Shown: in pieces, positions 1 to 64,000 of the stretch
Layout of the letters: each line of letters begins with the position of its first letter
Numbering within the stretch: the first letter of the stretch is position 1
Source: Eledone cirrhosa
Taxonomy: Eukaryota
Assembly: GCA_964016885.1 (NCBI GenBank)
Contig: OZ024742.1
Span: 86,428,001 to 86,492,000, forward strand
Direction of reading: 5' to 3'
DNA: 64,000 nucleotides
The notes under the pieces: model-generated
Database searches by the model: none
Told to the model about the DNA's origin: nothing
The model's input: the letters and a program-made list of their open reading frames with translations, nothing else
Program-made: the position numbers and the translations under genes

Positions 1-1799
1 CATATACACAACATACAAATGCGTAAATCTATATAAATGTATACATTTTCACATACCTATACATGCACACTTCTGACTACATAAATATATATACACACAC
101 TAAATTACAGGCACACACATAGATACTAATACACATACGTATACATCGATGGAGATTGAGAGACACTTCGTTTTATAAACATCAAACTAAGAGATAAAAC
201 ATAATATTTACTAATTAAGTTAAAGTTGCAAATGCAAATACTATCAAAAGATAATCTAAAATGTCGGCATGGAAATGAATATCTGAGACGACTATTCAGT
301 GCAGTATCAGGAAAATTAATCCGGTTTAATATTTTAGAACGGAATGGGTGAAAGGTTCTTTGAGAACACGTAAGAATAATCTATTGTAGTGTTGAGAAGA
401 CAAAACATTAAAAGTTATTATGCATAATGACTCTGTTTAAAAATAAAAATATACCTCGTTTTACGCACCCACTCCATAAGGATTTACTGAATAAATAATA
501 CACCATGTCAAAGAGTGCTTGAAATATAAACAATTTAACAACAAAATTAGTTTAGTTAAAGACGTATACTCTTTACGTTTTCATACATACAAGTATGTTG
601 GTGTGCATAAAAACTAATTTCAAAATTATAACCAGTTGCGTCTATGTTGTTAAGTTATTCATTTAAACATGTTGATTACTCTAACATAGCGGATAGCTGG
701 ATTTATTTCGTGAGTGAATAATAACATTGATGATAATAGTAATTATAATATAATATCCTTAATATTCGGTTCATTTGCAAACAAGCAGCCTCAAAACACC
801 ATGTACAACATTTTCCCACAGCTGTAGCAGATGCAAAAACAGTCTACAGTGGTTTCAGAGTTGCATCCTCATTAATGTTACCAAAAATGTTTCCGATGAA
901 ACGTCGGGGTTGATTTGGAGATACATCTAGAAATTAAACCAGAACAGCTTAAAACAAACCCAGGATCATGTTCGCTTCCGTGAGTGGCCTGGGGACAAAA
1001 GGCCGGACTGTTTCGTAGACACGGAAACAACGCTCCTGTGAGCCATCTGTCCACAACTAAAAAATGCAGGGGACTCAAACAAACAATGCTGTTCGAGCGG
1101 GAATGGGCTCATACAGTCCCACAACCAATAAAACTAGCACCAGCATCCCCAACTGTGGAAGATACAGCAGCAGCAACTGCAAATTTAGTCGAGCTACAAC
1201 CATCAAGGACATTTCTCCCATTCCCGCTTGCCCTCAACAAAATTTTATACACACTAAAACCCCACACAAACACAAACAGAGAATCATCTGACACAGGTAT
1301 TGACACCTCATATTCTCACAGGAGGGACCAAAATCATCAATAGACTCAACCAGTATAAATAGCACAAACAACATAGACACCAACATCCTCTAAAATACAA
1401 CAAAATCCCAAATCTCACCAACAACAGTAAAAACATCAAAACGATCTAAAGTGAAACAGACATTGTACATAGTAGAAATAAAAGAAAAAAAGAAAATATA
1501 AGGAATCGTATAGAACAGCGCTTAAGCTCTAGAGAAAATAACTACACCTAATCAAAATTAACTATATAAATATTCATACAATTCACGTCAGATAAAAATT
1601 AAATATGAAATTCAACAACACAATTGGAAATTTCCGAGTCACCATCTCCAAAAGAATGTTCGGTTTTGTACTAGTGAAAATGCCCATAATACACCGAAAG
1701 CATGGATCAACAGTCCGCCCTCCACTGGAATGATATAAATGATACTTCCCTATTTTACACTTCTTCAAATATGTCATTACTCAGGATCAGCAGTGTAAA

Positions 1800-2520
1800 A
1801 AGGTAGTAGATTGCTGTCATGGAATCAAGACCAACTGCACAACGATCTCAGATTACGAAATATTGATATGAGGACCATCAGCGAGACCTGCATTTCAGGG
1901 ACGTGGTCATTTCTAAAGGATATGCGCATAGTATCGGAGCTATGATCTCTCAAGTTGGAGAAGTAGCGGATCTACCTGAGATGACTCTCTGATCTCCGTG
2001 CTACGTACTCTATTGAATAATGTTACCTCAAAGACCCATGGGAGGATCCCATTTCAACAGATTGTATTCGCGATCGTATACTTTCTATTATTGCCCAAGA
2101 TATATAACTATAATGACGGTTGGCTCGAATATCGAATTGAAGATTGCGTGTGCGATTTTTACACCTACTTTCTTTCTTCTGTTTACCGAATGCTGATGAT
2201 AATTTGTTGCTTCTGATCCTTCAAATCTTACACTCACTTCAGCCTCCTGCCTTCTATCATTCGTGAACACGGTCCCAAGATACTTGAACTTCTCCGTCTG
2301 CTTCAGTTGAACAGTCGAACGCCATTTACATGTAGAGTCCACTACACAGGCTTCCCGGTGAGGACGGGTGTTTCAATTTTCGCATCACTGATTTTCAGTC
2401 TAGCCATGCAACACTTGGCATCAAACCTTTCGATGGCAAATCGGACATCAAATAAAGTCATGTTAAGTAGCACCATGTCGTCTGCAAATTCCTGCAGCCA
2501 ATGTTTTACCTTGCAAATTC
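1800..2520 (-). mobile_element. Decayed RTE-like LINE, RT C-terminal part
   Basis: FADDMVLL, LKIS..K, QLKQTEKFKYLGTVFTND. Confidence 0.75.
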
Positions 2521-3830
2521 CTGCAGCCAATGTTTTACCTTGCAAATAAATATACTTTTTGTTTAACGTAATACAATGGAAACTCAAATGCACGTTAGGT
2601 ATTTTTATTTTTTATTTAGCTCTGTTTTAAGCTATAAACAAAGACGCCTTTAATATTCATCTATAAGTTTTACTTGCTTATGTGTGGTACACTATGAATT
2701 TCCCGATTCCTAAGTATACTCCTTACAATTTGAGTTACGGTATTAGTTTTTTTTTGTTTTATATTTTCCCATCTTTATCATTATCTTATCGAAATTTCTA
2801 ATCCAAATCTCTCACTTCTATTATTCCAGAGAAACACAGTACTGTCTGTAGACGTGCAACCGGTTGTATATCACATTGAGCGTAACACTTTGAATCGTCA
2901 ATACCATATTCAAATTATGTTTGTAAAACAAAATTTATATGTGAGGTCAATCAACTAATATTATTATATTTATTATAGGTTCCTCAAGCTGTCGTCATGT
3001 ATAGTTTTGCTCTGTAAAGTTTGTTGATTTTAACCTGTATGCAAATCTTTCCTTGTTATCTTTCTTACTAATATATTGCAAAATATGACATATAACAAAC
3101 GTCAAAACAGAGATCACCATCATTGTCACCACCATCACTCAGAAAACAAGGAACAAAACCGTCACCCTACAAAACAACAAAAACAATATGCGCAAGAACA
3201 ATATCAAACACAACAGCAGAATCAACCGTAATAATAACAACAACAATGATAAAAAAGCAGTTAGCCAATGAGGAAGCCAGTTAAATACTGGGCTGACCAG
3301 CCGGTCAGCTAGCCAGCTAACATGTGAATGGATGCGCAGATATGCGCAATCCCAAAAAGGTACATACACGATAATCTATACCTCATGCAATGCAGCAGAA
3401 AGAGAGCAGGCAGTAAACATGGTTTTCAATAATGTCAACCATTGATAATTGGAGGCTGTCCTTAATGAATCCCGTTTTGGCCCCCATTTCAAAGGCTAGA
3501 TCACGGCAAAGTACACATCAACTTGGTGACCAAAGTAAATGGCTATGTAACGGACCTTTCCCGAACATGTGCTAATTCCGTCATGTATGCCATCCGCCCT
3601 CCTCTTCATAATTGCACTCAAGACATGTGGATAAGAACTAGGAAGAAGTAACGCGCGTGGTTGTCACTCTCACCCAGAAATGGTCCTGAAAGAAACTATA
3701 TTTTAAAGGATGTGTAGATGTGACGAATGTGTACTTCATTAACCTGTCACCAACGTATGTTGCGTGCATGCAGTCATCACCAAATTGAGCACCTGCTCAT
3801 CAGTATCTTGGAGATAGGACCATTTCCAAT

Positions 3831-4016
3831 ATTGTTTCTTCTTTTGGCACAAGTCAAGCAATTATGCCAGTGCATTACTAGTAATTTATTTTACCGATCC
3901 CGTAAGGATGAAAGGCAAATTTAACCTCGGCGGCATTTGAATATATAGTGCCGTAACTCTTTGCTGCAAAGCATGGCGTCCGACCCTCAACCGATACTGC
4001 CAATCCACCGCCCTAA
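3831..4016 (-). mobile_element. tRNA-derived SINE (main family)
   Basis: Reverse complement of 58817-59000. Confidence 0.8.
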
Positions 4017-6258
4017 AACCATTTCCAATAATACAACGGTCTATATACTGCTGCCAAGGTCATCTACGCGGTGGGTGTGGCATGACGTGGCTGATGATGC
4101 CCAAACATGGGCTGAGACAACGGCAAATCTAGATCACCCTACACGGTAAAAATATTGGGTCGGTGTTTGTCACTGCTCCTCTCAATGACTGAGCTGCAGG
4201 CGTGTGTTAATTGCAGAGGTAGATTGGGTGGAGGTGAGCTTAGAGATTATGTATGTTTAAAATATATGGTGTTCCTATTTCATCCCTGGGAGTTACCCTC
4301 CCAATTAGGAAATATTTTACTTATTCATTTGTTTTTAAATGTTATAATATTTTACATGTTTTATGTAAAACCGAAATGACCCTTTTTATGTATTGTCCCT
4401 TATGTTTTGGCCCATGTGGCCTGGCCCCACAAAAGAAATAATAATAATCCTTATTATTAGATTATTATATTTGTATGTTGCTTGTTCATAACGAGATTTA
4501 TCATCTTACCGCGTCAGCAATATGAATTAACATTTATAGTCGGTTGTCTATCTAAACCACATTTCTCTGCTTCATTAATTGCTGGCCCTGAACCTATACT
4601 AGAAAAAAATATTTCAGGGGTTTACATTTGTCACGTTTGGTTTGAGAAATTGAAGTGATTGCGGCGTAACTATGATTTAGTGTAAGCTGAGTCTTAGTTT
4701 ATTTTGTTATGGTTTTGTTGATATAATTTGTATTATATCTATTAATCTCATGATGATCGTGTTCTTTCCAATATTATATGACACGTGAAACTTTGAATAC
4801 ATTTTAATAGTTGTGTTATACATGGCGTAGCGTCAGGGCTACATAGAATGTAAGTAATGTATAATTATAAGTTCTCATATTGTAATTATTAGAGTGAAAT
4901 ATTGCTAAAAAACGACGTCGTAAAATTCAACTACAGATCATCAGAATGTCATTTTAAATAATTCTTTTAAAAAGAGTCGAAGAAGTCTTATGTAAAATTT
5001 CCTCATGCAGGGTCCATAAATATGGTAATAGATTGGAAATCGGTTTGTCAAAGTAATTGAAGAAAATAATTCGTAAGTATTCGTCGACAATAAAATCTGA
5101 AATGTTCGATAAATATGCAGCCGTGATATAAACTTTCGTTCATGGGCTGAAAGCACGAATATACATAGAAAAACATAGTAGTGCTTTTCCTAACATAGTG
5201 TTACAAATAAATATTAATCTTCTTAATAGATTGTTGTGTGTATGATGTGCATTAGATGAGAAAGTCAGAAGAGTAAGAATGAAATCAAATATATGTCTAA
5301 TAAATCACTTGTATTTAAATTCACAGAATGAGAATAGATTGAATTAAATAGATCCAATTTCAGGTAGATAAAACATATTGAAGCGGCGACAAAAGATAAA
5401 TATATATATTCTTTATTAATTACCCTATAATACCAATTTAGTTCTATTGTGTGCAATAAGAAATGTTGCGCGTAATATTGATTTTTTGCTGTTTTCGATA
5501 GAGCTCATTTTATTAGCTACATAATGCCGAATTAAGTTAATCATATTTATAAATCCCAAGATATCAGAAAGTTTGTAAATAGCATTTATTGAGATCCAAA
5601 TATAAAGTTAAAACGATTAATCATTATTCCCCAATACATCTGCATTCAGCGCACTACAAATCAAATTAATTATTGTGAAATTAGTTTTATTACTAGAGTT
5701 CATTTACCACAAAAACAAACCGAACAAATGGATCACACAGTTCTTCTCAAATCATGCTTCATATAAACGCTAGTTATCATATTTTGATATACATCGTGTG
5801 AAATCTCACTGGCGATGTTTTGTAACTGTAAAATTCGAATGGATACTGAGAGTATGGTTGGATGTATAACACCAAGAATTTTCCAGTATAGAAATTGCAT
5901 TTAGAAAAAGAATTACATCAGCAATAGAAAATATATCAAATAATAGAAAATTACATATTTTCTACCACAAATACGAGCAGAATTCATGTGAATGCATCGT
6001 AGTATTAAATATGTAATCGAACATTTATAAAAATTAAACAGACTGCCAACATTTCTATTAAAATTCGTTCATTGCAAATGTGATGTAATGGATTTGGTTA
6101 TAAATGATTCAGACACGAAATTCTATTAAGTAAATTTAATTTTTGATATGCGTATGATAATGGATTTTTTGGGGGATTTATAGATAATATTTGATACATA
6201 AAATTATATGCGTTTAGCTATTAAAATATGTTCAATTCTCTTTGCCCATTTACAAATA

Positions 6259-6358
6259 ATTGTTTCTACTTTAGGCACAAGGCCAGCAAATTACCCAGTA
6301 CATTACTGGTACTTTATTTTATCGACCCCGTAAGGATGAAAGGCAAAGTTAACCTCGG
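6259..6358 (-). mobile_element. SINE 3' half (main family)
   Basis: GGTACTTTATTTTATCGACCCCGTAAGGATGAAAGGCAAAGTTAACCTCGG. Confidence 0.8.
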
Positions 6359-6539
6359 CTACAAATAATATACGCTATTCTGATATGCATTTGTGTATCT
6401 ATTAATAATATTTTAGAGAATCATCAGCTATCGTTTAATGGCAATCAAATATATTCTTCTCAGTGAGTGTGTCTGAGTATTAATAAACCTTTCGTTAGAA
6501 GACTACCACCGTATTCTTACTATAATATATAGTCCGCCT

Positions 6540-7040
6540 CCAGGTCCCACAGGACAGGATGGGGAAGACTGTCGCGAAAAACTAAGAGGTCACGCTGGAA
6601 AACCCACTTCATCTCGCGGTGCACGCATCTGTGAACTTTTCCTCAGCTACTCGAGCAGTAAGCAGCGAAATGTAGCATGGTGGCTGAAGAGGCCTTATTG
6701 TCATTAGAGAAGGTGTGACACCATGAAGTATCGCAGATGCAGGGTCTACAACCACGACCGAGAGAATTGTCATGCCTTTTGATCTTTCCTCATGGTCCAA
6801 CCCCTCCGGCTCCGGCTTGGAACGGAAGCATACGCCATCCAGACCATGTTTTATTATCTCATTGAGAACTGCATGGCGTGAGAGGTGGCAAGGACTATAG
6901 CAGCATGATAATGGGTGAAGACGGAAATAATCCACTATGGCAACGCATTGACATTTGTAACGCCTACAAGTTCGGAGGCCAATATACTCGGAGCAGTCAT
7001 GCAGAGTGTAACTGTCATTTGTATACATTCAAGATGAGGA
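6540..7040 (-). mobile_element. CRE-like non-LTR element 3' end (zinc knuckle + restriction-like endonuclease)
   Basis: C.C...HPLSC...RH..LNEII...EPEGL... resembles the CRE-clade C-terminus; degenerate. Confidence 0.6.
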
Positions 7041-7860
7041 ATCCTGAGAATTTGTATGTGTGATTCAAACACATCAATATGTATGTTACATTGAATATGA
7101 GTTTGGAAAGTATGATTCGCTGTTTTAGCTCAATAAGCCTCTCAATATACACACATTTTATGAGAGGTTATATATGGTGCAGTTTTGCATATTCTAAACA
7201 TTAAAAAATTGTATATACACGACAAGAATATCATTTAATCAGGTATATGTTTAAACAGTGGAGTTTCGTACAGGCAACAAGAAGGAATTGAAATTATCAA
7301 TTTGAAGCTATTGCCATATTTATAAATAAGACCAACGTCAGCGTAAATTGATGAAGGAGATCTATGAACAAGGGTGTTACGTCTGAAGAAATATGAATTA
7401 ATGCTTCGACATTTATGCATTTTAGAAATGTGTTAGCATCTGAAGAACAGTAGCGTGTAATATCGAAGATCATACGGTGGTTATTAATGCACTGATGATT
7501 TTACAAATGTTGTTCCTAAGTTTACGTTGAAAGAGATAGGGCTATTTTTTCTAATAATTATATTCTGAAAATCAGTCGGTTGAATTTCGTAAAAAAAAAA
7601 AGCATCATTTACTAGAGAGTTGCTATCTACAGTACCCTTGCAGTTGAAATCAGCATTCTAATTAAACGTATCCATTATTTCGGTATTGGATCATTTGATT
7701 CCATAAACAGGTATCGTGTAATATTTCTTGTTGCATTTAATATATAAGCTTTAGGCCTTTTTCGTGTGCTATTTGTACACGAATACCGGACATGAGTTGA
7801 GAAAATCAAATCTTGACAACTGTTGAATCTATTCATTATATATATATATATCTATCTATA

Positions 7861-7933
<73 letters not shown>

Positions 7934-9559
7934 ACGAGATAAATAGAGAGATAAATACATAGATAGATAGATAGAGAGGGAGCGAGAGAGAGTGAAAGAG
8001 AGATATATGGGACTGTCTTAATCCAATTAAGTGTTAATTTTTCTTCAATAAACATGATTCAATTCAACAAAGTACAAACTCTCCAGTCTACAGAAAAATA
8101 AACGTAATCACTTATATCATCGAAAGACTCAGTTCTATATCAGCCCACAGTATCTATGCAAAATGGATGAGGTTCAACACCGGAATATATTTGAATATAT
8201 TACTTTCTCATCACTCTTATCAGAAAATGAAATATTTCCATTAAAGAATAATTCGAGAGACTGATTACCAATGTCTAAGTCATTTTCTTTATCAATCTTC
8301 ATTATATTGAAACTGACACAAACGCTATCCTATCTATTTCAGATGCAACAACTAAACACATAGGAGTTTCACGAGATTTCCTCTTTTTAGTTTTTTCTGA
8401 GGTAGGCCATGATTTATTTCCTCGAATTAAAATCATTTCTCTGAAATTGTTTAAATATTGGTGTATAAAATACTGCTCTAGATATTTATATAACTTGCTG
8501 TGTCCAATAACTCAGATGTTATCATTTCTTTCAGCTTTAATTTTTTAAAAGAATGTGATACGTATTATTATATAATATTGCATTACTATCAGGAACCATC
8601 TTAATCAAGAGATATTTTATGAGCATTTATCTCATTTGCTTACAAAAATAACAAATATGAATATATTATGGCAACGTTTTATTTTACTTCAAGCCATCTT
8701 GTATAAAAGAGCATGTGACTATGCAAAAACGAACAAATATGGACTAACGCCCTTGCAATATTAGTGCCCTGTCATCTGTAAAAAAGAGTTTTTAATATCA
8801 TTTAATTCCAGCCTGATGATTCAATATTTCAATTTTTACAGTAGCCCCCAACGTAACAATATTGAACTGATACATCTTCAATTTCATTCTAAAGCCAGCT
8901 TTCTGTATCCATGCCATCTAATCGGTTTAAAGTATATATTAGCAGGCGGTGAATTGGCATAATCATAAGAATTTTGGATAGAATATATTTCCGTATTCTT
9001 TCAGACAGTCTGCTCTCTGAGGTCAACTTTGCATTTCATAATTTCGAGGTCCATAAAAACTTATCGGTCTTGTACAATGATCGATTCTCCCTCTCACTAT
9101 TTTTCTTAATCTGGAAGAAATCTGCTGTGTTCAGACGTTGTGAGGGATGGGCTCCATCAGGTTTAAAACGATGCTCCAAAACGCTACGATACCCTCAAGA
9201 TTAACGTGACCATATTATACCATATCATACCATATATGTTAGCACGGAAAAATAAATAAATATAGCATAGAAAACAATATAAATGTGTAGCATCAGAGAC
9301 ATCAACTCTAACAAAAAACTCTCTCTTTTAGCCACTGCTTCTGAAGCTTTTAATACGATTGAGATGAAAATTATTTTGTGTGGGAATTCCAGATTTCTTT
9401 TTCGCATTTCACAATTGTGTACTATTCCATATGCTTTCATTCTATGTATATGATTCTAGTATCAAAAGTGTGTTGAGCTTTGATTTCATATATCATGATG
9501 CGAATTCATCATTTAGGAGGCGTTTTATTTATTTATTGTGGTTTTTGATTTCACATTTT

Positions 9560-10790
9560 GGTCGGTTGTTTTGAAATATCACGGAGAATTGTTGTTTTAT
9601 AATTATGTGGCACTAAGTTTGGTATATGTTTGGTCCACATTTTTTCCTGTCCGTATTGAATTAAATTGAAATAAATTTAAGTGTTTCTAAATCCAAATTA
9701 TATCATGACTCTGGATATATATGTTTTGACTAACAACGGATAGCCAGAGTTAAAGTGGTTTTTGTTTTCCGCCCCCTCCACAGTTTCCGCATATCCTTAT
9801 TTGCTGGTATTTTGTTACTTTTCGTAAGTTTGGAATTTTCTGCAATGTTGAAAGTGCATATTTGATGATCGTGCGCTGAATTTATGAATCCTTCAATCCC
9901 GGCTTTAATTCAGTTCATTTTAATCAATTCTATTAATTTTGCTTCTTTAATTCCTCCCTGTTCAGCTACAGTAAGTACTAGCCATGCAGATTTATTTTGC
10001 TATCATTTTAAGTTGATATTCTGAAGATCTGTTGTGTCGCGTTATTCCCTTTCATTTTTTATAATTTACCAATTAATTATCTTTCAATTTAGGTTTTGTT
10101 TTGATCTAATTAGCTTCATTGAGGATATGAAACAATCTTTGTCTTCGGTCATATTTCGTGATTATTTGGAACAACTTTTCATTATCCTTCATAAGACAGA
10201 ATTGCAGCTCTTCTGTCGTTATTTTATAATAGTGGTCTTAGTCTATAAGCCCCTTGTCTTTCTGTTTTCCTGATCAGGATTATCTTTCAATATCTGATTT
10301 GGTTGATATCTTTTGTATGACATAATTTCCGTTTTCTTTTTTTTTTTGTGTCCAATCCTCCCTCTTTGCTTAGGGTAGACTTCAGAATATTAAATTTGTA
10401 GGTTTTAAATGGAATATTTCGAGTATGAAAGAATTTCACCTCACCGTTTGCATTCAGTAGTAATCGAATACATATATTTTATTTCATTTGTACTTTTTCC
10501 TTCAACTTTGTGTATTGAGAACTTTTTACGGTTCCGCTATTTATCTATTTGTAAGACGTTTCTCGCCTCAGTAACCTCAGATAGCGAATGACAACTATAT
10601 TGTATACTTTTCCAACTTATCGGTGTTAACTTTGCGCAGTTTTTCTCCTTCAAGGTAGTATGTCTAGGACAAGTATTACGCTGATTTGAAAGCAGGGGCA
10701 GATGTGACTCGTTATTCATCCAGTCACCTACCATATATGTGGCCAAAAGAAAATTGTGTGATACACAGAGCCCATAAATCTGCATACAGG
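9560..10790 (-). mobile_element. Highly decayed R4/Dong-like LINE
   Basis: Minus-strand remnants GFINSAHDH...CGNCGGAENKNHFNSGYP.L resemble the R4 motif GF..AQDQ..C..C...E...H..SGC. Boundaries are approximate. Confidence 0.4.
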
Positions 10791-12290
10791 TGAGTAGTGA
10801 ATTTCATTTAAAAAAAAAGATTTGTGTACAATTCTATTATATTTCTATTGACATTTTTTCATATCTTCACATTGCCACAAAGTTCATGTTGGACACGTTT
10901 GTTTTCCGTAATTCCTGTATCTAGTAGACAAATAAAGGTATCGATTGCAAATGTATCGACACACCAGCTTCAAAAATCCTTTAACCTCATTAGGTGTTAT
11001 TATTTTCGGAACTCGGAATTTATGGATCAGCACACAATATCTTTTGTAATATTTCGTTGCCTTATGTTACGACTTAAATTCAAATCTATCTAAATCAAGG
11101 TAGCGTTGATGCACTTGTAATCGATAATTATAGTTTGGTTTTAATTGGCTGATACATGGCCGAAGATGTCTGGCTTGTATAATTTTGTTTTCCAAGATTT
11201 GTCATTGAGCTAAAATCAGAAATACTTATTATTAATTAAAAGTAATAAAAAAAGAAGATTGCAATACATTAATTCGGTTAAAATATGTGGATTTCCCGGT
11301 AGCATATAAGTAACTACCAGGATTCCGAAACAAAATCTGCAAATTGTATGATTTGATTTTATTATGAAATTGGTAAGTGCGTTTATGTGCGTTTGTATTT
11401 TATATATGTTTGTTTCAGATAACATCTTAATTAGATAATATTTCGGCTAATGTCTTATTCACAACGCCACGGTGATTAATGGCAATAGATGTTTAATTTT
11501 TTTAAATCTCATTCAACGTTGTGCTAATGAAGAAGCTAGTCAATAATAATGTCAAAAACCATGGAGAAAAATCTATAGTGATGGACCGATTACATGTGAT
11601 TATACCCTGACGTAAGTCCGTCCTGAGTTTGAGTTTCATGAAGAATTGTACATCACATATAATTCTGGAATATTCTGATATTTTTACGAGTTTGTGTGAA
11701 GTTTCTGCTTTTAATTAAATTCCGTAAGTATAATTTATTTTAAGGCCAATGACATTTCAAAGTCAATCGCTACACTAACTATTAGTAATGGAGGGCTACA
11801 GGTTGGTGGCCAAGTTGAGTCATTACAGCATCAGACAAAATGTTTACGGCATTTAGTTAAGTCACTTTGTCTACAGATTTCAAATCCTGTATGAGACAAA
11901 TTAGTATTTCATCCTCCCGCCGTCGATATAAAATAATTGTATATTAAATGAAGCTGTTGTTGTTTTTTTTATTTTGTTTTTTACATGATGCACAATTACT
12001 CATCTCAAGAAATTGCTGACTTTGTGCCATATACATTAGTAATCTGTGGGAAAATTCCAGAATCTGCAAAATCTGATTCCACAAAAATTAAAATGAAATA
12101 CAAGTCCTTTTGATGTAGTCATTAATTTTGAATTTGAAGATGAGGTCAAGTAATAACTTGAAAGTTAAAAAACGAGCATGGATCTCTGGAAAACGATAGT
12201 TTATGCATAGCTATATTGCTCTGGTAATCGTTCAACATTCACATTATATTATGTTTCCTAGCAACACTATTATTCATATTATCATTACTT

Positions 12291-12700
12291 GGCAGAATCA
12301 GTAGAGAGTTGTACAACACTCTTTGTGGCATTTACATACGTCCGATTGTGTTCTAAGTTCAAACCCATCCAGTTCAGCTAGCCTTTGATCCTGTGGTCGA
12401 AAAGATAATGGATCAATAATGCACTTGGTTTGGTTTAAACGACTTTTCCATACCCTTGAATGTTTTCCCTTGTGCCTCAATCAGAAAACATTATAATTAT
12501 TGGGGTGTTGACATTATTGGGAAAGCGTTGCACAATATGATTTGCGGCATATATTTGCGTTCTGAGGTCAAATCACTAGGATGGTAGCTTTGCCTATCAT
12601 TCTTACGCGGTCGATAACATGAAGTACCAGTAATGCATTGAGGTCGATGTAATCGACTACACACTTCAACTTGATAGTCTGTTGCCAAAGTTATAAACTG
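12291..12700 (+). mobile_element. Two old tandem SINE copies (related family)
   Basis: TGGCAGAATCAG/GTTCAAACCC boxes and a degenerate core. Similar relics at ~8942-9070 and ~11805-11935. Confidence 0.5.
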
Positions 12701-13130
12701 TTATTATTCCTTTCTTTGTAAGCGTTCATGTATTATTTATCTATTACAATATCATAGTCTTCGGAAAATATATAAGATTTATTTATGTTGGATGTCGTTT
12801 CCTGAGATTGTTAGAAGTTTGTGCGATATCAATCGTTTAAATTTCATTTAGTACTTTAGCATTGGGATATCTTCATATTGATATGGAACATAATTTAGAT
12901 GCTTTTATCTTCTCGTATGGCCGTAAATCATTAATGTACAAGTGACAGATATTCTAAATAACAGCGGTAAGGGTCAAAAGCTATGAACAATTGAATATAG
13001 TGTTGAAGAAACATGTTGTATCATAAATACTGAGAGTTGTGTCATTATAATACCTGCATACTCACTTATAACCCGACACGTCAAACACACATACACAGAC
13101 ATATACACACACACACATGCACCCACACAC

Positions 13131-13190
<60 letters not shown>

Positions 13191-13191
13191 T

Positions 13192-13239
<48 letters not shown>

Positions 13240-13664
13240 CATATTGACCTAGTGAAAACGATTTTATGATACGATGAATGTAGCTTATTCAGATAGTTTG
13301 AGCAAGATATGTCAAACGAAAATCTGAAGGCATATTAAATAAAATTGCTATAAATGTTACATCTTTGTGTGCGTTAAATCTAGTTAATATTCAACAACAT
13401 TGAGATGCAATGTATTAAAATTTGACTCCAGACACGAAATACATATACGCATGCATACACTCACAATACTTGCAAGCAACCAGAAACACGTAATTTCTTT
13501 CATATAGAAAGTAGTTCTACATGTGAAGAATAATTGATCACTAGCAAAGTGATGATTTTTAATGTATTTCAGAAATTCTATATATGTTATGGAAATTATC
13601 TTCACCATATAGGAATGATTGTATGTAACAGTCTCGCAAAAAGAGACACACACACCCACACACC

Positions 13665-13742
<78 letters not shown>

Positions 13743-13800
13743 TACACACACCCACACACATGCGCACACAAACACACATACACACACACACACACTTATA

Positions 13801-13854
<54 letters not shown>

Positions 13855-14472
13855 TATGAATTAGAACCCTGTAACCATTAAGCTCTAAGTATAAATTACG
13901 AATAAATACTGAGCCGATTAACAATATATAGTAAGAAACACAGTAAACCGTGTGTCTAAAATTACAAGGGTTGAAAAACATCATATGCTATATATTGTTA
14001 ATCGGCTCAGTATTTATTTGTACTTTATACTTAGAGCTTAATGGTTACAGGGTTCTAATTCATATATATATATATATTTCGGCTCTCTTACAGGATGAGC
14101 TATTAAGCTGCGCGTGTTGGACTGTTATTTCTGTTCAACACGCGCTTACCACGTTTGGCTGGCGAAGCACGAGGTGATGAATTCATCTTTCTGTGTGAAA
14201 GTTGGCAAATAGTGTTTGTGGCATTTAATCGCAATCTCTCACTGATGAAGCCCAGGATTATATGTTACAAACACACTCAGGGCGAAACAGATTAGGGATA
14301 ATCTGTCCGAGAGATATAATGGTTATTGAGGCGGTTTGTATTATTTGATAATATATTTTTATGTTAATTTCGTCATTCTGTCTGTTTCTTGGTTAAATAC
14401 TTCAAGCATATGTGGTTTTTCAACCCTTGTAATTTTAGACACACGGTTTACTGTGTTTCTTACTATATATTG

Positions 14473-14473
<1 letters not shown>
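13855..14473. mobile_element. Non-autonomous HHR-bearing (retrozyme/pLTR-like) element with inverted partial copies
   Basis: 13921-13989 is the reverse complement of 14405-14473, and 13855-13931 is the reverse complement of 13988-14065. The pieces are bounded by (TA)n and contain the HHR at 14234. Confidence 0.65.
14234..14315 (+). ncRNA. Type I hammerhead ribozyme in a non-coding element
   Basis: ATCTCTC-A-CTGATGA-A-GCCC...GGGC-GAAA-CAGATTA-ggga-TAATCTG-TC-C-GAGAGAT, with an A.C mismatch at the first stem I pair. Confidence 0.85.
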
Positions 14474-14521
<48 letters not shown>

Positions 14522-14666
14522 TAAAATAACAGATTAAAGTTTAAGCAAAGAATCGCTGCTTTCACCCTTAACGGGATCTTCTGAAACTCTACGGTTCTTA
14601 TATATTTGATATATATTTATCCTTATTGATCCCTCTTTGGATTTTAGTCTTCAAATTTATTATTAT

Positions 14667-14716
<50 letters not shown>

Positions 14717-14861
14717 ATAATAATAAATTTGAAGACTAAAATCCAAAGAGGGATCAATAAGGATAAATATATATCAAATATATAAGAACCGTAGAGTTTC
14801 AGAAGATCCCGTTAAGGGTGAAAGCAGCGATTCTTTGCTTAAACTTTAATCTGTTATTTTA

Positions 14862-14912
<51 letters not shown>

Positions 14913-14931
14913 CAATATATAGTAAGAAACA
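14454..14931. repeat. Long palindrome (~240-bp arms) centred on (TA)n, abutting the 5' end of Naiad A
   Basis: TGTTTCTTAC...TTATTACT(AT)n AGTAATAA...GTAAGAAACA; the arms read as reverse complements. Confidence 0.9.
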
Positions 14932-14932
14932 T

Positions 14933-15964
14933 GTTGGCTTAGACCCCGGATACTTGCCCCCCTTTTCCGACCGCTCCCACTATTCTCTGTGCCCTCTATA
15001 TTTCTTAGTGGCACTTATGCCTTATTTTTTCGTTTCAGTATTTCTTGCTTCGCTTTTCTTCTGGGCGGGGTGGATTCTGAACTTATTTCTCCGTATTCTA
15101 CCTTTATTTCGTACGAACTTTCATGTAGCTTGTTTTAGATCTTTTAGAGTTAGCATTAGTATATATTTTTCCCGGGACTCAGAATTATTATGTCGTACAA
15201 GTTCACTTTGCTGCACTGGGTCGTTGCTGGCCCGGGATGGAAACCTTTATTGTTTATTTCGTGGTAGTCTCTTTAGTATTTTGGCCCCTTTTGTTGACCA
15301 GTCACCGTATCATTTACGTACTTATACCTCTTAAAAGGGTCCTTGCCTAATTCGTCCCACCTAGTTCTTTTACTTATTTCCTTATTTATTTATTTATTTA
15401 TTTATTTACTTCTTTCTTTCTTTCTTTATTTTTTTCTTTATTTTATTCTCGCCTAACAATAGCCTGACACCTAGGTCGTAGAATTTAATTTTTTCTTTAC
15501 ACTTATTTGCTTTTCTTCACTCTCAGTATTTTTTCTTTCCTATTTTTACCCCCCATTGTTCTACCTACCGTTCCGACTTCCTCCCCCTCCCCCTCCCCTG
15601 TATCTTCTTTGACCTCATGCCCAGCTGTAGCTGGCACTACCAACGCTTGATTGGGTCTACTCCACCCCCTCCCCTCTTTCTCCTACTGGCAGGTTTAGCC
15701 ACCATCTCCCCTACTAATTTGCAACCACAGAATTACTACTGATTTTTGACAATCACTTTGACCATATATGGAATTACCCCTTGAGAAGATCGGCTATTTA
15801 AATACCAGGATAAATGTTCATTTAGTCCAGAATTAGCCGTCGAAACGGCTTGAGCTCAGCTGTCGGGGTCTTACTGGTTCCTATTACCCACTCTACTACC
15901 TCAAGTATTGAGTACTTTGGTGCGTTATGGTCCACCTGGTTCCTTACCACATTTCCTTCGTTAT
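14933..15964 (+). repeat. 5' pseudo-LTR (5'-truncated) of Naiad A
   Basis: Matches 18474-19505. Identical spurious ORFs at 14954 and 18495 confirm the identity. Confidence 0.93.
15776..15869 (+). ncRNA. Type I hammerhead ribozyme, U3-A8 core variant
   Basis: Stem I ACCCC/GGGGT; core TTGAGAA; stem II GA(T)CGGCTA/TAGCCGTC; GAAA; stem III CGGCT/AGCTG with palindromic TGAGCTCA loop region; GUC cleavage after 15864. Confidence 0.8.
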
Positions 15965-16054
15965 CTAGCTCCTACTCCCGTAGTAGAGCACTTTCCGACC
16001 CTACCACGCCGTATCCAGACTTTTCCGCTAAGCTCAATTCATTTCACCCGCACC

Positions 16055-18207
16055 ATGCGAAAACACAACATTGACTTCTCTACCAAGAACATCCCAATCC
16101 CACCGAAAAAACTTTACCTTCGGATGCTCACGCAAAAAATTGATCTATTTGCGAAAAGACTTAGATGGAGAACTTTTTTCTATGACAGATATTGCGACAA
16201 CCAAGACTTCGGCACCAAGGAGAGATTCGGATTTATTACCTACAAATCTCCGCCCCTGAACCCCTTGCTCGCACCCTTCGAGAATGACCTCTTCCAACTG
16301 GTCAAGAACATTAAATTTAAACCCAGACACAACCGATTCCTACAAAAACTCCGTAGCAACTTAACAGAGTATGATAACACAAATGACATCATGGTGCATT
16401 CGGATAAAACTGGGAACCTATACTTTGTCAACCCTGACAGATACCACACACTGATCAGGAGCAGCCTAAACTCCACCTATAAAAAGGCCAACCACTCTTG
16501 CATCGAGGACATAAATCGAGATGGACAACAAATCACCTCCAGCCTCGGGGTCGCCGACCGCACGGAACCTCTAGACCCACGGACACCATACTTCACACTG
16601 AAGGACCATAAATCCGATTTTGACCGTAAACCCTCCATCAGGCTTATTAACCCAACGAAGTCCGACATAGGGAGAATCAGCAAAAAAATCCTAGACCGCG
16701 TGATACCAAAAGTCAAGCAACACACCCGACTTAGCCTATGGATCAACACCCAGGAAGTAATCTCCTGGTTCAGCAATATGGAGGATAAACGAGAAACTAA
16801 ATTCATACAGTTCGACATAGAGAGCTACTATGCTTCAATCACCTTACCGCTACTTACTGCCGCCTTGGACTTCGCCGAAACACTCGTGCCCATCACCGAC
16901 CAGGAAAGAAAAATCATCCTCCACGCCAGGAAGACAGTCTTACTCTTTGACGACTCTAAATGGATAAAAAGAGCTCCCGACTCACCCTTCGACGTCAGCA
17001 TGGGCGCCACGGATTCGGCGGAGGTCACTGATCTTATAGGATTATTCCTAATAGCCAAACTCACTGATATGTTTCCTGCATTCGGTGGTGGATTGTACCG
17101 TGATGATGGGCTCCTTACCCTTAAAGGGTACAACCCCAGTAGTACAGATCGGGTCCGGAAACAATTAATCAGATTCTTCCGCGACTGGGGATTTAAAATA
17201 ACCCTACAAACGTCCCTGACCCGAGTAAACTTCCTGGACGTAACCCTCGACCTCGAAAACGACCTGTACTACCCATACAGGAAACCTAATGACAATCTGC
17301 ACTACATCCACCGCCGATCAAACCATCCTAGGAACATCACAAACAACCTGGTCAAAAACATCTCCCTCCGCATATCCCGTTTGTCAGCTAATGAGCGGAT
17401 ATTCGATGAACATGCGCCTTATTACAACCAGGCCCTCAAGCGGAGTGGTTTCCGGGAGGAAATATCCTACTGTCCAGATCCCATTAGCGGAACCAGCAGG
17501 AGACACCGCCGCTCACGCAATGTAACATGGTTCAATCCTCCCCACAACGCAGAGGTGACTACTCCCATCGGGAAACTATTCTTTAGGCTCATTGAAACAC
17601 ACTTCCCATTACAACACCGCTACCACAACATAATTAACAAAAAACCATCAAACTCTCTTACAGCACTACACCAAACTTCGCACAAAACATCGTCTCCTCT
17701 AACAACAAAAAACTCAACCCCGATGGCAGAAATAACCTAAATAGCAGTGGAGAACCGACCAGGAGGTGTAACTGCCCGGATAGATCTATTTGCCCACTCG
17801 ACAATAGATGCAGAGACCGTAATGTGATCTACCAGTGCAACGTGAGGACGGATACCTCCAACAAAGCCTATATAGGACTTACCGCATGTGACTTCAAGAC
17901 CCGGCTATACCAACATAGACATACCTTCCGAAACCCGGCCCGGCGTCACGCCACTACACTTTCGGGCCACATATGGGACCTCAAGGACAACAACATCACC
18001 TATGATCTCACTTGGAGATTACTGTCCAGAGCCAATTCTTACACGGGAGGACGCCGTCCGTGCAATTTATGCTCGGAGGAAACTTTACAAATGCTGTTTT
18101 CGACGGACCAACTCCTAAACAAGAAAGATGAACTGGTTACTGCATGTAAACATAGATTGCGTAGGACTTACCTCGCCCTCAAACCCCATAATGACCCGGG
18201 GGGGTAG
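16055..18207 (+). CDS. PLE polyprotein: reverse transcriptase + CCHH-flanked GIY-YIG endonuclease, one frameshift near 17640
   Basis: N-terminal MRKHNIDFSTKNIPIP; RT motifs IRLINPTKSDIG, FIQFDIESYY, FDVSMGATDSAE, GLYRDDGL, VNFLDVTLDL. After the shift the frame reads CNC..CPL..C, YIGLT..FKTR..H, CNLC..E, LNK.DELV..C.H, matching Naiad architecture. Confidence 0.9.
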
Positions 18208-18473
18208 ACTAGGGCTATAACACCCCAGTTGCCGATTTTGCAATGGGTAACCCCTGCTTGCCAAGGAAGACGTAAGATCTTCTTTGTATTCTTTTATCGC
18301 ATCCTTTATTTCCTTCCCCCCCTCTCCTTTGTCCTTCTACCCCAGCTCTTCTCCTTTGTCGGCGTCTTTTCTCGCCCACCCGAGGCTGCCCTTTGGCCCC
18401 ATGTAGCCTTAGTACCCCCACTCCCCCCTCCCCTAGTCTTTGATAGATTTGGCGGACTCCGCCCTTTATAGCA

Positions 18474-19501
18474 GTTGGCTTAGACCCCGGATACTTGCCC
18501 CCCTTTTCCGACCGCTCCCACTATTCTCTGTGCCCTCTATATTTCTTAGTGGCACTTATGCCTTATTTTTTCGTTTCAGTATTTCTTGCTTCGCTTTTCT
18601 TCTGGGCGGGGTGGATTCTGAACTTATTTCTCCGTATTCTACCTTTATTTCGTACGAACTTTCATGTAGCTTGTTTTAGATCTTTTAGAGTTAGCATTAG
18701 TATATATTTTTCCCGGGACTCAGAATTATTATGTCGTACAAGTTCACTTTGCTGCACTGGGTCGTTGCTGGCCCGGGATGGAAACCTTTATTGTTTATTT
18801 CGTGGTAGTCTCTTTAGTATTTTGGCCCCTTTTGTTGACCAGTCACCGTATCATTTACGTACTTATACCTCTTAAAAGGGTCCTTGCCTAATTCGTCCCA
18901 CCTAGTTCTTTTACTTATTTCCTTATTTATTTATTTATTTATTTATTTACTTCTTTCTTTCTTTCTTTATTTTTTTCTTTATTTTATTCTCGCCTAACAA
19001 TAGCCTGACACCTAGGTCGTAGAATTTAATTTTTTCTTTACACTTATTTGCTTTTCTTCACTCTCAGTATTTTTTCTTTCCTATTTTTACCCCCCATTGT
19101 TCTACCTACCGTTCCGACTTCCTCCCCCTCCCCCTCCCCTGTATCTTCTTTGACCTCATGCCCAGCTGTAGCTGGCACTACCAACGCTTGATTGGGTCTA
19201 CTCCACCCCCTCCCCTCTTTCTCCTACTGGCAGGTTTAGCCACCATCTCCCCTACTAATTTGCAACCACAGAATTACTACTGATTTTTGACAATCACTTT
19301 GACCATATATGGAATTACCCCTTGAGAAGATCGGCTATTTAAATACCAGGATAAATGTTCATTTAGTCCAGAATTAGCCGTCGAAACGGCTTGAGCTCAG
19401 CTGTCGGGGTCTTACTGGTTCCTATTACCCACTCTACTACCTCAAGTATTGAGTACTTTGGTGCGTTATGGTCCACCTGGTTCCTTACCACATTTCCTTC
19501 G

Positions 19502-19505
<4 letters not shown>
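18474..19505 (+). repeat. 3' pseudo-LTR of Naiad A
   Basis: Direct repeat of 14933-15964, terminating in (TA)n. Confidence 0.93.
19317..19410 (+). ncRNA. Type I hammerhead ribozyme, U3-A8 variant (3' pLTR copy)
   Basis: Same sequence as 15776-15869; predicted cleavage after 19405. Confidence 0.8.
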
Positions 19506-19551
<46 letters not shown>

Positions 19552-19822
19552 ATACACATATATATATATATATATATAGTAGAACACAGGAGGGTTTTAT
19601 CCATAGTAGAGCACTCAGTCTATGGGACGAGTTGGGTATAAGTAACTGTTGTGTAACTACTTCTATATGCATATATATATTAAATTGTTAAGCAATATGC
19701 AACGATTATGTCAAAGAATTAGTTTTACAGTAGATTGGAAGCACTCAACGGTTAAAAAAAATGTCTGAAGTTATTAATATTAAAATATAAGTATTAGTAA
19801 AATAGATGTTCTTTTGATCAAT

Positions 19823-19880
19823 TACATTTTATTATACGTATTTCGGATGTACCAAAGTACGTCCTCATCAGACAAAATAT
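19823..19880 (-). ncRNA. Minimal type I hammerhead ribozyme
   Basis: Minus strand: ATATTTTGT-CTGATGA-GGACGTAC-tttg-GTACATCC-GAAA-TACGTA-TA-ATAAAATGT; palindromic stem III; AUA cleavage triplet. Confidence 0.85.
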
Positions 19881-20409
19881 AATGATACATGACATACCCT
19901 GAGATGTTAAATGGTTAAGATTTAATCAAGCTAGTGATTAACCGAGGAGAACATTTTACTTATATCCTATTTATGAGAAAATGCGAAAACGTAATAAATT
20001 CATTAGAGAATGTGGGAGTAATAAAAAATGTTGCATACTGTAACTGTTCTAAAATGTTAAAGTGTATGATACTACGACATATCTAGGAAAACGTCTCATG
20101 AATCATAACAGCCAGTGATTTCCACTGGAACAAGATTTATAAAGAGGGAAAAATAAAGTGTGTGTGTGTGTGTGGAGGGGGTGATATATGCAGAAGGAGG
20201 TTTTTTCGAAAGTTAAACGGTTAGATTTGAAAATATTTAATTTATAATATTAGGGTGAAGACTCCAGATTTCAGGATTATTTGCTGGTTATATAAATATT
20301 ATTTATATAAATTCGATAATCGTGTTATCATTTCTAAATTTCTAAATGTTGAGAGTAACGTTTAAAGGATTTAGCTGGCACATAAAAAAATGAAATATTA
20401 TACTGTTGA

Positions 20410-22555
20410 TTGGTTAAGGTAAATAAAGATGCTGAAGGAAAAACGAACAACAATCAGTTTGAATCTTTGTTTAAATCAAGAAAAAATCCTCCATACAACA
20501 AACTTCTGGGGGTTTTTGAAACAGAAATGCTCGGCATAATTAAAAAAATTAAATTTAGGAAAAACCCATATATATATCACCAATACCTCAGATCTCTAAC
20601 AGATAAAATCACTGAAATAAAAAAATGTTAAATCTGACAAAACTAATATTTCATATGGGATAGGCAAAGATGAATATAACGACCTGATTCTGAAAGAACT
20701 TAGGAAAAATTACAAAAAAGCCCCGGCTGATGATCTTACTGAAATTAATGAAGAAGCCTATAAATTAATTACCAATCTAGGAATACAAGGAAGAACTGAG
20801 CCATTCTGACCTAGACAGCCGAGGATTAACCTGAAGGATCAAAAAATAAACTTTAAGGAAGAGATGCCAGTTAGACTGATTGCTCCATCGAAATCGGATA
20901 TAGGAGTAATCAGTAAAAACATCATAAATTGAATATTACCCACTCTTCAATTGAGATCTAGTTTGAGCTTATGGAAAGATACAAATGAGGCCATTGAATG
21001 GTACACGAATATTGAAGATAAAAAAAACTATAAATTCATTCAGATGGATAATACTAGCTACTATTCTTCTATAACAGCTAAACTTCTAAATAAGGCCGTC
21101 TCATATTCTTATAAGCACACTGATCTAACCACAAATGAAATAGATATAATGTTAACAGCCAGAAGAACTCTCATTAACTTCAATAACGAATTTTGGACAC
21201 GCTCAGATAGAGATAGAAACTTTGATATCACTATGGGGGCACCTGATTCCGCGCAAATCACATATCTTCTGGGAATTTTCATATTAAACATGATAAATAG
21301 AAAACTGTCGGAGATTGCCGGTGGTTTATATAGGGACGACATTTTATTTACGGTGGTCAAACACAGCAATATAGAATTAAATAGAGTTAAGAAAAGTATA
21401 ATAGAATTCTTTAAAACGTACGACCTTAAATTAGAAGTAGAAAATGGTACCAACATAGTTAATTTCCTTGACGTTACTTTAACTTAAACACTGGCTTCTA
21501 TTACCCTTTTCATAAGCGTAATGAAAACTTAAATTATGTTAGTAACTATTCAAATCACCCTAGATCTGTAAAAAAAAGTTATAGTAAATAGTGTGCAAAG
21601 ACGTATTAATAAAATATCAGCTAATAAAATATATTTGATAAAAATGTTGAATACTACAACAACGCGTTAAAAAGAGCAGGATATATGAATAATATAGAAT
21701 ATGTAGATAATACAAATCCAAGTATTATTCCTAATAATAATAATAAAAACAATAACATATGTAAGAGTGACTCTAATAATTATAACTGAAACACACATAC
21801 GCTAAATAAATCGAAAATACAAACTAGATCTAAACCACTCATATGGTTTGCACCCCCTGCTTCGGTCGCAGTTAAAACAGCAATTGCAAAACTATTCTTT
21901 AAAGCTCTTGACACCTCTTCCCCTACTCAACATAAATACCATTCCATTTTTAATAGACATACCATTAAATTCGCAAATTGTACAACCAGTAACATGGCCC
22001 CCCAAAACGCCAAATTAAACGCCAAAATCCTAAAACCAAACCAACATAATGATCATAATAATAGAGTTAACATTAATGATACTAAACCAAAATGTAATTG
22101 TAGAAATAGAACTAATTGCCCTTTGCAAAATAATTGTGTAGATAGTAATTTGGTTTATAAATGCACCGTAAAATCTGATAAACAAACATACAATTACATT
22201 GGATCATCCTCGTCCACATTCAAAGCTCGATTTGCGAACCATAAATGCTCATTCTCGAACTCTAAGAGGATATCATCCACATCTTTATCACAGATCATAG
22301 GGTCTTTAAAAGAGAAGAATTTAGAATACTCCATTCTTTGGACAAAACTTCGGAACTATGGAATTTACCGCAACTTTAGTGTTATCACATAACTGCCCGC
22401 TCTGTACAATGGAGACCCTGTTGATTATTAATAATTATGAGACCCTAATTAACAAAAAAAGTGAATTATTCTCTAGTTGCCTCCATAAAGCTACGTCGAC
22501 TTTTTTAGCCTCACATGAAACGAGAAAGAAAGAAACAATTATACCAAACCAATAA
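20410..22555 (+). pseudogene. Degenerate Naiad-type PLE ORF, family C
   Basis: FKSRKNPP, VRLIAPSKSDIG, FIQMD, FDITMGAPDSA, GLYRDD, VNFLDVTL, CNC..CPL..C, YIGS..FKAR..H and CPLC..E, with many stops and frameshifts. Confidence 0.88.
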
Positions 22556-22656
22556 CAACTCGGTTACCAGGAATATATAATCAACAGTAAAAAAACATTA
22601 ATGGCCTTTAATATCATTTTATAACTATATATAGAAGAAACAACGCTAGAATGCAT

Positions 22657-22920
<264 letters not shown>

Positions 22921-22930
22921 TGTTTAAGAA

Positions 22931-23111
22931 TAATTGTTTCTACTTTTGGCACAAGGCCAACAATTACTCAGTGCATTACTGGTACTTTATTTTATCGACC
23001 CCATATGGTTGAAAGGCAAAGTTAACCTCGGCGGGATTTGAACTCAGAATGGAAAGGGCCGAAACTCTATGCGTCAAATTATGGCGTCCAACCCTCTACC
23101 GATACTGCCAA
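22931..23111 (-). mobile_element. tRNA-derived SINE (main family)
   Basis: Same core; B box GAGTTCAAATCC on the minus strand. Confidence 0.85.
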
Positions 23112-23491
23112 TATAATGTAAATAAGATAGTTAAACGAAAATGTGTAAAATTGTATGCAAAATAGTCACTGCCACTCTTCTGTCGTATAACCCTCTATGT
23201 TTCGACTCTAGTGGCAAATCAGTCTCCAGAAGCTCACGACCTTCACTAGCAGACTGGTGGATGGGCGTCAATAATGATTGGCGCCCATCCACCATTTTCG
23301 TATGTATTTAGAAACCGCTTCGCTACGCTGAAGCTTCTCAATACATTTAGTAGCTCAGCCACGCCTTTCTCAGCATTAACCTCGCTACTTGTATCCAAGT
23401 GGCAGCTGAGGAGATATCCAACGTGAGGTTTAACGCTTTCAGATGGCAACAGGCCATGTTCATTATTCTCTGTTAGAAATGGTTGGTGTGG

Positions 23492-23572
<81 letters not shown>

Positions 23573-24196
23573 GGTATATATAACCACGGGTATTTGTTAA
23601 CCGCTAATGTTTCCCATAGAAACGTTAGGTTTGACGACTTTGTACGGCAACAGGCCAGCTTACCGTCAGAAGATGTAGCATTGGTCTCCCCTCTCCGGTG
23701 TCACTGGCTTTGTCATTGTTTCTTTCGTCAGTAACATCGCGTGGTGTCCTCATCAACAGGATTCTACACAACACAACAGGACATACTGTAATCAAAGAAC
23801 GCAATGCCGCATACAAGATTTGGAACCGCCTAGGACTCCACCCAATAGACATTCCTCTTCATCTTCCTCCAGTAGACTTCAAATACCCCCTACACCATAT
23901 GGGTATGCCATTCAATGCGTCATGGCCTGAGATAGGCAAGCACGCCAGATCGACTAGCAACGGCTCTCATGTTTTTCCTGGTATATATTTATTTACGACA
24001 CCACATATACATACCTATCTACTTTGTTTCGAATCTCAGCACTGTGTGAAGATAATTGAATATAAACTAAACCTGAACGAGACCACTTAGAAGACGTCGA
24101 CTGTTTTTTCAACAAATATTCAAGTATAATTTTGTTTATATCTCGACATATTGTGTCATACAATCACAATAATTGTTATTAATAATATTATTACTA

Positions 24197-24387
24197 AGGG
24201 TGGTGGCGTGGCAGTATTGGTAGAGGGTCGGACGCCATGCTTTGCAGCAAATAATTACGGCCCTTTATAATCTGAGTTCAAATCCCGCCGAGGTTAACTT
24301 TGCCTTTCATCCTTCCGGGGTCGATAAAATAAAGAACCAATAATACACTGAGATAATTGCTGTGCTTGTGCCAAAAGTAGAAACAAG
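24197..24387 (+). mobile_element. tRNA-derived SINE (main family)
   Basis: A box TGGCAGTATTGG, B box GAGTTCAAATCC, conserved core, TA-rich tail. Confidence 0.85.
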
Positions 24388-24799
24388 TATTACTATTATT
24401 ATTAACACTCGTAATAATAGTACACATAATAGCATTGATATCAGCAACAACCTTATTTGCAGTAGCGGTTGTAGTAGTAGTAGTAGTAGTAATATTTCAA
24501 AGATATCGTACAGTGTTTAAATTTTTTGTCCCGAAACATAGCATTCGGACAAAAGAAATTGATTGAATAAGTTCCAGATTTCGAAATAAAGTGTGATATT
24601 CGTAAAAGGAAGGTGTTGCAACATAGCCACAGTTTCATTTTATCTGTGCATCATCATGAAGCGTAAGCGAGCACGATTTATTCTTTCTATTAAGTAAGAA
24701 TAAATGCTAAACCTCCAAGTTATGGCTGACACGTAGTATCTTTCACTCGTCTCCAATGGATGGCCGTTTCATGTGGTATTCAATTATAGGAAACAAAAT

Positions 24800-25720
24800 T
24801 TCGATGGGGTTATCTTAACGAGATGTCTACGAATTCGAATTAATATAAATATAGCTGGAAGTATATATGGTGGTTGTTGTAAGTCTGCCGAATTATGTAT
24901 CTAAAAAGATTTGGAGCGGGGAATGATTTCTAACATTATACTATATATGTGGTGATGTAGCCTTTGAAATATCAAAAATTAATCAAAGAATCCAAGTAAG
25001 AGATATGGCTATTAATAATAGCATATATGTAAATGATATGGCATTGGTTTCGATAGCAAAGAGGCTGTGAAATCTCTTCACAAAGAAGTAATACTAGTCT
25101 TTGAATCTAAGTGAATGGTTTGAGATATAAACGTTGGTAGCACGATGCAGTTGATCATTTAAGTAAAGGTCATCAATTGTATGAATATTTTAAATATCTT
25201 GGTGTTATGCTATTGGAGAAATGCTATGCCAACTGCGAAGGAAACATTGGAGGAATAAGCTCATCTTATACGGAGTAACTTCAATATATTTTAACTAATA
25301 TTAGGGTAGACAGGTCGTATATAAGGTCAGTATTGCGATATAGTTGGGAATATGGTCCATTTCTAAAGGTATAGGAAATATTGAAGCTTTTTTAAGGGAT
25401 GGCTGTAAACGAATATGGTGTAAAATTCTGTAATTCTCAAGTACAATATCTTGAAACATATTATGTAGTTATGGTAGAAGAGATTTCAAAAGAATTGTCA
25501 TTATTGCAGTGAGTGAGTTGACTGGACCAGGCCGCAATAGAATGCTTTTCTATGATAGCGTGAAAAAGGTCAACAAGAAATGTATTGAGCAGGGAGATAT
25601 GTTTAAATGATAGAGAATAAATGAGAATTCTTTTTGTATAGTTCCTGATTGCCGGCTCTTTCATATTTTTTATATGCAGATTATATGAATAATGTAACAC
25701 TTACAAAATATATTTACTCT
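24800..25720 (-). mobile_element. Highly decayed PLE-like relic
   Basis: Remnant LRIR*AYSS..SF resembles the PLE thumb motif; no intact ORF. Confidence 0.3.
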
Positions 25721-26129
25721 GATATGTATGTTTCGAGTAAACTTAACTTGCATTTTGCAATTTATGTCCCTCTCCAAAGGAATTTAAGTGACTTAAACTA
25801 TATTTAAACGATCTGATTGAACTAGCGTTTCCCGGGTTACTTCTCTTCCTATATGAAGATATTTTTCTTCTCATAATTATTTCAAAATATATATATTATA
25901 CAAAAACTATATCAAAATTGTAATGATAATAGAATTTTAAAATGAAAATCTGTCAAGCTTGAACCACCTCAGGGTTAACAATATTCATTGTGTAATTTTT
26001 TTGTTGGTGTGCAAATGAATAAATTGTCCTTGCTTCCAACTCCTGAGGAGCCAACATTGATCGTCGGAGAAGCATAAGTATGTATATGTAAATATGTGCA
26101 TATATATGCATATATATGCATATATCACA

Positions 26130-26170
<41 letters not shown>

Positions 26171-26242
26171 CGATAGACAGATAGATAGATAGAGAGATAG
26201 ATATATAGATAGATAGAGAGATATATAGAGATATAGATATAT

Positions 26243-26279
26243 GTTATGGTTCACCTGGTTCCTTATCACACCACCTTCG

Positions 26280-26283
<4 letters not shown>
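26243..26283 (+). mobile_element. ~40-bp 3'-terminal fragment of Naiad A in a (TA)n tract
   Basis: GTTATGGTTCACCTGGTTCCTTATCACACCACCTTCGTTA(TA)n matches the pLTR terminus at ~19465-19505. Confidence 0.8.
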
Positions 26284-26338
<55 letters not shown>

Positions 26339-26549
26339 TATGTATATGTTTGTGTAGCCATATGTTGTTGTTATCTAATACTTTGTGTTGTAAGAGGGTG
26401 ACGGATGTTTTTTCGAGTTTGTCTATTAACTTTAACCTTTAAAAACTTAAGTTCTGTTTAGTGTCAGCGGATTACTGACGCGCTTATATACACAGCCACC
26501 TACACGCACAAACGCTCCCTCACACACATACACATTTACACTCCCCCTC

Positions 26550-26631
<82 letters not shown>

Positions 26632-26739
26632 CATATATATAAGCTTATACACAGCCACGAGTTTACAGGTAGAAATACTTATACTTCGATATTAATATGT
26701 GTGTGAGTGTGGTGTGTGTGTATGTGTGTATATGAGCTG

Positions 26740-26785
<46 letters not shown>

Positions 26786-27357
26786 TGGGTGTATGTGTGT
26801 ACATGTGTGTGTGTATGTGTGTGCATGTACAAGTAAAATATACATCCTATCCGCAGAATATCAAGCCGAAATTCCTTTCATCTGTTGAGTCATTGTTCTA
26901 TACTTCATGATCTATATCCTGATTAACACCAACACTATATCACACCCTCTATATATACTTAGTAAATCCACTACGACATTTTACCCTTTATATATATATG
27001 CCTGTGTATATGTATGCGTGTGCGTATATATGCCTGTGTGTATATATGCCTGTGTGTATATATGGCTGTGTGTATGTATGTGTGCGTGTCAAACATAAAC
27101 TTATAAAATACAAACACAGACCCTAGATTCATACAAACACGCACATAGAGTTTCACCTCCAGCGTTTCGTTATGTCACTCGTCACAGAAATATATGTATG
27201 CTCATACACACATACACTCTCAGATACACTCACACACATATACTTGACAGTCGTCACATATGTATATATATATATATAAATGTGTACATATTTGTGTGTT
27301 TATTTGTCTGTGTATCTGGGAAAATATTTACATAAAGATATGTGTCTACGTAACTTA

Positions 27358-27635
27358 CTAGGGCGTAACGTACGTAACGAACGCGCTAATACAAGCACAC
27401 TCACAGACACATACACACTCCTATACAACATATGACGTCGCCGTCGTCGTTGTGTTATAAAATATCCGTTTACTTAGTTATCTATAGTAGATTATTAAAA
27501 TGTTATATTGTTTTAATCCAAATGAAAACGAGATTTACATGTTAATTCCGGGGTCAAAATTGTATTTGATTTGGTCAAGCGGTTTCTGAATGTATGAGGA
27601 AAAGACAGACACGGAAGCAAAGAATTTTATATAGA
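27358..27635 (-). mobile_element. Possible small non-autonomous Helitron
   Basis: Minus strand TCTATATAAAATTC...TGTCTGTC start; near-palindrome CGTTACGTACGTTACG just before CTAG|T. Confidence 0.4.
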
Positions 27636-28059
27636 GAGTGATTATTTTCCACAATAATGCTACTTAAAAATTCCGGAAGTTGCATAGGTTTTAGTTACAA
27701 TAAGAGAGCACTTGTAATTATTCTAGGCGAAGCCATTTACTTGTATGGATGAACATTCTACCAGAAAACATAGGTAATGGAAATAGCATGGAACATTATA
27801 TTAACGAATATGTTGTTTTATTTTCTTTTGTTAATGACAGAGCAGATTAAAACAAACCTCTTTAGGGATGCGTGAATATGGCCGTCATCATCAATTTTGT
27901 TGAGCTTATTTACTCTATTCTTCATATCTAAGTGAGTCTATTTATTCTCCATACGCAAATTAGGGGATAACAAAAAATCTTATGGTAATCATTTTCATTA
28001 TAAATCATAATGCAGTCATATATTTGTTTTCTTAGAGCATTTTCTGTGATTTCTGATAA

Positions 28060-29950
28060 ATATAGTAAATATAGGAATGGAGGCGTACATATTTCTCATA
28101 TTTCGGACAGAGTGTGGTATACTAGTCAGTCTTATAAGTTTAGGGATCATGGTGTTCAGGAGAGATTTCAAACATCCTTTCTTTCTTATTACATATGGAA
28201 CTAAACTTCTAACTATTCAAATATGAATGACGTCCGCACAACATTGAACTACCACACTCCAGACTTGATACCACTTGAAGTTCAGATACATATGTCAATC
28301 TCGTTCTGGAAGATTATGAACAGGAAATGTGAAGGTGCATAAGTTAGTTGGAGTCCGACACACACATTGAATGGTTTCGACTTAATACCTTTTATGGTAA
28401 CACAAAAACTATGCCATTCCTATAGAGATATCAAGGCAACATGAAGCTGTTCATTGATATCTTTCCCTTAAAGTACTTTTCATAACAGATCCAGTGGAAC
28501 TGGGTGATATTTACTTTCGAGTCCCTCTTGAAAGTAAACCAACGACCAATGAAATAATTACCAAAGTCTGCATATTTGATCCCTACACTTCTTTGTCAAA
28601 CACTTAGCATCGGCTTTCCGCGGTAGGCTTAGTATGGAGATCCAACATAATGGAACAATTTCCCTTTTTAAAATTTGTGATTCTTACCACGATTGTCATT
28701 GCAGTTGGTTATTTCCACAGATCAAGGCCATCCGGCAAACAAAATTCAGCCAGAGGATACCGCTTCGAAATAAGGCTTTTAATATATTAGGGTGGAGGCA
28801 CATTGCCTAGTGGTAAAGGTGTTGGATATACGATCATAATATCCTAGGTTCGATTCCTGGGTTCTGTGTTGTGTTTTTCATCAAAACACTTCATTTCACT
28901 TCCCTTCAAGTATATCCAGCTGAAAATGAGTACCAGCAATAGCTGAGGGTTAGTCCTGCGATGGACTGTCATCATGTCCAGGGGGAAGTATTGTACTCTC
29001 AATCGCTTCACGCCATGTAACAGGGATAAGAAAGGCCCAAATGAGCCTTCTGTCTTAAGACATAATTTAGACTTGATACTAGAATATATTAGACATAATT
29101 TATTCCTCCGCAGTAGCCACGTAATATACGAGATCTTTATTTGTTATTTTGACCTTAACCTCCGTGCGGTTATTCATCAACTCCAGATACGCATCTAATA
29201 TATCAGAGAATGAGGTTCTGAATGAGTTTAGGTGATAGCAAATATTCCATCCATCTCGTGTGGATACATCTCTCTGAAAAGAAAAGAAGCCTAGACGAGT
29301 TGCTGATGGCAGGTTCGATTTATTATTATGAAGACTGTAGATGAACATGAGTACCATTTCCACAACACTTTATTTGCTGATCGGATTCCAAATTAACCCT
29401 AAATTCATCTCATGTCTTAAATTCGGACGCCTTTATTTTCTCTGCTTTGAACTTTAGCATCAGCCTGTACAAAAATGAATAAGTGCTTATTTCCATGCCA
29501 AGTATTATAATCCTCTTTTGCTTGGATGGAGTCTTCGAACACTTGATAGAAGCAAAGTTTCGTACTACTCCCTGGGGCTACACCCATCTGCATTCGCCCG
29601 CAATATTTAAGAGATTAAGCAGTACCAGCCGAGTGTAACAGTGTCCATTCTGTTTCAACCACCCCAGTTTGCTCAGAGATGTCATTAAATTTGCAAGCAA
29701 CATTTTCATCAAGCTTCTTCATGCCTCCTTGATAGTTTTGATAAGATCGAAAGAAGAGTATTCAACATTATCGTTCCTGAATTATCAGATCAGTTTCATT
29801 CACTATGGCACTGTCAAAATTTTGCCTTGGCTGAGATAAGCAAATGTTGCCTCGTAAATCTATTCTCATATTGCTGGTTAGGTGTCGTAAATTCATATTT
29901 GAAATTTCTAAATGCGATCGTAAATTTTGTCTGAGAATCTCTAGCCACGC
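28060..29950 (-). mobile_element. Decayed RTE-like LINE interrupted by a SINE
   Basis: Remnants VETEWTLL..., FKKG...GISILSLPRK..AKCL. SINE at 28791-29082. Confidence 0.55.
28791..29082 (+). mobile_element. tRNA-derived SINE (second family) with 10-bp TSD
   Basis: A box TTGCCTAGTGG, B box GGTTCGATTCC; AATATATTAG duplicated at 28781-28790 and 29083-29092. Confidence 0.75.
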
Positions 29951-30347
29951 ACAAGTTGCATATCTAACTCTCTTCCCTGTTTCATTTTTTTTTTTTTGAC
30001 GGACACATTTTTCAACACGTTAAGAGAAGCAGAATCGTCATAAATACATATACATTTTCTATTTAAGTTGAATAAATAAATTTTCTTCTATTATATTTAT
30101 TCCTATGTGTGTGTATGTGTGTGTGTGTGTGTGTTTGTATATGTGTGTGTTTATGTGTGTGTGTGTGTCTATGTGTGTGTGTTTGTATGTGTGTGTGGTA
30201 ATAGCGATTTATTCCCTTTCCTATTTAGTTACAAAGGGTCATGTGACAACATATATAACGTGATAGCAATAATAGCAATAATAATGATGTTAATAATTAC
30301 AAACATTTGAATCCAGCAAAGTCATAAATTATCTATCTATCTATACA

Positions 30348-30520
30348 TCTATATATTAACAACGAAGAATCTGGTATATCTGGAATATTCTTTTTACTGT
30401 TTTTGGTATCACACAGACACCACGGACTCGCCTCATACTGTAACCAATACAGTATTTTTTTCTTTTACCTGTCTTCTCTTATTATCTGTTTATCCGGGCG
30501 AAGCTGGGTTCGTCAGCTAG
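30348..30520 (+). mobile_element. Mini-Helitron (~173 bp) of the same family
   Basis: A|TCTATATATTAA start joined to the 3'-terminal ~160 bp with hairpin and CTAG. Confidence 0.8.
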
Positions 30521-31634
30521 TCTATATATTAATTTCAAGAACGTCGTTATTCCGTGTGTCATAATGCTCTATTATCATTGGTTCATAGGTTTCAAACGAC
30601 TCCGCCCAACTCAACGACGCCAAACTTAAATTAATATGCATAATGCCAATGAGGGAGTGAGAGGGAAGAGTAAGAAAAAGAGAGGCAAACTGAACGTTGT
30701 AACTGTTACCATGTTCGCGTGTGTATGTACATGCGCGTATGTTTATAGATGTGTGCGTGCGTGCAGCGTTCCACAGAAAGTAAAAACTATCAACATGTGT
30801 GAGTGTGTGCGTGTGCGTGTGTAAGTTTGCGTGCGTGTGCGCGTTTCCATGAGTTTGTGTGTGTGTACGTAGGGCGTTCCACAATCACCACACAGTTTAT
30901 ATGTCTATGTGCCTGTCTGTCAGTCTAACATACACAGAGTTGTGAGGGGAGTAAATAGGGACCTTTTTTTTACATTGACGGACATCTTTTATATTTATTA
31001 TTGTGTTATTTTTTGACAATTGCTCGAAATGAATACTCATAATAAAAGCAATTCGACTTTATCAAACAGTGAAATACAGCGGCGACGGCGTGCAGCCAGG
31101 AATGAAGAAAAACGGGCCGAACACCACCATCGGAACGCCGAACTTCAGAGGGGAAGACGTGTAGACATGAATGAAGAGGAGCTGGCTGAACAACACCAAC
31201 GAAACACTGGGGCCAAGCAGCGACGTCGTGCTGCAATGGTTGAAGACGAACTGGCTGAGCATCATCTTTTATATTAATTATCTATATCTATATCTACATA
31301 TAATATAAAAGATTGGAACTTCCATCATCTTGTTGAGAAACGTGGAAGAACCACGTCTATGCAATGATACACGTTTTACAGTCAGGCAGAAGATGAATCT
31401 CCTAGAGGTCACTATTCAAGGTGGGAGCAACTAGATTGTTCATATACTATGCACAAACGGTACAACGAAAAATCTGGTATATCTGGAATATTGTTTTTAC
31501 AGTTTTCTGTATCACACAGAGACCACGGACTCGCCTCATACTGTAACCAGACAAACATCACTACAGTCAGTTTCTCTTTTACCTGTCTTCTCTTATCATC
31601 TGTTTACCCGGGCAAAGCTGGGTATGTCAGCTAG
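30521..31634 (+). mobile_element. Non-autonomous deletion derivative of the same Helitron
   Basis: 5' part resembles 31635-32330 and 3' part resembles 37225-37600; TC...hairpin-CTAG ends. Confidence 0.88.
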
Positions 31635-34600
31635 TCTATTTATTAATTTCACGAACGTCAGTATTCCGTGTGTCATAATTCTCGATTATCATTGCTTCAT
31701 AGGTTTCAAACGACTGTGCCCACCTCAACGACGCCAATCTGAAATTAATATGCATAATGTCAATGAGGGAGTGAGAGGGGAGAGTGTGAACGCTGTGTTC
31801 AATAACTATTAACATGTGTGCGTGTGTATGTACGTGCGCGTATGTTTATGTGTGTGTGCGTGCGTGCAGCGTTCCACAGATACTAAAAACTATCAACGTT
31901 TGTGAGTGTGTGCGTATGTAAATTTGCGTGCGTGTACGCGTTTCCATGCGTGTATGTGTGTGCGTTTCACAATCGCCACGCAGTTTATCTGTCTGTGTGC
32001 CTGTCTGTCAGTATAACATACACGGAGTTGTAAATGGAGTAAATAGAGACCTTTCTTTACATTGACGGACATCTTTTATATTTATTATTGTATCAATACT
32101 GATAATAAAAGCAATTCGACTTTATCAAACAGTGAACTACATCGGCGACGGCGTGCAGCCAGCAATGAAGAAAAACGGGCCGAGCAGCGCCATCGGAACG
32201 CAGAACTTCAGAGGCGAAGACGTGCCGTCATGAATGAAGAGGAGCTGGCTGAACAACGCCAACGAAACACTGGAACCAAGCAGCGACGGCGTGCTTCGGT
32301 GGTTGAAGACAAACTGGCTGAGCATCATCAGCAGATGGCCAGAAATCAGCAACAACGGCGTGCTGCGATGGATAAAGAGGAGCTGGCTTAACAGCGCCAG
32401 CGCAACAGAGAAGTTCAGAGAATCTGTCGACAAAGTGCTCCTCATTCCAGTAAAGAAGCTAGAAGGCGATATTAAAAATGGATCATGGCAACCGTGTCAT
32501 TTTCAGATTGGTGGACGAGCAGAGTGTCCACATTGTGTAGCATTGTTTTGGAGGCACGAAAAGACGTGGACCACAATGTGCTGTCATAAAGGAGCAGATC
32601 AACTAGAACCCTTGCGAATGCCGGATGATGAGGAGTCACCGGAGTTTAACATACTAAGTATGTGGGGTGATCAAAGAGACCGAGGTAGATTACTGCGCAA
32701 ATATTCGCGGCAATTAACAATTCATTAGTTTTAGCATCGCAGAGAGTTAGTGAGATGTGTGAGAGTGGAGCATGGCAACCCAATGTAGTCATTCAAGGCC
32801 GTTTGTATCATTGTATCGGTAATTTAGATATTACCACAGGAGAGAGGCCTCGATTCGCTCAAATTTAGGTTAATGAATCGGAGGAGGATATCAGGATCGG
32901 TTGGATGAAGTTGCCGGGAAATATAACTGAACTTGAACGCCAAATGTTAAGTGATTTGATCCGTGATTTGCAATCAAGGCTTAGACAGTGTAATCCTTAT
33001 GTTATGGATTTAATGTTGGTGGCTGAATTGCAAAATGTTCAGCAGCAACCATTGGTCGTTAAGGGGCTGACCCAGTGCCAATGAATCAACACGAACAGCG
33101 ATATAATGCCCCTGAAGGATTTCGTGAAGTTGCTGTGTTGATGCCCAGGAGGTGGCAATAGACACAATAATTCGATTCGCGACTTTTACGCGTTCCATTT
33201 GAACGAGAGGAATCAACAGAGAAATGCGCTATTTCAAGCCAGCAGATTGTTCCAGGATTACTGTTATATGGCATTCGCAAAGATCGAAAATCAAAGGCTA
33301 AAGTATATAGCTACACATCAGCAACATATCAGAGCTGAATTGTATAATAATATACAGGATGCGATAACAGCCGATGATGCCAATTACAAGCAAATTGCTC
33401 GACGCATCATTTTGCCATCGTCGTTCATCGGCGGCCCGAGATATATGAACATTCGCTATCAGGATGCAATGCATGTTGTTTGAAAGTTTGGAATGCCAGA
33501 TGTGTTTATAACGGTTACATGCAATCCTGAATAGACTGATATTAATGATGCACTTTTACCAGGGCAACAGCCAAAGGACCATCCTGATATTGTGGCAAGA
33601 GTTTTTTCAAAGGATATCTGAAAAAGATAATGGATGATGTGGAAAAAGAGGGAATCTTTGGAGGTATAGTTGCTTTTACATACGTAATTGAATTCCCCAA
33701 AAGAGGATTGCCACATGAACATTTGCTTATAATTTTATATAGAGATTGCAAATTGAGATGTGATGATGATGTCGACAGCATTGTTTGTGCTGAACTGCAT
33801 GAGAATGAGGCACTACGCAACTTGGTGGCAAAGTCAATGGTGCACAACCAATGCGGAGTGGCAAATCGGAAAGCGCCTTGCATGAAACATGGCCAATGCA
33901 GTAAGCACTTTCCGAAATCTTTTGTCACGAACACTTCCTGGAACTATGTGGATGCTCATCCCTCATTTAGAAGACGGTCGCCTGCAGATGGCGGTTTGGT
34001 CGAAAATATAAACGGTTGACAGGTTACAAATCAATGGGTTGTGCTATACAATCCATATTTGATTATGAAGTATCGTTGTCATATTAATGTGGACATTTGT
34101 AGCTCAGTGAAAGATTACAAATATATACTCAAATATGTTTACAAAGGTCATGATCGGGCAATGATCAATGTCAGGAATGAGGAGGCGAACTAAGGAGATG
34201 AAGTTGACAGGCTCCAGGATGTTCGCTAGATTGGATCTAGCTTGTTCGATTTTGTTCTGAATGAACGCAAACCCAGCGTTATGAAACTTACGGTTCACTT
34301 AGAGAATAGGCAAATGGTCAGTTTCAAGACACTAGAAGAGGTGTCGAAATAATTGCTAACGCACCACCTCCTAAGACGGAATTTACTGAATGGTTCAGGC
34401 ATAATAGAGAACATGCTTTGAACCCGGATCATAGGCGACTCTACTGCGATTTCCCTTCGCACTATACGTGGGATAAGAAGGGAAAGAAATGTAATGATAG
34501 AAAACAAAAGTTGAGATTCATGACAATTGGACAGGTTTGTAATGTCCATCCTGCATCTGGTGATGTGTTTTATCTCCGAATTCTGTTGCATAATGATTTT

Positions 34601-37600
34601 TCGAGAGCTAAACAGAGCTTCACTGATTTGAAAACACTCAATGGCGTGGAATATGAAACATACCAGGCTGTGTGTCAGCATCTGGGACTCCTTCAGGATG
34701 ACGCTGAATGGAATAACGCCATGGAAGCTGCAGGAACAACACAGATGTCAGCTCAAATAAGGCAGTTGTTTGTCACGATACTAGCATTCTGCAATTCTGC
34801 CGATCCAAGAGAGTTATTTGAACGTCATTGGGGAATTATGGCTGATGATTTTAGGCATCATCTTCAGGTCGATGATGAATATTTGATGAAAGTTATTGTT
34901 TTGCTCAATATTGAGCAACTGCTTGAAGTTCATTTCAAATGTTAAACAGATTTCAATTTGACAATTCCTGATGAAGAAATGCGGCAACGTGTCATAGCAT
35001 TGAACATGAGATTGCAGCTTAGACGGTTGCCACTCGATCGGAGGAAACTATTCCAGTTTGATCCACTGGAACAGCAACGTATTGTGAATGAACGTATGCC
35101 AATGTTGACCCAATCTCAGAGAAAATTGGTCGATCGCGTTCTCCACTCGATTTCAACTAATGAGCAACTTTGTGCTTTCATAGATGCTCCAGGAGGCACC
35201 GGAAATACATTCTGTTTCAACACTATGTTATCGGCAGTCAGAACTCAGAGGAAGATTGCTCTCCCTGTGGCCACCAGTGGGATCAATGCCACTTTGCTGA
35301 GTGGTGGAAGAGGTTCCACTCATGCTTCAAGGCTCCATTGGCTCCGGATGAGTTGAGTGTCTGTAACATTACAGGACAAAGTGAACTCCCGGGCCTTATA
35401 CGCAATACGTCTCTGATTATTTCGGACGAGGCTACAATGGCACACATATATTTGCTGGAGGCATTGGACAGAACATTGAGTTATATCTGCGGTAGTGACC
35501 TGCCATTCGGTGGTAAGACTATCGTTTTTGGTGGCGATTTCAGACAGGGGCTACCAATTGTTAGGAATGCTCAAAGAGCGTAAATTGTCGATGCATGTCT
35601 GAAAAAGTCCCCGTTGTGGCGCCATTTCAGAGTTTTCCGATTACACGATAATATGCGACTTCGTATGTTCGGGCAACACGAAGAGGCTGAGACATACGGC
35701 CGATGGTTGATGCAGTTGGGAAACGATGAATTGCCACACGTTGGTGATAATCAGACTGTAAGACTCCCAGACCATTTGGTCATGCCACTGGACCGCCAAG
35801 CATTGATTGACTGGGTGTTCCCTAATTTGAATGCTTTTTGGCAGAATATCTCCTGGATATCGGAACGCGTTATTCTAACTCATTCGAATGCAACGGTCGA
35901 TGAAATAAATTCACAAGTAGCCGGAATGTTTCCTGGAGAGGAATGGTTCACCGTCAGTGCGGGAGCAATATGGAAGTTCCGACTGTTTGTCTGAATTCAC
36001 TTCAAATACCCGGATTTCCCCCACAAATTTTGAAGTTGAAAAAGGGTATTCCGATTATATTGCTTCGAAATATCAAACATAAAATGGATCTTTGATTTGG
36101 TACCAGATTGATTGTTGAGAGAGTGATTAACGGAAGAGTTTTAGAAGCTAAACTCCCAGGCAGAGAGGAATCGGTTCTCATTCCGAGGATCATGCTGAGA
36201 CCAAGTGAAGATCTGATGCCATTCATGTGTCAAAAGCGACAGTTTCCCGTCAATTTGGCTTTCTCCATGACTATCAATAAGGCACAGGGACAGACTTTCA
36301 AGCGAGTCGGTGTCTACTTGAATGATCCAGCATTCAGTCATGGGCAACTGTATGTTGCTGTATCTCGAGTGTGCGATCCTGATGTTATAAGATTTGCAGT
36401 TGATACCACTAACAGAGGAACAACCCTGAATATTGTCTATAATGAAGCTTCGAGCTGATGTATGCATATCTTTAATGCTATCAATAAGCGACGTAAATGA
36501 TTCGGACATTGTTGTCCTTTGATCAGTATTGTGAACTTTGACAGAGTTATCATCTATGTTCAATGTCATTTAATGTCGTTAGGAGCAATAAAAACAAACA
36601 AGTATTGGTAAAAATTGCTCTCACTGCTATGTTGCGCAATAAATACCAACAAGTATTGGTAGAAATTGCATTCACTGCTATGAATATTCGACGTAAATGA
36701 TTCAGTCATTGGTGTCCTTTGAACAGTATTGTGAGCTTTGACAGAGTTATCATTTCTGTTCAATATCATTTATTGTCGATAATGAGCAATAAAAACAACA
36801 AGTATTGGTAGAAATTGCCTTCAAATGTAACGCTTCTGATTGCAGTGGTAATAACACCTCATCATATGCTGAGTCTGGCAAAAAGTTTGGTGCATATGGC
36901 CGGCCAGGTATAGAGTAATATTGTAAAACGATTCTATGTTCGAAGTAGAAGGATCCGATATTTGGAGTTCAAACCAGTCCACCTCCCCTAGTTGAACTCT
37001 GGGCAATATTGACTGTCTATTCCTCTGTGGCTACGAGCCTGGAAATTAGTGAATACATTTTTGTGTCATATAATTTGTTGTTTTATTATTATAGCTGACC
37101 ATTTATAGATAAGCATGTTATCCATATCCATATTAATTTCCATATCCATATCCATATCCATATTAAAATGTTATCCATAAACCATTTCAAGTAAATAGGG
37201 ACCTTTTTTACATTGACGGACATCTTCTATATTAATTATCTCTATCTATATCTACATACATTATAAATGATTGGAACTTCAATCATCCTTTTGAGAAACG
37301 TGGAACAACCACGTCTATGCAATGACACACGTTTCACAGTCAGGCAGAAGATGAAGTATGTCCCAGAGGTCACTATTCTAGGTGGGAGTAGCACCTAGAA
37401 TTGTTCATATACTATGCACAAACGGTACCACGAAGAATCTGGTATATCTGGAAGATTTATTAAACTGTTTTTGGTATCACACAGACACCAGGGACTCGCC
37501 TCATACTGTAACCAGACAAAAATCCAATTCAGTCATTTTCTCTTTTACCTGTCTTCTCTTATCATCTGTTTACCCGGGCGAAGCTGGGTACATCAGCTAG
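31635..37600 (+). mobile_element. Full-length (decayed) Helitron
   Basis: 5' TC; 3' hairpin CCCGGGCGAAGCTGGG then CTAG followed by T; Rep/Hel coding remnants. Confidence 0.92.
32062..36458 (+). pseudogene. Helitron Rep/PIF1-helicase, disrupted
   Basis: Rep motifs FITVTCNP, YVIEFPKRGLPHEH and KYVYKGHD. Helicase motifs DAPGGTG, ISDEATM, GGDFRQGLP, RQFPVNLAFSMTINKAQGQT and FSHGQLYVAVSR. Many stops and frameshifts. Confidence 0.93.
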
Positions 37601-37781
37601 TATATATACAATTGTAATTGTCTGTGTGTCCGTCCTAAGTTTGCAAGTCTATAAAAACCCACATTTCTACACCGATTGACTTCAAACTTGCATTTATATA
37701 TTCCTTATTCCTTGTGGTCGAAAGATATTAACTGCAGCTTTTACTTTTCATTTTATGTTGTTAAAAGCATGTTAGGCGCCG

Positions 37782-37782
<1 letters not shown>

Positions 37783-37843
<61 letters not shown>

Positions 37844-37915
37844 CTCTCTATCTCTATCTCTCTCTCTCTTTCTCTCTCTATATCTCTTTCTCTCTCTCTC
37901 TCGCTCTCTCTCTCT
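37783..37915 (+). repeat. (CT)n microsatellite
   Basis: Direct read. Confidence 0.95.
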
Positions 37916-38685
37916 TTATTAGTCTGTCTTTTTAGATAGATACATAGCTATGAGGTCGCGCCCTTATAATATATGTATGTATGTCTGACTGTCTGCATTA
38001 AGACATACGACACAAATTGTTCTCATTGATGACGTATTTTCTTCGCTATTTTCCATTCATTGCCAGGGAACCTCTTCACGAACCTAAGTATCGTCTTCCT
38101 GTTTTCCTTTGGTTGCAACGTATTTCGAAATATATAATTCTGCGTTCACAGACTGATTTTTTTAGTTTCAGAAGATCCCGTTAAGGCGAAGCACACGTTG
38201 TAAGCAATTTCAATATTACTGCTGCTACATAGGACTCCCATTACCACTGAAATTTCATCTTTGCGTTCTGCATTTCCATCCGCAGGCCAACATGGAATGT
38301 TCTTCATAGTAGTCAGACTATTGAGGGAGAAACAGATGGTCTCGAATTTACTGTCCAAAAAAACCCATTGACAATAACGAAAACCGCTTACATCAACCCA
38401 TAATGGTACATTGTAGGTCGTTTTAACCCGTCTTTTATTAATGAAAAAACTTCTTGCCAATAAACATTACCTCTTTGTGCGCCAATCATCTAAGCGTAAA
38501 CCTAAAAATACCAACTAAACGGAGGGTTGACAAGAACGATGGCGAATGAAACTTCGAGGTAAGCAGTTTCCTCCCGAGCTGTTAGTTCACGCGGTATTCT
38601 CTGCTACACCTTTTCATAATAATATCGAACAACGTACTGCTGGTCATTCCTTCCGCCAAAAGACGTACAAAGCGGACATGTGCAT

Positions 38686-38992
38686 TTAAGTAGCAGCCGT
38701 ACTATCAGTGAGAAATGAAATTTCATTTTTTTCCATTTATCGTTTTCGGTACGCCCGTCCGTCTAACTCACTCGATATGCAAATTAGACTGCTCAGCCTT
38801 TAATATGCATCAGGAAAGTATATACTTTCAAACGGTCAATCACCATACGTACATATATATATGCGTGCATGTATGTATGTATATACATACTACTGTACGT
38901 CTGTATATATATATATATATGTATGTACATATACATACTTACATTTAAGTATCACCAGCACTAAGAATGTGAAATGAAATTTCATTTTTTTC
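38686..38992 (+). mobile_element. R1 copy with internal deletion removing the HHR; terminally redundant
   Basis: TTAAGTA.CA.C.G.ACTA...GAAATGAAATTTCATTTTTT occurs at both ends; octamer at 38777. Confidence 0.65.
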
Positions 38993-39007
38993 ATATATAT
39001 ATATATA

Positions 39008-40255
39008 TTGTCCTGGATATGGCATTAAACTACATCCAGTGGCAAGGCTCTAGTTCGGGAGTTCAGGAGTTGAGGGGAATGTGGAGTTACTCCTTAGTTG
39101 TTATAATTCCCAGGTCTGCTCTGGCCCGGAGTCGTTGTACCTGTTAGGGCCCAATTTATGGGTTAAATAACTACCTTATACGAGTGGCGCCGGTAAGGTA
39201 TTGTCAGCCATTGAACAGACATATGGAGAGTCTATCTAACAGCACAAGGGTTAAAGCCCCTAATTACATTGTCAAAGAGAAGTCTGGTCGTTATGACTCT
39301 GCTGGCTTAGAGCCACAGGGAGGGCCAGTGGATGATGGATCAGCTGTCTCTGAGACAAATATAAAGAATGCTGTTTTGTCCTATAGAAGAGCCATCAAAA
39401 TGGACACTTTGAATGTGAGGACTATTCGGACGCTGGAGAAGAGAGAGGAGTTGGGAAATATGTTCGAGGAGAGTGGTATACATATACTTGCGATCTAAGA
39501 ACACAGGATCCTACAGGATGGGCACGTGAGGAGTGTGCTGATTTGGAAGATGAGCCAGTTCATCACCACATCGGCAGTGAGGAACATGACCAATGCTGCA
39601 GTGGGAGGAGTGGGTTTTGTTTTCAGCACAAAAAGCAGTCTATTGGTGAGGGAAATAATACCTGTCTCCTCGCGAGTGTTGAGGGTGACCTTCCATGGAA
39701 ACCCAGGACTGACAGTCATCTCAGCCTATAGTCCAACCGAGGGAGACAGTGATGTGAGTGCGGAAGAGTTCCAAGAGGAGGTGCGTAGAGCTGTCAACAC
39801 CACACATTCACACAACATCCTGCTTGTTTTGGGGGACTTCAATGCATATCTGAGTAAGGATGGCAGTGAAGATCCTTGCTGGTACTTCCATAACAAGACC
39901 AACCGAAATGGAAGACTACTGAGAGACAGTTGTTATGAGTGATGTCCGGGTGAGTTTAAGAAAGAACAAGGTTCAGCCCCAGAGATCAATCTATGACTGG
40001 GGAGCTTTCAAGGAAGATGATAAGCTACAGGAGAGGTTCACAGTGGAAGTGAGTAACGGGTTCAGTGCTCTGTGTGGAGAGACAGAGGATAGAGAGATCG
40101 GATGGACTGAGGAGAGTGTGACGAGGAGGCACTGGCACTTCACCAATGCAGTGGCGGAAGCAAGTGAGACCCTGGTGCCGAGGAGAAAGAACAAAAGGAA
40201 GCACGTCAGTTCTGCAGACCCAAAAGTGTGTGCAGCCAGAGAACACCTGTTAATA
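39008..40255 (+). mobile_element. RTE LINE 5' portion (UTR + APE endonuclease + linker), disrupted
   Basis: TLNVRT, ILAI*EHR, GGVGF, VISAYSPT, LVLGDFNA, TNRNG.LL. Confidence 0.88.
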
Positions 40256-40627
40256 TGCAAGAGGAAAGTATATACTTTCAGACGTTCAATCATCTGGCAG
40301 GAAAGTATATGGTGCTGACGATAGCTAATAATCTTGAAACTAGTACAGCGTTCCTTTGTCAGTGTTGAACAAAAGGGCAACGATGGTTGCTAAACACTGT
40401 ACGGCTCAATTCGTGTTGTTTGTTTACAAACAAACCGAGCATTATAATAAATGTTCGGTGAATGCATACCTACATATATATATATATATATGTGCATGTA
40501 TGTATTTATATATACATACTACTGTACGTCTGTATACATATATGTATGTACGTATGCATACTTATATTTAAGTAACAGCCGTACTAAGGGTTAGAAATGT
40601 AATTTCATTTCATTTTTTCCATTTATA
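40250..40627 (+). mobile_element. Retrozyme-like family R1 copy
   Basis: Homologous to 54065-54290 (reverse complement) and 38845-38990. Confidence 0.7.
40309..40351 (+). ncRNA. Minimal hammerhead (R1), partly degenerate
   Basis: ATGGTG-CTGACGA-TAGCTAATAATCTT-GAAA-CTAG-TA-CAGCGT, with mismatches in stems I and II. Confidence 0.7.
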
Positions 40628-41225
40628 TAGGGACCTGTAACAGACAGGCTGAAACACTCATACACACAACAACCACCCACACACACACGTGTGTATTTTT
40701 ATATATACACCCTCACACTATACAGACTCTCCCTAAAACCATATTCCAATAAAATAATTTATTTTACAACCCTACAGTTGCCATATAATTCCTCATCCCC
40801 CTCTCTACCCCCTTTGAACTCTTGCCCAGTCAATTAACACAATCAGAATATTTCCTTTGCCGCACTTCTCTCTCTCTACACAAGAGCTCATTCTCCAGTC
40901 TCCTTACACTCCACAACACTTAATTTTAAATCTTTAATTTTTAGTTTTTAATTCTTATTAATTCTTTTTAATTTTAATAAAGATTTGATATGATGAATTT
41001 TAATAATACATTGTAACCGGTAATATTTGATATGCTTTATATACATTATAACTATTTTTAAAAGAAATGTCCCTCTCATTCTTTTCAATAATATCACTTT
41101 GACGAATCAAAGAAAGGTAAAAAAAAGAAAAACAGACCCTAAAATATATTTTCCGAGCTATTTCCAACTTCACCTTTTCTCTATAACCAATGTGTTGTAT
41201 ATATATATACTTTTTTATATATATG

Positions 41226-41325
<100 letters not shown>

Positions 41326-43437
41326 TTCACTATTCCAGCAGAAATATTAAAGGGAAGAAGAGTTCTCTATGTATTGTTCACAGTGAGTTAATTACATAAT
41401 AAAGACTAATGAACGAGCTACGTGTTTCTGTAAGTATCGTCTAGATTCTTGAAACCTGTGGTAATGGAATAATTGTATTGTGTAGTTTATTATGTAATTA
41501 AATGTATATTTATATGCCGGGGAAATTCCTTGACACTAGAGAGAATTAGTATACATTATTATGCAATGAATCCAATTTTGAATTCTTACGCCTAATGCAA
41601 CACTGCTAGTAGAATAAAATAATCCACAAAGGTTAATGATCTTATTCGGAAAGTACCGGAAACTTAGATTAAAACAGCTTCATGTTTTTATTGGGTACAT
41701 AATTTACTATCGCAATGTAATAAATTGCTTTAATTTAAAATCAAATTAATTTTCTCAGCCGTGTGTTTTCCTTATATTTCTTTGGATCAGATATTTCTTC
41801 TAATTTATTGGCTATCAATTTTTTGCGACCTGTATTTAATTAATTGGTTCATTTAAAAAGAAATAATTATTTCCTTTATTAACTTTAATAAATGGAAATT
41901 GCCCGGATTTGAATTTCGAAATTGACATGTACATACGCTTGGCCACGCAAGACGATACACACACAGAGAAACGCATACATATACAAATTATATATATATA
42001 TATTCCATGTACGGCATGTGGGGAGAGGAATGAATTTAAGTTCTAAAAATATTGCTTTCGGTGACTTTTCTGAGCGAGATATTTGCTGATACATTTGGCG
42101 TTACGGGGGAAAATATATTGAATGAATAGTGCATGATATGGTACGATATTAATAGTTTGCAACACCTAAGTTTTTTTCGTTGAGTTCATTCTTGACCAAT
42201 ACTCCTTTGTCATCTGCGTGAAAGAGCATTAGTACAAAGAAGTATTGTGTAGTTAAGAATTTGATAGGATTGTGAAAATATGTATGTTTTCAGTAATCAA
42301 TTGAAAACAATTCAGACAAGTTGCTTTATTTTCTCTTCGTAACACCTTTTTACCTTTTAATTTCAATTTCCTTAAATATGACAATAATTATACCTTAACT
42401 TACCCCCGAAATGTTTAGTTTTTTTATTGATTAGGTTTGAAATTGTAAGGGTTGTGTACAAGCTGCATGTATGGCTAAGTCAGTCTGACAGACATCAGGA
42501 TAAATTTGGCCTGAAGTACTGACTGACCTACGCCCGTACTCTCAATTTAAGTCCCTTACTAAATAGGGCTAAACGATCACGATACTCAATGTAATGTAGA
42601 GATCAATTGACGCAATGAACAAGTAATTTTCCAAGGTTAATCTACATGAGTGGCATCATCGTTTTTCTTTGTTTTATTGAAACTCATTTGCCAAATATGT
42701 AACATCCAAGCTGAATTAATCGACAACAGATTATATTAGCTTCACGAAAGTTCTTTGTTTTAAAACACCCTTAATTACAACTAAAAAACCCTGCATGAAT
42801 TCGCTACATAATGTGCGGAAATCTAACATAATCAAAAATTAAAACGTAGATTATTCAAAGCTTGAGTGGAATCAATGGTACTGTATACGTGCGGATCATA
42901 TTCAATTATAATATCTTGCACCAGTGTTTTAGGGGTTGCTGAACCCGAATGTTAAGATACATAATATGTCTCAAATCATTTGACCATGTTAGAAAACAAA
43001 TCCTAGCGTTTACCTCCCGCCCATTAGGAATAACATCCAGCTTGAAGGGCATGTTAAAAGCGGCAACGAACCTGCCTCAAAGCCTTTACTATGAGAACCC
43101 ACTAGTGAGTAACGCAAACGAAGACATTTCGAGACATTCAACAGAAACATTGAGTAACATACACAATTGGCTTTTGAAGAACTCAGGTAGTTAATATTGG
43201 ATCATGAAAGAGGGAAATATTTCATTAGGTAAACTCCAAGAAGTAGAAATATTTAGTTGAACAATATGATGTTTTTTGTAATTACTAGTTATTGTTTCAG
43301 TTTCCTAGGGAAGGCCAATGTAAATGTTATATACATTTGCCTCAATAGTAGCAGAAGAAGGCAGAGATCTAACATGACACACACATATACACACACACAG
43401 ACACACACACATACACACATACACACACACACACACA

Positions 43438-43516
<79 letters not shown>

Positions 43517-43612
43517 GGGGAGAGATAGATAGATAGAGAGAGAGAGAGAGATTGAGAGAGTGAGAGAGAGAGAAATATATATATATATATATATAGAGAG
43601 AGATTGATAGGT

Positions 43613-43871
43613 ATATGATAGAAAAATGACGAAATTTCGTTTACATATGAAAAATATTTATTGGGTATCGACCCGCCACAGTGCCTCGCAGAGGACTGGC
43701 TGAAGGTATACCATAGGTGTTATTGACCCATCTCGGATCGATACTGGAGTTAGATCCATAACTCCTATGGGTTAACTTGAACCACTCCTCTCGAAGGCGC
43801 GCATGGATGATCGATACACAATAAATATTTTTCATATGTAAACGGAATTTCCTCGTTTTTCTTTGTTATAT
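43613..43871. mobile_element. MITE / fold-back element with ~55-bp imperfect TIRs
   Basis: GAAAAATGACGAAATTTCGTTTACATATGAAAAATATTTATTG..TATCGA versus TCGATACACAATAAATATTTTTCATATGTAAACGGAATTTCCTCGTTTTTC. Confidence 0.75.
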
Positions 43872-43964
43872 ACACTCTGCCTATGCATAGAATGCTTGAT
43901 TTGGAACCAACACCAGTAATTCACTGTACTACACACAACCATTATATATATGTGTGTAAATATC

Positions 43965-44148
43965 GATGGATTAGCAGTATCAGTAGAGGGTCGGGCGCCA
44001 TGCTTTGACGCATAGAGTTACGGCCCTTGCCATTCTGCGCTTAAATCCCGCCGAGGTTAACTTTGCCTTTCGTCCTTACGGGGTCGATAAAATAAAGTAC
44101 CAGTAATGCACTGGATAACTGCTGGCTTTGTGCCAAAAGTAGAAACAA
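43965..44148 (+). mobile_element. tRNA-derived SINE (main family)
   Basis: Same core and tail. Confidence 0.85.
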
Positions 44149-45250
44149 TGATATATATATATGTGTGTGTGCGTGTGAGGGTGTGTGTGTGAGAGAGAGA
44201 GAGATAGATAGTAGAGAGAGAGAGAGTATTTATATACATACACTCTAATTACACAATCGAATTATCGACGAAGGAAAATTATTCAGAATGAAACTTCACC
44301 GGCTGCATCTACATCGTAACTAATGACATTATCACAGCTACATTAAGCCATTTGTATATATATGTTGCCCTTAATATATAGAAGACACATGCATACTCAT
44401 CACATTATAACATAGTTTTTTTTAAAGTAATATGGTATACAAAGACGTTATTCACAGGCAGTAAATAATTGTAACGAAAAATAATTACCAAAAAAAATTA
44501 CCCTAGAAATTTGCCGACGATGAAAATCTGACTATATACATGCGATTCGAGGCGTGGCATATTTGAATTTTGTGTAGTGTTTTCGAAAGTACAACTATAT
44601 GTAATAGTCAGCAAGAATATATTGAAATTCAAATGTATTAATCGCACAAATTAATATCGTAGAACAATGAGACGCTTGACACTTAGAATATTTCCTATAG
44701 TGATTTAGGATGCAATGTTCAAACAAATATAAAAAATAAATCTTAAATTCACAAAATATACATCTATAGAAAACAGCATCTATGAAAATCTGCATTTGTC
44801 ATGTGAATTTATAGAGTTGTAAATACAGTAGATAGACGAATCATTTCCAATACGAAATTATAAAAAATATGTAACGTTTCTCAAATAGTAAATTGCGTTT
44901 AGTTGACTGGTGAGCAAATCGTGATACATTTTGAGGAATGAATGCGAATAACTTTCTAAAGTTCTCCTGGGAGAGAGAGCATCGTTTAGGAATTTTTAAT
45001 ATTCCATATACCCATGATAAATAAAATATCACAAATATAAATATACCGATACGAGGCATAGTTAATTAAGCTCAATTAAGAATTGGTAAATAAAATGTTA
45101 TTAGACCACCATATATACATTGTTTTATTTGTTTATCACTATTATGGCGGGGCGAAATATATGGCGTAAAGTGATAATCATGTTTATTTGGATATGCATA
45201 CGCATAGCACTTACACACAAACATACACGAACACACATGCACACTTATAT

Positions 45251-45300
<50 letters not shown>

Positions 45301-45351
45301 TATGTACATATACACAGTATATATATCAGATATACACATCATATATATATA

Positions 45352-45876
45352 GCTGGTGGTTGATCTTCCCTCTCTGAAGCCGCTCTGGTTGTCCCTGAGC
45401 TTATTCTCCATCTCAGGCTGGATCCTGTTAAGAATCATCCTGTTGACGGTCTTTGCCGCAAGTGATGTCAGTGAGATCCCCCTGTAGTTGTTGGTGTTAG
45501 AGAGATCTCCCTTCTTAGGCACTGGGAGGATGTTACTGATCCTCCACTGATTCGGGGCAACTCCTGTCTTCAGTGCCTGGTTACAGAACCCCATGATGAT
45601 ATCATCAAAATCACACTCTGCATCACCTCTGATGCCACTCCATCTTCTCCATGAGCCTTGCCCTCCTTGATCCTCTTCTTTGCTCTCTGAAGCTCCTGTC
45701 GGATCCCCTACATGGACACACTGGAAGAGGAAGACCAAGGTTAACGTATTTTGATGGTCTAAGGACAGACACTGGTCAGTTGGAGACGCAGGACATGACA
45801 ACGATAATGAGAACCAGAGACCGCTGGAGAAAACTCGTCCAAGGATCTCGGGAATTTTACCCGTCCTAGAAAAAAT
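45352..45876. mobile_element. Truncated RTE LINE with 5' inversion
   Basis: Minus 45352-~45640 encodes RT ([20 protein letters not shown]...[10 protein letters not shown]). Plus ~45640-45869 encodes the C-terminus (GRGRPRLTY...DRWR) followed by an A-run. Confidence 0.8.
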
Positions 45877-45908
45877 ATATATATTATATATATATACATA
45901 CATACATG

Positions 45909-46030
<122 letters not shown>

Positions 46031-46082
46031 TAGAAAGGATTAATATAAAATGAAAGTGCTTTTTTTAAAAAGGAATTTATTA

Positions 46083-46202
46083 GGTATTGACATATGTTTC
46101 TGTAACAGACGGAATACCTATGTATCGCTGCTTGCGTAATCATATACTGTTAGCAAGTATTCGATAGCAAATGTATAATCAGTTGTCACTTCTTCAGAGA
46201 TT
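46083..46202 (-). ncRNA. HHR-like motif in Naiad B 3' pLTR
   Basis: CTGAAGA-A-GTGACA...TGTTAC-A-GAAA-CATATG-TC, with a long stem II and palindromic minimal stem III. Stem I pairing is weak. Confidence 0.6.
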
Positions 46203-46669
46203 TTGGATAAACTGGATAAAATCAGAAAAATTGAAGTATTTATATTAGTAATAGAGGAAGAAACAGAGGGGATAGTATATGACAGATGGTAAATTAATTT
46301 ACTGCTAAACAAGTATATAATGGGTTTCTAATGAGAATACCATGAGTAAATCTAAATAAGAATTTTGGGAGTGCCAATTTTAATCTCTACTTGACCAACT
46401 GGACAGTCGACAGGGCTGGTCATTTGGTGCAGTAGTATTAATTATAAAGTGTCAATTGGGGAAGGGGGAGATTTCGATTGCTACTAAATAACATCAATGC
46501 TAGTAGCCAGCTAGTATATGCATTAGGGAATTGAATCAAGAAATCAGAAATCTCATTTTATCTATAGCAGTTTGTATTAAAAGGTAAATAATAGAAGAGT
46601 TGATAGAATTAAGACTAATAAAGAATGTTCATATCTATTTTGACAATCAAACGGGGATAGAGACAGGCG

Positions 46670-49003
46670 TTCAATCCTGGTAGTATTTATAATATGAAAA
46701 TGTAGATTTTAAGCGATGGTTACAGTATAACGATCGCTCTATTCTGTTATTTAATAAAATGTTTTTGGATTTCATAATACAAAATAATTCTACATTACAT
46801 AATTTACAAAATTCCTGTCCATGGGAATATGGGGGGGGGGGGGGGGGGCGCAGCCGCTATTATATACCATTTTAGCTGAAAATGTTGGTTATTTTCACGC
46901 AGCTGCCAAGCCTTGTCTGCGAGTGTTGTTATATAACGCTGGTCTTCATGTTTTATCGAGTAACGATGTCTATAAAGGCGTGATTTGAAGGAGGTGGCTG
47001 TAGATCCTACATAGTACCACTTCTGTCTATCCGATTCGATAGTACATTTGTATACGATGTTGCGTTCAAGACACTGATTGTTCAACGGACACATTCCTGG
47101 TTGGACACAGTTGCAATTATAATTTTGCGTTGTTGTATTGCCATGGATGGGTTGATGAGGTTGCTTATGTAGGACAGGATGTTGTTTGTTGTTTTGTGAT
47201 GTTATAGCTAATGTTTTACGTGTATTGTTATGTGTTGGAAGGCGTTTATACAACCGTTTTGCGTTAAGCTTTTTTATATGTTGTTCAATATTAGGGGCGG
47301 TTGAATATGAAAGTCGAATAGTGTTAGGGTTTAAGATTTTATTATATTTATGTGATGTTGGAAAGTGCTTTTTAACTAATCGAAAGAATTTTGAGGGTAG
47401 ATTGGTTTTAATAGAGTTGTTATAGACCGGGTTGTACCAAATATACTCCTTACATCGCCTTCTGTTTGGTGGTGTGCGACTATTATTGTGTCTATTGCTG
47501 TAGTGTATGTATGGTGGTGATTCTGTGCTATTTCTACTCCTATGGGATTTATTTTGGGTGTTTTGGTGATCTTTGACTATATACTCTATATTATCTAGGT
47601 GACCGGCTTTCCTAAGTGCATCATCATAATATTCGGCATGCTCTTTGAAGGTTTGTTGGTTGGACGACTGGCGGGAGATTCTAAGAGAAACATTTCTAGG
47701 GATGGATTTAATTATAGAGAGTGGATGGTTAGAACTCGTATTTACATATTTAAGGTTCTCATTTAGTTTATGGAACGGTTTAATCGTATCTGTATTGAGA
47801 TTCAAAGTAACATCAAGGAAATTGACCTCTTTGAGGTTCTATTGAAATGTAATATTTAATCCTAGTTCCTTAAAAAGCTTTCTGATATTTTTACGCATCC
47901 TTTCTAAATTCTGTTTATTCATATGCTTAACTAATAGGAGCGCATCGTCACGGTAGATTCCACCGTGGAGATCCTTGAATTTTCCTTGTAATCTGTGGGT
48001 GATATAAATTCCCACAAGATCTGTTACTTCCGCCGAATCATTAGAACCCATAGTGATATCAAAATTAGAAAGTCTATCTTTGCGAACCCAGTAGCTATCA
48101 TCGAATTTAACTATAGTTTTCCTCGCTTCCATAATAATTTTAATTTCAGCATCCGTAAGGTCGGAATTATCCTTAGCGAACGAAAGAGCTTCATGTAGAG
48201 TATCAGGTGAAATTGAGGAATAATATTCATCAATATCAAACTGAATAAATTTTGATTTTTTCTCATCAGTAATGTTATTAAACCATCTTATTGCTTCATG
48301 GGTGTTACCCCATAGTTTAATCTCTACTTTAACCTTAACTTGGGGGGATAATTCTGTCTAGTATATATTTGCTAATTTTGCCTATATCAGATTTAGAGGG
48401 GCATATAAGTCTAATATTAGGGTTAGTATCGAAGTTTACCTTGTGGTCCTTCAGGTTGAAGGATGGTATAGCTGGTGTTAAGGGTTGCGTTCTATCGTCA
48501 ATACAAAGTGTTTTAACAATATCACATGCCGAGTTGTTGATGTTTTTAAGTGTAGCTTCATTAGTTTTCCTGTATTTTTTATGCAATTCCTTACGGATGA
48601 AGTTATTGTAAGTGTCCACATCCATGGTATATACGTTTGATGTTTTGTCTGCTCTAACAATAATTCCATTGGCGTTTTTTAGATTATTGAGCAGTGCCGT
48701 GATGTCATTCTGTAGTTTATTGTTCTTCCGTTTTGTAAATTTGATCTCCATGATCATATCCATTAGGTCTTGTCCAAATGCATCCAAAAGTGGGTTTGAG
48801 GGTGGGTTCTTGTAAGATTTAAATCCAAATTTATCCTTGTTAAGATCCGATGTTTGGTTTATACGGCTTTTGTCAAAATGGAATGTTTTCCATCTGATTC
48901 GTCGAATAAAATGATTGGTCCTTCGTATCATACCTAGAATATATTCCCTTTTTGCATGAATAGGTATGTTTTTTAACGACATATCCAATTGGTGCCTTTC
49001 CAT
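46670..49003 (-). pseudogene. Naiad B RT + GIY-YIG ORF with frameshifts (~48345, ~46840) and an in-frame TAG at 47839
   Basis: LDMSLKNIPI, IRLICPSKSDIG, FIQFDI, FDITMGSNDSAE, GIYRDDAL, CNC..CPL..C, YVGST..FKSR..H, FCKLC..E. Confidence 0.9.
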
Positions 49004-49211
49004 TTTAGAGACGTATGCTGAATTAGTTGCTCAACTGTATAGGAGATTAATAAAATTTCAGGTTATCAATAATGTAGTGATAATATATCGTTACGTTAGA
49101 GATGAACAGCGTACGTGCAGGTTTGCTCAACGAGTATAAATTATATTCCGGAGATAATGTAGAAAGGATGAATATGAAATGAAAGTGCTTTTTTTTAAAA
49201 GGAATTTATTA

Positions 49212-49331
49212 GGTATTGACATATGTTTCTGTAACAGACGGAATACCTATGTACCGCTGCTTGCGTAATCATATAATGTTAGCAAATATTCGATAGCAAA
49301 TGTATAATCAGTTGTCACTTCTTCAGAGATT
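49212..49331 (-). ncRNA. HHR-like motif in Naiad B 5' pLTR
   Basis: Copy of 46083-46202. Confidence 0.6.
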
Positions 49332-50167
49332 TTGGATAAACTGGATAAAATCAGAAAAATTGAAGTATTTATATTAGTAATAGAGGAAGAAACAGACGGG
49401 ATAGTATATGACAGATGGTAAATTAATTTAATGCTAAACAAGTATATAATGGGTTTCTAATGAGAATACCATGAGTAAATCTAAATAAGAATTTTGGGAG
49501 TGCCAATTTTAATCTCTACTTGACCAACTGGACAGTGGACAAGGCTGGTCATTTGGTGCAGTAGTATTAATTATAAAGTGTCAATTGGGGAAGAGGGAGA
49601 TTTCGATTGCTACTAAATAACATCAATGCTAGTAGCCAGCTGGTATATGCATTAGGTATTGAATCAAGAAATCAGAAATCTCATTTTATCTATAGCAGTT
49701 TGTATTAAAAGGTAAATAATAGAAGAGTTGATAGAATTAAGACTAATAAAGAATGTTAATATCTATTTTGACAATCACACGGGGATAGAGACAGGCGTTC
49801 AATCCTGGTAGTATTTATAATATGAAAATGTAGATTTTAAGCGATGGTTACAGTATAACGATTGCTCTATTCTGTTATTTAATAAAATGTTTTTGGATTT
49901 CATAATACAAAATAATTCTACATTACATAATTTACAAAATTCCTTGGCACTACCATTGTTACCATCGCTTTCCTCTAGCCATGGGGCTTGGAGACATGAA
50001 CCGAATGCTAGCATTCTATTTTATATCAAAGTGAACTGCTATTTCTAATGGCCATCTTTTCACCCCTTGATAATGTGTGTGTGAGACACGTTGGCTGGGT
50101 CCTTCTGACAGGAAGGAAAATATTGATTCTTTTTAGCTTCCCGTCCCCACGTAAAATTTGTAAATCA

Positions 50168-50423
50168 GTGGCTGGTTGAGAGATAGAGTCCTATCGGGTG
50201 CCAGTTGCTAATAGCTTTACCGTGTCAGTCGTCACAAACAGACATGGCCGGCATAGACTGGTCTTAGGATTCTGTCGATCGATTGGTTATTGATTAGGCG
50301 ATACCCGCTGATGAAGCCGCATAAGCCGATTTTGAGTTGTGGCTTAATATATGCAGACAGATGGTGCAGTGCACCTTACTGATGCATTAGTGCGGCAGAA
50401 ACTATCTCTAAGGTTGCCGCCAC
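50168..50423 (+). ncRNA. Candidate type III hammerhead with aberrant cleavage-site junction
   Basis: AGAGATAG pairs with CTATCTCT after GAAA (50398); CGGGTG pairs with TACCCG before CTGATGA (50308); stem II GCCGCA/TGCGGC. There are 8 nt (AGTCCTAT) where UH is expected. Confidence 0.5.
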
Positions 50424-50459
50424 GATACAAACATTCTAGTGCAAACTACATAAATGCTT

Positions 50460-52272
50460 GTACGAAGTATATGAAAAATTTGATACGGAAAATTAATTCA
50501 GAATACCTACTGACAAAAAAAAAATACTGATATACGAGAAATTAAAGCAAAGATACCACTAAGAAATATAGAAAGCACGGAAAAGGGGCAGCCATCGGAT
50601 AAGAAGGTAAGTCTCCGGGGTCTAACACATCTGCTATAAAAAGTGGAGTCGGCCAAATCTATCATAGAATAGGGGATGGGGGTGGGGGTACTGAAGCTAC
50701 AAAGGACCGAGGGGCTGCCTCGGGTGGACGAGAAAGTGAAAAGGACGACGACAAAGAAAGAGAACTGGGGCTGAAGGACTAGGGAGGGATGGGGGGAAGA
50801 AGGAAATATAGAGGAAGCGATAAAAAGATATAAAAGAAGATCTTACGTCTACCTTTGCAAGCAGGGGTTACCCATTGCAAAATCGGCAAGTGGGGTGTTA
50901 TAGCCCTAGTCTATGGTCATTATGGGGTTTGAGGGCGAGGTAAGTCCTAAGCAATCTGTGTTTACATGCAGTTACCAGTTCATCTTTCTTGTTTAGGAGT
51001 TGGTCAGTCGAAAACAGCATTTGTAAAGTTTCCTCCGAGCATAAATTGCACGGACGGCGTCCTCCCGTGTAAAAGTTGGCTCTGGACAGTAAGCTCCAAG
51101 TGAGATCATAGGTAATATTGTTCTCCTTGAGGCCCCATATGTGGCCTGAAAGTGTAGTGGCGTGACGCCGGGCCGGGTTTCGGAGGTATGTCTGTGTTGG
51201 TATAGCCGGGTCTTGAAGTCACATGCGGTTAATCCTATATAAGCTTTGTTGGAGGTGTCCGTCCTCACGTTGCACTGGTAGATCACATTACAATCTCTGC
51301 ATCTGTTGTCGAGGGGGAAATTGGATCCATCGGGACAGTTGCACCTCCTGGACGGCTCTCCACTGTATTTAGGTTATTTCTAAAATAGGGGTTGAATTTT
51401 TTGTTGGTAGAGGAGACGATGTTTTGTGCAAAGTTTGGTGTGGTGCTGTAGGAAGGTTTGATGGTATTTTTGTTAATTATGTTGTGGTAGCGGTGTTGTA
51501 GTCGGAACTGTTTTTCAATGAGCCTAAAGAAGATTTTCCCGATAGGAGTTGTCACCTCGGCGTTGTGGGGAGGATTGTACCATGTTACATTGCGTGAGCG
51601 GCGGTGTCGCCTGCTGGTTCCGCTAATGGAAGCTGGACAGTAGGATATTTCCTCCCAGAAACCACTCCGCTTGAGGGCCTGGTTGTAATAAGGCGCATGT
51701 TCCTCGAATATCTGCTCATTAGCGGACAAACGAGATATGCGGAGGGAGATGTTTTTAACCAGGTTATTGGTGATGTTCCTAGGATGGTTTGACCGGCGGT
51801 GGATGTAGTGCAGGTTGTCGTTGGGTTTCCTGTTTGGGTAGTACAGATCATTATCGAGGTCAAGTGTAACATCCAGGGAGTTTACTCGGGTCAGGGACGT
51901 TTGTAGGGTTAATTTAAATCCCCAGTTGCGAAAGAAGCTGATTAATTGTTTACGGACCCGATGTGTACTACTGGGGTTGTTCCATTTAAGGGTTAGGAGC
52001 CCATCATCACGGTACAATCCACCGCCGAATGCAGGAAACATATCGGTGAGTTTAGCTATTAGGAATAATCCTATAACATCTGTGACCTCAGCCGAATCCG
52101 TCGCGCCCATGCTGACGTCGATGGGTGAGTCAGGAGCTCTCTTTATCCATTTGCAGTTGTCGAAAAGTAGGACTGTCTTCCTGGCGTGGAGGAAGATGTT
52201 TCTTTCCTGGTCGGTGATGGGCACAAGTGTTTTGGCGAAGTCCAAGGCAGCCGTAAGTAGCGGAAAGGTAAT
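50460..52272 (-). mobile_element. Older, 5'-truncated copy of Naiad A (RT C-half, GIY-YIG, part of 3' UTR)
   Basis: ORFs 51283-52245 and 50993-51286 are close paralogues of the 16055-18207 protein, and the 3' UTR resembles 18210-18700. Confidence 0.9.
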
Positions 52273-52725
<453 letters not shown>

Positions 52726-52776
52726 ACAATTAAGTTAAAGTGTACATCTATATATGTATACGGAAGTATCAGTATG

Positions 52777-52834
<58 letters not shown>

Positions 52835-52987
52835 CACATATGTATACATATGCACATGTACCGAGCTTTTCACTAGACACTTTACAGTGAGTGTCCAGCT
52901 AGTCTGTATGTAAACAGACGAACCGGGTTTTAGAGTCATACGAGTTTTCAAGGAAACACATTTCCTCTATTCTCCAGAGAGCCAGAC

Positions 52988-53040
52988 AGGAATATTGGAC
53001 TAGTTTCGATGTTATTACATCTCATCAGCAATATATACCT
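52988..53040 (-). ncRNA. Minimal type I hammerhead ribozyme
   Basis: ATATTG-CTGATGA-GATGT-aata-ACATC-GAAA-CTAG-TC-CAATAT, extended by the flanking inverted repeat ATTCTCCAGAGA(A)GCC. Confidence 0.92.
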
Positions 53041-53081
53041 ATCTTTCCGGCTTCTCTGGAGAATTGTAAAAGCACATATCG

Positions 53082-53140
53082 TTATATGCTTTTTCTATGA
53101 AAATCAGTAGTGGGCAGACTAATTTGCATAGAACGTGAGT
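53082..53140 (-). promoter_or_regulatory. Octamer + TATA-like module upstream of R2 HHR
   Basis: ACTCACGTTCTATGCAAATTAGTCTGC...ATTTTCATA...GCATATAA; the motif is shared with R1 and R3. Confidence 0.5.
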
Positions 53141-53146
53141 CATTGT

Positions 53147-53975
53147 ACGGTCTATCTTTGCGAACCCAGTAGCTATCATCGAATTTAACTATAGTTTTTC
53201 TCGCTTCCATAATAATTTTAATTTCAGCACCCGTAAGGTCGGAATTATCCTTAGCGAACGAAAGAGCTTCATGTAGAGTATCAGGTGAAATTGAGGAATA
53301 ATATTCATCAATATCAAACTGAATAAATTTTGATTTTTTCTTATCAGTAATGTTATTAAACCATCTTATTGCTTCATGAGTGTTACCCCACAGTTTAATC
53401 TCTACTTTAACCTTAACTTGGGGGATAATTCTGTCTAGTATATATTTGCTAATTTTACCTATATCAGATTTAGAGGGGCATATAAGTCTAATATTAGGGT
53501 TAGTATCGAAGTTTACCTTGTGGTCCTTCAGGTTGAAGGATGGTATAGCTGGTGTTAAGGGTTGCGTTCTATCGTCAATACAACATTTTTTAACAATATC
53601 ACATGCCGAGTTGTTGATGTTTTTTAAGTGTGGCTTCATTAGTTTTCCTGTATTTTTTATGCAATTCCTTACGGATGAAGTTATTGTAAGTGTCCACATC
53701 CATGGTATATACGTTTGATGTTTTGTCTGCTCTAACAATAATTCCATTGGCGTTTTTTAGATTATTGAGCAGTGCCGTGATGTCATTCTGTAGTTTATTG
53801 TTCTTACGTATCTCTGAAGAAGTGACAACTGATTATACATTTGCTATCGAATACTTGCTAACATTATATGATTACGCAAGCAGCGATACATAGGTATTCG
53901 GTCTGTTACAGAAACATGTGTCAATACCTAATAAATTCTTTTTTAACAAAAGCACTTTCATTTCATATTCATCCT

Positions 53976-53979
<4 letters not shown>
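53147..53979 (-). mobile_element. Naiad B internal RT fragment (53147-53808, minus) with inverted pLTR (53809-53979, plus)
   Basis: Near-identical to ~48070-48730. The inverted segment carries the HHR-like motif (53809-53927) and ends CTTTCTA(TA)n. Confidence 0.9.
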
Positions 53980-54015
<36 letters not shown>

Positions 54016-54197
54016 GTATATATATATATATAAATTACCATATATATATGTATATATATATATATATGTACGTATCAGTTTAGCGAACGTTTATTATAAC
54101 GCCCGCTTTGTCCGTTTGTAGACAAGCGAACGGCCTGATTTATGCCATACGGTGTTAAGGCAACCACGTCACCTTTTTGTTCAACACTGACACAGGA

Positions 54198-54240
54198 ACG
54201 ATGTACTAGTTTCAAGCTTGTTAGCTATCATCAGCACCGT
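54198..54240 (-). ncRNA. Minimal type I hammerhead ribozyme (R1)
   Basis: ACGGTG-CTGATGA-TAGCTAACAAGCTT-GAAA-CTAG-TA-CATCGT; GUA triplet. Confidence 0.88.
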
Positions 54241-54273
54241 ATACCCTTCTGCCAGATAGTTGAACGTTCGAAA

Positions 54274-54333
54274 GTATATACATTCCTTATGAAAATTAAC
54301 GGCTGAGCAGCCTAATTTGCATATCGAGTGAGT
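54274..54333 (-). promoter_or_regulatory. Octamer + TATA-like module upstream of R1 HHR
   Basis: ACTCACTCGATATGCAAATTAGGCTGC...ATTTTCATA...GTATATAC; also present at 38766-38826 (+). Confidence 0.5.
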
Positions 54334-55434
54334 TCAGTCGGCCAGGCGTACCGAAAACGATAAGTTGTAATATAATGAAACGAAATTTCATTTCTCAACT
54401 TTTTGTACGGCACTTACTTAAAAGTAAGTATGTATACAGTAAGTATGTATACAGTTTAAAGGGCTTTGCAAATTGAAAATAGCGATAGCTAATTCATCCG
54501 CGTGATATGTAGCAACGAAAGAACGTACTAGTGTATAAGAACTGTATATATATATAGTAATAATATATATATGTAACCCATTAGCAACCTAGCATCACGT
54601 TTATTCTCATATTTACACATATCTTTTGCCTCGCTGTGACCCGTCTATTTCGTTCTTACTGCTTCCTCTTTCTCTGTACCTTTATCCTCTCTAGCAGTCA
54701 CTCTCTCTGTTAGCCTATTCCTCACCCTTCACTCACTCACTCTCTGTTACTACCTCTCCTCCTCCTCCTTCTTCCCGTTTGACAAGTGCGTAATTCTTTT
54801 CTTTCGCACCCTTGGTCATGCAGGTCGCTTTTTTTCTCTCTCGTCTACGATTTCACAGAACTTACGTTCATCGAATTCACAGACTAGATCCCTTCTTCCT
54901 CCCATTAGACCTGTACAGAATTCCTTCCTTGCTCACATTCCAACCAGGTTTGATGGTCTTTATTCTCTCTCGTTCACGATTTCACCGAACTTATATTCAT
55001 GGAAATTTGGGACTTGACTCCTTCTTCCTCACTTTTCGTTGCTTCGCCATCTTTGTTTGTTTACACTCTCGTGTCCCCTTTATTTACGTGTCCCAACGAC
55101 TTTTCTTAGCCGTTGCTCGCACCAAGCGGAGGTATATGGTCTTTAAAGCGATGAAATACCAATGATGGTTGGGAGATCACTGATGAAGGACTAACTTTTT
55201 CATATATATATATATATAGGTATATATGAATGTATATATATTGTATTTTGCACTACATTGTATGCTTAATTAAAAGCATTTTGATGACCTTACGCTATTG
55301 TTTTTAAGTAGTGACTATTTCACTTACTTCTTTTGTCAACAAACGAAGGAAGATAAGCTGACAGATCGCGGTTTCATACTGCGGGTATTCCTCAGAGCTT
55401 AGCTTGTGTAAATTATGAATGCTGGATTCTTATA

Positions 55435-55720
55435 GAGTTCCAGTAATAATCAGGAACTGATTATACAGAGCGGTTGCCGGTACAGCAAAAATTGAAAATA
55501 GGCACACTAGGTACTATCTCAAAGAGTTTCCAAGGATGGTTAAATAAGTTTAGTACAACCCCGCTTTTTGGAACGCTTCAAAAGGCATTCTTGCTGGGAA
55601 CAGGAAGAACCCTCCGATACGTCCTGACTGTAATAGGCTGCAAGTATTGGCTTGATATTCAATTCAACAAACCTTCCAGTTAATTAACATAAATGACCGA
55701 GACTCAAATGATAATAATAT
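55435..55720 (+). mobile_element. R4/Dong LINE 3' end
   Basis: IGTLGT...LQKAFLLGTGRTLRYVL followed by a short UTR and TAA-like tail. Confidence 0.7.
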
Positions 55721-55744
55721 TATATGTATATATGTTATTATTAC

Positions 55745-55853
55745 CTGAGTTCAAATACCGCCGTAGTTAATTTTGCCCTTCATCATTACGGGGTCGATAA
55801 AATAAAGTACCAATAATGCCCTGGGTAATTGCTGGCCTTGTGCCAAATGTAGA

Positions 55854-55858
<5 letters not shown>
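55745..55858 (+). mobile_element. 5'-truncated SINE (main family)
   Basis: B box through tail. Confidence 0.8.
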
Positions 55859-55912
<54 letters not shown>

Positions 55913-56095
55913 GTGTGTGTGTGTGTGTATGGGTGTGTGTGTGTTAGTGTGTGTGTAGGTGTTAGTGTGTGCGTGTGTGCGTGAAACTTGGACTGTCCTA
56001 TCGTGTATAAAGACATACCATTTTCTAATTTGTAGGCATGGAAACATGTCAGAAATTACCAATTTCCTCTTAAATTGAAAAAAAAATCATACAGT

Positions 56096-56144
56096 AAAAT
56101 TTAATCGATTTTCGGATTTCATTCATCTCTCATCAGGAAATGTG
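56096..56144 (-). ncRNA. Degenerate minimal hammerhead (family R3)
   Basis: CACATTTC-CTGATGA-GAGAT...ATCC-GAAA-ATCGAT-TA; palindromic stem III; stem I imperfect. Confidence 0.55.
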
Positions 56145-56185
56145 TATATCATTCAATCAACCACTAGGAAACATGATTATGATGG

Positions 56186-56243
56186 GTATATATACCCATT
56201 CACCCATAGAATTATTCTGAAATTGACGCAGTAATTTGCATAT
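56186..56243 (-). promoter_or_regulatory. Octamer + TATA-like module upstream of R3 HHR
   Basis: ATATGCAAATTACTGC...GTATATATAC. Confidence 0.4.
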
Positions 56244-56771
56244 AATTAACGTTTATGGTAATTACTCTATATCTTAATACGCACTGGTGATTCGTGAGAG
56301 ATAGTTAAGCTCAATGCTGGCGAAGAAGCTCGGATGAGATGTTAGCGGCTCCGAATAAGTCTAACGCTTGTTATCTTGAAAATAGGACCTTTAATTTTTA
56401 ATCACGCATAAATATATATGTATATAAATGTACACTCACATATTTTTATATATATGTAAATATTATTGTATACAGCTGCTTATGATGGGGGCATTGTTTC
56501 AAGGACTTAGGTGGTGATTGCTATAGATTTTTTTAGTAGGATCTCATCGCGTAATGTTCCTGCACATGGTCTACTCCAGATATAGGGTCGTTATATATAT
56601 ATGTTTGTGTATTGAAAAGTGAAAAGGAGAAAAAAAGTCAAAGATACATTCTTGATTAATTCGTGTCTCAGTGCGTAATGTTTTCTGTTAAAAAAACACA
56701 CGCACACACCCAGAGGCACAGAGGCACACACAGCTACGTTTAAATACGTACCAACCCCCCACCCAGACATA

Positions 56772-57365
56772 TCTATATATATAAAGTTGTAGTTGCTGTA
56801 GTTTGTTTGTTTGTTCACGAATCTTCCTATGGTTTTGGAGATGGACCCTCATGACCATATATATTCTGAAAGAACATTGCTCAGGGTACTTGGATAAGTT
56901 TATTTCATTTTAAGCAAAGGGTTAGGGATCATATGAAATTTAAACCATAGGTAAATGACAAGATAAGATGCCTATTCACAACATTTCAGCAAATTTCAAC
57001 AATATTAAGAAACCCTAATGGGGATTAAAGCCCCTATTGTGAACATTTTGGAAGCCCATAACTTGAGTGTTGGAACTTTGAATTTCAAATTTAAAAATAA
57101 CGTTTTACACAAAAATAAAATGAATTGATATTTTGAAAAAAATTATTTACAAGAAACAAAATAAGAATAAGATTTAATAATGTAATTTTGATTTGAAATA
57201 TTTCAAAAATAATGTTTTCCAATATTTCATGCATTACATTTTATATTCACTAATATTGAAATGAAGAGTTTTTCTCCACAAATTATATTACTGATTTAAA
57301 ATCAATCATCATTTTCTCACAAAAAATATCTGTGAAACGCAGCAAGGTGCGGGTAATTCGGCTAG
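56772..57365 (+). mobile_element. Non-autonomous Helitron
   Basis: A|TCTATATATATAAA start; 3' CGCAGCAAGGTGCG hairpin then CTAG|T. Confidence 0.6.
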
Positions 57366-57380
57366 TATATATATATATTA

Positions 57381-57606
<226 letters not shown>

Positions 57607-57613
57607 GTATACA

Positions 57614-57656
<43 letters not shown>

Positions 57657-57959
57657 GTATATATATATATATATATTCAGAGAGAGAGCGAGAGATGGGG
57701 GAGAGAGTGTGTGTGCGTGCCTGCGTGCATGTGTTTGTAGGAGAGAGCGAGAATCTAATGGGGTGATTACATATTTTATATTGCTTTCAATTCGTTAATA
57801 ACTAATTTTTTTTAATTATTTATTCTTTGTTTTTGAGTTAAAGAAGCGCGGCACTTGTAAACGTATATTGTGGGAGAGAGAGGGAATCTAATGGGAGTGA
57901 TTACATATTTAAAAAGTCTTTCTTTAATTATTCTTTGTTATTGAGTGAAGAATCAGGGC

Positions 57960-58670
57960 CCTTGTCAAGGTGGACGATTTTGAAGTTGGGTTTGTTCATT
58001 TCTGCATAAAGTGGCTAACTGAGGGTTTTTTTCTCGTGTTTACATCTCTGATTTGTTGGCGATGGATATGCATTATGTTGCGTAATGACACACCCGTCAG
58101 TTCTATGTACTTATTTCGACAACCACCGCATGTGATTACCTAGATAAAGTTATCTGAGTTGCAAGTATATTATTTTTTCGATGACTGTGAATGTTTGGCA
58201 ATCTTTAAACGTGAAGTGTTGTCCTTCATGTAAGTATAGGCATATGCCACAGTTTGTTCTCCCGCATTTTGTTACCGTAGGATGGAGATTTATTTGTGTA
58301 TATTTGTTCCAATGAGAATGTGTTTTTGTGAGTTGGATTGCCTTTTACTTTTAATGATTTTGTGTTCCTAGGATTTTTTTAATTTGTGCATCTTTAAATG
58401 GAATGAGGAGGTTTTTGTGTAAGATGTCGAAAATTACGATGTTTCTGAGGTTAAACTTGAATACATCTGGTGAGATATTGTTTGTGGTTCTGTGCTTTGG
58501 GCTGTTGGGATGATGAACATTTGCGTGTTTTGCTCTATATATTTCGTTATTAATTATGTTAAGTGGGAAAGCTTTTAAGATAAGTGTGTTTATTAGTTCA
58601 TCTAGTCTTTGTTCCCATTTAGCTGGGTCTGATACTATGGAGCATATACGTTTGGCTAAAATATATTTTA
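57960..58670 (-). mobile_element. Decayed PLE (thumb + GIY-YIG region; non-Naiad type)
   Basis: LAKRICSIVSD...RLDEL...L..FP..II and LRNIMHIHRQQIR remnants. Confidence 0.65.
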
Positions 58671-58816
58671 AACTGTAATCTATGGTCCATTACTGTTGCA
58701 CCTCAGTTCCCCCAACCCACTATCTTCCTCTATCTCTTTCTAATAATTGAATCTACTACGATTTGGGCTTACTTTATTCATATATATATGATTGGCATTA
58801 TATATATACACACATA

Positions 58817-59000
58817 GGGCGGTGAATTGGCAGTATCGGTAGAGGGTCGGACATGCTTTTCAGCATAGTTACGTCCCTTTACGATCTGAGTTCAAATCCT
58901 GCCGAGGTTAACTTTGCCTTTCATCCTTACGGGGTCGATAAAATAAAGTACCAGTAATGTACTGATTAATTGCTGGCCTTGTGCCTAAAATAGAAACAAT
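58817..59000 (+). mobile_element. tRNA-derived SINE (main family)
   Basis: GGGCGGTGAATTGGCAGTATCGG...GAGTTCAAATCC...core. Confidence 0.85.
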
Positions 59001-60230
<1,230 letters not shown>

Positions 60231-61167
60231 TGTTTGTTAAAATATCCACATTAATCTAATTAAAAAGTTAACCATACATAGGAATAGAAAGCTTGTTACC
60301 AACGGGCCAGAAGGTTGACAAGTCGACCCTAAATATGACTAATGGCTCTAAGAAAGACATGGACGACGCCATATCCTTTTACCTTTGTCTCGGTGGCCTA
60401 GTAGCAAGAACAAAAGACAGTGCTGATCCTTGTCTGAAGTTCGATCCTGGTCGGGAGTAGGGCTTCCGGTATGCCTTTTCATTTTTTTTTTCTATGGGAT
60501 GTAAAATAAAACCTGATAAAGATTACATGTACCACTCGACCAGGATTGATCCCAAGACCAGGATCTCCAACGCACTAGTATCCTACGCTTTTATTTCCAA
60601 AGTGGTTGATAATTATTAATTTTCTCGATATCTTTGTATCTGTCTCGGTCGGTGGCCTAGACGGAGCAATCATATGTTGTGGTGATCCTGGGCGCGAGTA
60701 GGGTTCCCAGCAAAACTTTTCAGTTTTATACTATGGGATACAAAATAAAAACTGAACAGATAACATGTACATCTTAACTAGGATTGAACACAAGACCACG
60801 ATTTCCTTAGTCTCTAGTACCTATCACTACTCCAATGAGATAGCTACGGGAATCCCACGAAAATACATACTTATAAATCTACTTTCAACATTTTAAAATC
60901 AAAATAGTGTGGTGTCGTTCATGTCTTTCTTAATTGTATTGCTTCTACTTAAGCTCGACCTTTAAATCATTTGGATTTCCTTAAACTATATCCTTTTGGT
61001 TCTCCTCTATCTACACTATATTTACAGTTGTAATCCACGTTTCATTTCTGATGCCTCTCATTTCTGCCCCTTCTCTCTGTGATATTTGAATCTAATATGA
61101 TTTGGGCTTACTTTGTTCATATATACATGTTTTGCATGTCAGATTCAAATTTACATTGATTGGCATC

Positions 61168-61262
<95 letters not shown>

Positions 61263-61269
61263 CATCACT

Positions 61270-62440
61270 GGTTTGTTAAAGTAATCAAATTAAATTAATT
61301 CAATAGTTAAAGACACATGGGAATAATAAACTTGTTAACAAAGATCCAGAAGATTGACAAGTCGACTCTAAATATGAATAATAGCTCTAGGAATGATATC
61401 TCTTCTAATCGTTATAATGCTTAGGGGATTATATAATTGAATACGCTCTGATTTTGGGCTGTATTGTAGCATGCTGCGCATTAAATGAAATATCTCTTAG
61501 TTGGATGATAGGTTGGATAGTCTCGGGTATGTGTTTCTGACCTAATTTATTGTAACATCCATAGGTTGGTTGGATAATCCCTGGACAGATTAGCATGCCT
61601 AGTACGCTTTCAGGTAAATATAGAAAAGCTGCTTCAATATGATGAGAGTTACATCATGGAAGTGGTTACTTTTAAGGAATGTTTGTTTAGCCAATTTGAG
61701 ACGGAGTCCCGCGAAGAGTTATTTTTGTGCCTGAACCGTGATTCGGGCGTTGTATCCAGTGTGTGTCACTATTCTTACTTTTCTGCAAGAATCCTTTCTA
61801 AGTGGGGAAATCTTCTATACCTTTTTGAAGATGAATATGCGAAACATATCGGTTACTGTCGTAGTGTAAGTAATAGCACTGTGGGAATGAAATGGAGCAT
61901 GTGAAAACGTTTGATCCAATGAAACTTTTTTACTTGTGAATCCCCGGCTTGTAGAATGAAGTTTGTATCCTGATCCCTGATTTGGGGAATAGTCAGGCGT
62001 ATTTTATAGCCAACTGTAATTGAGGGTGTGTTATGGAAGTATAGTTCTTTTTTATACCCAACTGAATAAAACTGTATTTTCACGCAGATGATTGGGAAAG
62101 TGTCTGACCCTCCGGAAGTTAATTTTTAATTTATCCATTGTTCAGTTGCCTGTAAATTTGTAATATAAAACTTCGTTCGGTTGATGAGTCAGATAATGGT
62201 GTTTTAGCAAAGTTGTGTTTGTGGTCTTTAGTGTAGAATATGTTTTCCAATGAGGGAGGCATTGGGTTCAATCTTTGAATTTCAATTTTGAGGTGACATA
62301 CGGCCATATTATTCAGTAAGGGACGTCTATTCAATAGCAAGGGCGAAATTGTTACATCGTGAAAACGTAGGTTATTGATAAACGTGCCCCAAACTAAAGC
62401 ACTTGCTAGTCTATTTGCTGTTACTAAAGGTGAACACAAA
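61270..62440 (-). mobile_element. Decayed PLE-like RT relic
   Basis: Fragmented RT/thumb-like ORFs. The end 61270-61393 is duplicated at 60231-60352. Confidence 0.4.
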
Positions 62441-63107
62441 TAACAGTCAATCCTACATAAAATATATTAACAACCGAGATTGCTTATGTGGAATGACATA
62501 GCACGCACCTAATGACCATACAACCAACAAAACGTACTACAATTTATTGACGGCTACATGAACACAAACACATTTACTGCAACTAAAAGCATACATTATC
62601 TTTAAGATTTTTAAGATGAAGACCATAATATATCTGGTCGATGGTCATACACATTTAGTGAAAGTTTAAAGTAGAATCTATATATACCCAATCATTTTTA
62701 TACAGATAAATACCCATGCGGTGAAACGTTATATGAACCTGTATGCTCAAAGTGCTTGCTCCATTCCATATATAATTATGATTGATAGCACTAGCGGGAA
62801 TTTAATTAAATAAATATAATGAATAATAATCAATATACTGATAAAAGGTGAATAATAGTGTGAAGTTTATATTTTTACACTAGCATATAATAATGTTGTC
62901 TTACATTTACACACATTTTCTAGAAAATTATATCTTTCCACAAATATTTGTATTACTGTTATTTAGTAATTCTTGAGAAGCAGAGATAAGAAACAGAATA
63001 AGAAGGAGGGCTTTGAATGGAAGGGTTAAAAATGAGGGGGCATATTAGGAGGGGTAGATGAAGAAAACGGAAAAAATCGATAGGAGGATAGATTGGAACA
63101 GATGGAA

Positions 63108-63108
<1 letters not shown>

Positions 63109-63138
<30 letters not shown>

Positions 63139-63196
63139 AAGAAGAAGAAGAAGAAGAAGAAGAAGAAGAAGAAGAAGAAGAAGAAGAAGAAGAAGA
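63109..63196 (+). repeat. (GAA)n microsatellite
   Basis: Direct read. Confidence 0.95.
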
Positions 63197-64000
63197 TCAT
63201 TATTGTGGTGAGTAACCTAGGTGTAATAAATCTTTAATGAGAAACAATCTTAATATTTGGAGGCTAAGTACCAGGTTGATAACAAATAAAATAAATTAAT
63301 ACAGTATATTTTCCTCGGGTGTTCTAAATCAGACATAATGAAAAGATTTGGTCATTGGACTAACTTATAAGCTGGTGTATTGTTAACTTGAGAAAGCACT
63401 TTTTAATAAATAATATTAGATGAATTAATAATATTCAATAAACCCATATATATATATATACATATATATAAATATATACATATATATGTATATATAGATA
63501 TATAAAGATCTGAATTAAGAGTATTCCGCAGTTCACTGTAATAATAATAATAGTATTAGCTCAAAGAAGAATAGAGAAATTTTTTCTGAGCTCAAAAGCA
63601 AATATCTTACACAAAGAGAAGTGTGTTACACAGTGAGATGTGTGTAAAGAATTATTACAAGTGTGTTTTACCGTTACTGTATAGAAAACAATATCTACAG
63701 GTTTAGCAATTAAATAGAAAAAATCTAAGTCAGAATCAAATCTCTGAATTAGAGTTTTAAATTACCAACCTTATAACTATAAGTTTGCTGATACGAATCT
63801 CGCTTCGTTTCACCACTGATATGTGCAGTATAACAGTTCGCAGGATCCTCAGTCAGAAAATGTGGACACTGTTTACGACACATCTAACCTCATGGATAGA
63901 GAGAAAGCTAATATACACGCTGCCCAGAGTAGGGCGAAATCACGTGTTATTTGCATCAAATAACGGCTCTCATGGATTGGGGAAAAAGCTAGAGAGGGCA

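Follow-up and report, generated by a model that had tools for sequence, protein, structure and literature searches.

Host element and clade

The window, by which is meant the whole 64,000-nt stretch of Eledone cirrhosa DNA analysed, contains an element in which a reverse transcriptase (RT) part is followed by a linker and an endonuclease (EN) part, with two identical pLTRs in the same orientation (Table 1). Its unit is 3541 nt long owing to the long 3′ UTR, Hydra elements generally being under 3 kb with one ORF, and its hammerhead motif stands 1115 nt past the stop codon as against 47–521 nt in relatives. The two protein parts are separated by a frame break at an A run near 17638–17645, where contigs from three runs and a sister copy have one extra base. 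With that base present in other copies, the break belongs to this copy alone or to its assembly, and the reading as a programmed −1 frameshift was dropped.

Judged by its motifs and the order of its domains, the host is a Hydra-clade Penelope-like element, with RT before EN, RW[KR], DKT and CxCX5C; its protein is also visibly alignable with the published Hydra-1_Obim. RWR occupies the place of the RWK of most relatives, and the EN part has CxCX5C, CxxC and CxH at its residues 44, 142 and 170. CCHH cysteines are expected as a close pair within the GIY-YIG domain, and with no CX2-5CxxC and no other CxxC in the window's EN part there is, as in Hydra elements, no CCHH motif. RT is N-terminal in all 19 relatives aligned, and 2578 of 8000 scored candidate proteins are related to the window protein at E 1e-20, the best being 53% identical. 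Neither protein part matched a Pfam family, exact words of the family had no match in the metagenome or viral contigs searched, and protein scans of viral contigs gave no relative of the window element. That the element targets (TA)n is apparent from its flanking sequence and from loose ends in four runs.

The Hydra clade as published has a C-terminal EN, RWK, DKT, CxCX5C, terminal CxxC and CxH, and (TA)n targets (Craig et al. 2021, PMC8557442). The window element is like it in domain order, motifs, targets and the placing of a hammerhead near the 3′ end, and is alignable with Hydra-1_Obim, but differs in the ribozyme core, as all 26 Hydra rows of File S2 of that article are C3-G8. A first-pass annotation had labelled the element Naiad, and the label does not survive: Naiads, as characterized in the same article, have an N-terminal EN, DKA and no canonical hammerheads, whereas here RT precedes EN, the motif is DKT and a complete hammerhead stands in both pLTRs, relatives having canonical ones. 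What is shared with the Naiad clade is a Penelope-like nature, pLTRs and (TA)n targets. A non-LTR retrozyme was also rejected; retrozymes are defined as short non-coding tandem units (bioRxiv 10.64898/2026.07.22.740005), and the unit here encodes RT and EN.

Table 1. Features of the element, its hammerheads and its relatives (positions in the window unless a locus is named)
Feature	Position	Strand	Remarks
Upstream pLTR	14933..15964	+	5′-truncated copy of element 3′ end; 1032 nt, exact identity with 18474–19505
Downstream pLTR / 1.1-kb 3′ UTR	18474..19505	+	ends in (AT)n; identical to upstream pLTR, offset 3541
Reverse transcriptase part of ORF	16055..17640	+	RWR aa 37, DKT aa 117, YRDD aa 348–351
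Linker (CxCX5C) and C-terminal GIY-YIG-type endonuclease	17638..18207	+	frame differs from that of RT here
Type I hammerhead, copy 1	15776..15869	+	U3-A8 core; predicted cut after C15864
Type I hammerhead, copy 2	19317..19410	+	identical to copy 1; predicted cut after C19405
Stem I, copy 1	ACCCC 15776–80 / GGGGT 15865–69	+	5 bp
Predicted stem I extension	15770–75 with 15876–81 (15770..15881)	+	MFE; 6-nt bulge 15870–75
Core, copy 1	TTGAGAA 15781–87	+	U3 = 15781, A8 = 15786
Stem II, copy 1	15788–96 / 15834–41	+	8 bp, one bulged U; closes 37-nt insert
GAA + A15.1 (GAAA), copy 1	15842–45	+	
Stem III, copy 1	15845–50 / 15858–63	+	6 bp including one G-U; encloses the palindrome
Loop III palindrome TGAGCTCA	15851..15858	+	permits 19-nt helix III between two copies
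C17, copy 1	15864	+	
Competing hairpin hiding GAAA box	15835..15850	+	stem II 3′ strand pairs with stem III 5′ strand (predicted)
Downstream motif 1, ACTC-N16-GAGT-ACT	15890..15916	+	A-U for G-C swap; 5 nt past minor 3′ end 15884
Downstream motif 2, GCTC-N14-GAGC-ACT	15968..15992	+	3 nt past major 3′ end 15964; only after upstream pLTR
Sister copy, body	52273–50519	−	88.6% identical
Sister copy, inverted 3′ end	52330..52555	+	core C3 with A8; GAAA and stem III gone
U3-A8 minimal hammerheads in Hydra-clade metagenome elements	L035:2395–2435; L060:2098–2143		separate RT branches

The U3-A8 hammerhead motif

Each of the identical pLTRs carries one type I hammerhead with a U3-A8 core. Three helices of 5, 8 and 6 bp ring the core, helix I being open-ended; U4 G5 A6 N7 A9, G12 A13 A14, A15.1-U16.1 and H17 are all present, and positions 3 and 8 are Watson–Crick paired as U15781-A15786. 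The motif had been proposed at 15776–15869, with three stems, GAAA and a TTGAGAA core, together with an identical second copy at 19317–19410, 3541 nt away; all the letters are in place and the pLTRs match exactly over 1032 nt. Taking C15780 as C3 instead would leave no G at position 5, and that register was discarded.

It had also been foreseen that standard CUGANGA searches would fail here, and a CUGANGA descriptor did indeed miss both copies in a scan of the 64-kb window. A UUGANAA descriptor has two matches in that window, the two pLTR hammerheads, and no equally good match in any of 30 windows of that length simulated with its dinucleotide composition. Rfam gave no match at gathering threshold over the whole window and no hammerhead family at E ≤ 10 around 15600–16100 and 19650–20150; as a canonical-core (C3-G8) motif at 19871 is likewise missed by Rfam, the U3-A8 swap is not established as the cause of the Rfam miss. 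That the motif is a chance resemblance or an assembly artefact is scarcely credible. The energy of its predicted fold, no better than that of shuffles (z 0.25), would suit such a view, as would the silence of Rfam and of a custom model described below, but the simulated windows yielded nothing comparable, the motif sits between the end of the ORF and the downstream motifs as the clade's hammerheads do, and independent sequencing runs carry the same letters.

Cores of this sort are already known from Penelope-like elements. U3-A8 was reported for the Cercyon pLTR hammerheads of Schistosoma, with about 1,300 matches that had escaped the standard descriptor, together with a model in which the RNA is cleaved, circularised and reverse-transcribed over more than one unit length (Cervera and De la Pena 2014, PMC4209133); the same article gives low cleavage in vitro for metazoan pLTR hammerheads. 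With Cercyon of Schistosoma mansoni the window element has in common type I hammerheads in both pLTRs about 3 kb apart, U3-A8, a long helix II and a short helix I, as well as the descriptor miss and the proposed cut-and-circle role; it differs in its 6-bp helix III, predicted to be stable in the monomer, in the 37-nt insert of helix II and in its Hydra-clade host. The same 3-8 covariation is found, outside this element family, in several natural hammerheads for which in vitro activity is cited (Perreault et al. 2011, PMC3088659). A literature search with little coverage of subscription journals found no published report of U3-A8 in the Hydra clade: both the variant, in Penelope pLTRs, and the cut-and-circle model have been published, and the present case is, to the extent of that search, new for the Hydra clade.

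Positions 3 and 8 in relatives

The relatives were scanned with positions 3 and 8 left free at 92 loci, 77 of them metagenomic (the best 80 of 569 confirmed being kept) and 15 from genome bins. Seven loci had no endonuclease end; among the 94 endonuclease ends, 54 have a motif within 700 nt downstream, 20 are too near a contig end and 20 gave no match, several of the last showing, by eye, a C3-G8 motif with a broken stem. Fifty-two of the 54 motifs are C3-G8 and two, at L035 and L060, are U3-A8, a tally from which three plus-strand matches with other 3/8 letters and one more U-A match were left out as not being the first motif in the position window. Reduced to 47 distinct motifs, the count is 45 C3-G8, two U3-A8 and none unpaired (Fisher p 9e-4, kinship ignored). 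The strict U3-A8 pattern has two matches in the 54 real regions and none in 10,800 shuffles. Across the clade, then, the swap is compensatory as judged from these aligned letters, which upholds what had been claimed for it from the window.

In a quick RT tree of 46 rows, where the window's three nearest proteins are rows without an assigned ribozyme, the window element, L035 and L060 stand apart, which requires three changes, at least two of them forced by well-supported branches; on this tree U3-A8 seems to have arisen more than once in the Hydra clade. Bacterial genome bins made from animal-associated samples include contigs with Hydra-clade elements (L078–L092), which are most likely host DNA carried over.

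Closer to home, near-identical copies in three other organisms retain the core. Contigs spanning it in organisms B, C and D have 1, 2 and 0 letters different (D with one gap), those in B and C being accounted for, among the differences listed, by 15816 and 15861. In each of the four runs the majority letter at 15861 would make the stem III wobble a G-C pair, and both pLTRs share letters that deviate from the family majority.

The sister copy tells a less tidy tale. GAAA and stem III are gone, 23 nt having been deleted between the words that stems II and III share, there are further changes in stems I and II with one stem II pair broken, and the core is C3 with A8. Its ORF divergence, 17, 7 and 43 changes at codon positions 1, 2 and 3, points to purifying selection, and 30 letters upstream recur in organism B, for which reasons C3-A8 could be a subfamily trait instead of decay; the motif being broken, C3-A8 may also be drift. 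Stem I of the sister could pair with a one-letter shift of register.

Might the window hammerhead itself be vestigial or nearly inactive, G8 having changed to A in the lineage with position 3 drifting thereafter, to U here and C in the sister? This we regard as unlikely. The state of the sister copy, with C3-A8, a broken stem II pair and GAAA and stem III deleted, would be in keeping with it, as would the atypical lengths of the window motif (region II 54 nt vs 10–25 in 47 relatives, region III 19 nt vs 8–10) and the context-dependent misfolding predicted for it. However, all other core letters and the three helices are intact, the core is kept in the copies of three other organisms, the majority letters at the stem III wobble give G-C, the 47 relatives have no 3-8 mismatch, and the sister motif is physically broken and so free to drift.

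Long helices and the predicted dimer and swap folds

The MFE fold of 15760–15885 has the hammerhead topology, with P about 0.46. In wider sequence contexts this is less secure: the active fold has P 0.01–0.04 per stem in one, and stems I and III are lost in another. Stems II and III are made of the same words, which allows a swap fold that hides GAAA. At −27.3 kcal/mol, against −27.7 for the hammerhead fold, the swap fold has P about 0.2, and in some prefixes and one wider context it is the predicted dominant fold.

The motif has two traits of minimal Penelope hammerheads, a palindromic loop III allowing a dimer and a location in both pLTRs. Nevertheless, the minimal, dimer-dependent Penelope hammerhead was rejected as a description of it, because helix III is predicted to form in the monomer (hairpin −4.9 kcal/mol; a stable monomer hairpin occurs in none of 47 relatives) and a covariance model built from the 47 relative motifs, which matched other motifs in the window, did not match the U3-A8 hammerhead at E ≤ 5; it is thus not a typical minimal motif. 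Even so, the suggestion that the loop III palindrome could allow dimeric folding agrees with prediction, a cofold of two copies at −63.3 vs −46.8 kcal/mol for two monomers favouring the dimer, with −26.3 kcal/mol for the palindrome-mediated duplex.

The 6-nt bulge of the modelled stem I extension is a possible partner for a loop II contact: by eye, CCAG at 15806–15809 in loop II and CUGG at 15874–15877 at the stem I bulge give a 4-bp match that might pair, a comparison of two sequences singling out no one register. Reads with loose ends from other subfamilies retain the loop II CCAG.

Downstream motifs and 3′ ends

Past the hammerhead, each of two positions at which copies of the family end is followed within a few nucleotides by a motif of the form GCTC/GAGC-ACT. 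Ends at 15964 are represented by 302, 4, 3 and 4 contigs in four runs and ends at 15884 by 84 and 3 contigs in two (302 and 84 being those of run X1), both positions being accurate to ±2 owing to the AT target. Relatives have the same arrangement. GCTC-N8-20-GAGC followed by ACT-like letters is found after 34 of the 43 distinct relative hammerheads that have at least 150 clean bases downstream (63 are distinct in all), with two copies in 19; controls gave 0 upstream and 0.9% of shuffles. Measured from the cut, the first motif lies at +15 to +61 and the second at +101 to +125. Fourteen of the 24 relative copies that finish in (TA)n have their end at +31 to +54 and no motif ahead of it; in eight the end is at +96 to +118, preceded by one motif in seven of them, and the last two end elsewhere; the relevant motifs beside the two clusters of ends lie at +36 to +61 and +101 to +125. 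The printed Hydra-1_Ajap consensus has two such motifs and starts 2 nt ahead of one of them.

From these placings the twin motif likely marks reverse-transcription starts in Hydra-clade elements. It is nearly invariant (50 of 53 identical) and its folding support is modest (z −0.48 and −1.65), so that it may be read as sequence, not hairpin. Among the articles listed by a literature search, none appears to describe it. A similar word pair occurs near the start of the printed Chlamys-9_cRei consensus.

The 3′ end of the element seems common to many more, possibly non-autonomous, elements. At 15766–16003 the summed contig depth in run X1 is about 1.7–2.0 million, vs 5,000–130,000 elsewhere in the element, and loose ends from other families in that stretch retain the GAGCTC loop III palindrome. 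At 26243–26283 of the window, simple repeats flank 41 nt that consist solely of the extreme 3′ tail of the element, an abortive insertion that began at a 15964-type end.

Proposed cleavage, circularisation and copying

What might such a hammerhead do for the element? The reading towards which we incline, tentatively and with a little less than even confidence, is that it self-cuts after C15864 and C19405 and that the 3541-nt unit RNA so released circularises and serves as template. By analogy with other hammerheads for which this is reported, U3-A8 would keep the core active; the 6-bp helix III would allow folding as a monomer, with a palindrome-mediated dimer as the alternative, and the near-isoenergetic swap fold would slow cutting. 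The released unit would likely close into a circle, and reverse transcription, primed on nicked (TA)n DNA, would start internally, 5′ of one or other downstream motif, 20 or 100 nt past the cut. The insertion, 4573 nt long, includes the cut site two times over. From those starts a linear cut unit would yield no more than 20–100 nt of cDNA, so such an insertion would have come via a religated circle, here read 1.3 turns, or via uncut tandem RNA.

The second of these routes belongs to a rival that is possible though doubtful, according to which U3-A8 cuts slowly, or only with element protein, off the copying path, with uncut tandem transcripts as the template; cleavage would then set the mRNA 5′ end (190 nt before the ATG), trim readthrough or limit the element. 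Uncut tandem RNA explains the structure of the insertion equally well, both downstream motifs follow the ORF in several relative contigs so that tandem arrangements exist or are assembled, the swap fold and dimer option would slow cutting, and Naiads, as described, spread without canonical hammerheads. It has a precedent in Anolis, whose Poseidon element PAc (Frangieh et al. 2024, PMC11167929) is the one Penelope element tested in vitro: there the hammerhead is reported to cut only with protein, ribozyme mutants did not change insertion in vitro, the RNA served as template mainly in its uncut form, and none of the RNA-seq reads had an end at the cut site. In that ribozyme single changes at positions 3 or 8 abolish cutting and a double change partly restores it.

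PAc has also two internal reverse-transcription starts that match genomic ends, and is like the window element in having a hammerhead upstream of two starts whose spacing makes a ‘tail’, the two 3′ ends here being 80 nt apart. It is unlike it in belonging to another clade, in its C3-G8 core and in having its starts in an AC-rich stem-loop inside the ORF, with no twin motif described in the parts of the article consulted. What speaks against uncut tandem transcripts as template is the place of motif 2: a donor built as this copy is has it past the upstream pLTR and not past the downstream one, and no linear transcript of such a donor could restore the common 15964 end, which outnumbers the other by 302 to 84 in run X1. 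The objection lapses, however, if fully tandem donors are maintained by another route.

To return to the self-cut and circularised unit as template, a more elaborate form of it would have the twin signal, clade-wide, setting the two starts, with only the religated unit RNA templating a full copy, and the minimal ribozyme rebuilt as a monomer-competent U3-A8 switch that the stem II/III words toggle off in the circle; taken as a whole this is improbable.

Taken by itself the U3-A8 core, a published variant, makes little difference: the list is extended to the Hydra clade, and CUGANGA descriptors undercount Penelope ribozymes. What sets the element apart is less the U3-A8 pair than its long helices, with their predicted swap, and the signal downstream of them. 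As a young and apparently intact-ended copy, the window element is a handy test case for the role of hammerheads in Penelope elements, with predictions of a cut at 15865, a 3541-nt circle and starts just before 15890 and 15968.

Other repeats in the window

Further hammerhead-like motifs with a canonical C3-G8 core are at 19828–19876, 52993–53033, 54199–54239, 55355–55400 and 63787–63857 on the minus strand and at 14237–14312 on the plus strand, and come most probably from other Penelope-like insertions. Four degenerate Hydra-like RT/EN remnants lie at 20470–22510 (+), 49003–46674 (−), 53805–53100 (−) and 62070–61488 (−). Long, almost perfect inverted repeats with (AT)n at their centre or flanks, of a kind typical of inverted truncated insertions, occupy 14464–14919, 22657–22920 and 13842–14077.

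Follow-up and report, generated by a model that had tools for sequence, protein, structure and literature searches.

Which enzyme spreads animal retrozymes has so far been inferred only from co-occurrence and pLTR similarity. Mobilisation by Penelope-like elements (PLEs) is already a proposal in print: PLEs were named strong candidates in 2020 (Cervera and de la Pena, PMC7229834), and a 2026 bioRxiv preprint drew on pLTR similarity and shared occurrence to argue that retrozymes derive from PLEs as non-autonomous elements (Li et al., 10.64898/2026.07.22.740005). A chimera that stood up to validation would reveal the helper; for small RNAs, the mobilising enzyme was deduced in this way from U6/L1 chimeras (PMC4476161). 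The locus described here cannot do so by itself. In the literature at hand, largely abstracts with few subscription papers, we found no published retrozyme-PLE chimera, and the supplements of the 2026 preprint may list overlaps.

Craig et al. 2021 (PMC8557442) describe Naiads as having their endonuclease at the N terminus, together with DKA and CCHH, and the Hydra clade as carrying a C-terminal endonuclease, RWK, DKT, a CxCx5C linker and terminal CxxC and CxH motifs, with no CCHH and with (TA)n targets. The supplement of that paper lists hammerheads for many Hydra families. As for integration, purified PLE protein cuts both DNA strands, extends them, and begins reverse transcription at internal RNA sites that have no homology to the cut DNA (PMC11167929). 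In Adineta, the PLE duplications on record measure 8-10 bp (PMC3846280), and in L1 twin priming microhomology is frequent at the internally primed end (PMC2912911).

We analysed a 64,000-nt stretch of the Eledone cirrhosa genome (assembly GCA_964016885.1, contig OZ024742.1, positions 86,428,001 to 86,492,000), called here the window, in which a retrozyme, R2, stands against two pieces of a PLE of family B (Table 1). The join looks more like two separate insertions in the same TA repeat than one shared copying event, and it does not name the enzyme that spreads R2.

Table 1. Position and strand of the features at the R2-B locus and of the copies used for comparison (window coordinates).
Feature	Position	Strand	Remarks
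R2 retrozyme	52724-53149	minus	426 nt, putative type I hammerhead non-LTR retrozyme; 3' end defined, in (TA)n at 52724
Type I hammerhead core in R2	52998-53028	minus	CUGAUGA, stem II, GAAA, minimal palindromic stem III, long stem I extension
TA block	52785-52830 (about)		internal to the R2 unit; R1 units carry the same block
Internal RT fragment of PLE family B	53150-53809	minus	corresponds to B 48731-48072; frameshifted
Terminal 174 nt of B	53810-53983	plus	head-to-head with the RT fragment
(TA)n	52553-52723		shared between R2, at its 3' end, and PLE copy A', at its inverted 3' terminus
Pure (TA)n run	53979-54014		beyond the B 3' end
R1-family retrozyme	54015-54455	minus	hammerhead core 54234; ends within its own internal TA block, without tail
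TACG, left copy	53146-53149	plus	first four bases of R2; candidate 4-bp target-site duplication
TACG, right copy	54013-54016	plus	first break in the TA run
PLE B reference copy	46028-49944	minus	partial tandem; RT, then C-terminal GIY-YIG; frameshifted
PLE copy A' (control)	50435-52552	minus	inverted 3' end; body untraceable to its own 3' end
LINE control	39000-40630	plus	APE-type LINE 5' fragment to 40243, then 5'-truncated R1 retrozyme 40244-40630

An earlier note on this DNA had described a Naiad RT fragment that runs on the minus strand into R2, an R2 that ends in a TA-rich microsatellite and, at the other end, an inverted Naiad pLTR closing in (TA)n. The outline holds, with corrections. 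R2 and the RT fragment do adjoin directly, at 53150|53149 and not at 53147; R2 does end in (TA)n, whereas the TA block further in belongs to the unit itself; and the inverted piece is indeed the 3' terminus of B next to (TA)n, but of an element that is not a Naiad. In exact alignments, the RT fragment differs from B 48072-48731, on the same strand, by 11 substitutions and 2 gap columns in 661 (~98% identity), the inverted end differs from the two pLTR copies of B by 7 and 8 substitutions, and the inversion junction 53809|53810 is blunt. Downstream of the RT fragment 2044 nt of B are missing, and on the B RNA the two segments are separated by 1.87 kb (48072 vs 46201).

By its domain order and motifs, B is assigned to the Hydra clade and not to the Naiads. 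RWK (48895), DKT (48649), YRDD (47955) and CxCx5C (47115) follow one another in this order along the minus strand of the reference copy, and the GIY-YIG half-motifs (47055 and 47013) come after YRDD, that is, C-terminal to the RT, where a Naiad has its GIY-YIG N-terminally. The C-terminal endonuclease is recognised by motif, since Pfam gave no GIY-YIG match at E 0.1 and only a weak RVT_1 match (E 0.011, in 1 of 6 proteins). Beside E and N stand CxxC (46808) and CxH (46724), in another frame after a poly-C run; a deletion in the endonuclease end was considered and rejected in favour of this poly-C frameshift. Both B and the second PLE of the window, A, have DKT (B 48649, A 16403) in place of the DKA that replaces DKG in Naiads, and a single cysteine, as read from the translation, lies between their two half-motifs in place of CCHH. 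A Naiad identity was rejected on these three grounds together. No G.K[FY] match occurs in B, as expected of a clade with RWK and DKT in which GxKF/Y is unconserved, and both B 3' ends outside the tandem (46028 and 53983) adjoin (TA)n.

Compared with the descriptions in PMC8557442, B thus resembles Hydra PLEs in its C-terminal GIY-YIG, RWK, DKT, CxCx5C and the CxxC/CxH around E and N, as well as in its (TA)n target, partial tandem and inverted 5'-truncated copy. Its (TA)n preference, pLTRs and inverted copies are shared with Naiads too. It differs from most of the Hydra families listed there in its period (~3.1 kb vs under 3 kb), and from many of them in that pattern, helix and Rfam scans found no canonical hammerhead in the B pLTR, both copies being mutated; a degenerate CUGAAGA motif is visible by eye. 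The pLTRs (46028-46816 and 49157-49944) differ by 17 substitutions in 789. A search with the B RT piece gave one weak locus among 53 candidate stretches (32%). We also observed that A (14933-19508) is a young Hydra-clade PLE with 1035-nt pLTRs that are 99.9% identical, a 628-aa RT frame and, by eye, a hammerhead-like variant close to its 3' end.

By its sequence R2 is a non-LTR retrozyme: it is non-coding, falls within the 150-450 nt given for such units, and holds a predicted type I hammerhead. The cleavage triplet GUC ends at 52998, a helix scan also picked up the hammerhead, and Rfam Hammerhead_HH9 scored 34.9 bits (E 1.3e-6 in a 1.7-kb search), under its gathering score of 52. The fold of 53149-52855 is far better than that of shuffled sequence (z -7.8, 0/200). 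R2 is 63% alike to R1 at 54333-54110 (z 13.9, 0 of 200 shuffles), and its tail compares with the R1 tails at z 3.5 for the copy at 40k and at z 1.8 and 1.1 for two others. In a five-copy alignment the R2 3' end is in register with three R1 copies, all in TA. Metagenome contigs contained 0 stretches matching the hammerhead pattern taken from R2. In run X1 the summed contig depth, which is not a copy number, was 55,692-421,756 for R2, 1,221-12,055 for the RT piece and 51,822-129,568 for the B 3' end, and indicates that R2 and B ends are very abundant.

R1 copies lie at 38685-39008, 40244-40630, 54070-54455 and 57367-57507 and have an internal TA block. In three of them the end falls in TA at nearly the same point, to within a few bases, and two open with a repeat of the tail, resembling a pLTR partial tandem. 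R1 and R2 resemble metazoan non-LTR retrozymes, as described in PMC7229834 and 10.64898/2026.07.22.740005, in being non-coding, a few hundred nt long, low in GC, strongly self-pairing and abundant, with a type I hammerhead. They depart from them in being dispersed, as single units or partial tandems of ~445 nt; the unit has a TA block within it, and its 3' end is defined, TA-primed and a long way from the cleavage site. Moreover, R2 differs from those retrozymes in that no homology to the pLTR of B or of A, the two PLE families present locally, was detected (z -0.9 to 1.5); its origin as the own pLTR of either one was rejected on the same comparison.

We looked at the R2-B junction itself for what it says about the copying. 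In loose ends of X1, X4 and X5 other R2 copies extend beyond 53149, resembling the R1 stretch after the tail; therefore, R2 is 5'-truncated here, probably ~19 nt short of one ~445-nt unit, and the loose ends point to a tandem or circular unit. As the copied R2 RNA would have been read through the cleavage site, a circular or uncleaved retrozyme RNA may have served as template. The junction sits 151 nt upstream of the ribozyme cleavage site, so that the RT was not running off a cleaved RNA end there, and a jump or ligation at the ribozyme-cut end was rejected for this distance. The microhomology that the earlier note wished to see compared amounts to at most 1 nt of overlap between R2 and B, considering that B-family contigs in X1 and X5 align from 53149. 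Self-comparison of the window revealed no B remainder beyond R2, so that simple nesting of R2 in B is ruled out, and, other than the full copy, none elsewhere. In addition, X13 contains an opposite-strand joint between 52942 and 53149 (7 reads, 4 starts, shorter side 29 letters), both sites of which start CGTA on the R2 strand; it may reflect either a PLE-like inversion of R2, 53149 then being a recurrent breakpoint, or an alignment artefact at 80% likeness.

The earlier note had taken the locus for a single TPRT event, in which the RT copied R2 RNA and then jumped to its own, with Naiad as the autonomous partner, and had named a TSD or a remainder of either element, or different ages of the two halves, as signs to the contrary. 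Two of these signs did not appear: a remainder is missing, and the ages cannot be told apart. Among the best listed pieces, R2 differs from its nearest relatives at up to 4/201 positions and the RT piece at 5/515 (p 0.28), and within organism B the best listed pieces gave 4/201, 3/135 and 3/170 (p 1.0), a low-power comparison of selected pieces. Inseparable ages are expected from a single event and equally from two co-active families. The third sign is present in a short form noticed post hoc: a 4-bp TSD-like match, TACG, stands on either side of the B part only, as would be expected of a target duplication. The possible R2 breakpoints that match TACG equally well number 10 of 420, or 5 of 290 in the R2 core (R2 range). 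Both outer ends of the composite lie in (TA)n, which makes a TSD around the whole of it unreadable. A single event is thus geometrically possible, given the common strand, the TA ends, the missing remainder and the undetected age gap, but the TACG around B alone and the LINE control speak for something else, and the single-event reading is not established.

The LINE control also answers the claim about the autonomous partner. At 40244-40630 the truncated 5' end of an R1 copy adjoins the middle of an APE-type LINE on the same strand (Exo_endo_phos E 0.004, below the cut-off), and six-frame translations showed no continuation of the LINE after 40630. This unrelated pair has the same geometry as R2 and B. 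By the logic of the earlier note the LINE would count as a helper too, and adjacency therefore cannot identify the partner, which, besides, is no Naiad. A single R2-B neighbour pair is also unsurprising considering that B makes up 7.4% of the window and that five R elements lie in it.

We think that B inserted by two-ended priming between two pre-existing retrozymes, and give this reading about an even chance. R2 would have been in place first, its truncated 5' end adjoining the TA block that belongs to an R1 retrozyme. Family B, a Hydra-clade PLE, would then have made a cut staggered by 4 nt at this TA border, and both ends would have served as primers: from one, 174 nt would have been copied starting at the 3' end of the B RNA, and from the other, 660 nt starting within the RT region. 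Joining of the two cDNAs head to head would have duplicated TACG. Several observations favour this order. TACG closes the left flank and is the first to break the TA run after the B end. The layout is that of L1 twin priming, with an internal segment inverted relative to the 3'-terminal one, and the account of twin-primed L1 inversions (PMC2912911) likewise has a head-to-head inversion and an internally ending arm. Inverted arms that stop short recur in the window, in A' and at 59105-59300, the latter ending 67 nt short of the end of its unit, and the adjacency of a retrozyme 5' end to a cut-off retroelement recurs with the unrelated LINE. Purified PLE protein, as reported in PMC11167929, extends both strands and starts inside RNA. 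The missing tail of the R1 copy at 54k is explained as well. On the other side, TACG was noticed after the fact and a TACGT-like motif is native to R1 TA blocks; its 4 bp are fewer than the 8-10 bp of the Adineta duplications cited above; the overlap at the internally primed end is ≤1 nt, whereas L1 often has microhomology there, according to PMC2912911; and the B segments are far apart on the RNA, as given above.

Next comes a deletion join, which we regard as possible but rather doubtful. Here B would have inserted first in the standard way, its 3' end inverted. Either R2 subsequently entered the 3' (TA)n of B and had its 5' end connected to a point 2044 nt upstream, or the two neighbours were fused by a deletion at a later time. 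The normal PLE layout is an inverted 5'-truncated copy (PMC8557442), and PLE 5' joins without TSD are on record (PMC3846280). A blunt or 1-nt junction suits it, deletions are frequent nearby (the R1 copy 38685-39008 has lost its ribozyme core and A' lacks 23 nt), and the R1 copy at 40244 adjoins a LINE whose downstream part is lost. However, a 2-kb loss is required in a copy only ~1% diverged, and the TACG match would be left to chance at the 10/420 given above.

Less likely still is a template jump within one integration, in which the Hydra-clade B RT started on R2 RNA from the left (TA)n, copied nearly one unit of it and switched to the middle of B RNA; the product would then have been joined to another cDNA, primed at the right (TA)n on the 3' end of B. 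On this reading B would be the R2 helper. The strand shared by R2 and B, true RNA 3' ends in (TA)n at both outer ends, the lack of further B remainder in the window apart from the full copy and the age gap undetected at low power all agree with it. Both families are nearly unchanged in a second organism (X5), and of five ends tested the R-element ends score best against the B end (z up to 2.3, nonsignificant over 20 comparisons). LINE template-switch chimeras, some with internal entry, are known (PMC4476161). In that paper, however, accepted chimeras have a TSD around the whole unit and normally start on the autonomous RNA; at this locus the TSD-like match surrounds only the PLE part and the order is the opposite. 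Three templated segments are required, the cleavage site lies away from the junction, R2 has no detectable homology to the B or A pLTR, the LINE control has the same geometry, and the neighbour pair needs no special cause in view of the B and R content of the window. A frozen co-integration, in which the RT of a Hydra-clade PLE, copying a retrozyme RNA that was circular or uncleaved, passed through the ribozyme site before it jumped to its own RNA, is in our view just as improbable; if true, it would be direct genomic evidence of a named PLE family mobilising a retrozyme unrelated to its own pLTR.

An assembly artefact that joined two abundant repeats is very improbable: none of the 24 contig pieces listed bridges 53149 by 31 letters on each side (pieces from 4 of the 15 listed runs, the small-share rows X6-X12 left out, with 861 further pieces and 297 loose ends beyond those) and several fold-back palindromes stand at TA repeats in the window, but repeat contigs break at such sites, a gap in coverage proves nothing, and both halves differ from their family majorities (e.g. 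at 53035, 53199, 53230 and 53918), as would be expected of a single locus that has aged.

More useful as a lead is the R1/R2 family, which is very abundant, (TA)n-primed at a fixed point far from the ribozyme, and organised in partial tandems. Because of the target, this fixed internal 3' end and the partial tandems, R2 was most likely spread by some (TA)n-targeting PLE, plausibly of Hydra type. The R2 end, TA-primed and distant from the ribozyme, agrees with a helper of Hydra type but does not single out B. With these properties, and with Hydra PLEs that target (TA)n abundant in the genome, it is feasible to count junctions genome-wide and to test priming in vitro.

The window holds further elements. 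Between the A' body and the B 5' end lie 490 nt with 45% GC (49945-50435); comparison did not support them as an A' pLTR (z 0.5), and on the plus strand CUGAUGA and a stem can be seen by eye, the GAAA half being absent. Unrelated hammerhead-like motifs occur at 14242-14293 (plus), 19871-19833 (minus), 55395-55360 (minus) and 63852 (minus). The element at 14k has inverted 3'-end copies at 13921-13989 and just before PLE A. Long near-perfect palindromes were found at 14454-14931, 22657-22920, 13842-14077, 43612-43870 and 59105-59525, several of them centred on or bounded by (TA)n and adjoining PLE ends; they are either products of fold-back synthesis at integration or assembly artefacts. At 59105-60139 and 60138-60360 / 61176-61399 there is a partial tandem of 546-nt period with an inverted arm between TA runs, and this element (59105-61399) has a PLE-like architecture and no long ORF. 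The LINE pieces at 39.9k and 45k do not align with each other and are uninformative for the LINE control. Broken ORFs at 33588-36458 presumably resemble a Helitron Rep/helicase, and a family of ~190 nt (3820, 6246, 12554, 22930, 24197, 43964, 55745 and 58816) is SINE-like, similar, we assume, to cephalopod SINEs.

Follow-up and report, generated by a model that had tools for sequence, protein, structure and literature searches.

Hammerhead repeats in the window

The window, a stretch of 64,000 nucleotides of Eledone cirrhosa DNA (GCA_964016885.1 OZ024742.1:86428001-86492000), lies on contig C3 of a 3.0 Gb assembly in which (TA)n and (CA)n tracts are frequent; the DNA is approximately 64% AT. 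It contains copies of the hammerhead-bearing repeats R1, R2 and R3 as well as several Penelope-like open reading frames (ORFs). The relevant features are as follows.

52791-53149, minus strand: R2 retrozyme copy, 5'-truncated 20 nt upstream of its 12-mer, with a (TA)n tract at its end
53119-53130, minus strand: R2 12-mer TATGCAAATTAG, the octamer-containing element of host Pol III promoters
53081-53088, minus strand: R2 TATA-like word CATATAAC, 41 nt from the start of the octamer (class with short spacing)
Near 53057, minus strand: R2 predicted +1
52969-53064, minus strand: R2 extended type I hammerhead, from folding; core start 53028
Between 52998 and 52997, minus strand: R2 predicted GUC cut, placed by hammerhead numbering
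53150-53809, minus strand: fragment of a Penelope-like (Hydra-type) reverse transcriptase ORF, abutting the R2 5' end and 98% identical to window positions 48072-48731
53810-54070, plus strand: 3' tail of that Penelope-like family in inverted orientation, with (TA)n, forming the outer end of the composite insertion
53998-54435, minus strand: R1 retrozyme copy of about one unit, including an internal AT-rich tract
54312-54323, minus strand: R1 12-mer TATGCAAATTAG
54275-54280, minus strand: R1 TATATA, 42 nt after the octamer start, with TCAG 26 nt before it
Near 54250, minus strand: R1 predicted +1, placed by analogy with the host TATA at -30
54187-54255, minus strand: R1 extended type I hammerhead; core start 54234; U-U at the base of stem II
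Between 54204 and 54203, minus strand: R1 predicted GUA cut
56003-56251, minus strand: R3 copy of an old family, with a decayed hammerhead; core start 56136
56231-56242, minus strand: R3 12-mer with one mismatch
56188-56194, minus strand: R3 TATATAT, 47 nt after the octamer start, as in host U6 and MRP
Near 56164, minus strand: R3 predicted +1
38683-38998, plus strand: R1-type copy with the ribozyme deleted and the module intact (12-mer 38776-38787)
40249-40626, plus strand: fifth copy, of R1, with the ribozyme kept (core 40315) and truncated inside the module; absent from the preliminary description

A preliminary description of this DNA had proposed that each hammerhead is preceded by an octamer and a TATA-like word at similar spacing. 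The 9-mer TATGCAAAT was indeed found at 53122-53130, 54315-54323 and 56234-56242 on the minus strand and at 38776-38784 on the plus strand, and CUGAUGA cores are present at the three starts listed. The distance from octamer start to core is 101 nt in R2, 88 nt in R1 and 105 nt in R3, equivalent to the 81-98 nt given previously if counted from the other end of the octamer; the TATA-like word follows the octamer by 33, 34 and 39 nt, respectively, and ACTCAC and ATTTTCATA are common to R1 and R2, as had been reported.

The hammerheads were assigned to type I by pattern and folding in R1 and R2 and at the family level in R3, and have a long bulged stem I, a stem II of 4-5 bp and a palindromic stem III of two to three pairs; they had been described as minimal, which is true of stem III alone, the motifs as a whole being extended. 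The U-U at the base of stem II in R1 is also seen in the weakly active axolotl motif HHR_Amex2 (PMC7229834). Among the window copies only R2 matched Rfam (Hammerhead_HH9, E 4.9e-05, 34.9 bits, under the gathering score of 52), and the window copy of R3 is old, with broken stems and 77-83% identity to its best relatives. Circular monomers fold far better than shuffled sequences (z -7.5 to -9.1, 25 shuffles each).

The earlier assignment to retrozyme-type tandem repeats was borne out by the type I hammerhead units, the tandem arrays and insertion ends of retrotransposition type. Tandem units of R1 measure 422-502 bp and those of R2 466-469 bp, with as many as 30 units joined head to tail, while for R3 a partial repeat was seen at one locus only. 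The units are non-coding with a GC content of 0.35-0.38, under the 45% retrozyme criterion. R1 and R2 are young, their best 40 matches being 98-100% identical; R3 is old (mean pairwise identity 76% over 24 copies).

Families carrying the module

The three repeats had been regarded as different elements, but R1 and R2 proved to be alignable sister families, with 65% identity over 357 columns (E 2e-11), rising to 80% in the 49-nt module and 75% in the ribozyme. CTGC after the 12-mer had been listed as a feature of all three; this does not extend to R3, where CTGC is peculiar to the window copy and the family majority (24 copies) differs.

Genome-wide, TATGCAAATT followed by CTGANGA 74-100 nt further on gave 27,976 matches compared to 7 for the reversed pattern, these matches being copies of a few families and not independent events; the first 100 places listed comprised 55 R2, 43 R1 and 2 others. 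In the window alone the octamer-containing 9-mer occurs 5 times against a shuffle mean of 2.0, which is within chance (9 of 100 shuffles reach 5). A 19-mer of the R1 ribozyme had 27,876 genome matches (control 0), and a pattern excluding typical R1 and R2 copies had 682 (control 3) and exposed the further families F265, F266, F283, F293, F294, F295 and F301. A locus designated F300 (C1:11.30 Mb) was judged a chance match, having 2 mismatches and no TATA. In a scan of 24 of 64 metagenome parts, 1 of 117 matches had hammerhead-like stems, and that one lacked a TATA.

Downstream sequence is common to F266, F293, F294 and R1, and a linker is common to F265 and R3, while the R1 and R3 groups have the module and ribozyme alone in common. 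As R1 and R2 share ancestry, the module-bearing families likely had one or two origins, not three. The module was absent from nine other hammerhead families (approximately 30 distinct copies) met incidentally in the examined DNA, and would thus mark a clade rather than hammerheads in general. These incidental hammerheads formed 24 clusters, with the module in the R1, R2, R3 and F293 clusters; other singletons were truncated R1 or R2 copies, and the filter missed decayed copies. The module has a fixed position, and the positional enrichment predicted in the preliminary description holds for the linkage of 12-mer and core, but not upstream of hammerheads in general.

Conservation of the module

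The module is retained across families whose flanks are unalignable (module z 1.8-10; upstream flank near 0 for R1 against R3). Within R1, 86 copies were picked on ribozyme sequence only, 62 of which span the module, and the octamer is intact in 52 of these 62 distinct copies. Variants common to at least three R1 copies fall in about 8 of 48 module columns compared to 38 of 94 flanking columns (Fisher P 0.004), a comparison in which the copies are related, not independent, and the counts were taken from printed alignment marks. A changed octamer was found in one array, and the loss of 8 nt between TATA and ribozyme has not prevented one R1 subfamily from spreading.

In 5 of 7 element sequences folded (R1, R2, R3, F283 and F293) the 12-mer is paired within a local hairpin, so RNA structure may explain part of the conservation, including that seen within R1. 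The pairing partner lies downstream in R1, R2, R3 and F283 and upstream in F293, and F294 has none. Since the partner varies by family while the 12-mer is constant, the comparison favours a sequence-level role for the 12-mer.

Match to host promoters

The 12-mer motif was fixed before any host gene was inspected. Host genes were taken as the best U6, U6atac, RNase MRP, U1, U2 and U12 matches in the genome. Five distinct host Pol III promoters were compared, belonging to two solitary U6 genes, the tandem array of U6 genes, the best U6atac match and the sole RNase MRP gene. All five carry TATGCAAATTAG with at most one mismatch at -77 to -79 and a TATA near -30, 46-48 nt after the octamer start, an arrangement expected by chance at about 2e-5 per gene. 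The 12-mer was found in none of ten Pol II snRNA promoters (five U1, four U2, one U12; within 100 nt), where the best fits had 4-5 mismatches. Those ten promoters all have TCA or CCA (YCA) at -56 to -58 plus a TATA-like word near -30, and YCA was found in none of the five Pol III promoters.

Among the 20 best U6 loci, 6 of 9 distinct upstream regions carry the 12-mer; of the other three, one is an array copy disrupted by an insertion and two are solitary copies without the 12-mer. It was absent from all 12 weaker U6 copies and all 8 weaker U6atac copies inspected, as expected of retrocopies; three of six further U6atac stretches were not located. The host 12-mer may be a POU site or half of the PSE of this animal, and we take its variants ATGCAAAT, ATGCTAAT and ATGGAAAT to resemble POU sites.

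Spacing classes

With TATA set at -30, the 12-mer of R3, F265 and F283 lies at -78/-79, which is the host U6 register, whereas in R1, R2, F266, F293 and F294 it lies 4-6 bp closer. From octamer start to TATA the distance is 47 nt in R3 and 48 nt in F283 (46-48 nt in the host), compared to 41-43 nt in R1, R2, F293 and F294. By downstream homology the short-spacing families form one clade. Of 12 family representatives, 11 have YCA between -55 and -57 (chance 0.08 each); the word is short, and the count is weakened by four TATA anchors set by hand on decayed copies, three of the representatives also being R1 subfamilies. Of the 8 additional representatives, most of them single old copies, 3 have a clear TATA word. 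In their sequence the elements thus look like hybrids of host Pol III and Pol II snRNA promoter features. In insects, polymerase choice is linked to the PSEA sequence and to a fixed spacing between PSEA and TATA (PMC1761439).

Insertion ends and the predicted mobiliser

Insertion ends were collected at loci chosen by similarity or pattern, mostly at the start of contig C1, and R1 pieces consisting only of microsatellite were dropped. The 5' ends (143 of R1, 60 of R2) are evenly spread over the unit, and 5' inversions are present. Transcription had been proposed to begin just upstream of stem I, a start that gains no support from these ends: no excess was observed at the predicted start in either R1 (14 of 143, P =0.21) or R2 (5 of 60, P =0.52), and 5' ends were rejected as a marker of start or cut site. 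Of the 3' ends, 56 of 141 in R1 and 23 of 61 in R2 fall in a cluster 27-49 nt upstream of the octamer, at a patch rich in T and behind a hairpin common to both families. Nearly all of those in the cluster run into AT repeats (51 of 56 and 23 of 23); most other 3' ends are at the internal AT-rich tract.

The order in unit-length copies is promoter, ribozyme, body, end. As most R1 copies hold the promoter upstream of the ribozyme (the 62 of 86 described above), the insertion template appears to be a multimer or circle, and the earlier proposal that the promoter is regenerated by tandem or circular copying agrees with this count. Random 5' ends, inversions and 3' ends clustered on (TA)n together fit Penelope-like retrotransposition.

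Several Penelope-like ORFs in the window have RWK/RWR, DKT and CxCX5C motifs, with a nuclease at the C terminus, in agreement with the Hydra clade. Pfam returned nothing for any of the four Penelope ORF pieces, so the Hydra-type assignment is based on motifs matched by eye. The label 'Naiad' was dropped for these elements because the endonuclease is C-terminal. The R2 copy in the window is joined to 660 bp of one of these Penelope-like ORFs and to the inverted tail of that family, between two (TA)n tracts; for this single case a template switch in one insertion event would be the simplest reading, with an insertion accompanied by deletion as the alternative. Similarity of the 3' tails to the two window Penelope families was not significant (32-412 of 500 shuffles reach the score; window elements only), and the module was absent from all five stretches of window Penelope pLTRs scanned.

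Polymerase and proposed cycle

Every monomer contains T4-T7 runs. Before the next promoter or ribozyme, R1a has T4 twice, R1a2, R1b and R1c have runs of up to T6-T7 and R2 has T5, and in R3 a run of T4-T9 lies approximately 15 nt after the cut site. A unit free of T5 or longer runs to its end was not found in R1a2, R1b, R1c, R2 or R3; R1a has T4 only. As the RNA must cross these runs to carry the promoter, Pol II or dual use is argued for, and the polymerase would most likely be Pol II or work in a Pol II/III dual mode, with leaky Pol III possible. The compact Pol III promoter proposed earlier thus stood as regards its match to host U6, U6atac and MRP promoters, but not as regards the enzyme, given the internal T runs, the shorter R1/R2 spacing and the Pol II snRNA-like word at -56.

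Taken over both polymerase readings, there is a strong probability that the module is a working snRNA-type promoter inside the retrozyme unit. We lean, by a little over an even chance, towards retrozymes that use a host-type upstream element and TATA as their own snRNA-type promoter in a cycle of Pol II or dual-mode transcription, circle formation and Penelope-like insertion. In such a cycle, the promoter in one unit would start RNA approximately 16-30 nt before the ribozyme core, and the polymerase, most likely Pol II or in dual mode, would continue past T4-T7 into the next unit. Two ribozyme cuts would free a 420-500-nt monomer holding the promoter of the next unit, which would probably be circularised. 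A Hydra-type Penelope reverse transcriptase/endonuclease would then prime at nicked (TA)n on the pyrimidine-rich site 27-49 nt upstream of the 12-mer; with one or more rounds of copying the external promoter would be regained in new insertions, only those with two ribozymes becoming new sources.

The main competitor, to which we give about half that weight, is a genuine Pol III type 3 promoter; most of its RNAs would terminate at a T run just ahead of the following promoter, and the few that leak past it would supply the multimer or circle. It accounts for the restriction of the 12-mer to Pol III genes in this animal (5 of 5 compared to 0 of 10), for the exact U6 spacing and pyrimidine|G at the predicted +1 of R3-type families, and for the first T4 or longer run of R1a and R2a, which lies approximately 350-370 nt past the start, at the main 3'-end cluster. 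However, R1b and R1c end beyond a T6, R2b has a T5 in mid-unit, the R3 run follows directly on the cut site, and host U6, U6atac and MRP genes terminate at T5-T7 or longer. Since pyrimidine-rich tails on (TA)n are also found at the ends of Hydra-type elements that lack the module, the clustered 3' ends may reflect priming rather than termination.

The 12-mer hairpins, nearly perfect in R2, the strong overall fold, the altered spacing in young families and the single clade of short-spacing families would also suit a relic of ancient host-promoter capture, kept as a rod-like RNA fold or reverse transcriptase-binding site, with RNA supplied by read-through from a neighbouring host or transposon promoter. 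This is rather improbable, in that structure alone would allow covariation, whereas the 12-mer is fixed while its partner differs among families, and the TATA and the TATA-YCA register are retained as well. Least credible, with very little weight, is a 12-mer serving purely as a POU-factor enhancer site (for example in germ line or neurons) beside TATA-like words arising by chance; the AT content of the DNA and the presumed POU-like host variants are in its favour, but the distance to TATA is fixed in host genes, R3 and F283, and an enhancer site needs no fixed register.

Discussion

The preliminary description cited no earlier account of such a module, and the principle was in fact already known from newts. 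The newt satellite 2 promoter is said to contain an octamer and a PSE; that of the schistosome Sm-alpha satellite is reportedly of the internal A/B-box type, unlike the upstream U6-type arrangement here. Newt satellite 2 is a hammerhead tandem repeat with a snRNA-type promoter within the unit, transcribed by Pol II (PMC2220036, on Coats, Zhang and Epstein 1994). It resembles the present elements in the placing of that promoter and differs in being vertebrate and Pol II-transcribed, against an invertebrate TATA module like that of Pol III genes, in several families and two spacing classes (PMC2220036). Sm-alpha likewise is a hammerhead repeat with its own Pol III promoter (Ferbeyre 1998, via PMC2220036). 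What appears new here is the match to U6, the conservation across several families and the shift in spacing, none of which was met in the literature; no U6-type promoter in invertebrate retrozymes was found in a search that was thin on subscription and pre-2000 papers.

Metazoan non-LTR retrozymes have units of 150-400 nt, and in the main text of their description 'promoter' occurs twice, both times for T7 (Cervera and de la Pena 2020, PMC7229834). They share with the present elements the type I hammerhead, short tandem units of low GC content in dimers to long arrays, a strongly self-paired monomer and coexisting Penelope-like elements; they differ in unit length (420-500 nt here) and in that no endogenous promoter is named in that main text, compared to the host-matched module here (PMC7229834). 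Retrozymes have been proposed to be non-autonomous Penelope derivatives mobilised by Penelope-like elements (bioRxiv 10.64898/2026.07.22.740005), in a text that from introduction to discussion has no promoter, snRNA, octamer or mollusc. In contrast to that proposal, the elements here have no clear homology to the window Penelope pLTRs, which themselves lack the module. Hydra-clade Penelope-like elements are described as targeting (TA)n, with truncated 5' ends, partial tandem copies and 5' inversions (Craig et al. 2021, PMC8557442), in all of which the present elements are alike, but they encode reverse transcriptase and GIY-YIG domains, whereas R1-R3 are non-coding. The human H1 compact type 3 promoter similarly has every element upstream of +1 and differs in belonging to a host gene that is non-mobile and without a ribozyme; its documented dual Pol II/III activity (PMC7949045) offers a route past the T runs.

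The host comparison also defines the U6-type promoter of this animal, with the 12-mer at -78 and TATA at -30, which is useful for guide-RNA expression; no U6 promoter paper for this animal group was found in the literature search. Retrozyme RNAs are abundant in animals, and their promoter is unnamed in the main text of PMC7229834 and from introduction to discussion of bioRxiv 10.64898/2026.07.22.740005; the module is a concrete, mutable candidate in an invertebrate. It illustrates how tandem or circular copying could give a retroelement the use of an external promoter, normally lost in reverse transcription, and the two spacing classes make polymerase choice testable.

A more speculative history, which we put forward tentatively and consider unlikely in its full form, is that a retrozyme lineage captured a host U6-type promoter and that its expanding families moved the element half a helical turn nearer the TATA, to a Pol II snRNA register. 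If true, these retrozymes would have an external promoter able to regenerate itself and to read past Pol III terminators, and would constitute a natural experiment on Pol II/III choice in more than 40,000 mobile copies; this would also explain, in general, how the circles of invertebrate retrozymes are driven.

Repeats and hammerheads of the window

Penelope-like elements carrying motifs of the Hydra clade, which inserts in (TA)n, were identified at four positions in the window, along with a further hammerhead and fragments of other repeats, as follows:

14843-19500, + strand: Penelope-like element, Hydra-clade motifs
19871, - strand: hammerhead distinct from the module-bearing ones
20933-22392, + strand: Penelope-like element, Hydra-clade motifs
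32047-36458, + strand: fragmented Rep/helicase-like ORFs, with Pfam helicase matches at 36096-36455; presumably Helitron-like
39148-40318, + strand: LINE-like fragments, which we take to be of the AP-endonuclease type; no Pfam match
45936-50100, - strand: Penelope-like element, Hydra-clade motifs
50898-52287, - strand: Penelope-like element, Hydra-clade motifs

The Penelope-like elements bear direct and inverted terminal repeats (pLTRs) and end on (TA)n. A hammerhead has been reported in Hydra elements, whereas none was present in the scanned pLTR stretches of two of those in the window. The 19871 (-) hammerhead sits upstream of the Penelope ORF at 20933 and is probably an inverted pLTR of that element; its family, with at least 11 distinct copies among the sampled loci, lacks the module (octamer-containing 12-mer and downstream TATA-like word) in those copies. 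A perfect, spacer-free 228-bp inverted repeat centred on (TA)n was also observed at 14464-14919, and an R1 copy at 40249 breaks into the LINE-like fragments.

Host snRNA genes

The host Pol II snRNA genes U1, U2 and U12 (loci L111-L135 and L308) were found to have a TATA-like word near -30 and an AATTA block near -90. The presence of TATA in the two snRNA classes is reminiscent of plants. Approximately 32 U6 genes lie in tandem at ~1.8-kb spacing (L093-L110; contig C19 of the same assembly, G000, 31.78-31.84 Mb); their U6 carries the ATGCTAAT variant and has a 5' stem region unlike that of the solitary genes. Many U6 retrocopies originate from this array.

Module variants and the predicted start

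In the R1 subfamily with 422-bp units (L196, L219, L221) 8 nt are deleted between TATA and ribozyme, and in the L196 array the octamer is replaced by ATGCATAT. The word ATTTTCATA, common to 53098-53106 (-) and 54287-54295 (-), almost matches the octamer's reverse complement; it could either pair with the octamer in a hairpin or serve as a second POU-type site in inverted orientation. Pieces of R1 and R2 adjoin within single loci (L010, L018, L038, L042), which may reflect insertion of one element within the AT tract of the other, or else a template switch. A module-like block is duplicated upstream of the 12-mer in F293, a further module-bearing family (L293, L297, L298); a related stretch, reversed, precedes a U6atac retrocopy (L240).

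In all five folds (R1, R2, R3, F293 and F294) the predicted +1 (TATA set at -30) falls 4-10 nt downstream of the point where outer stem I starts, so that the full stem I would be expected to form only in read-through RNA or in a circle.
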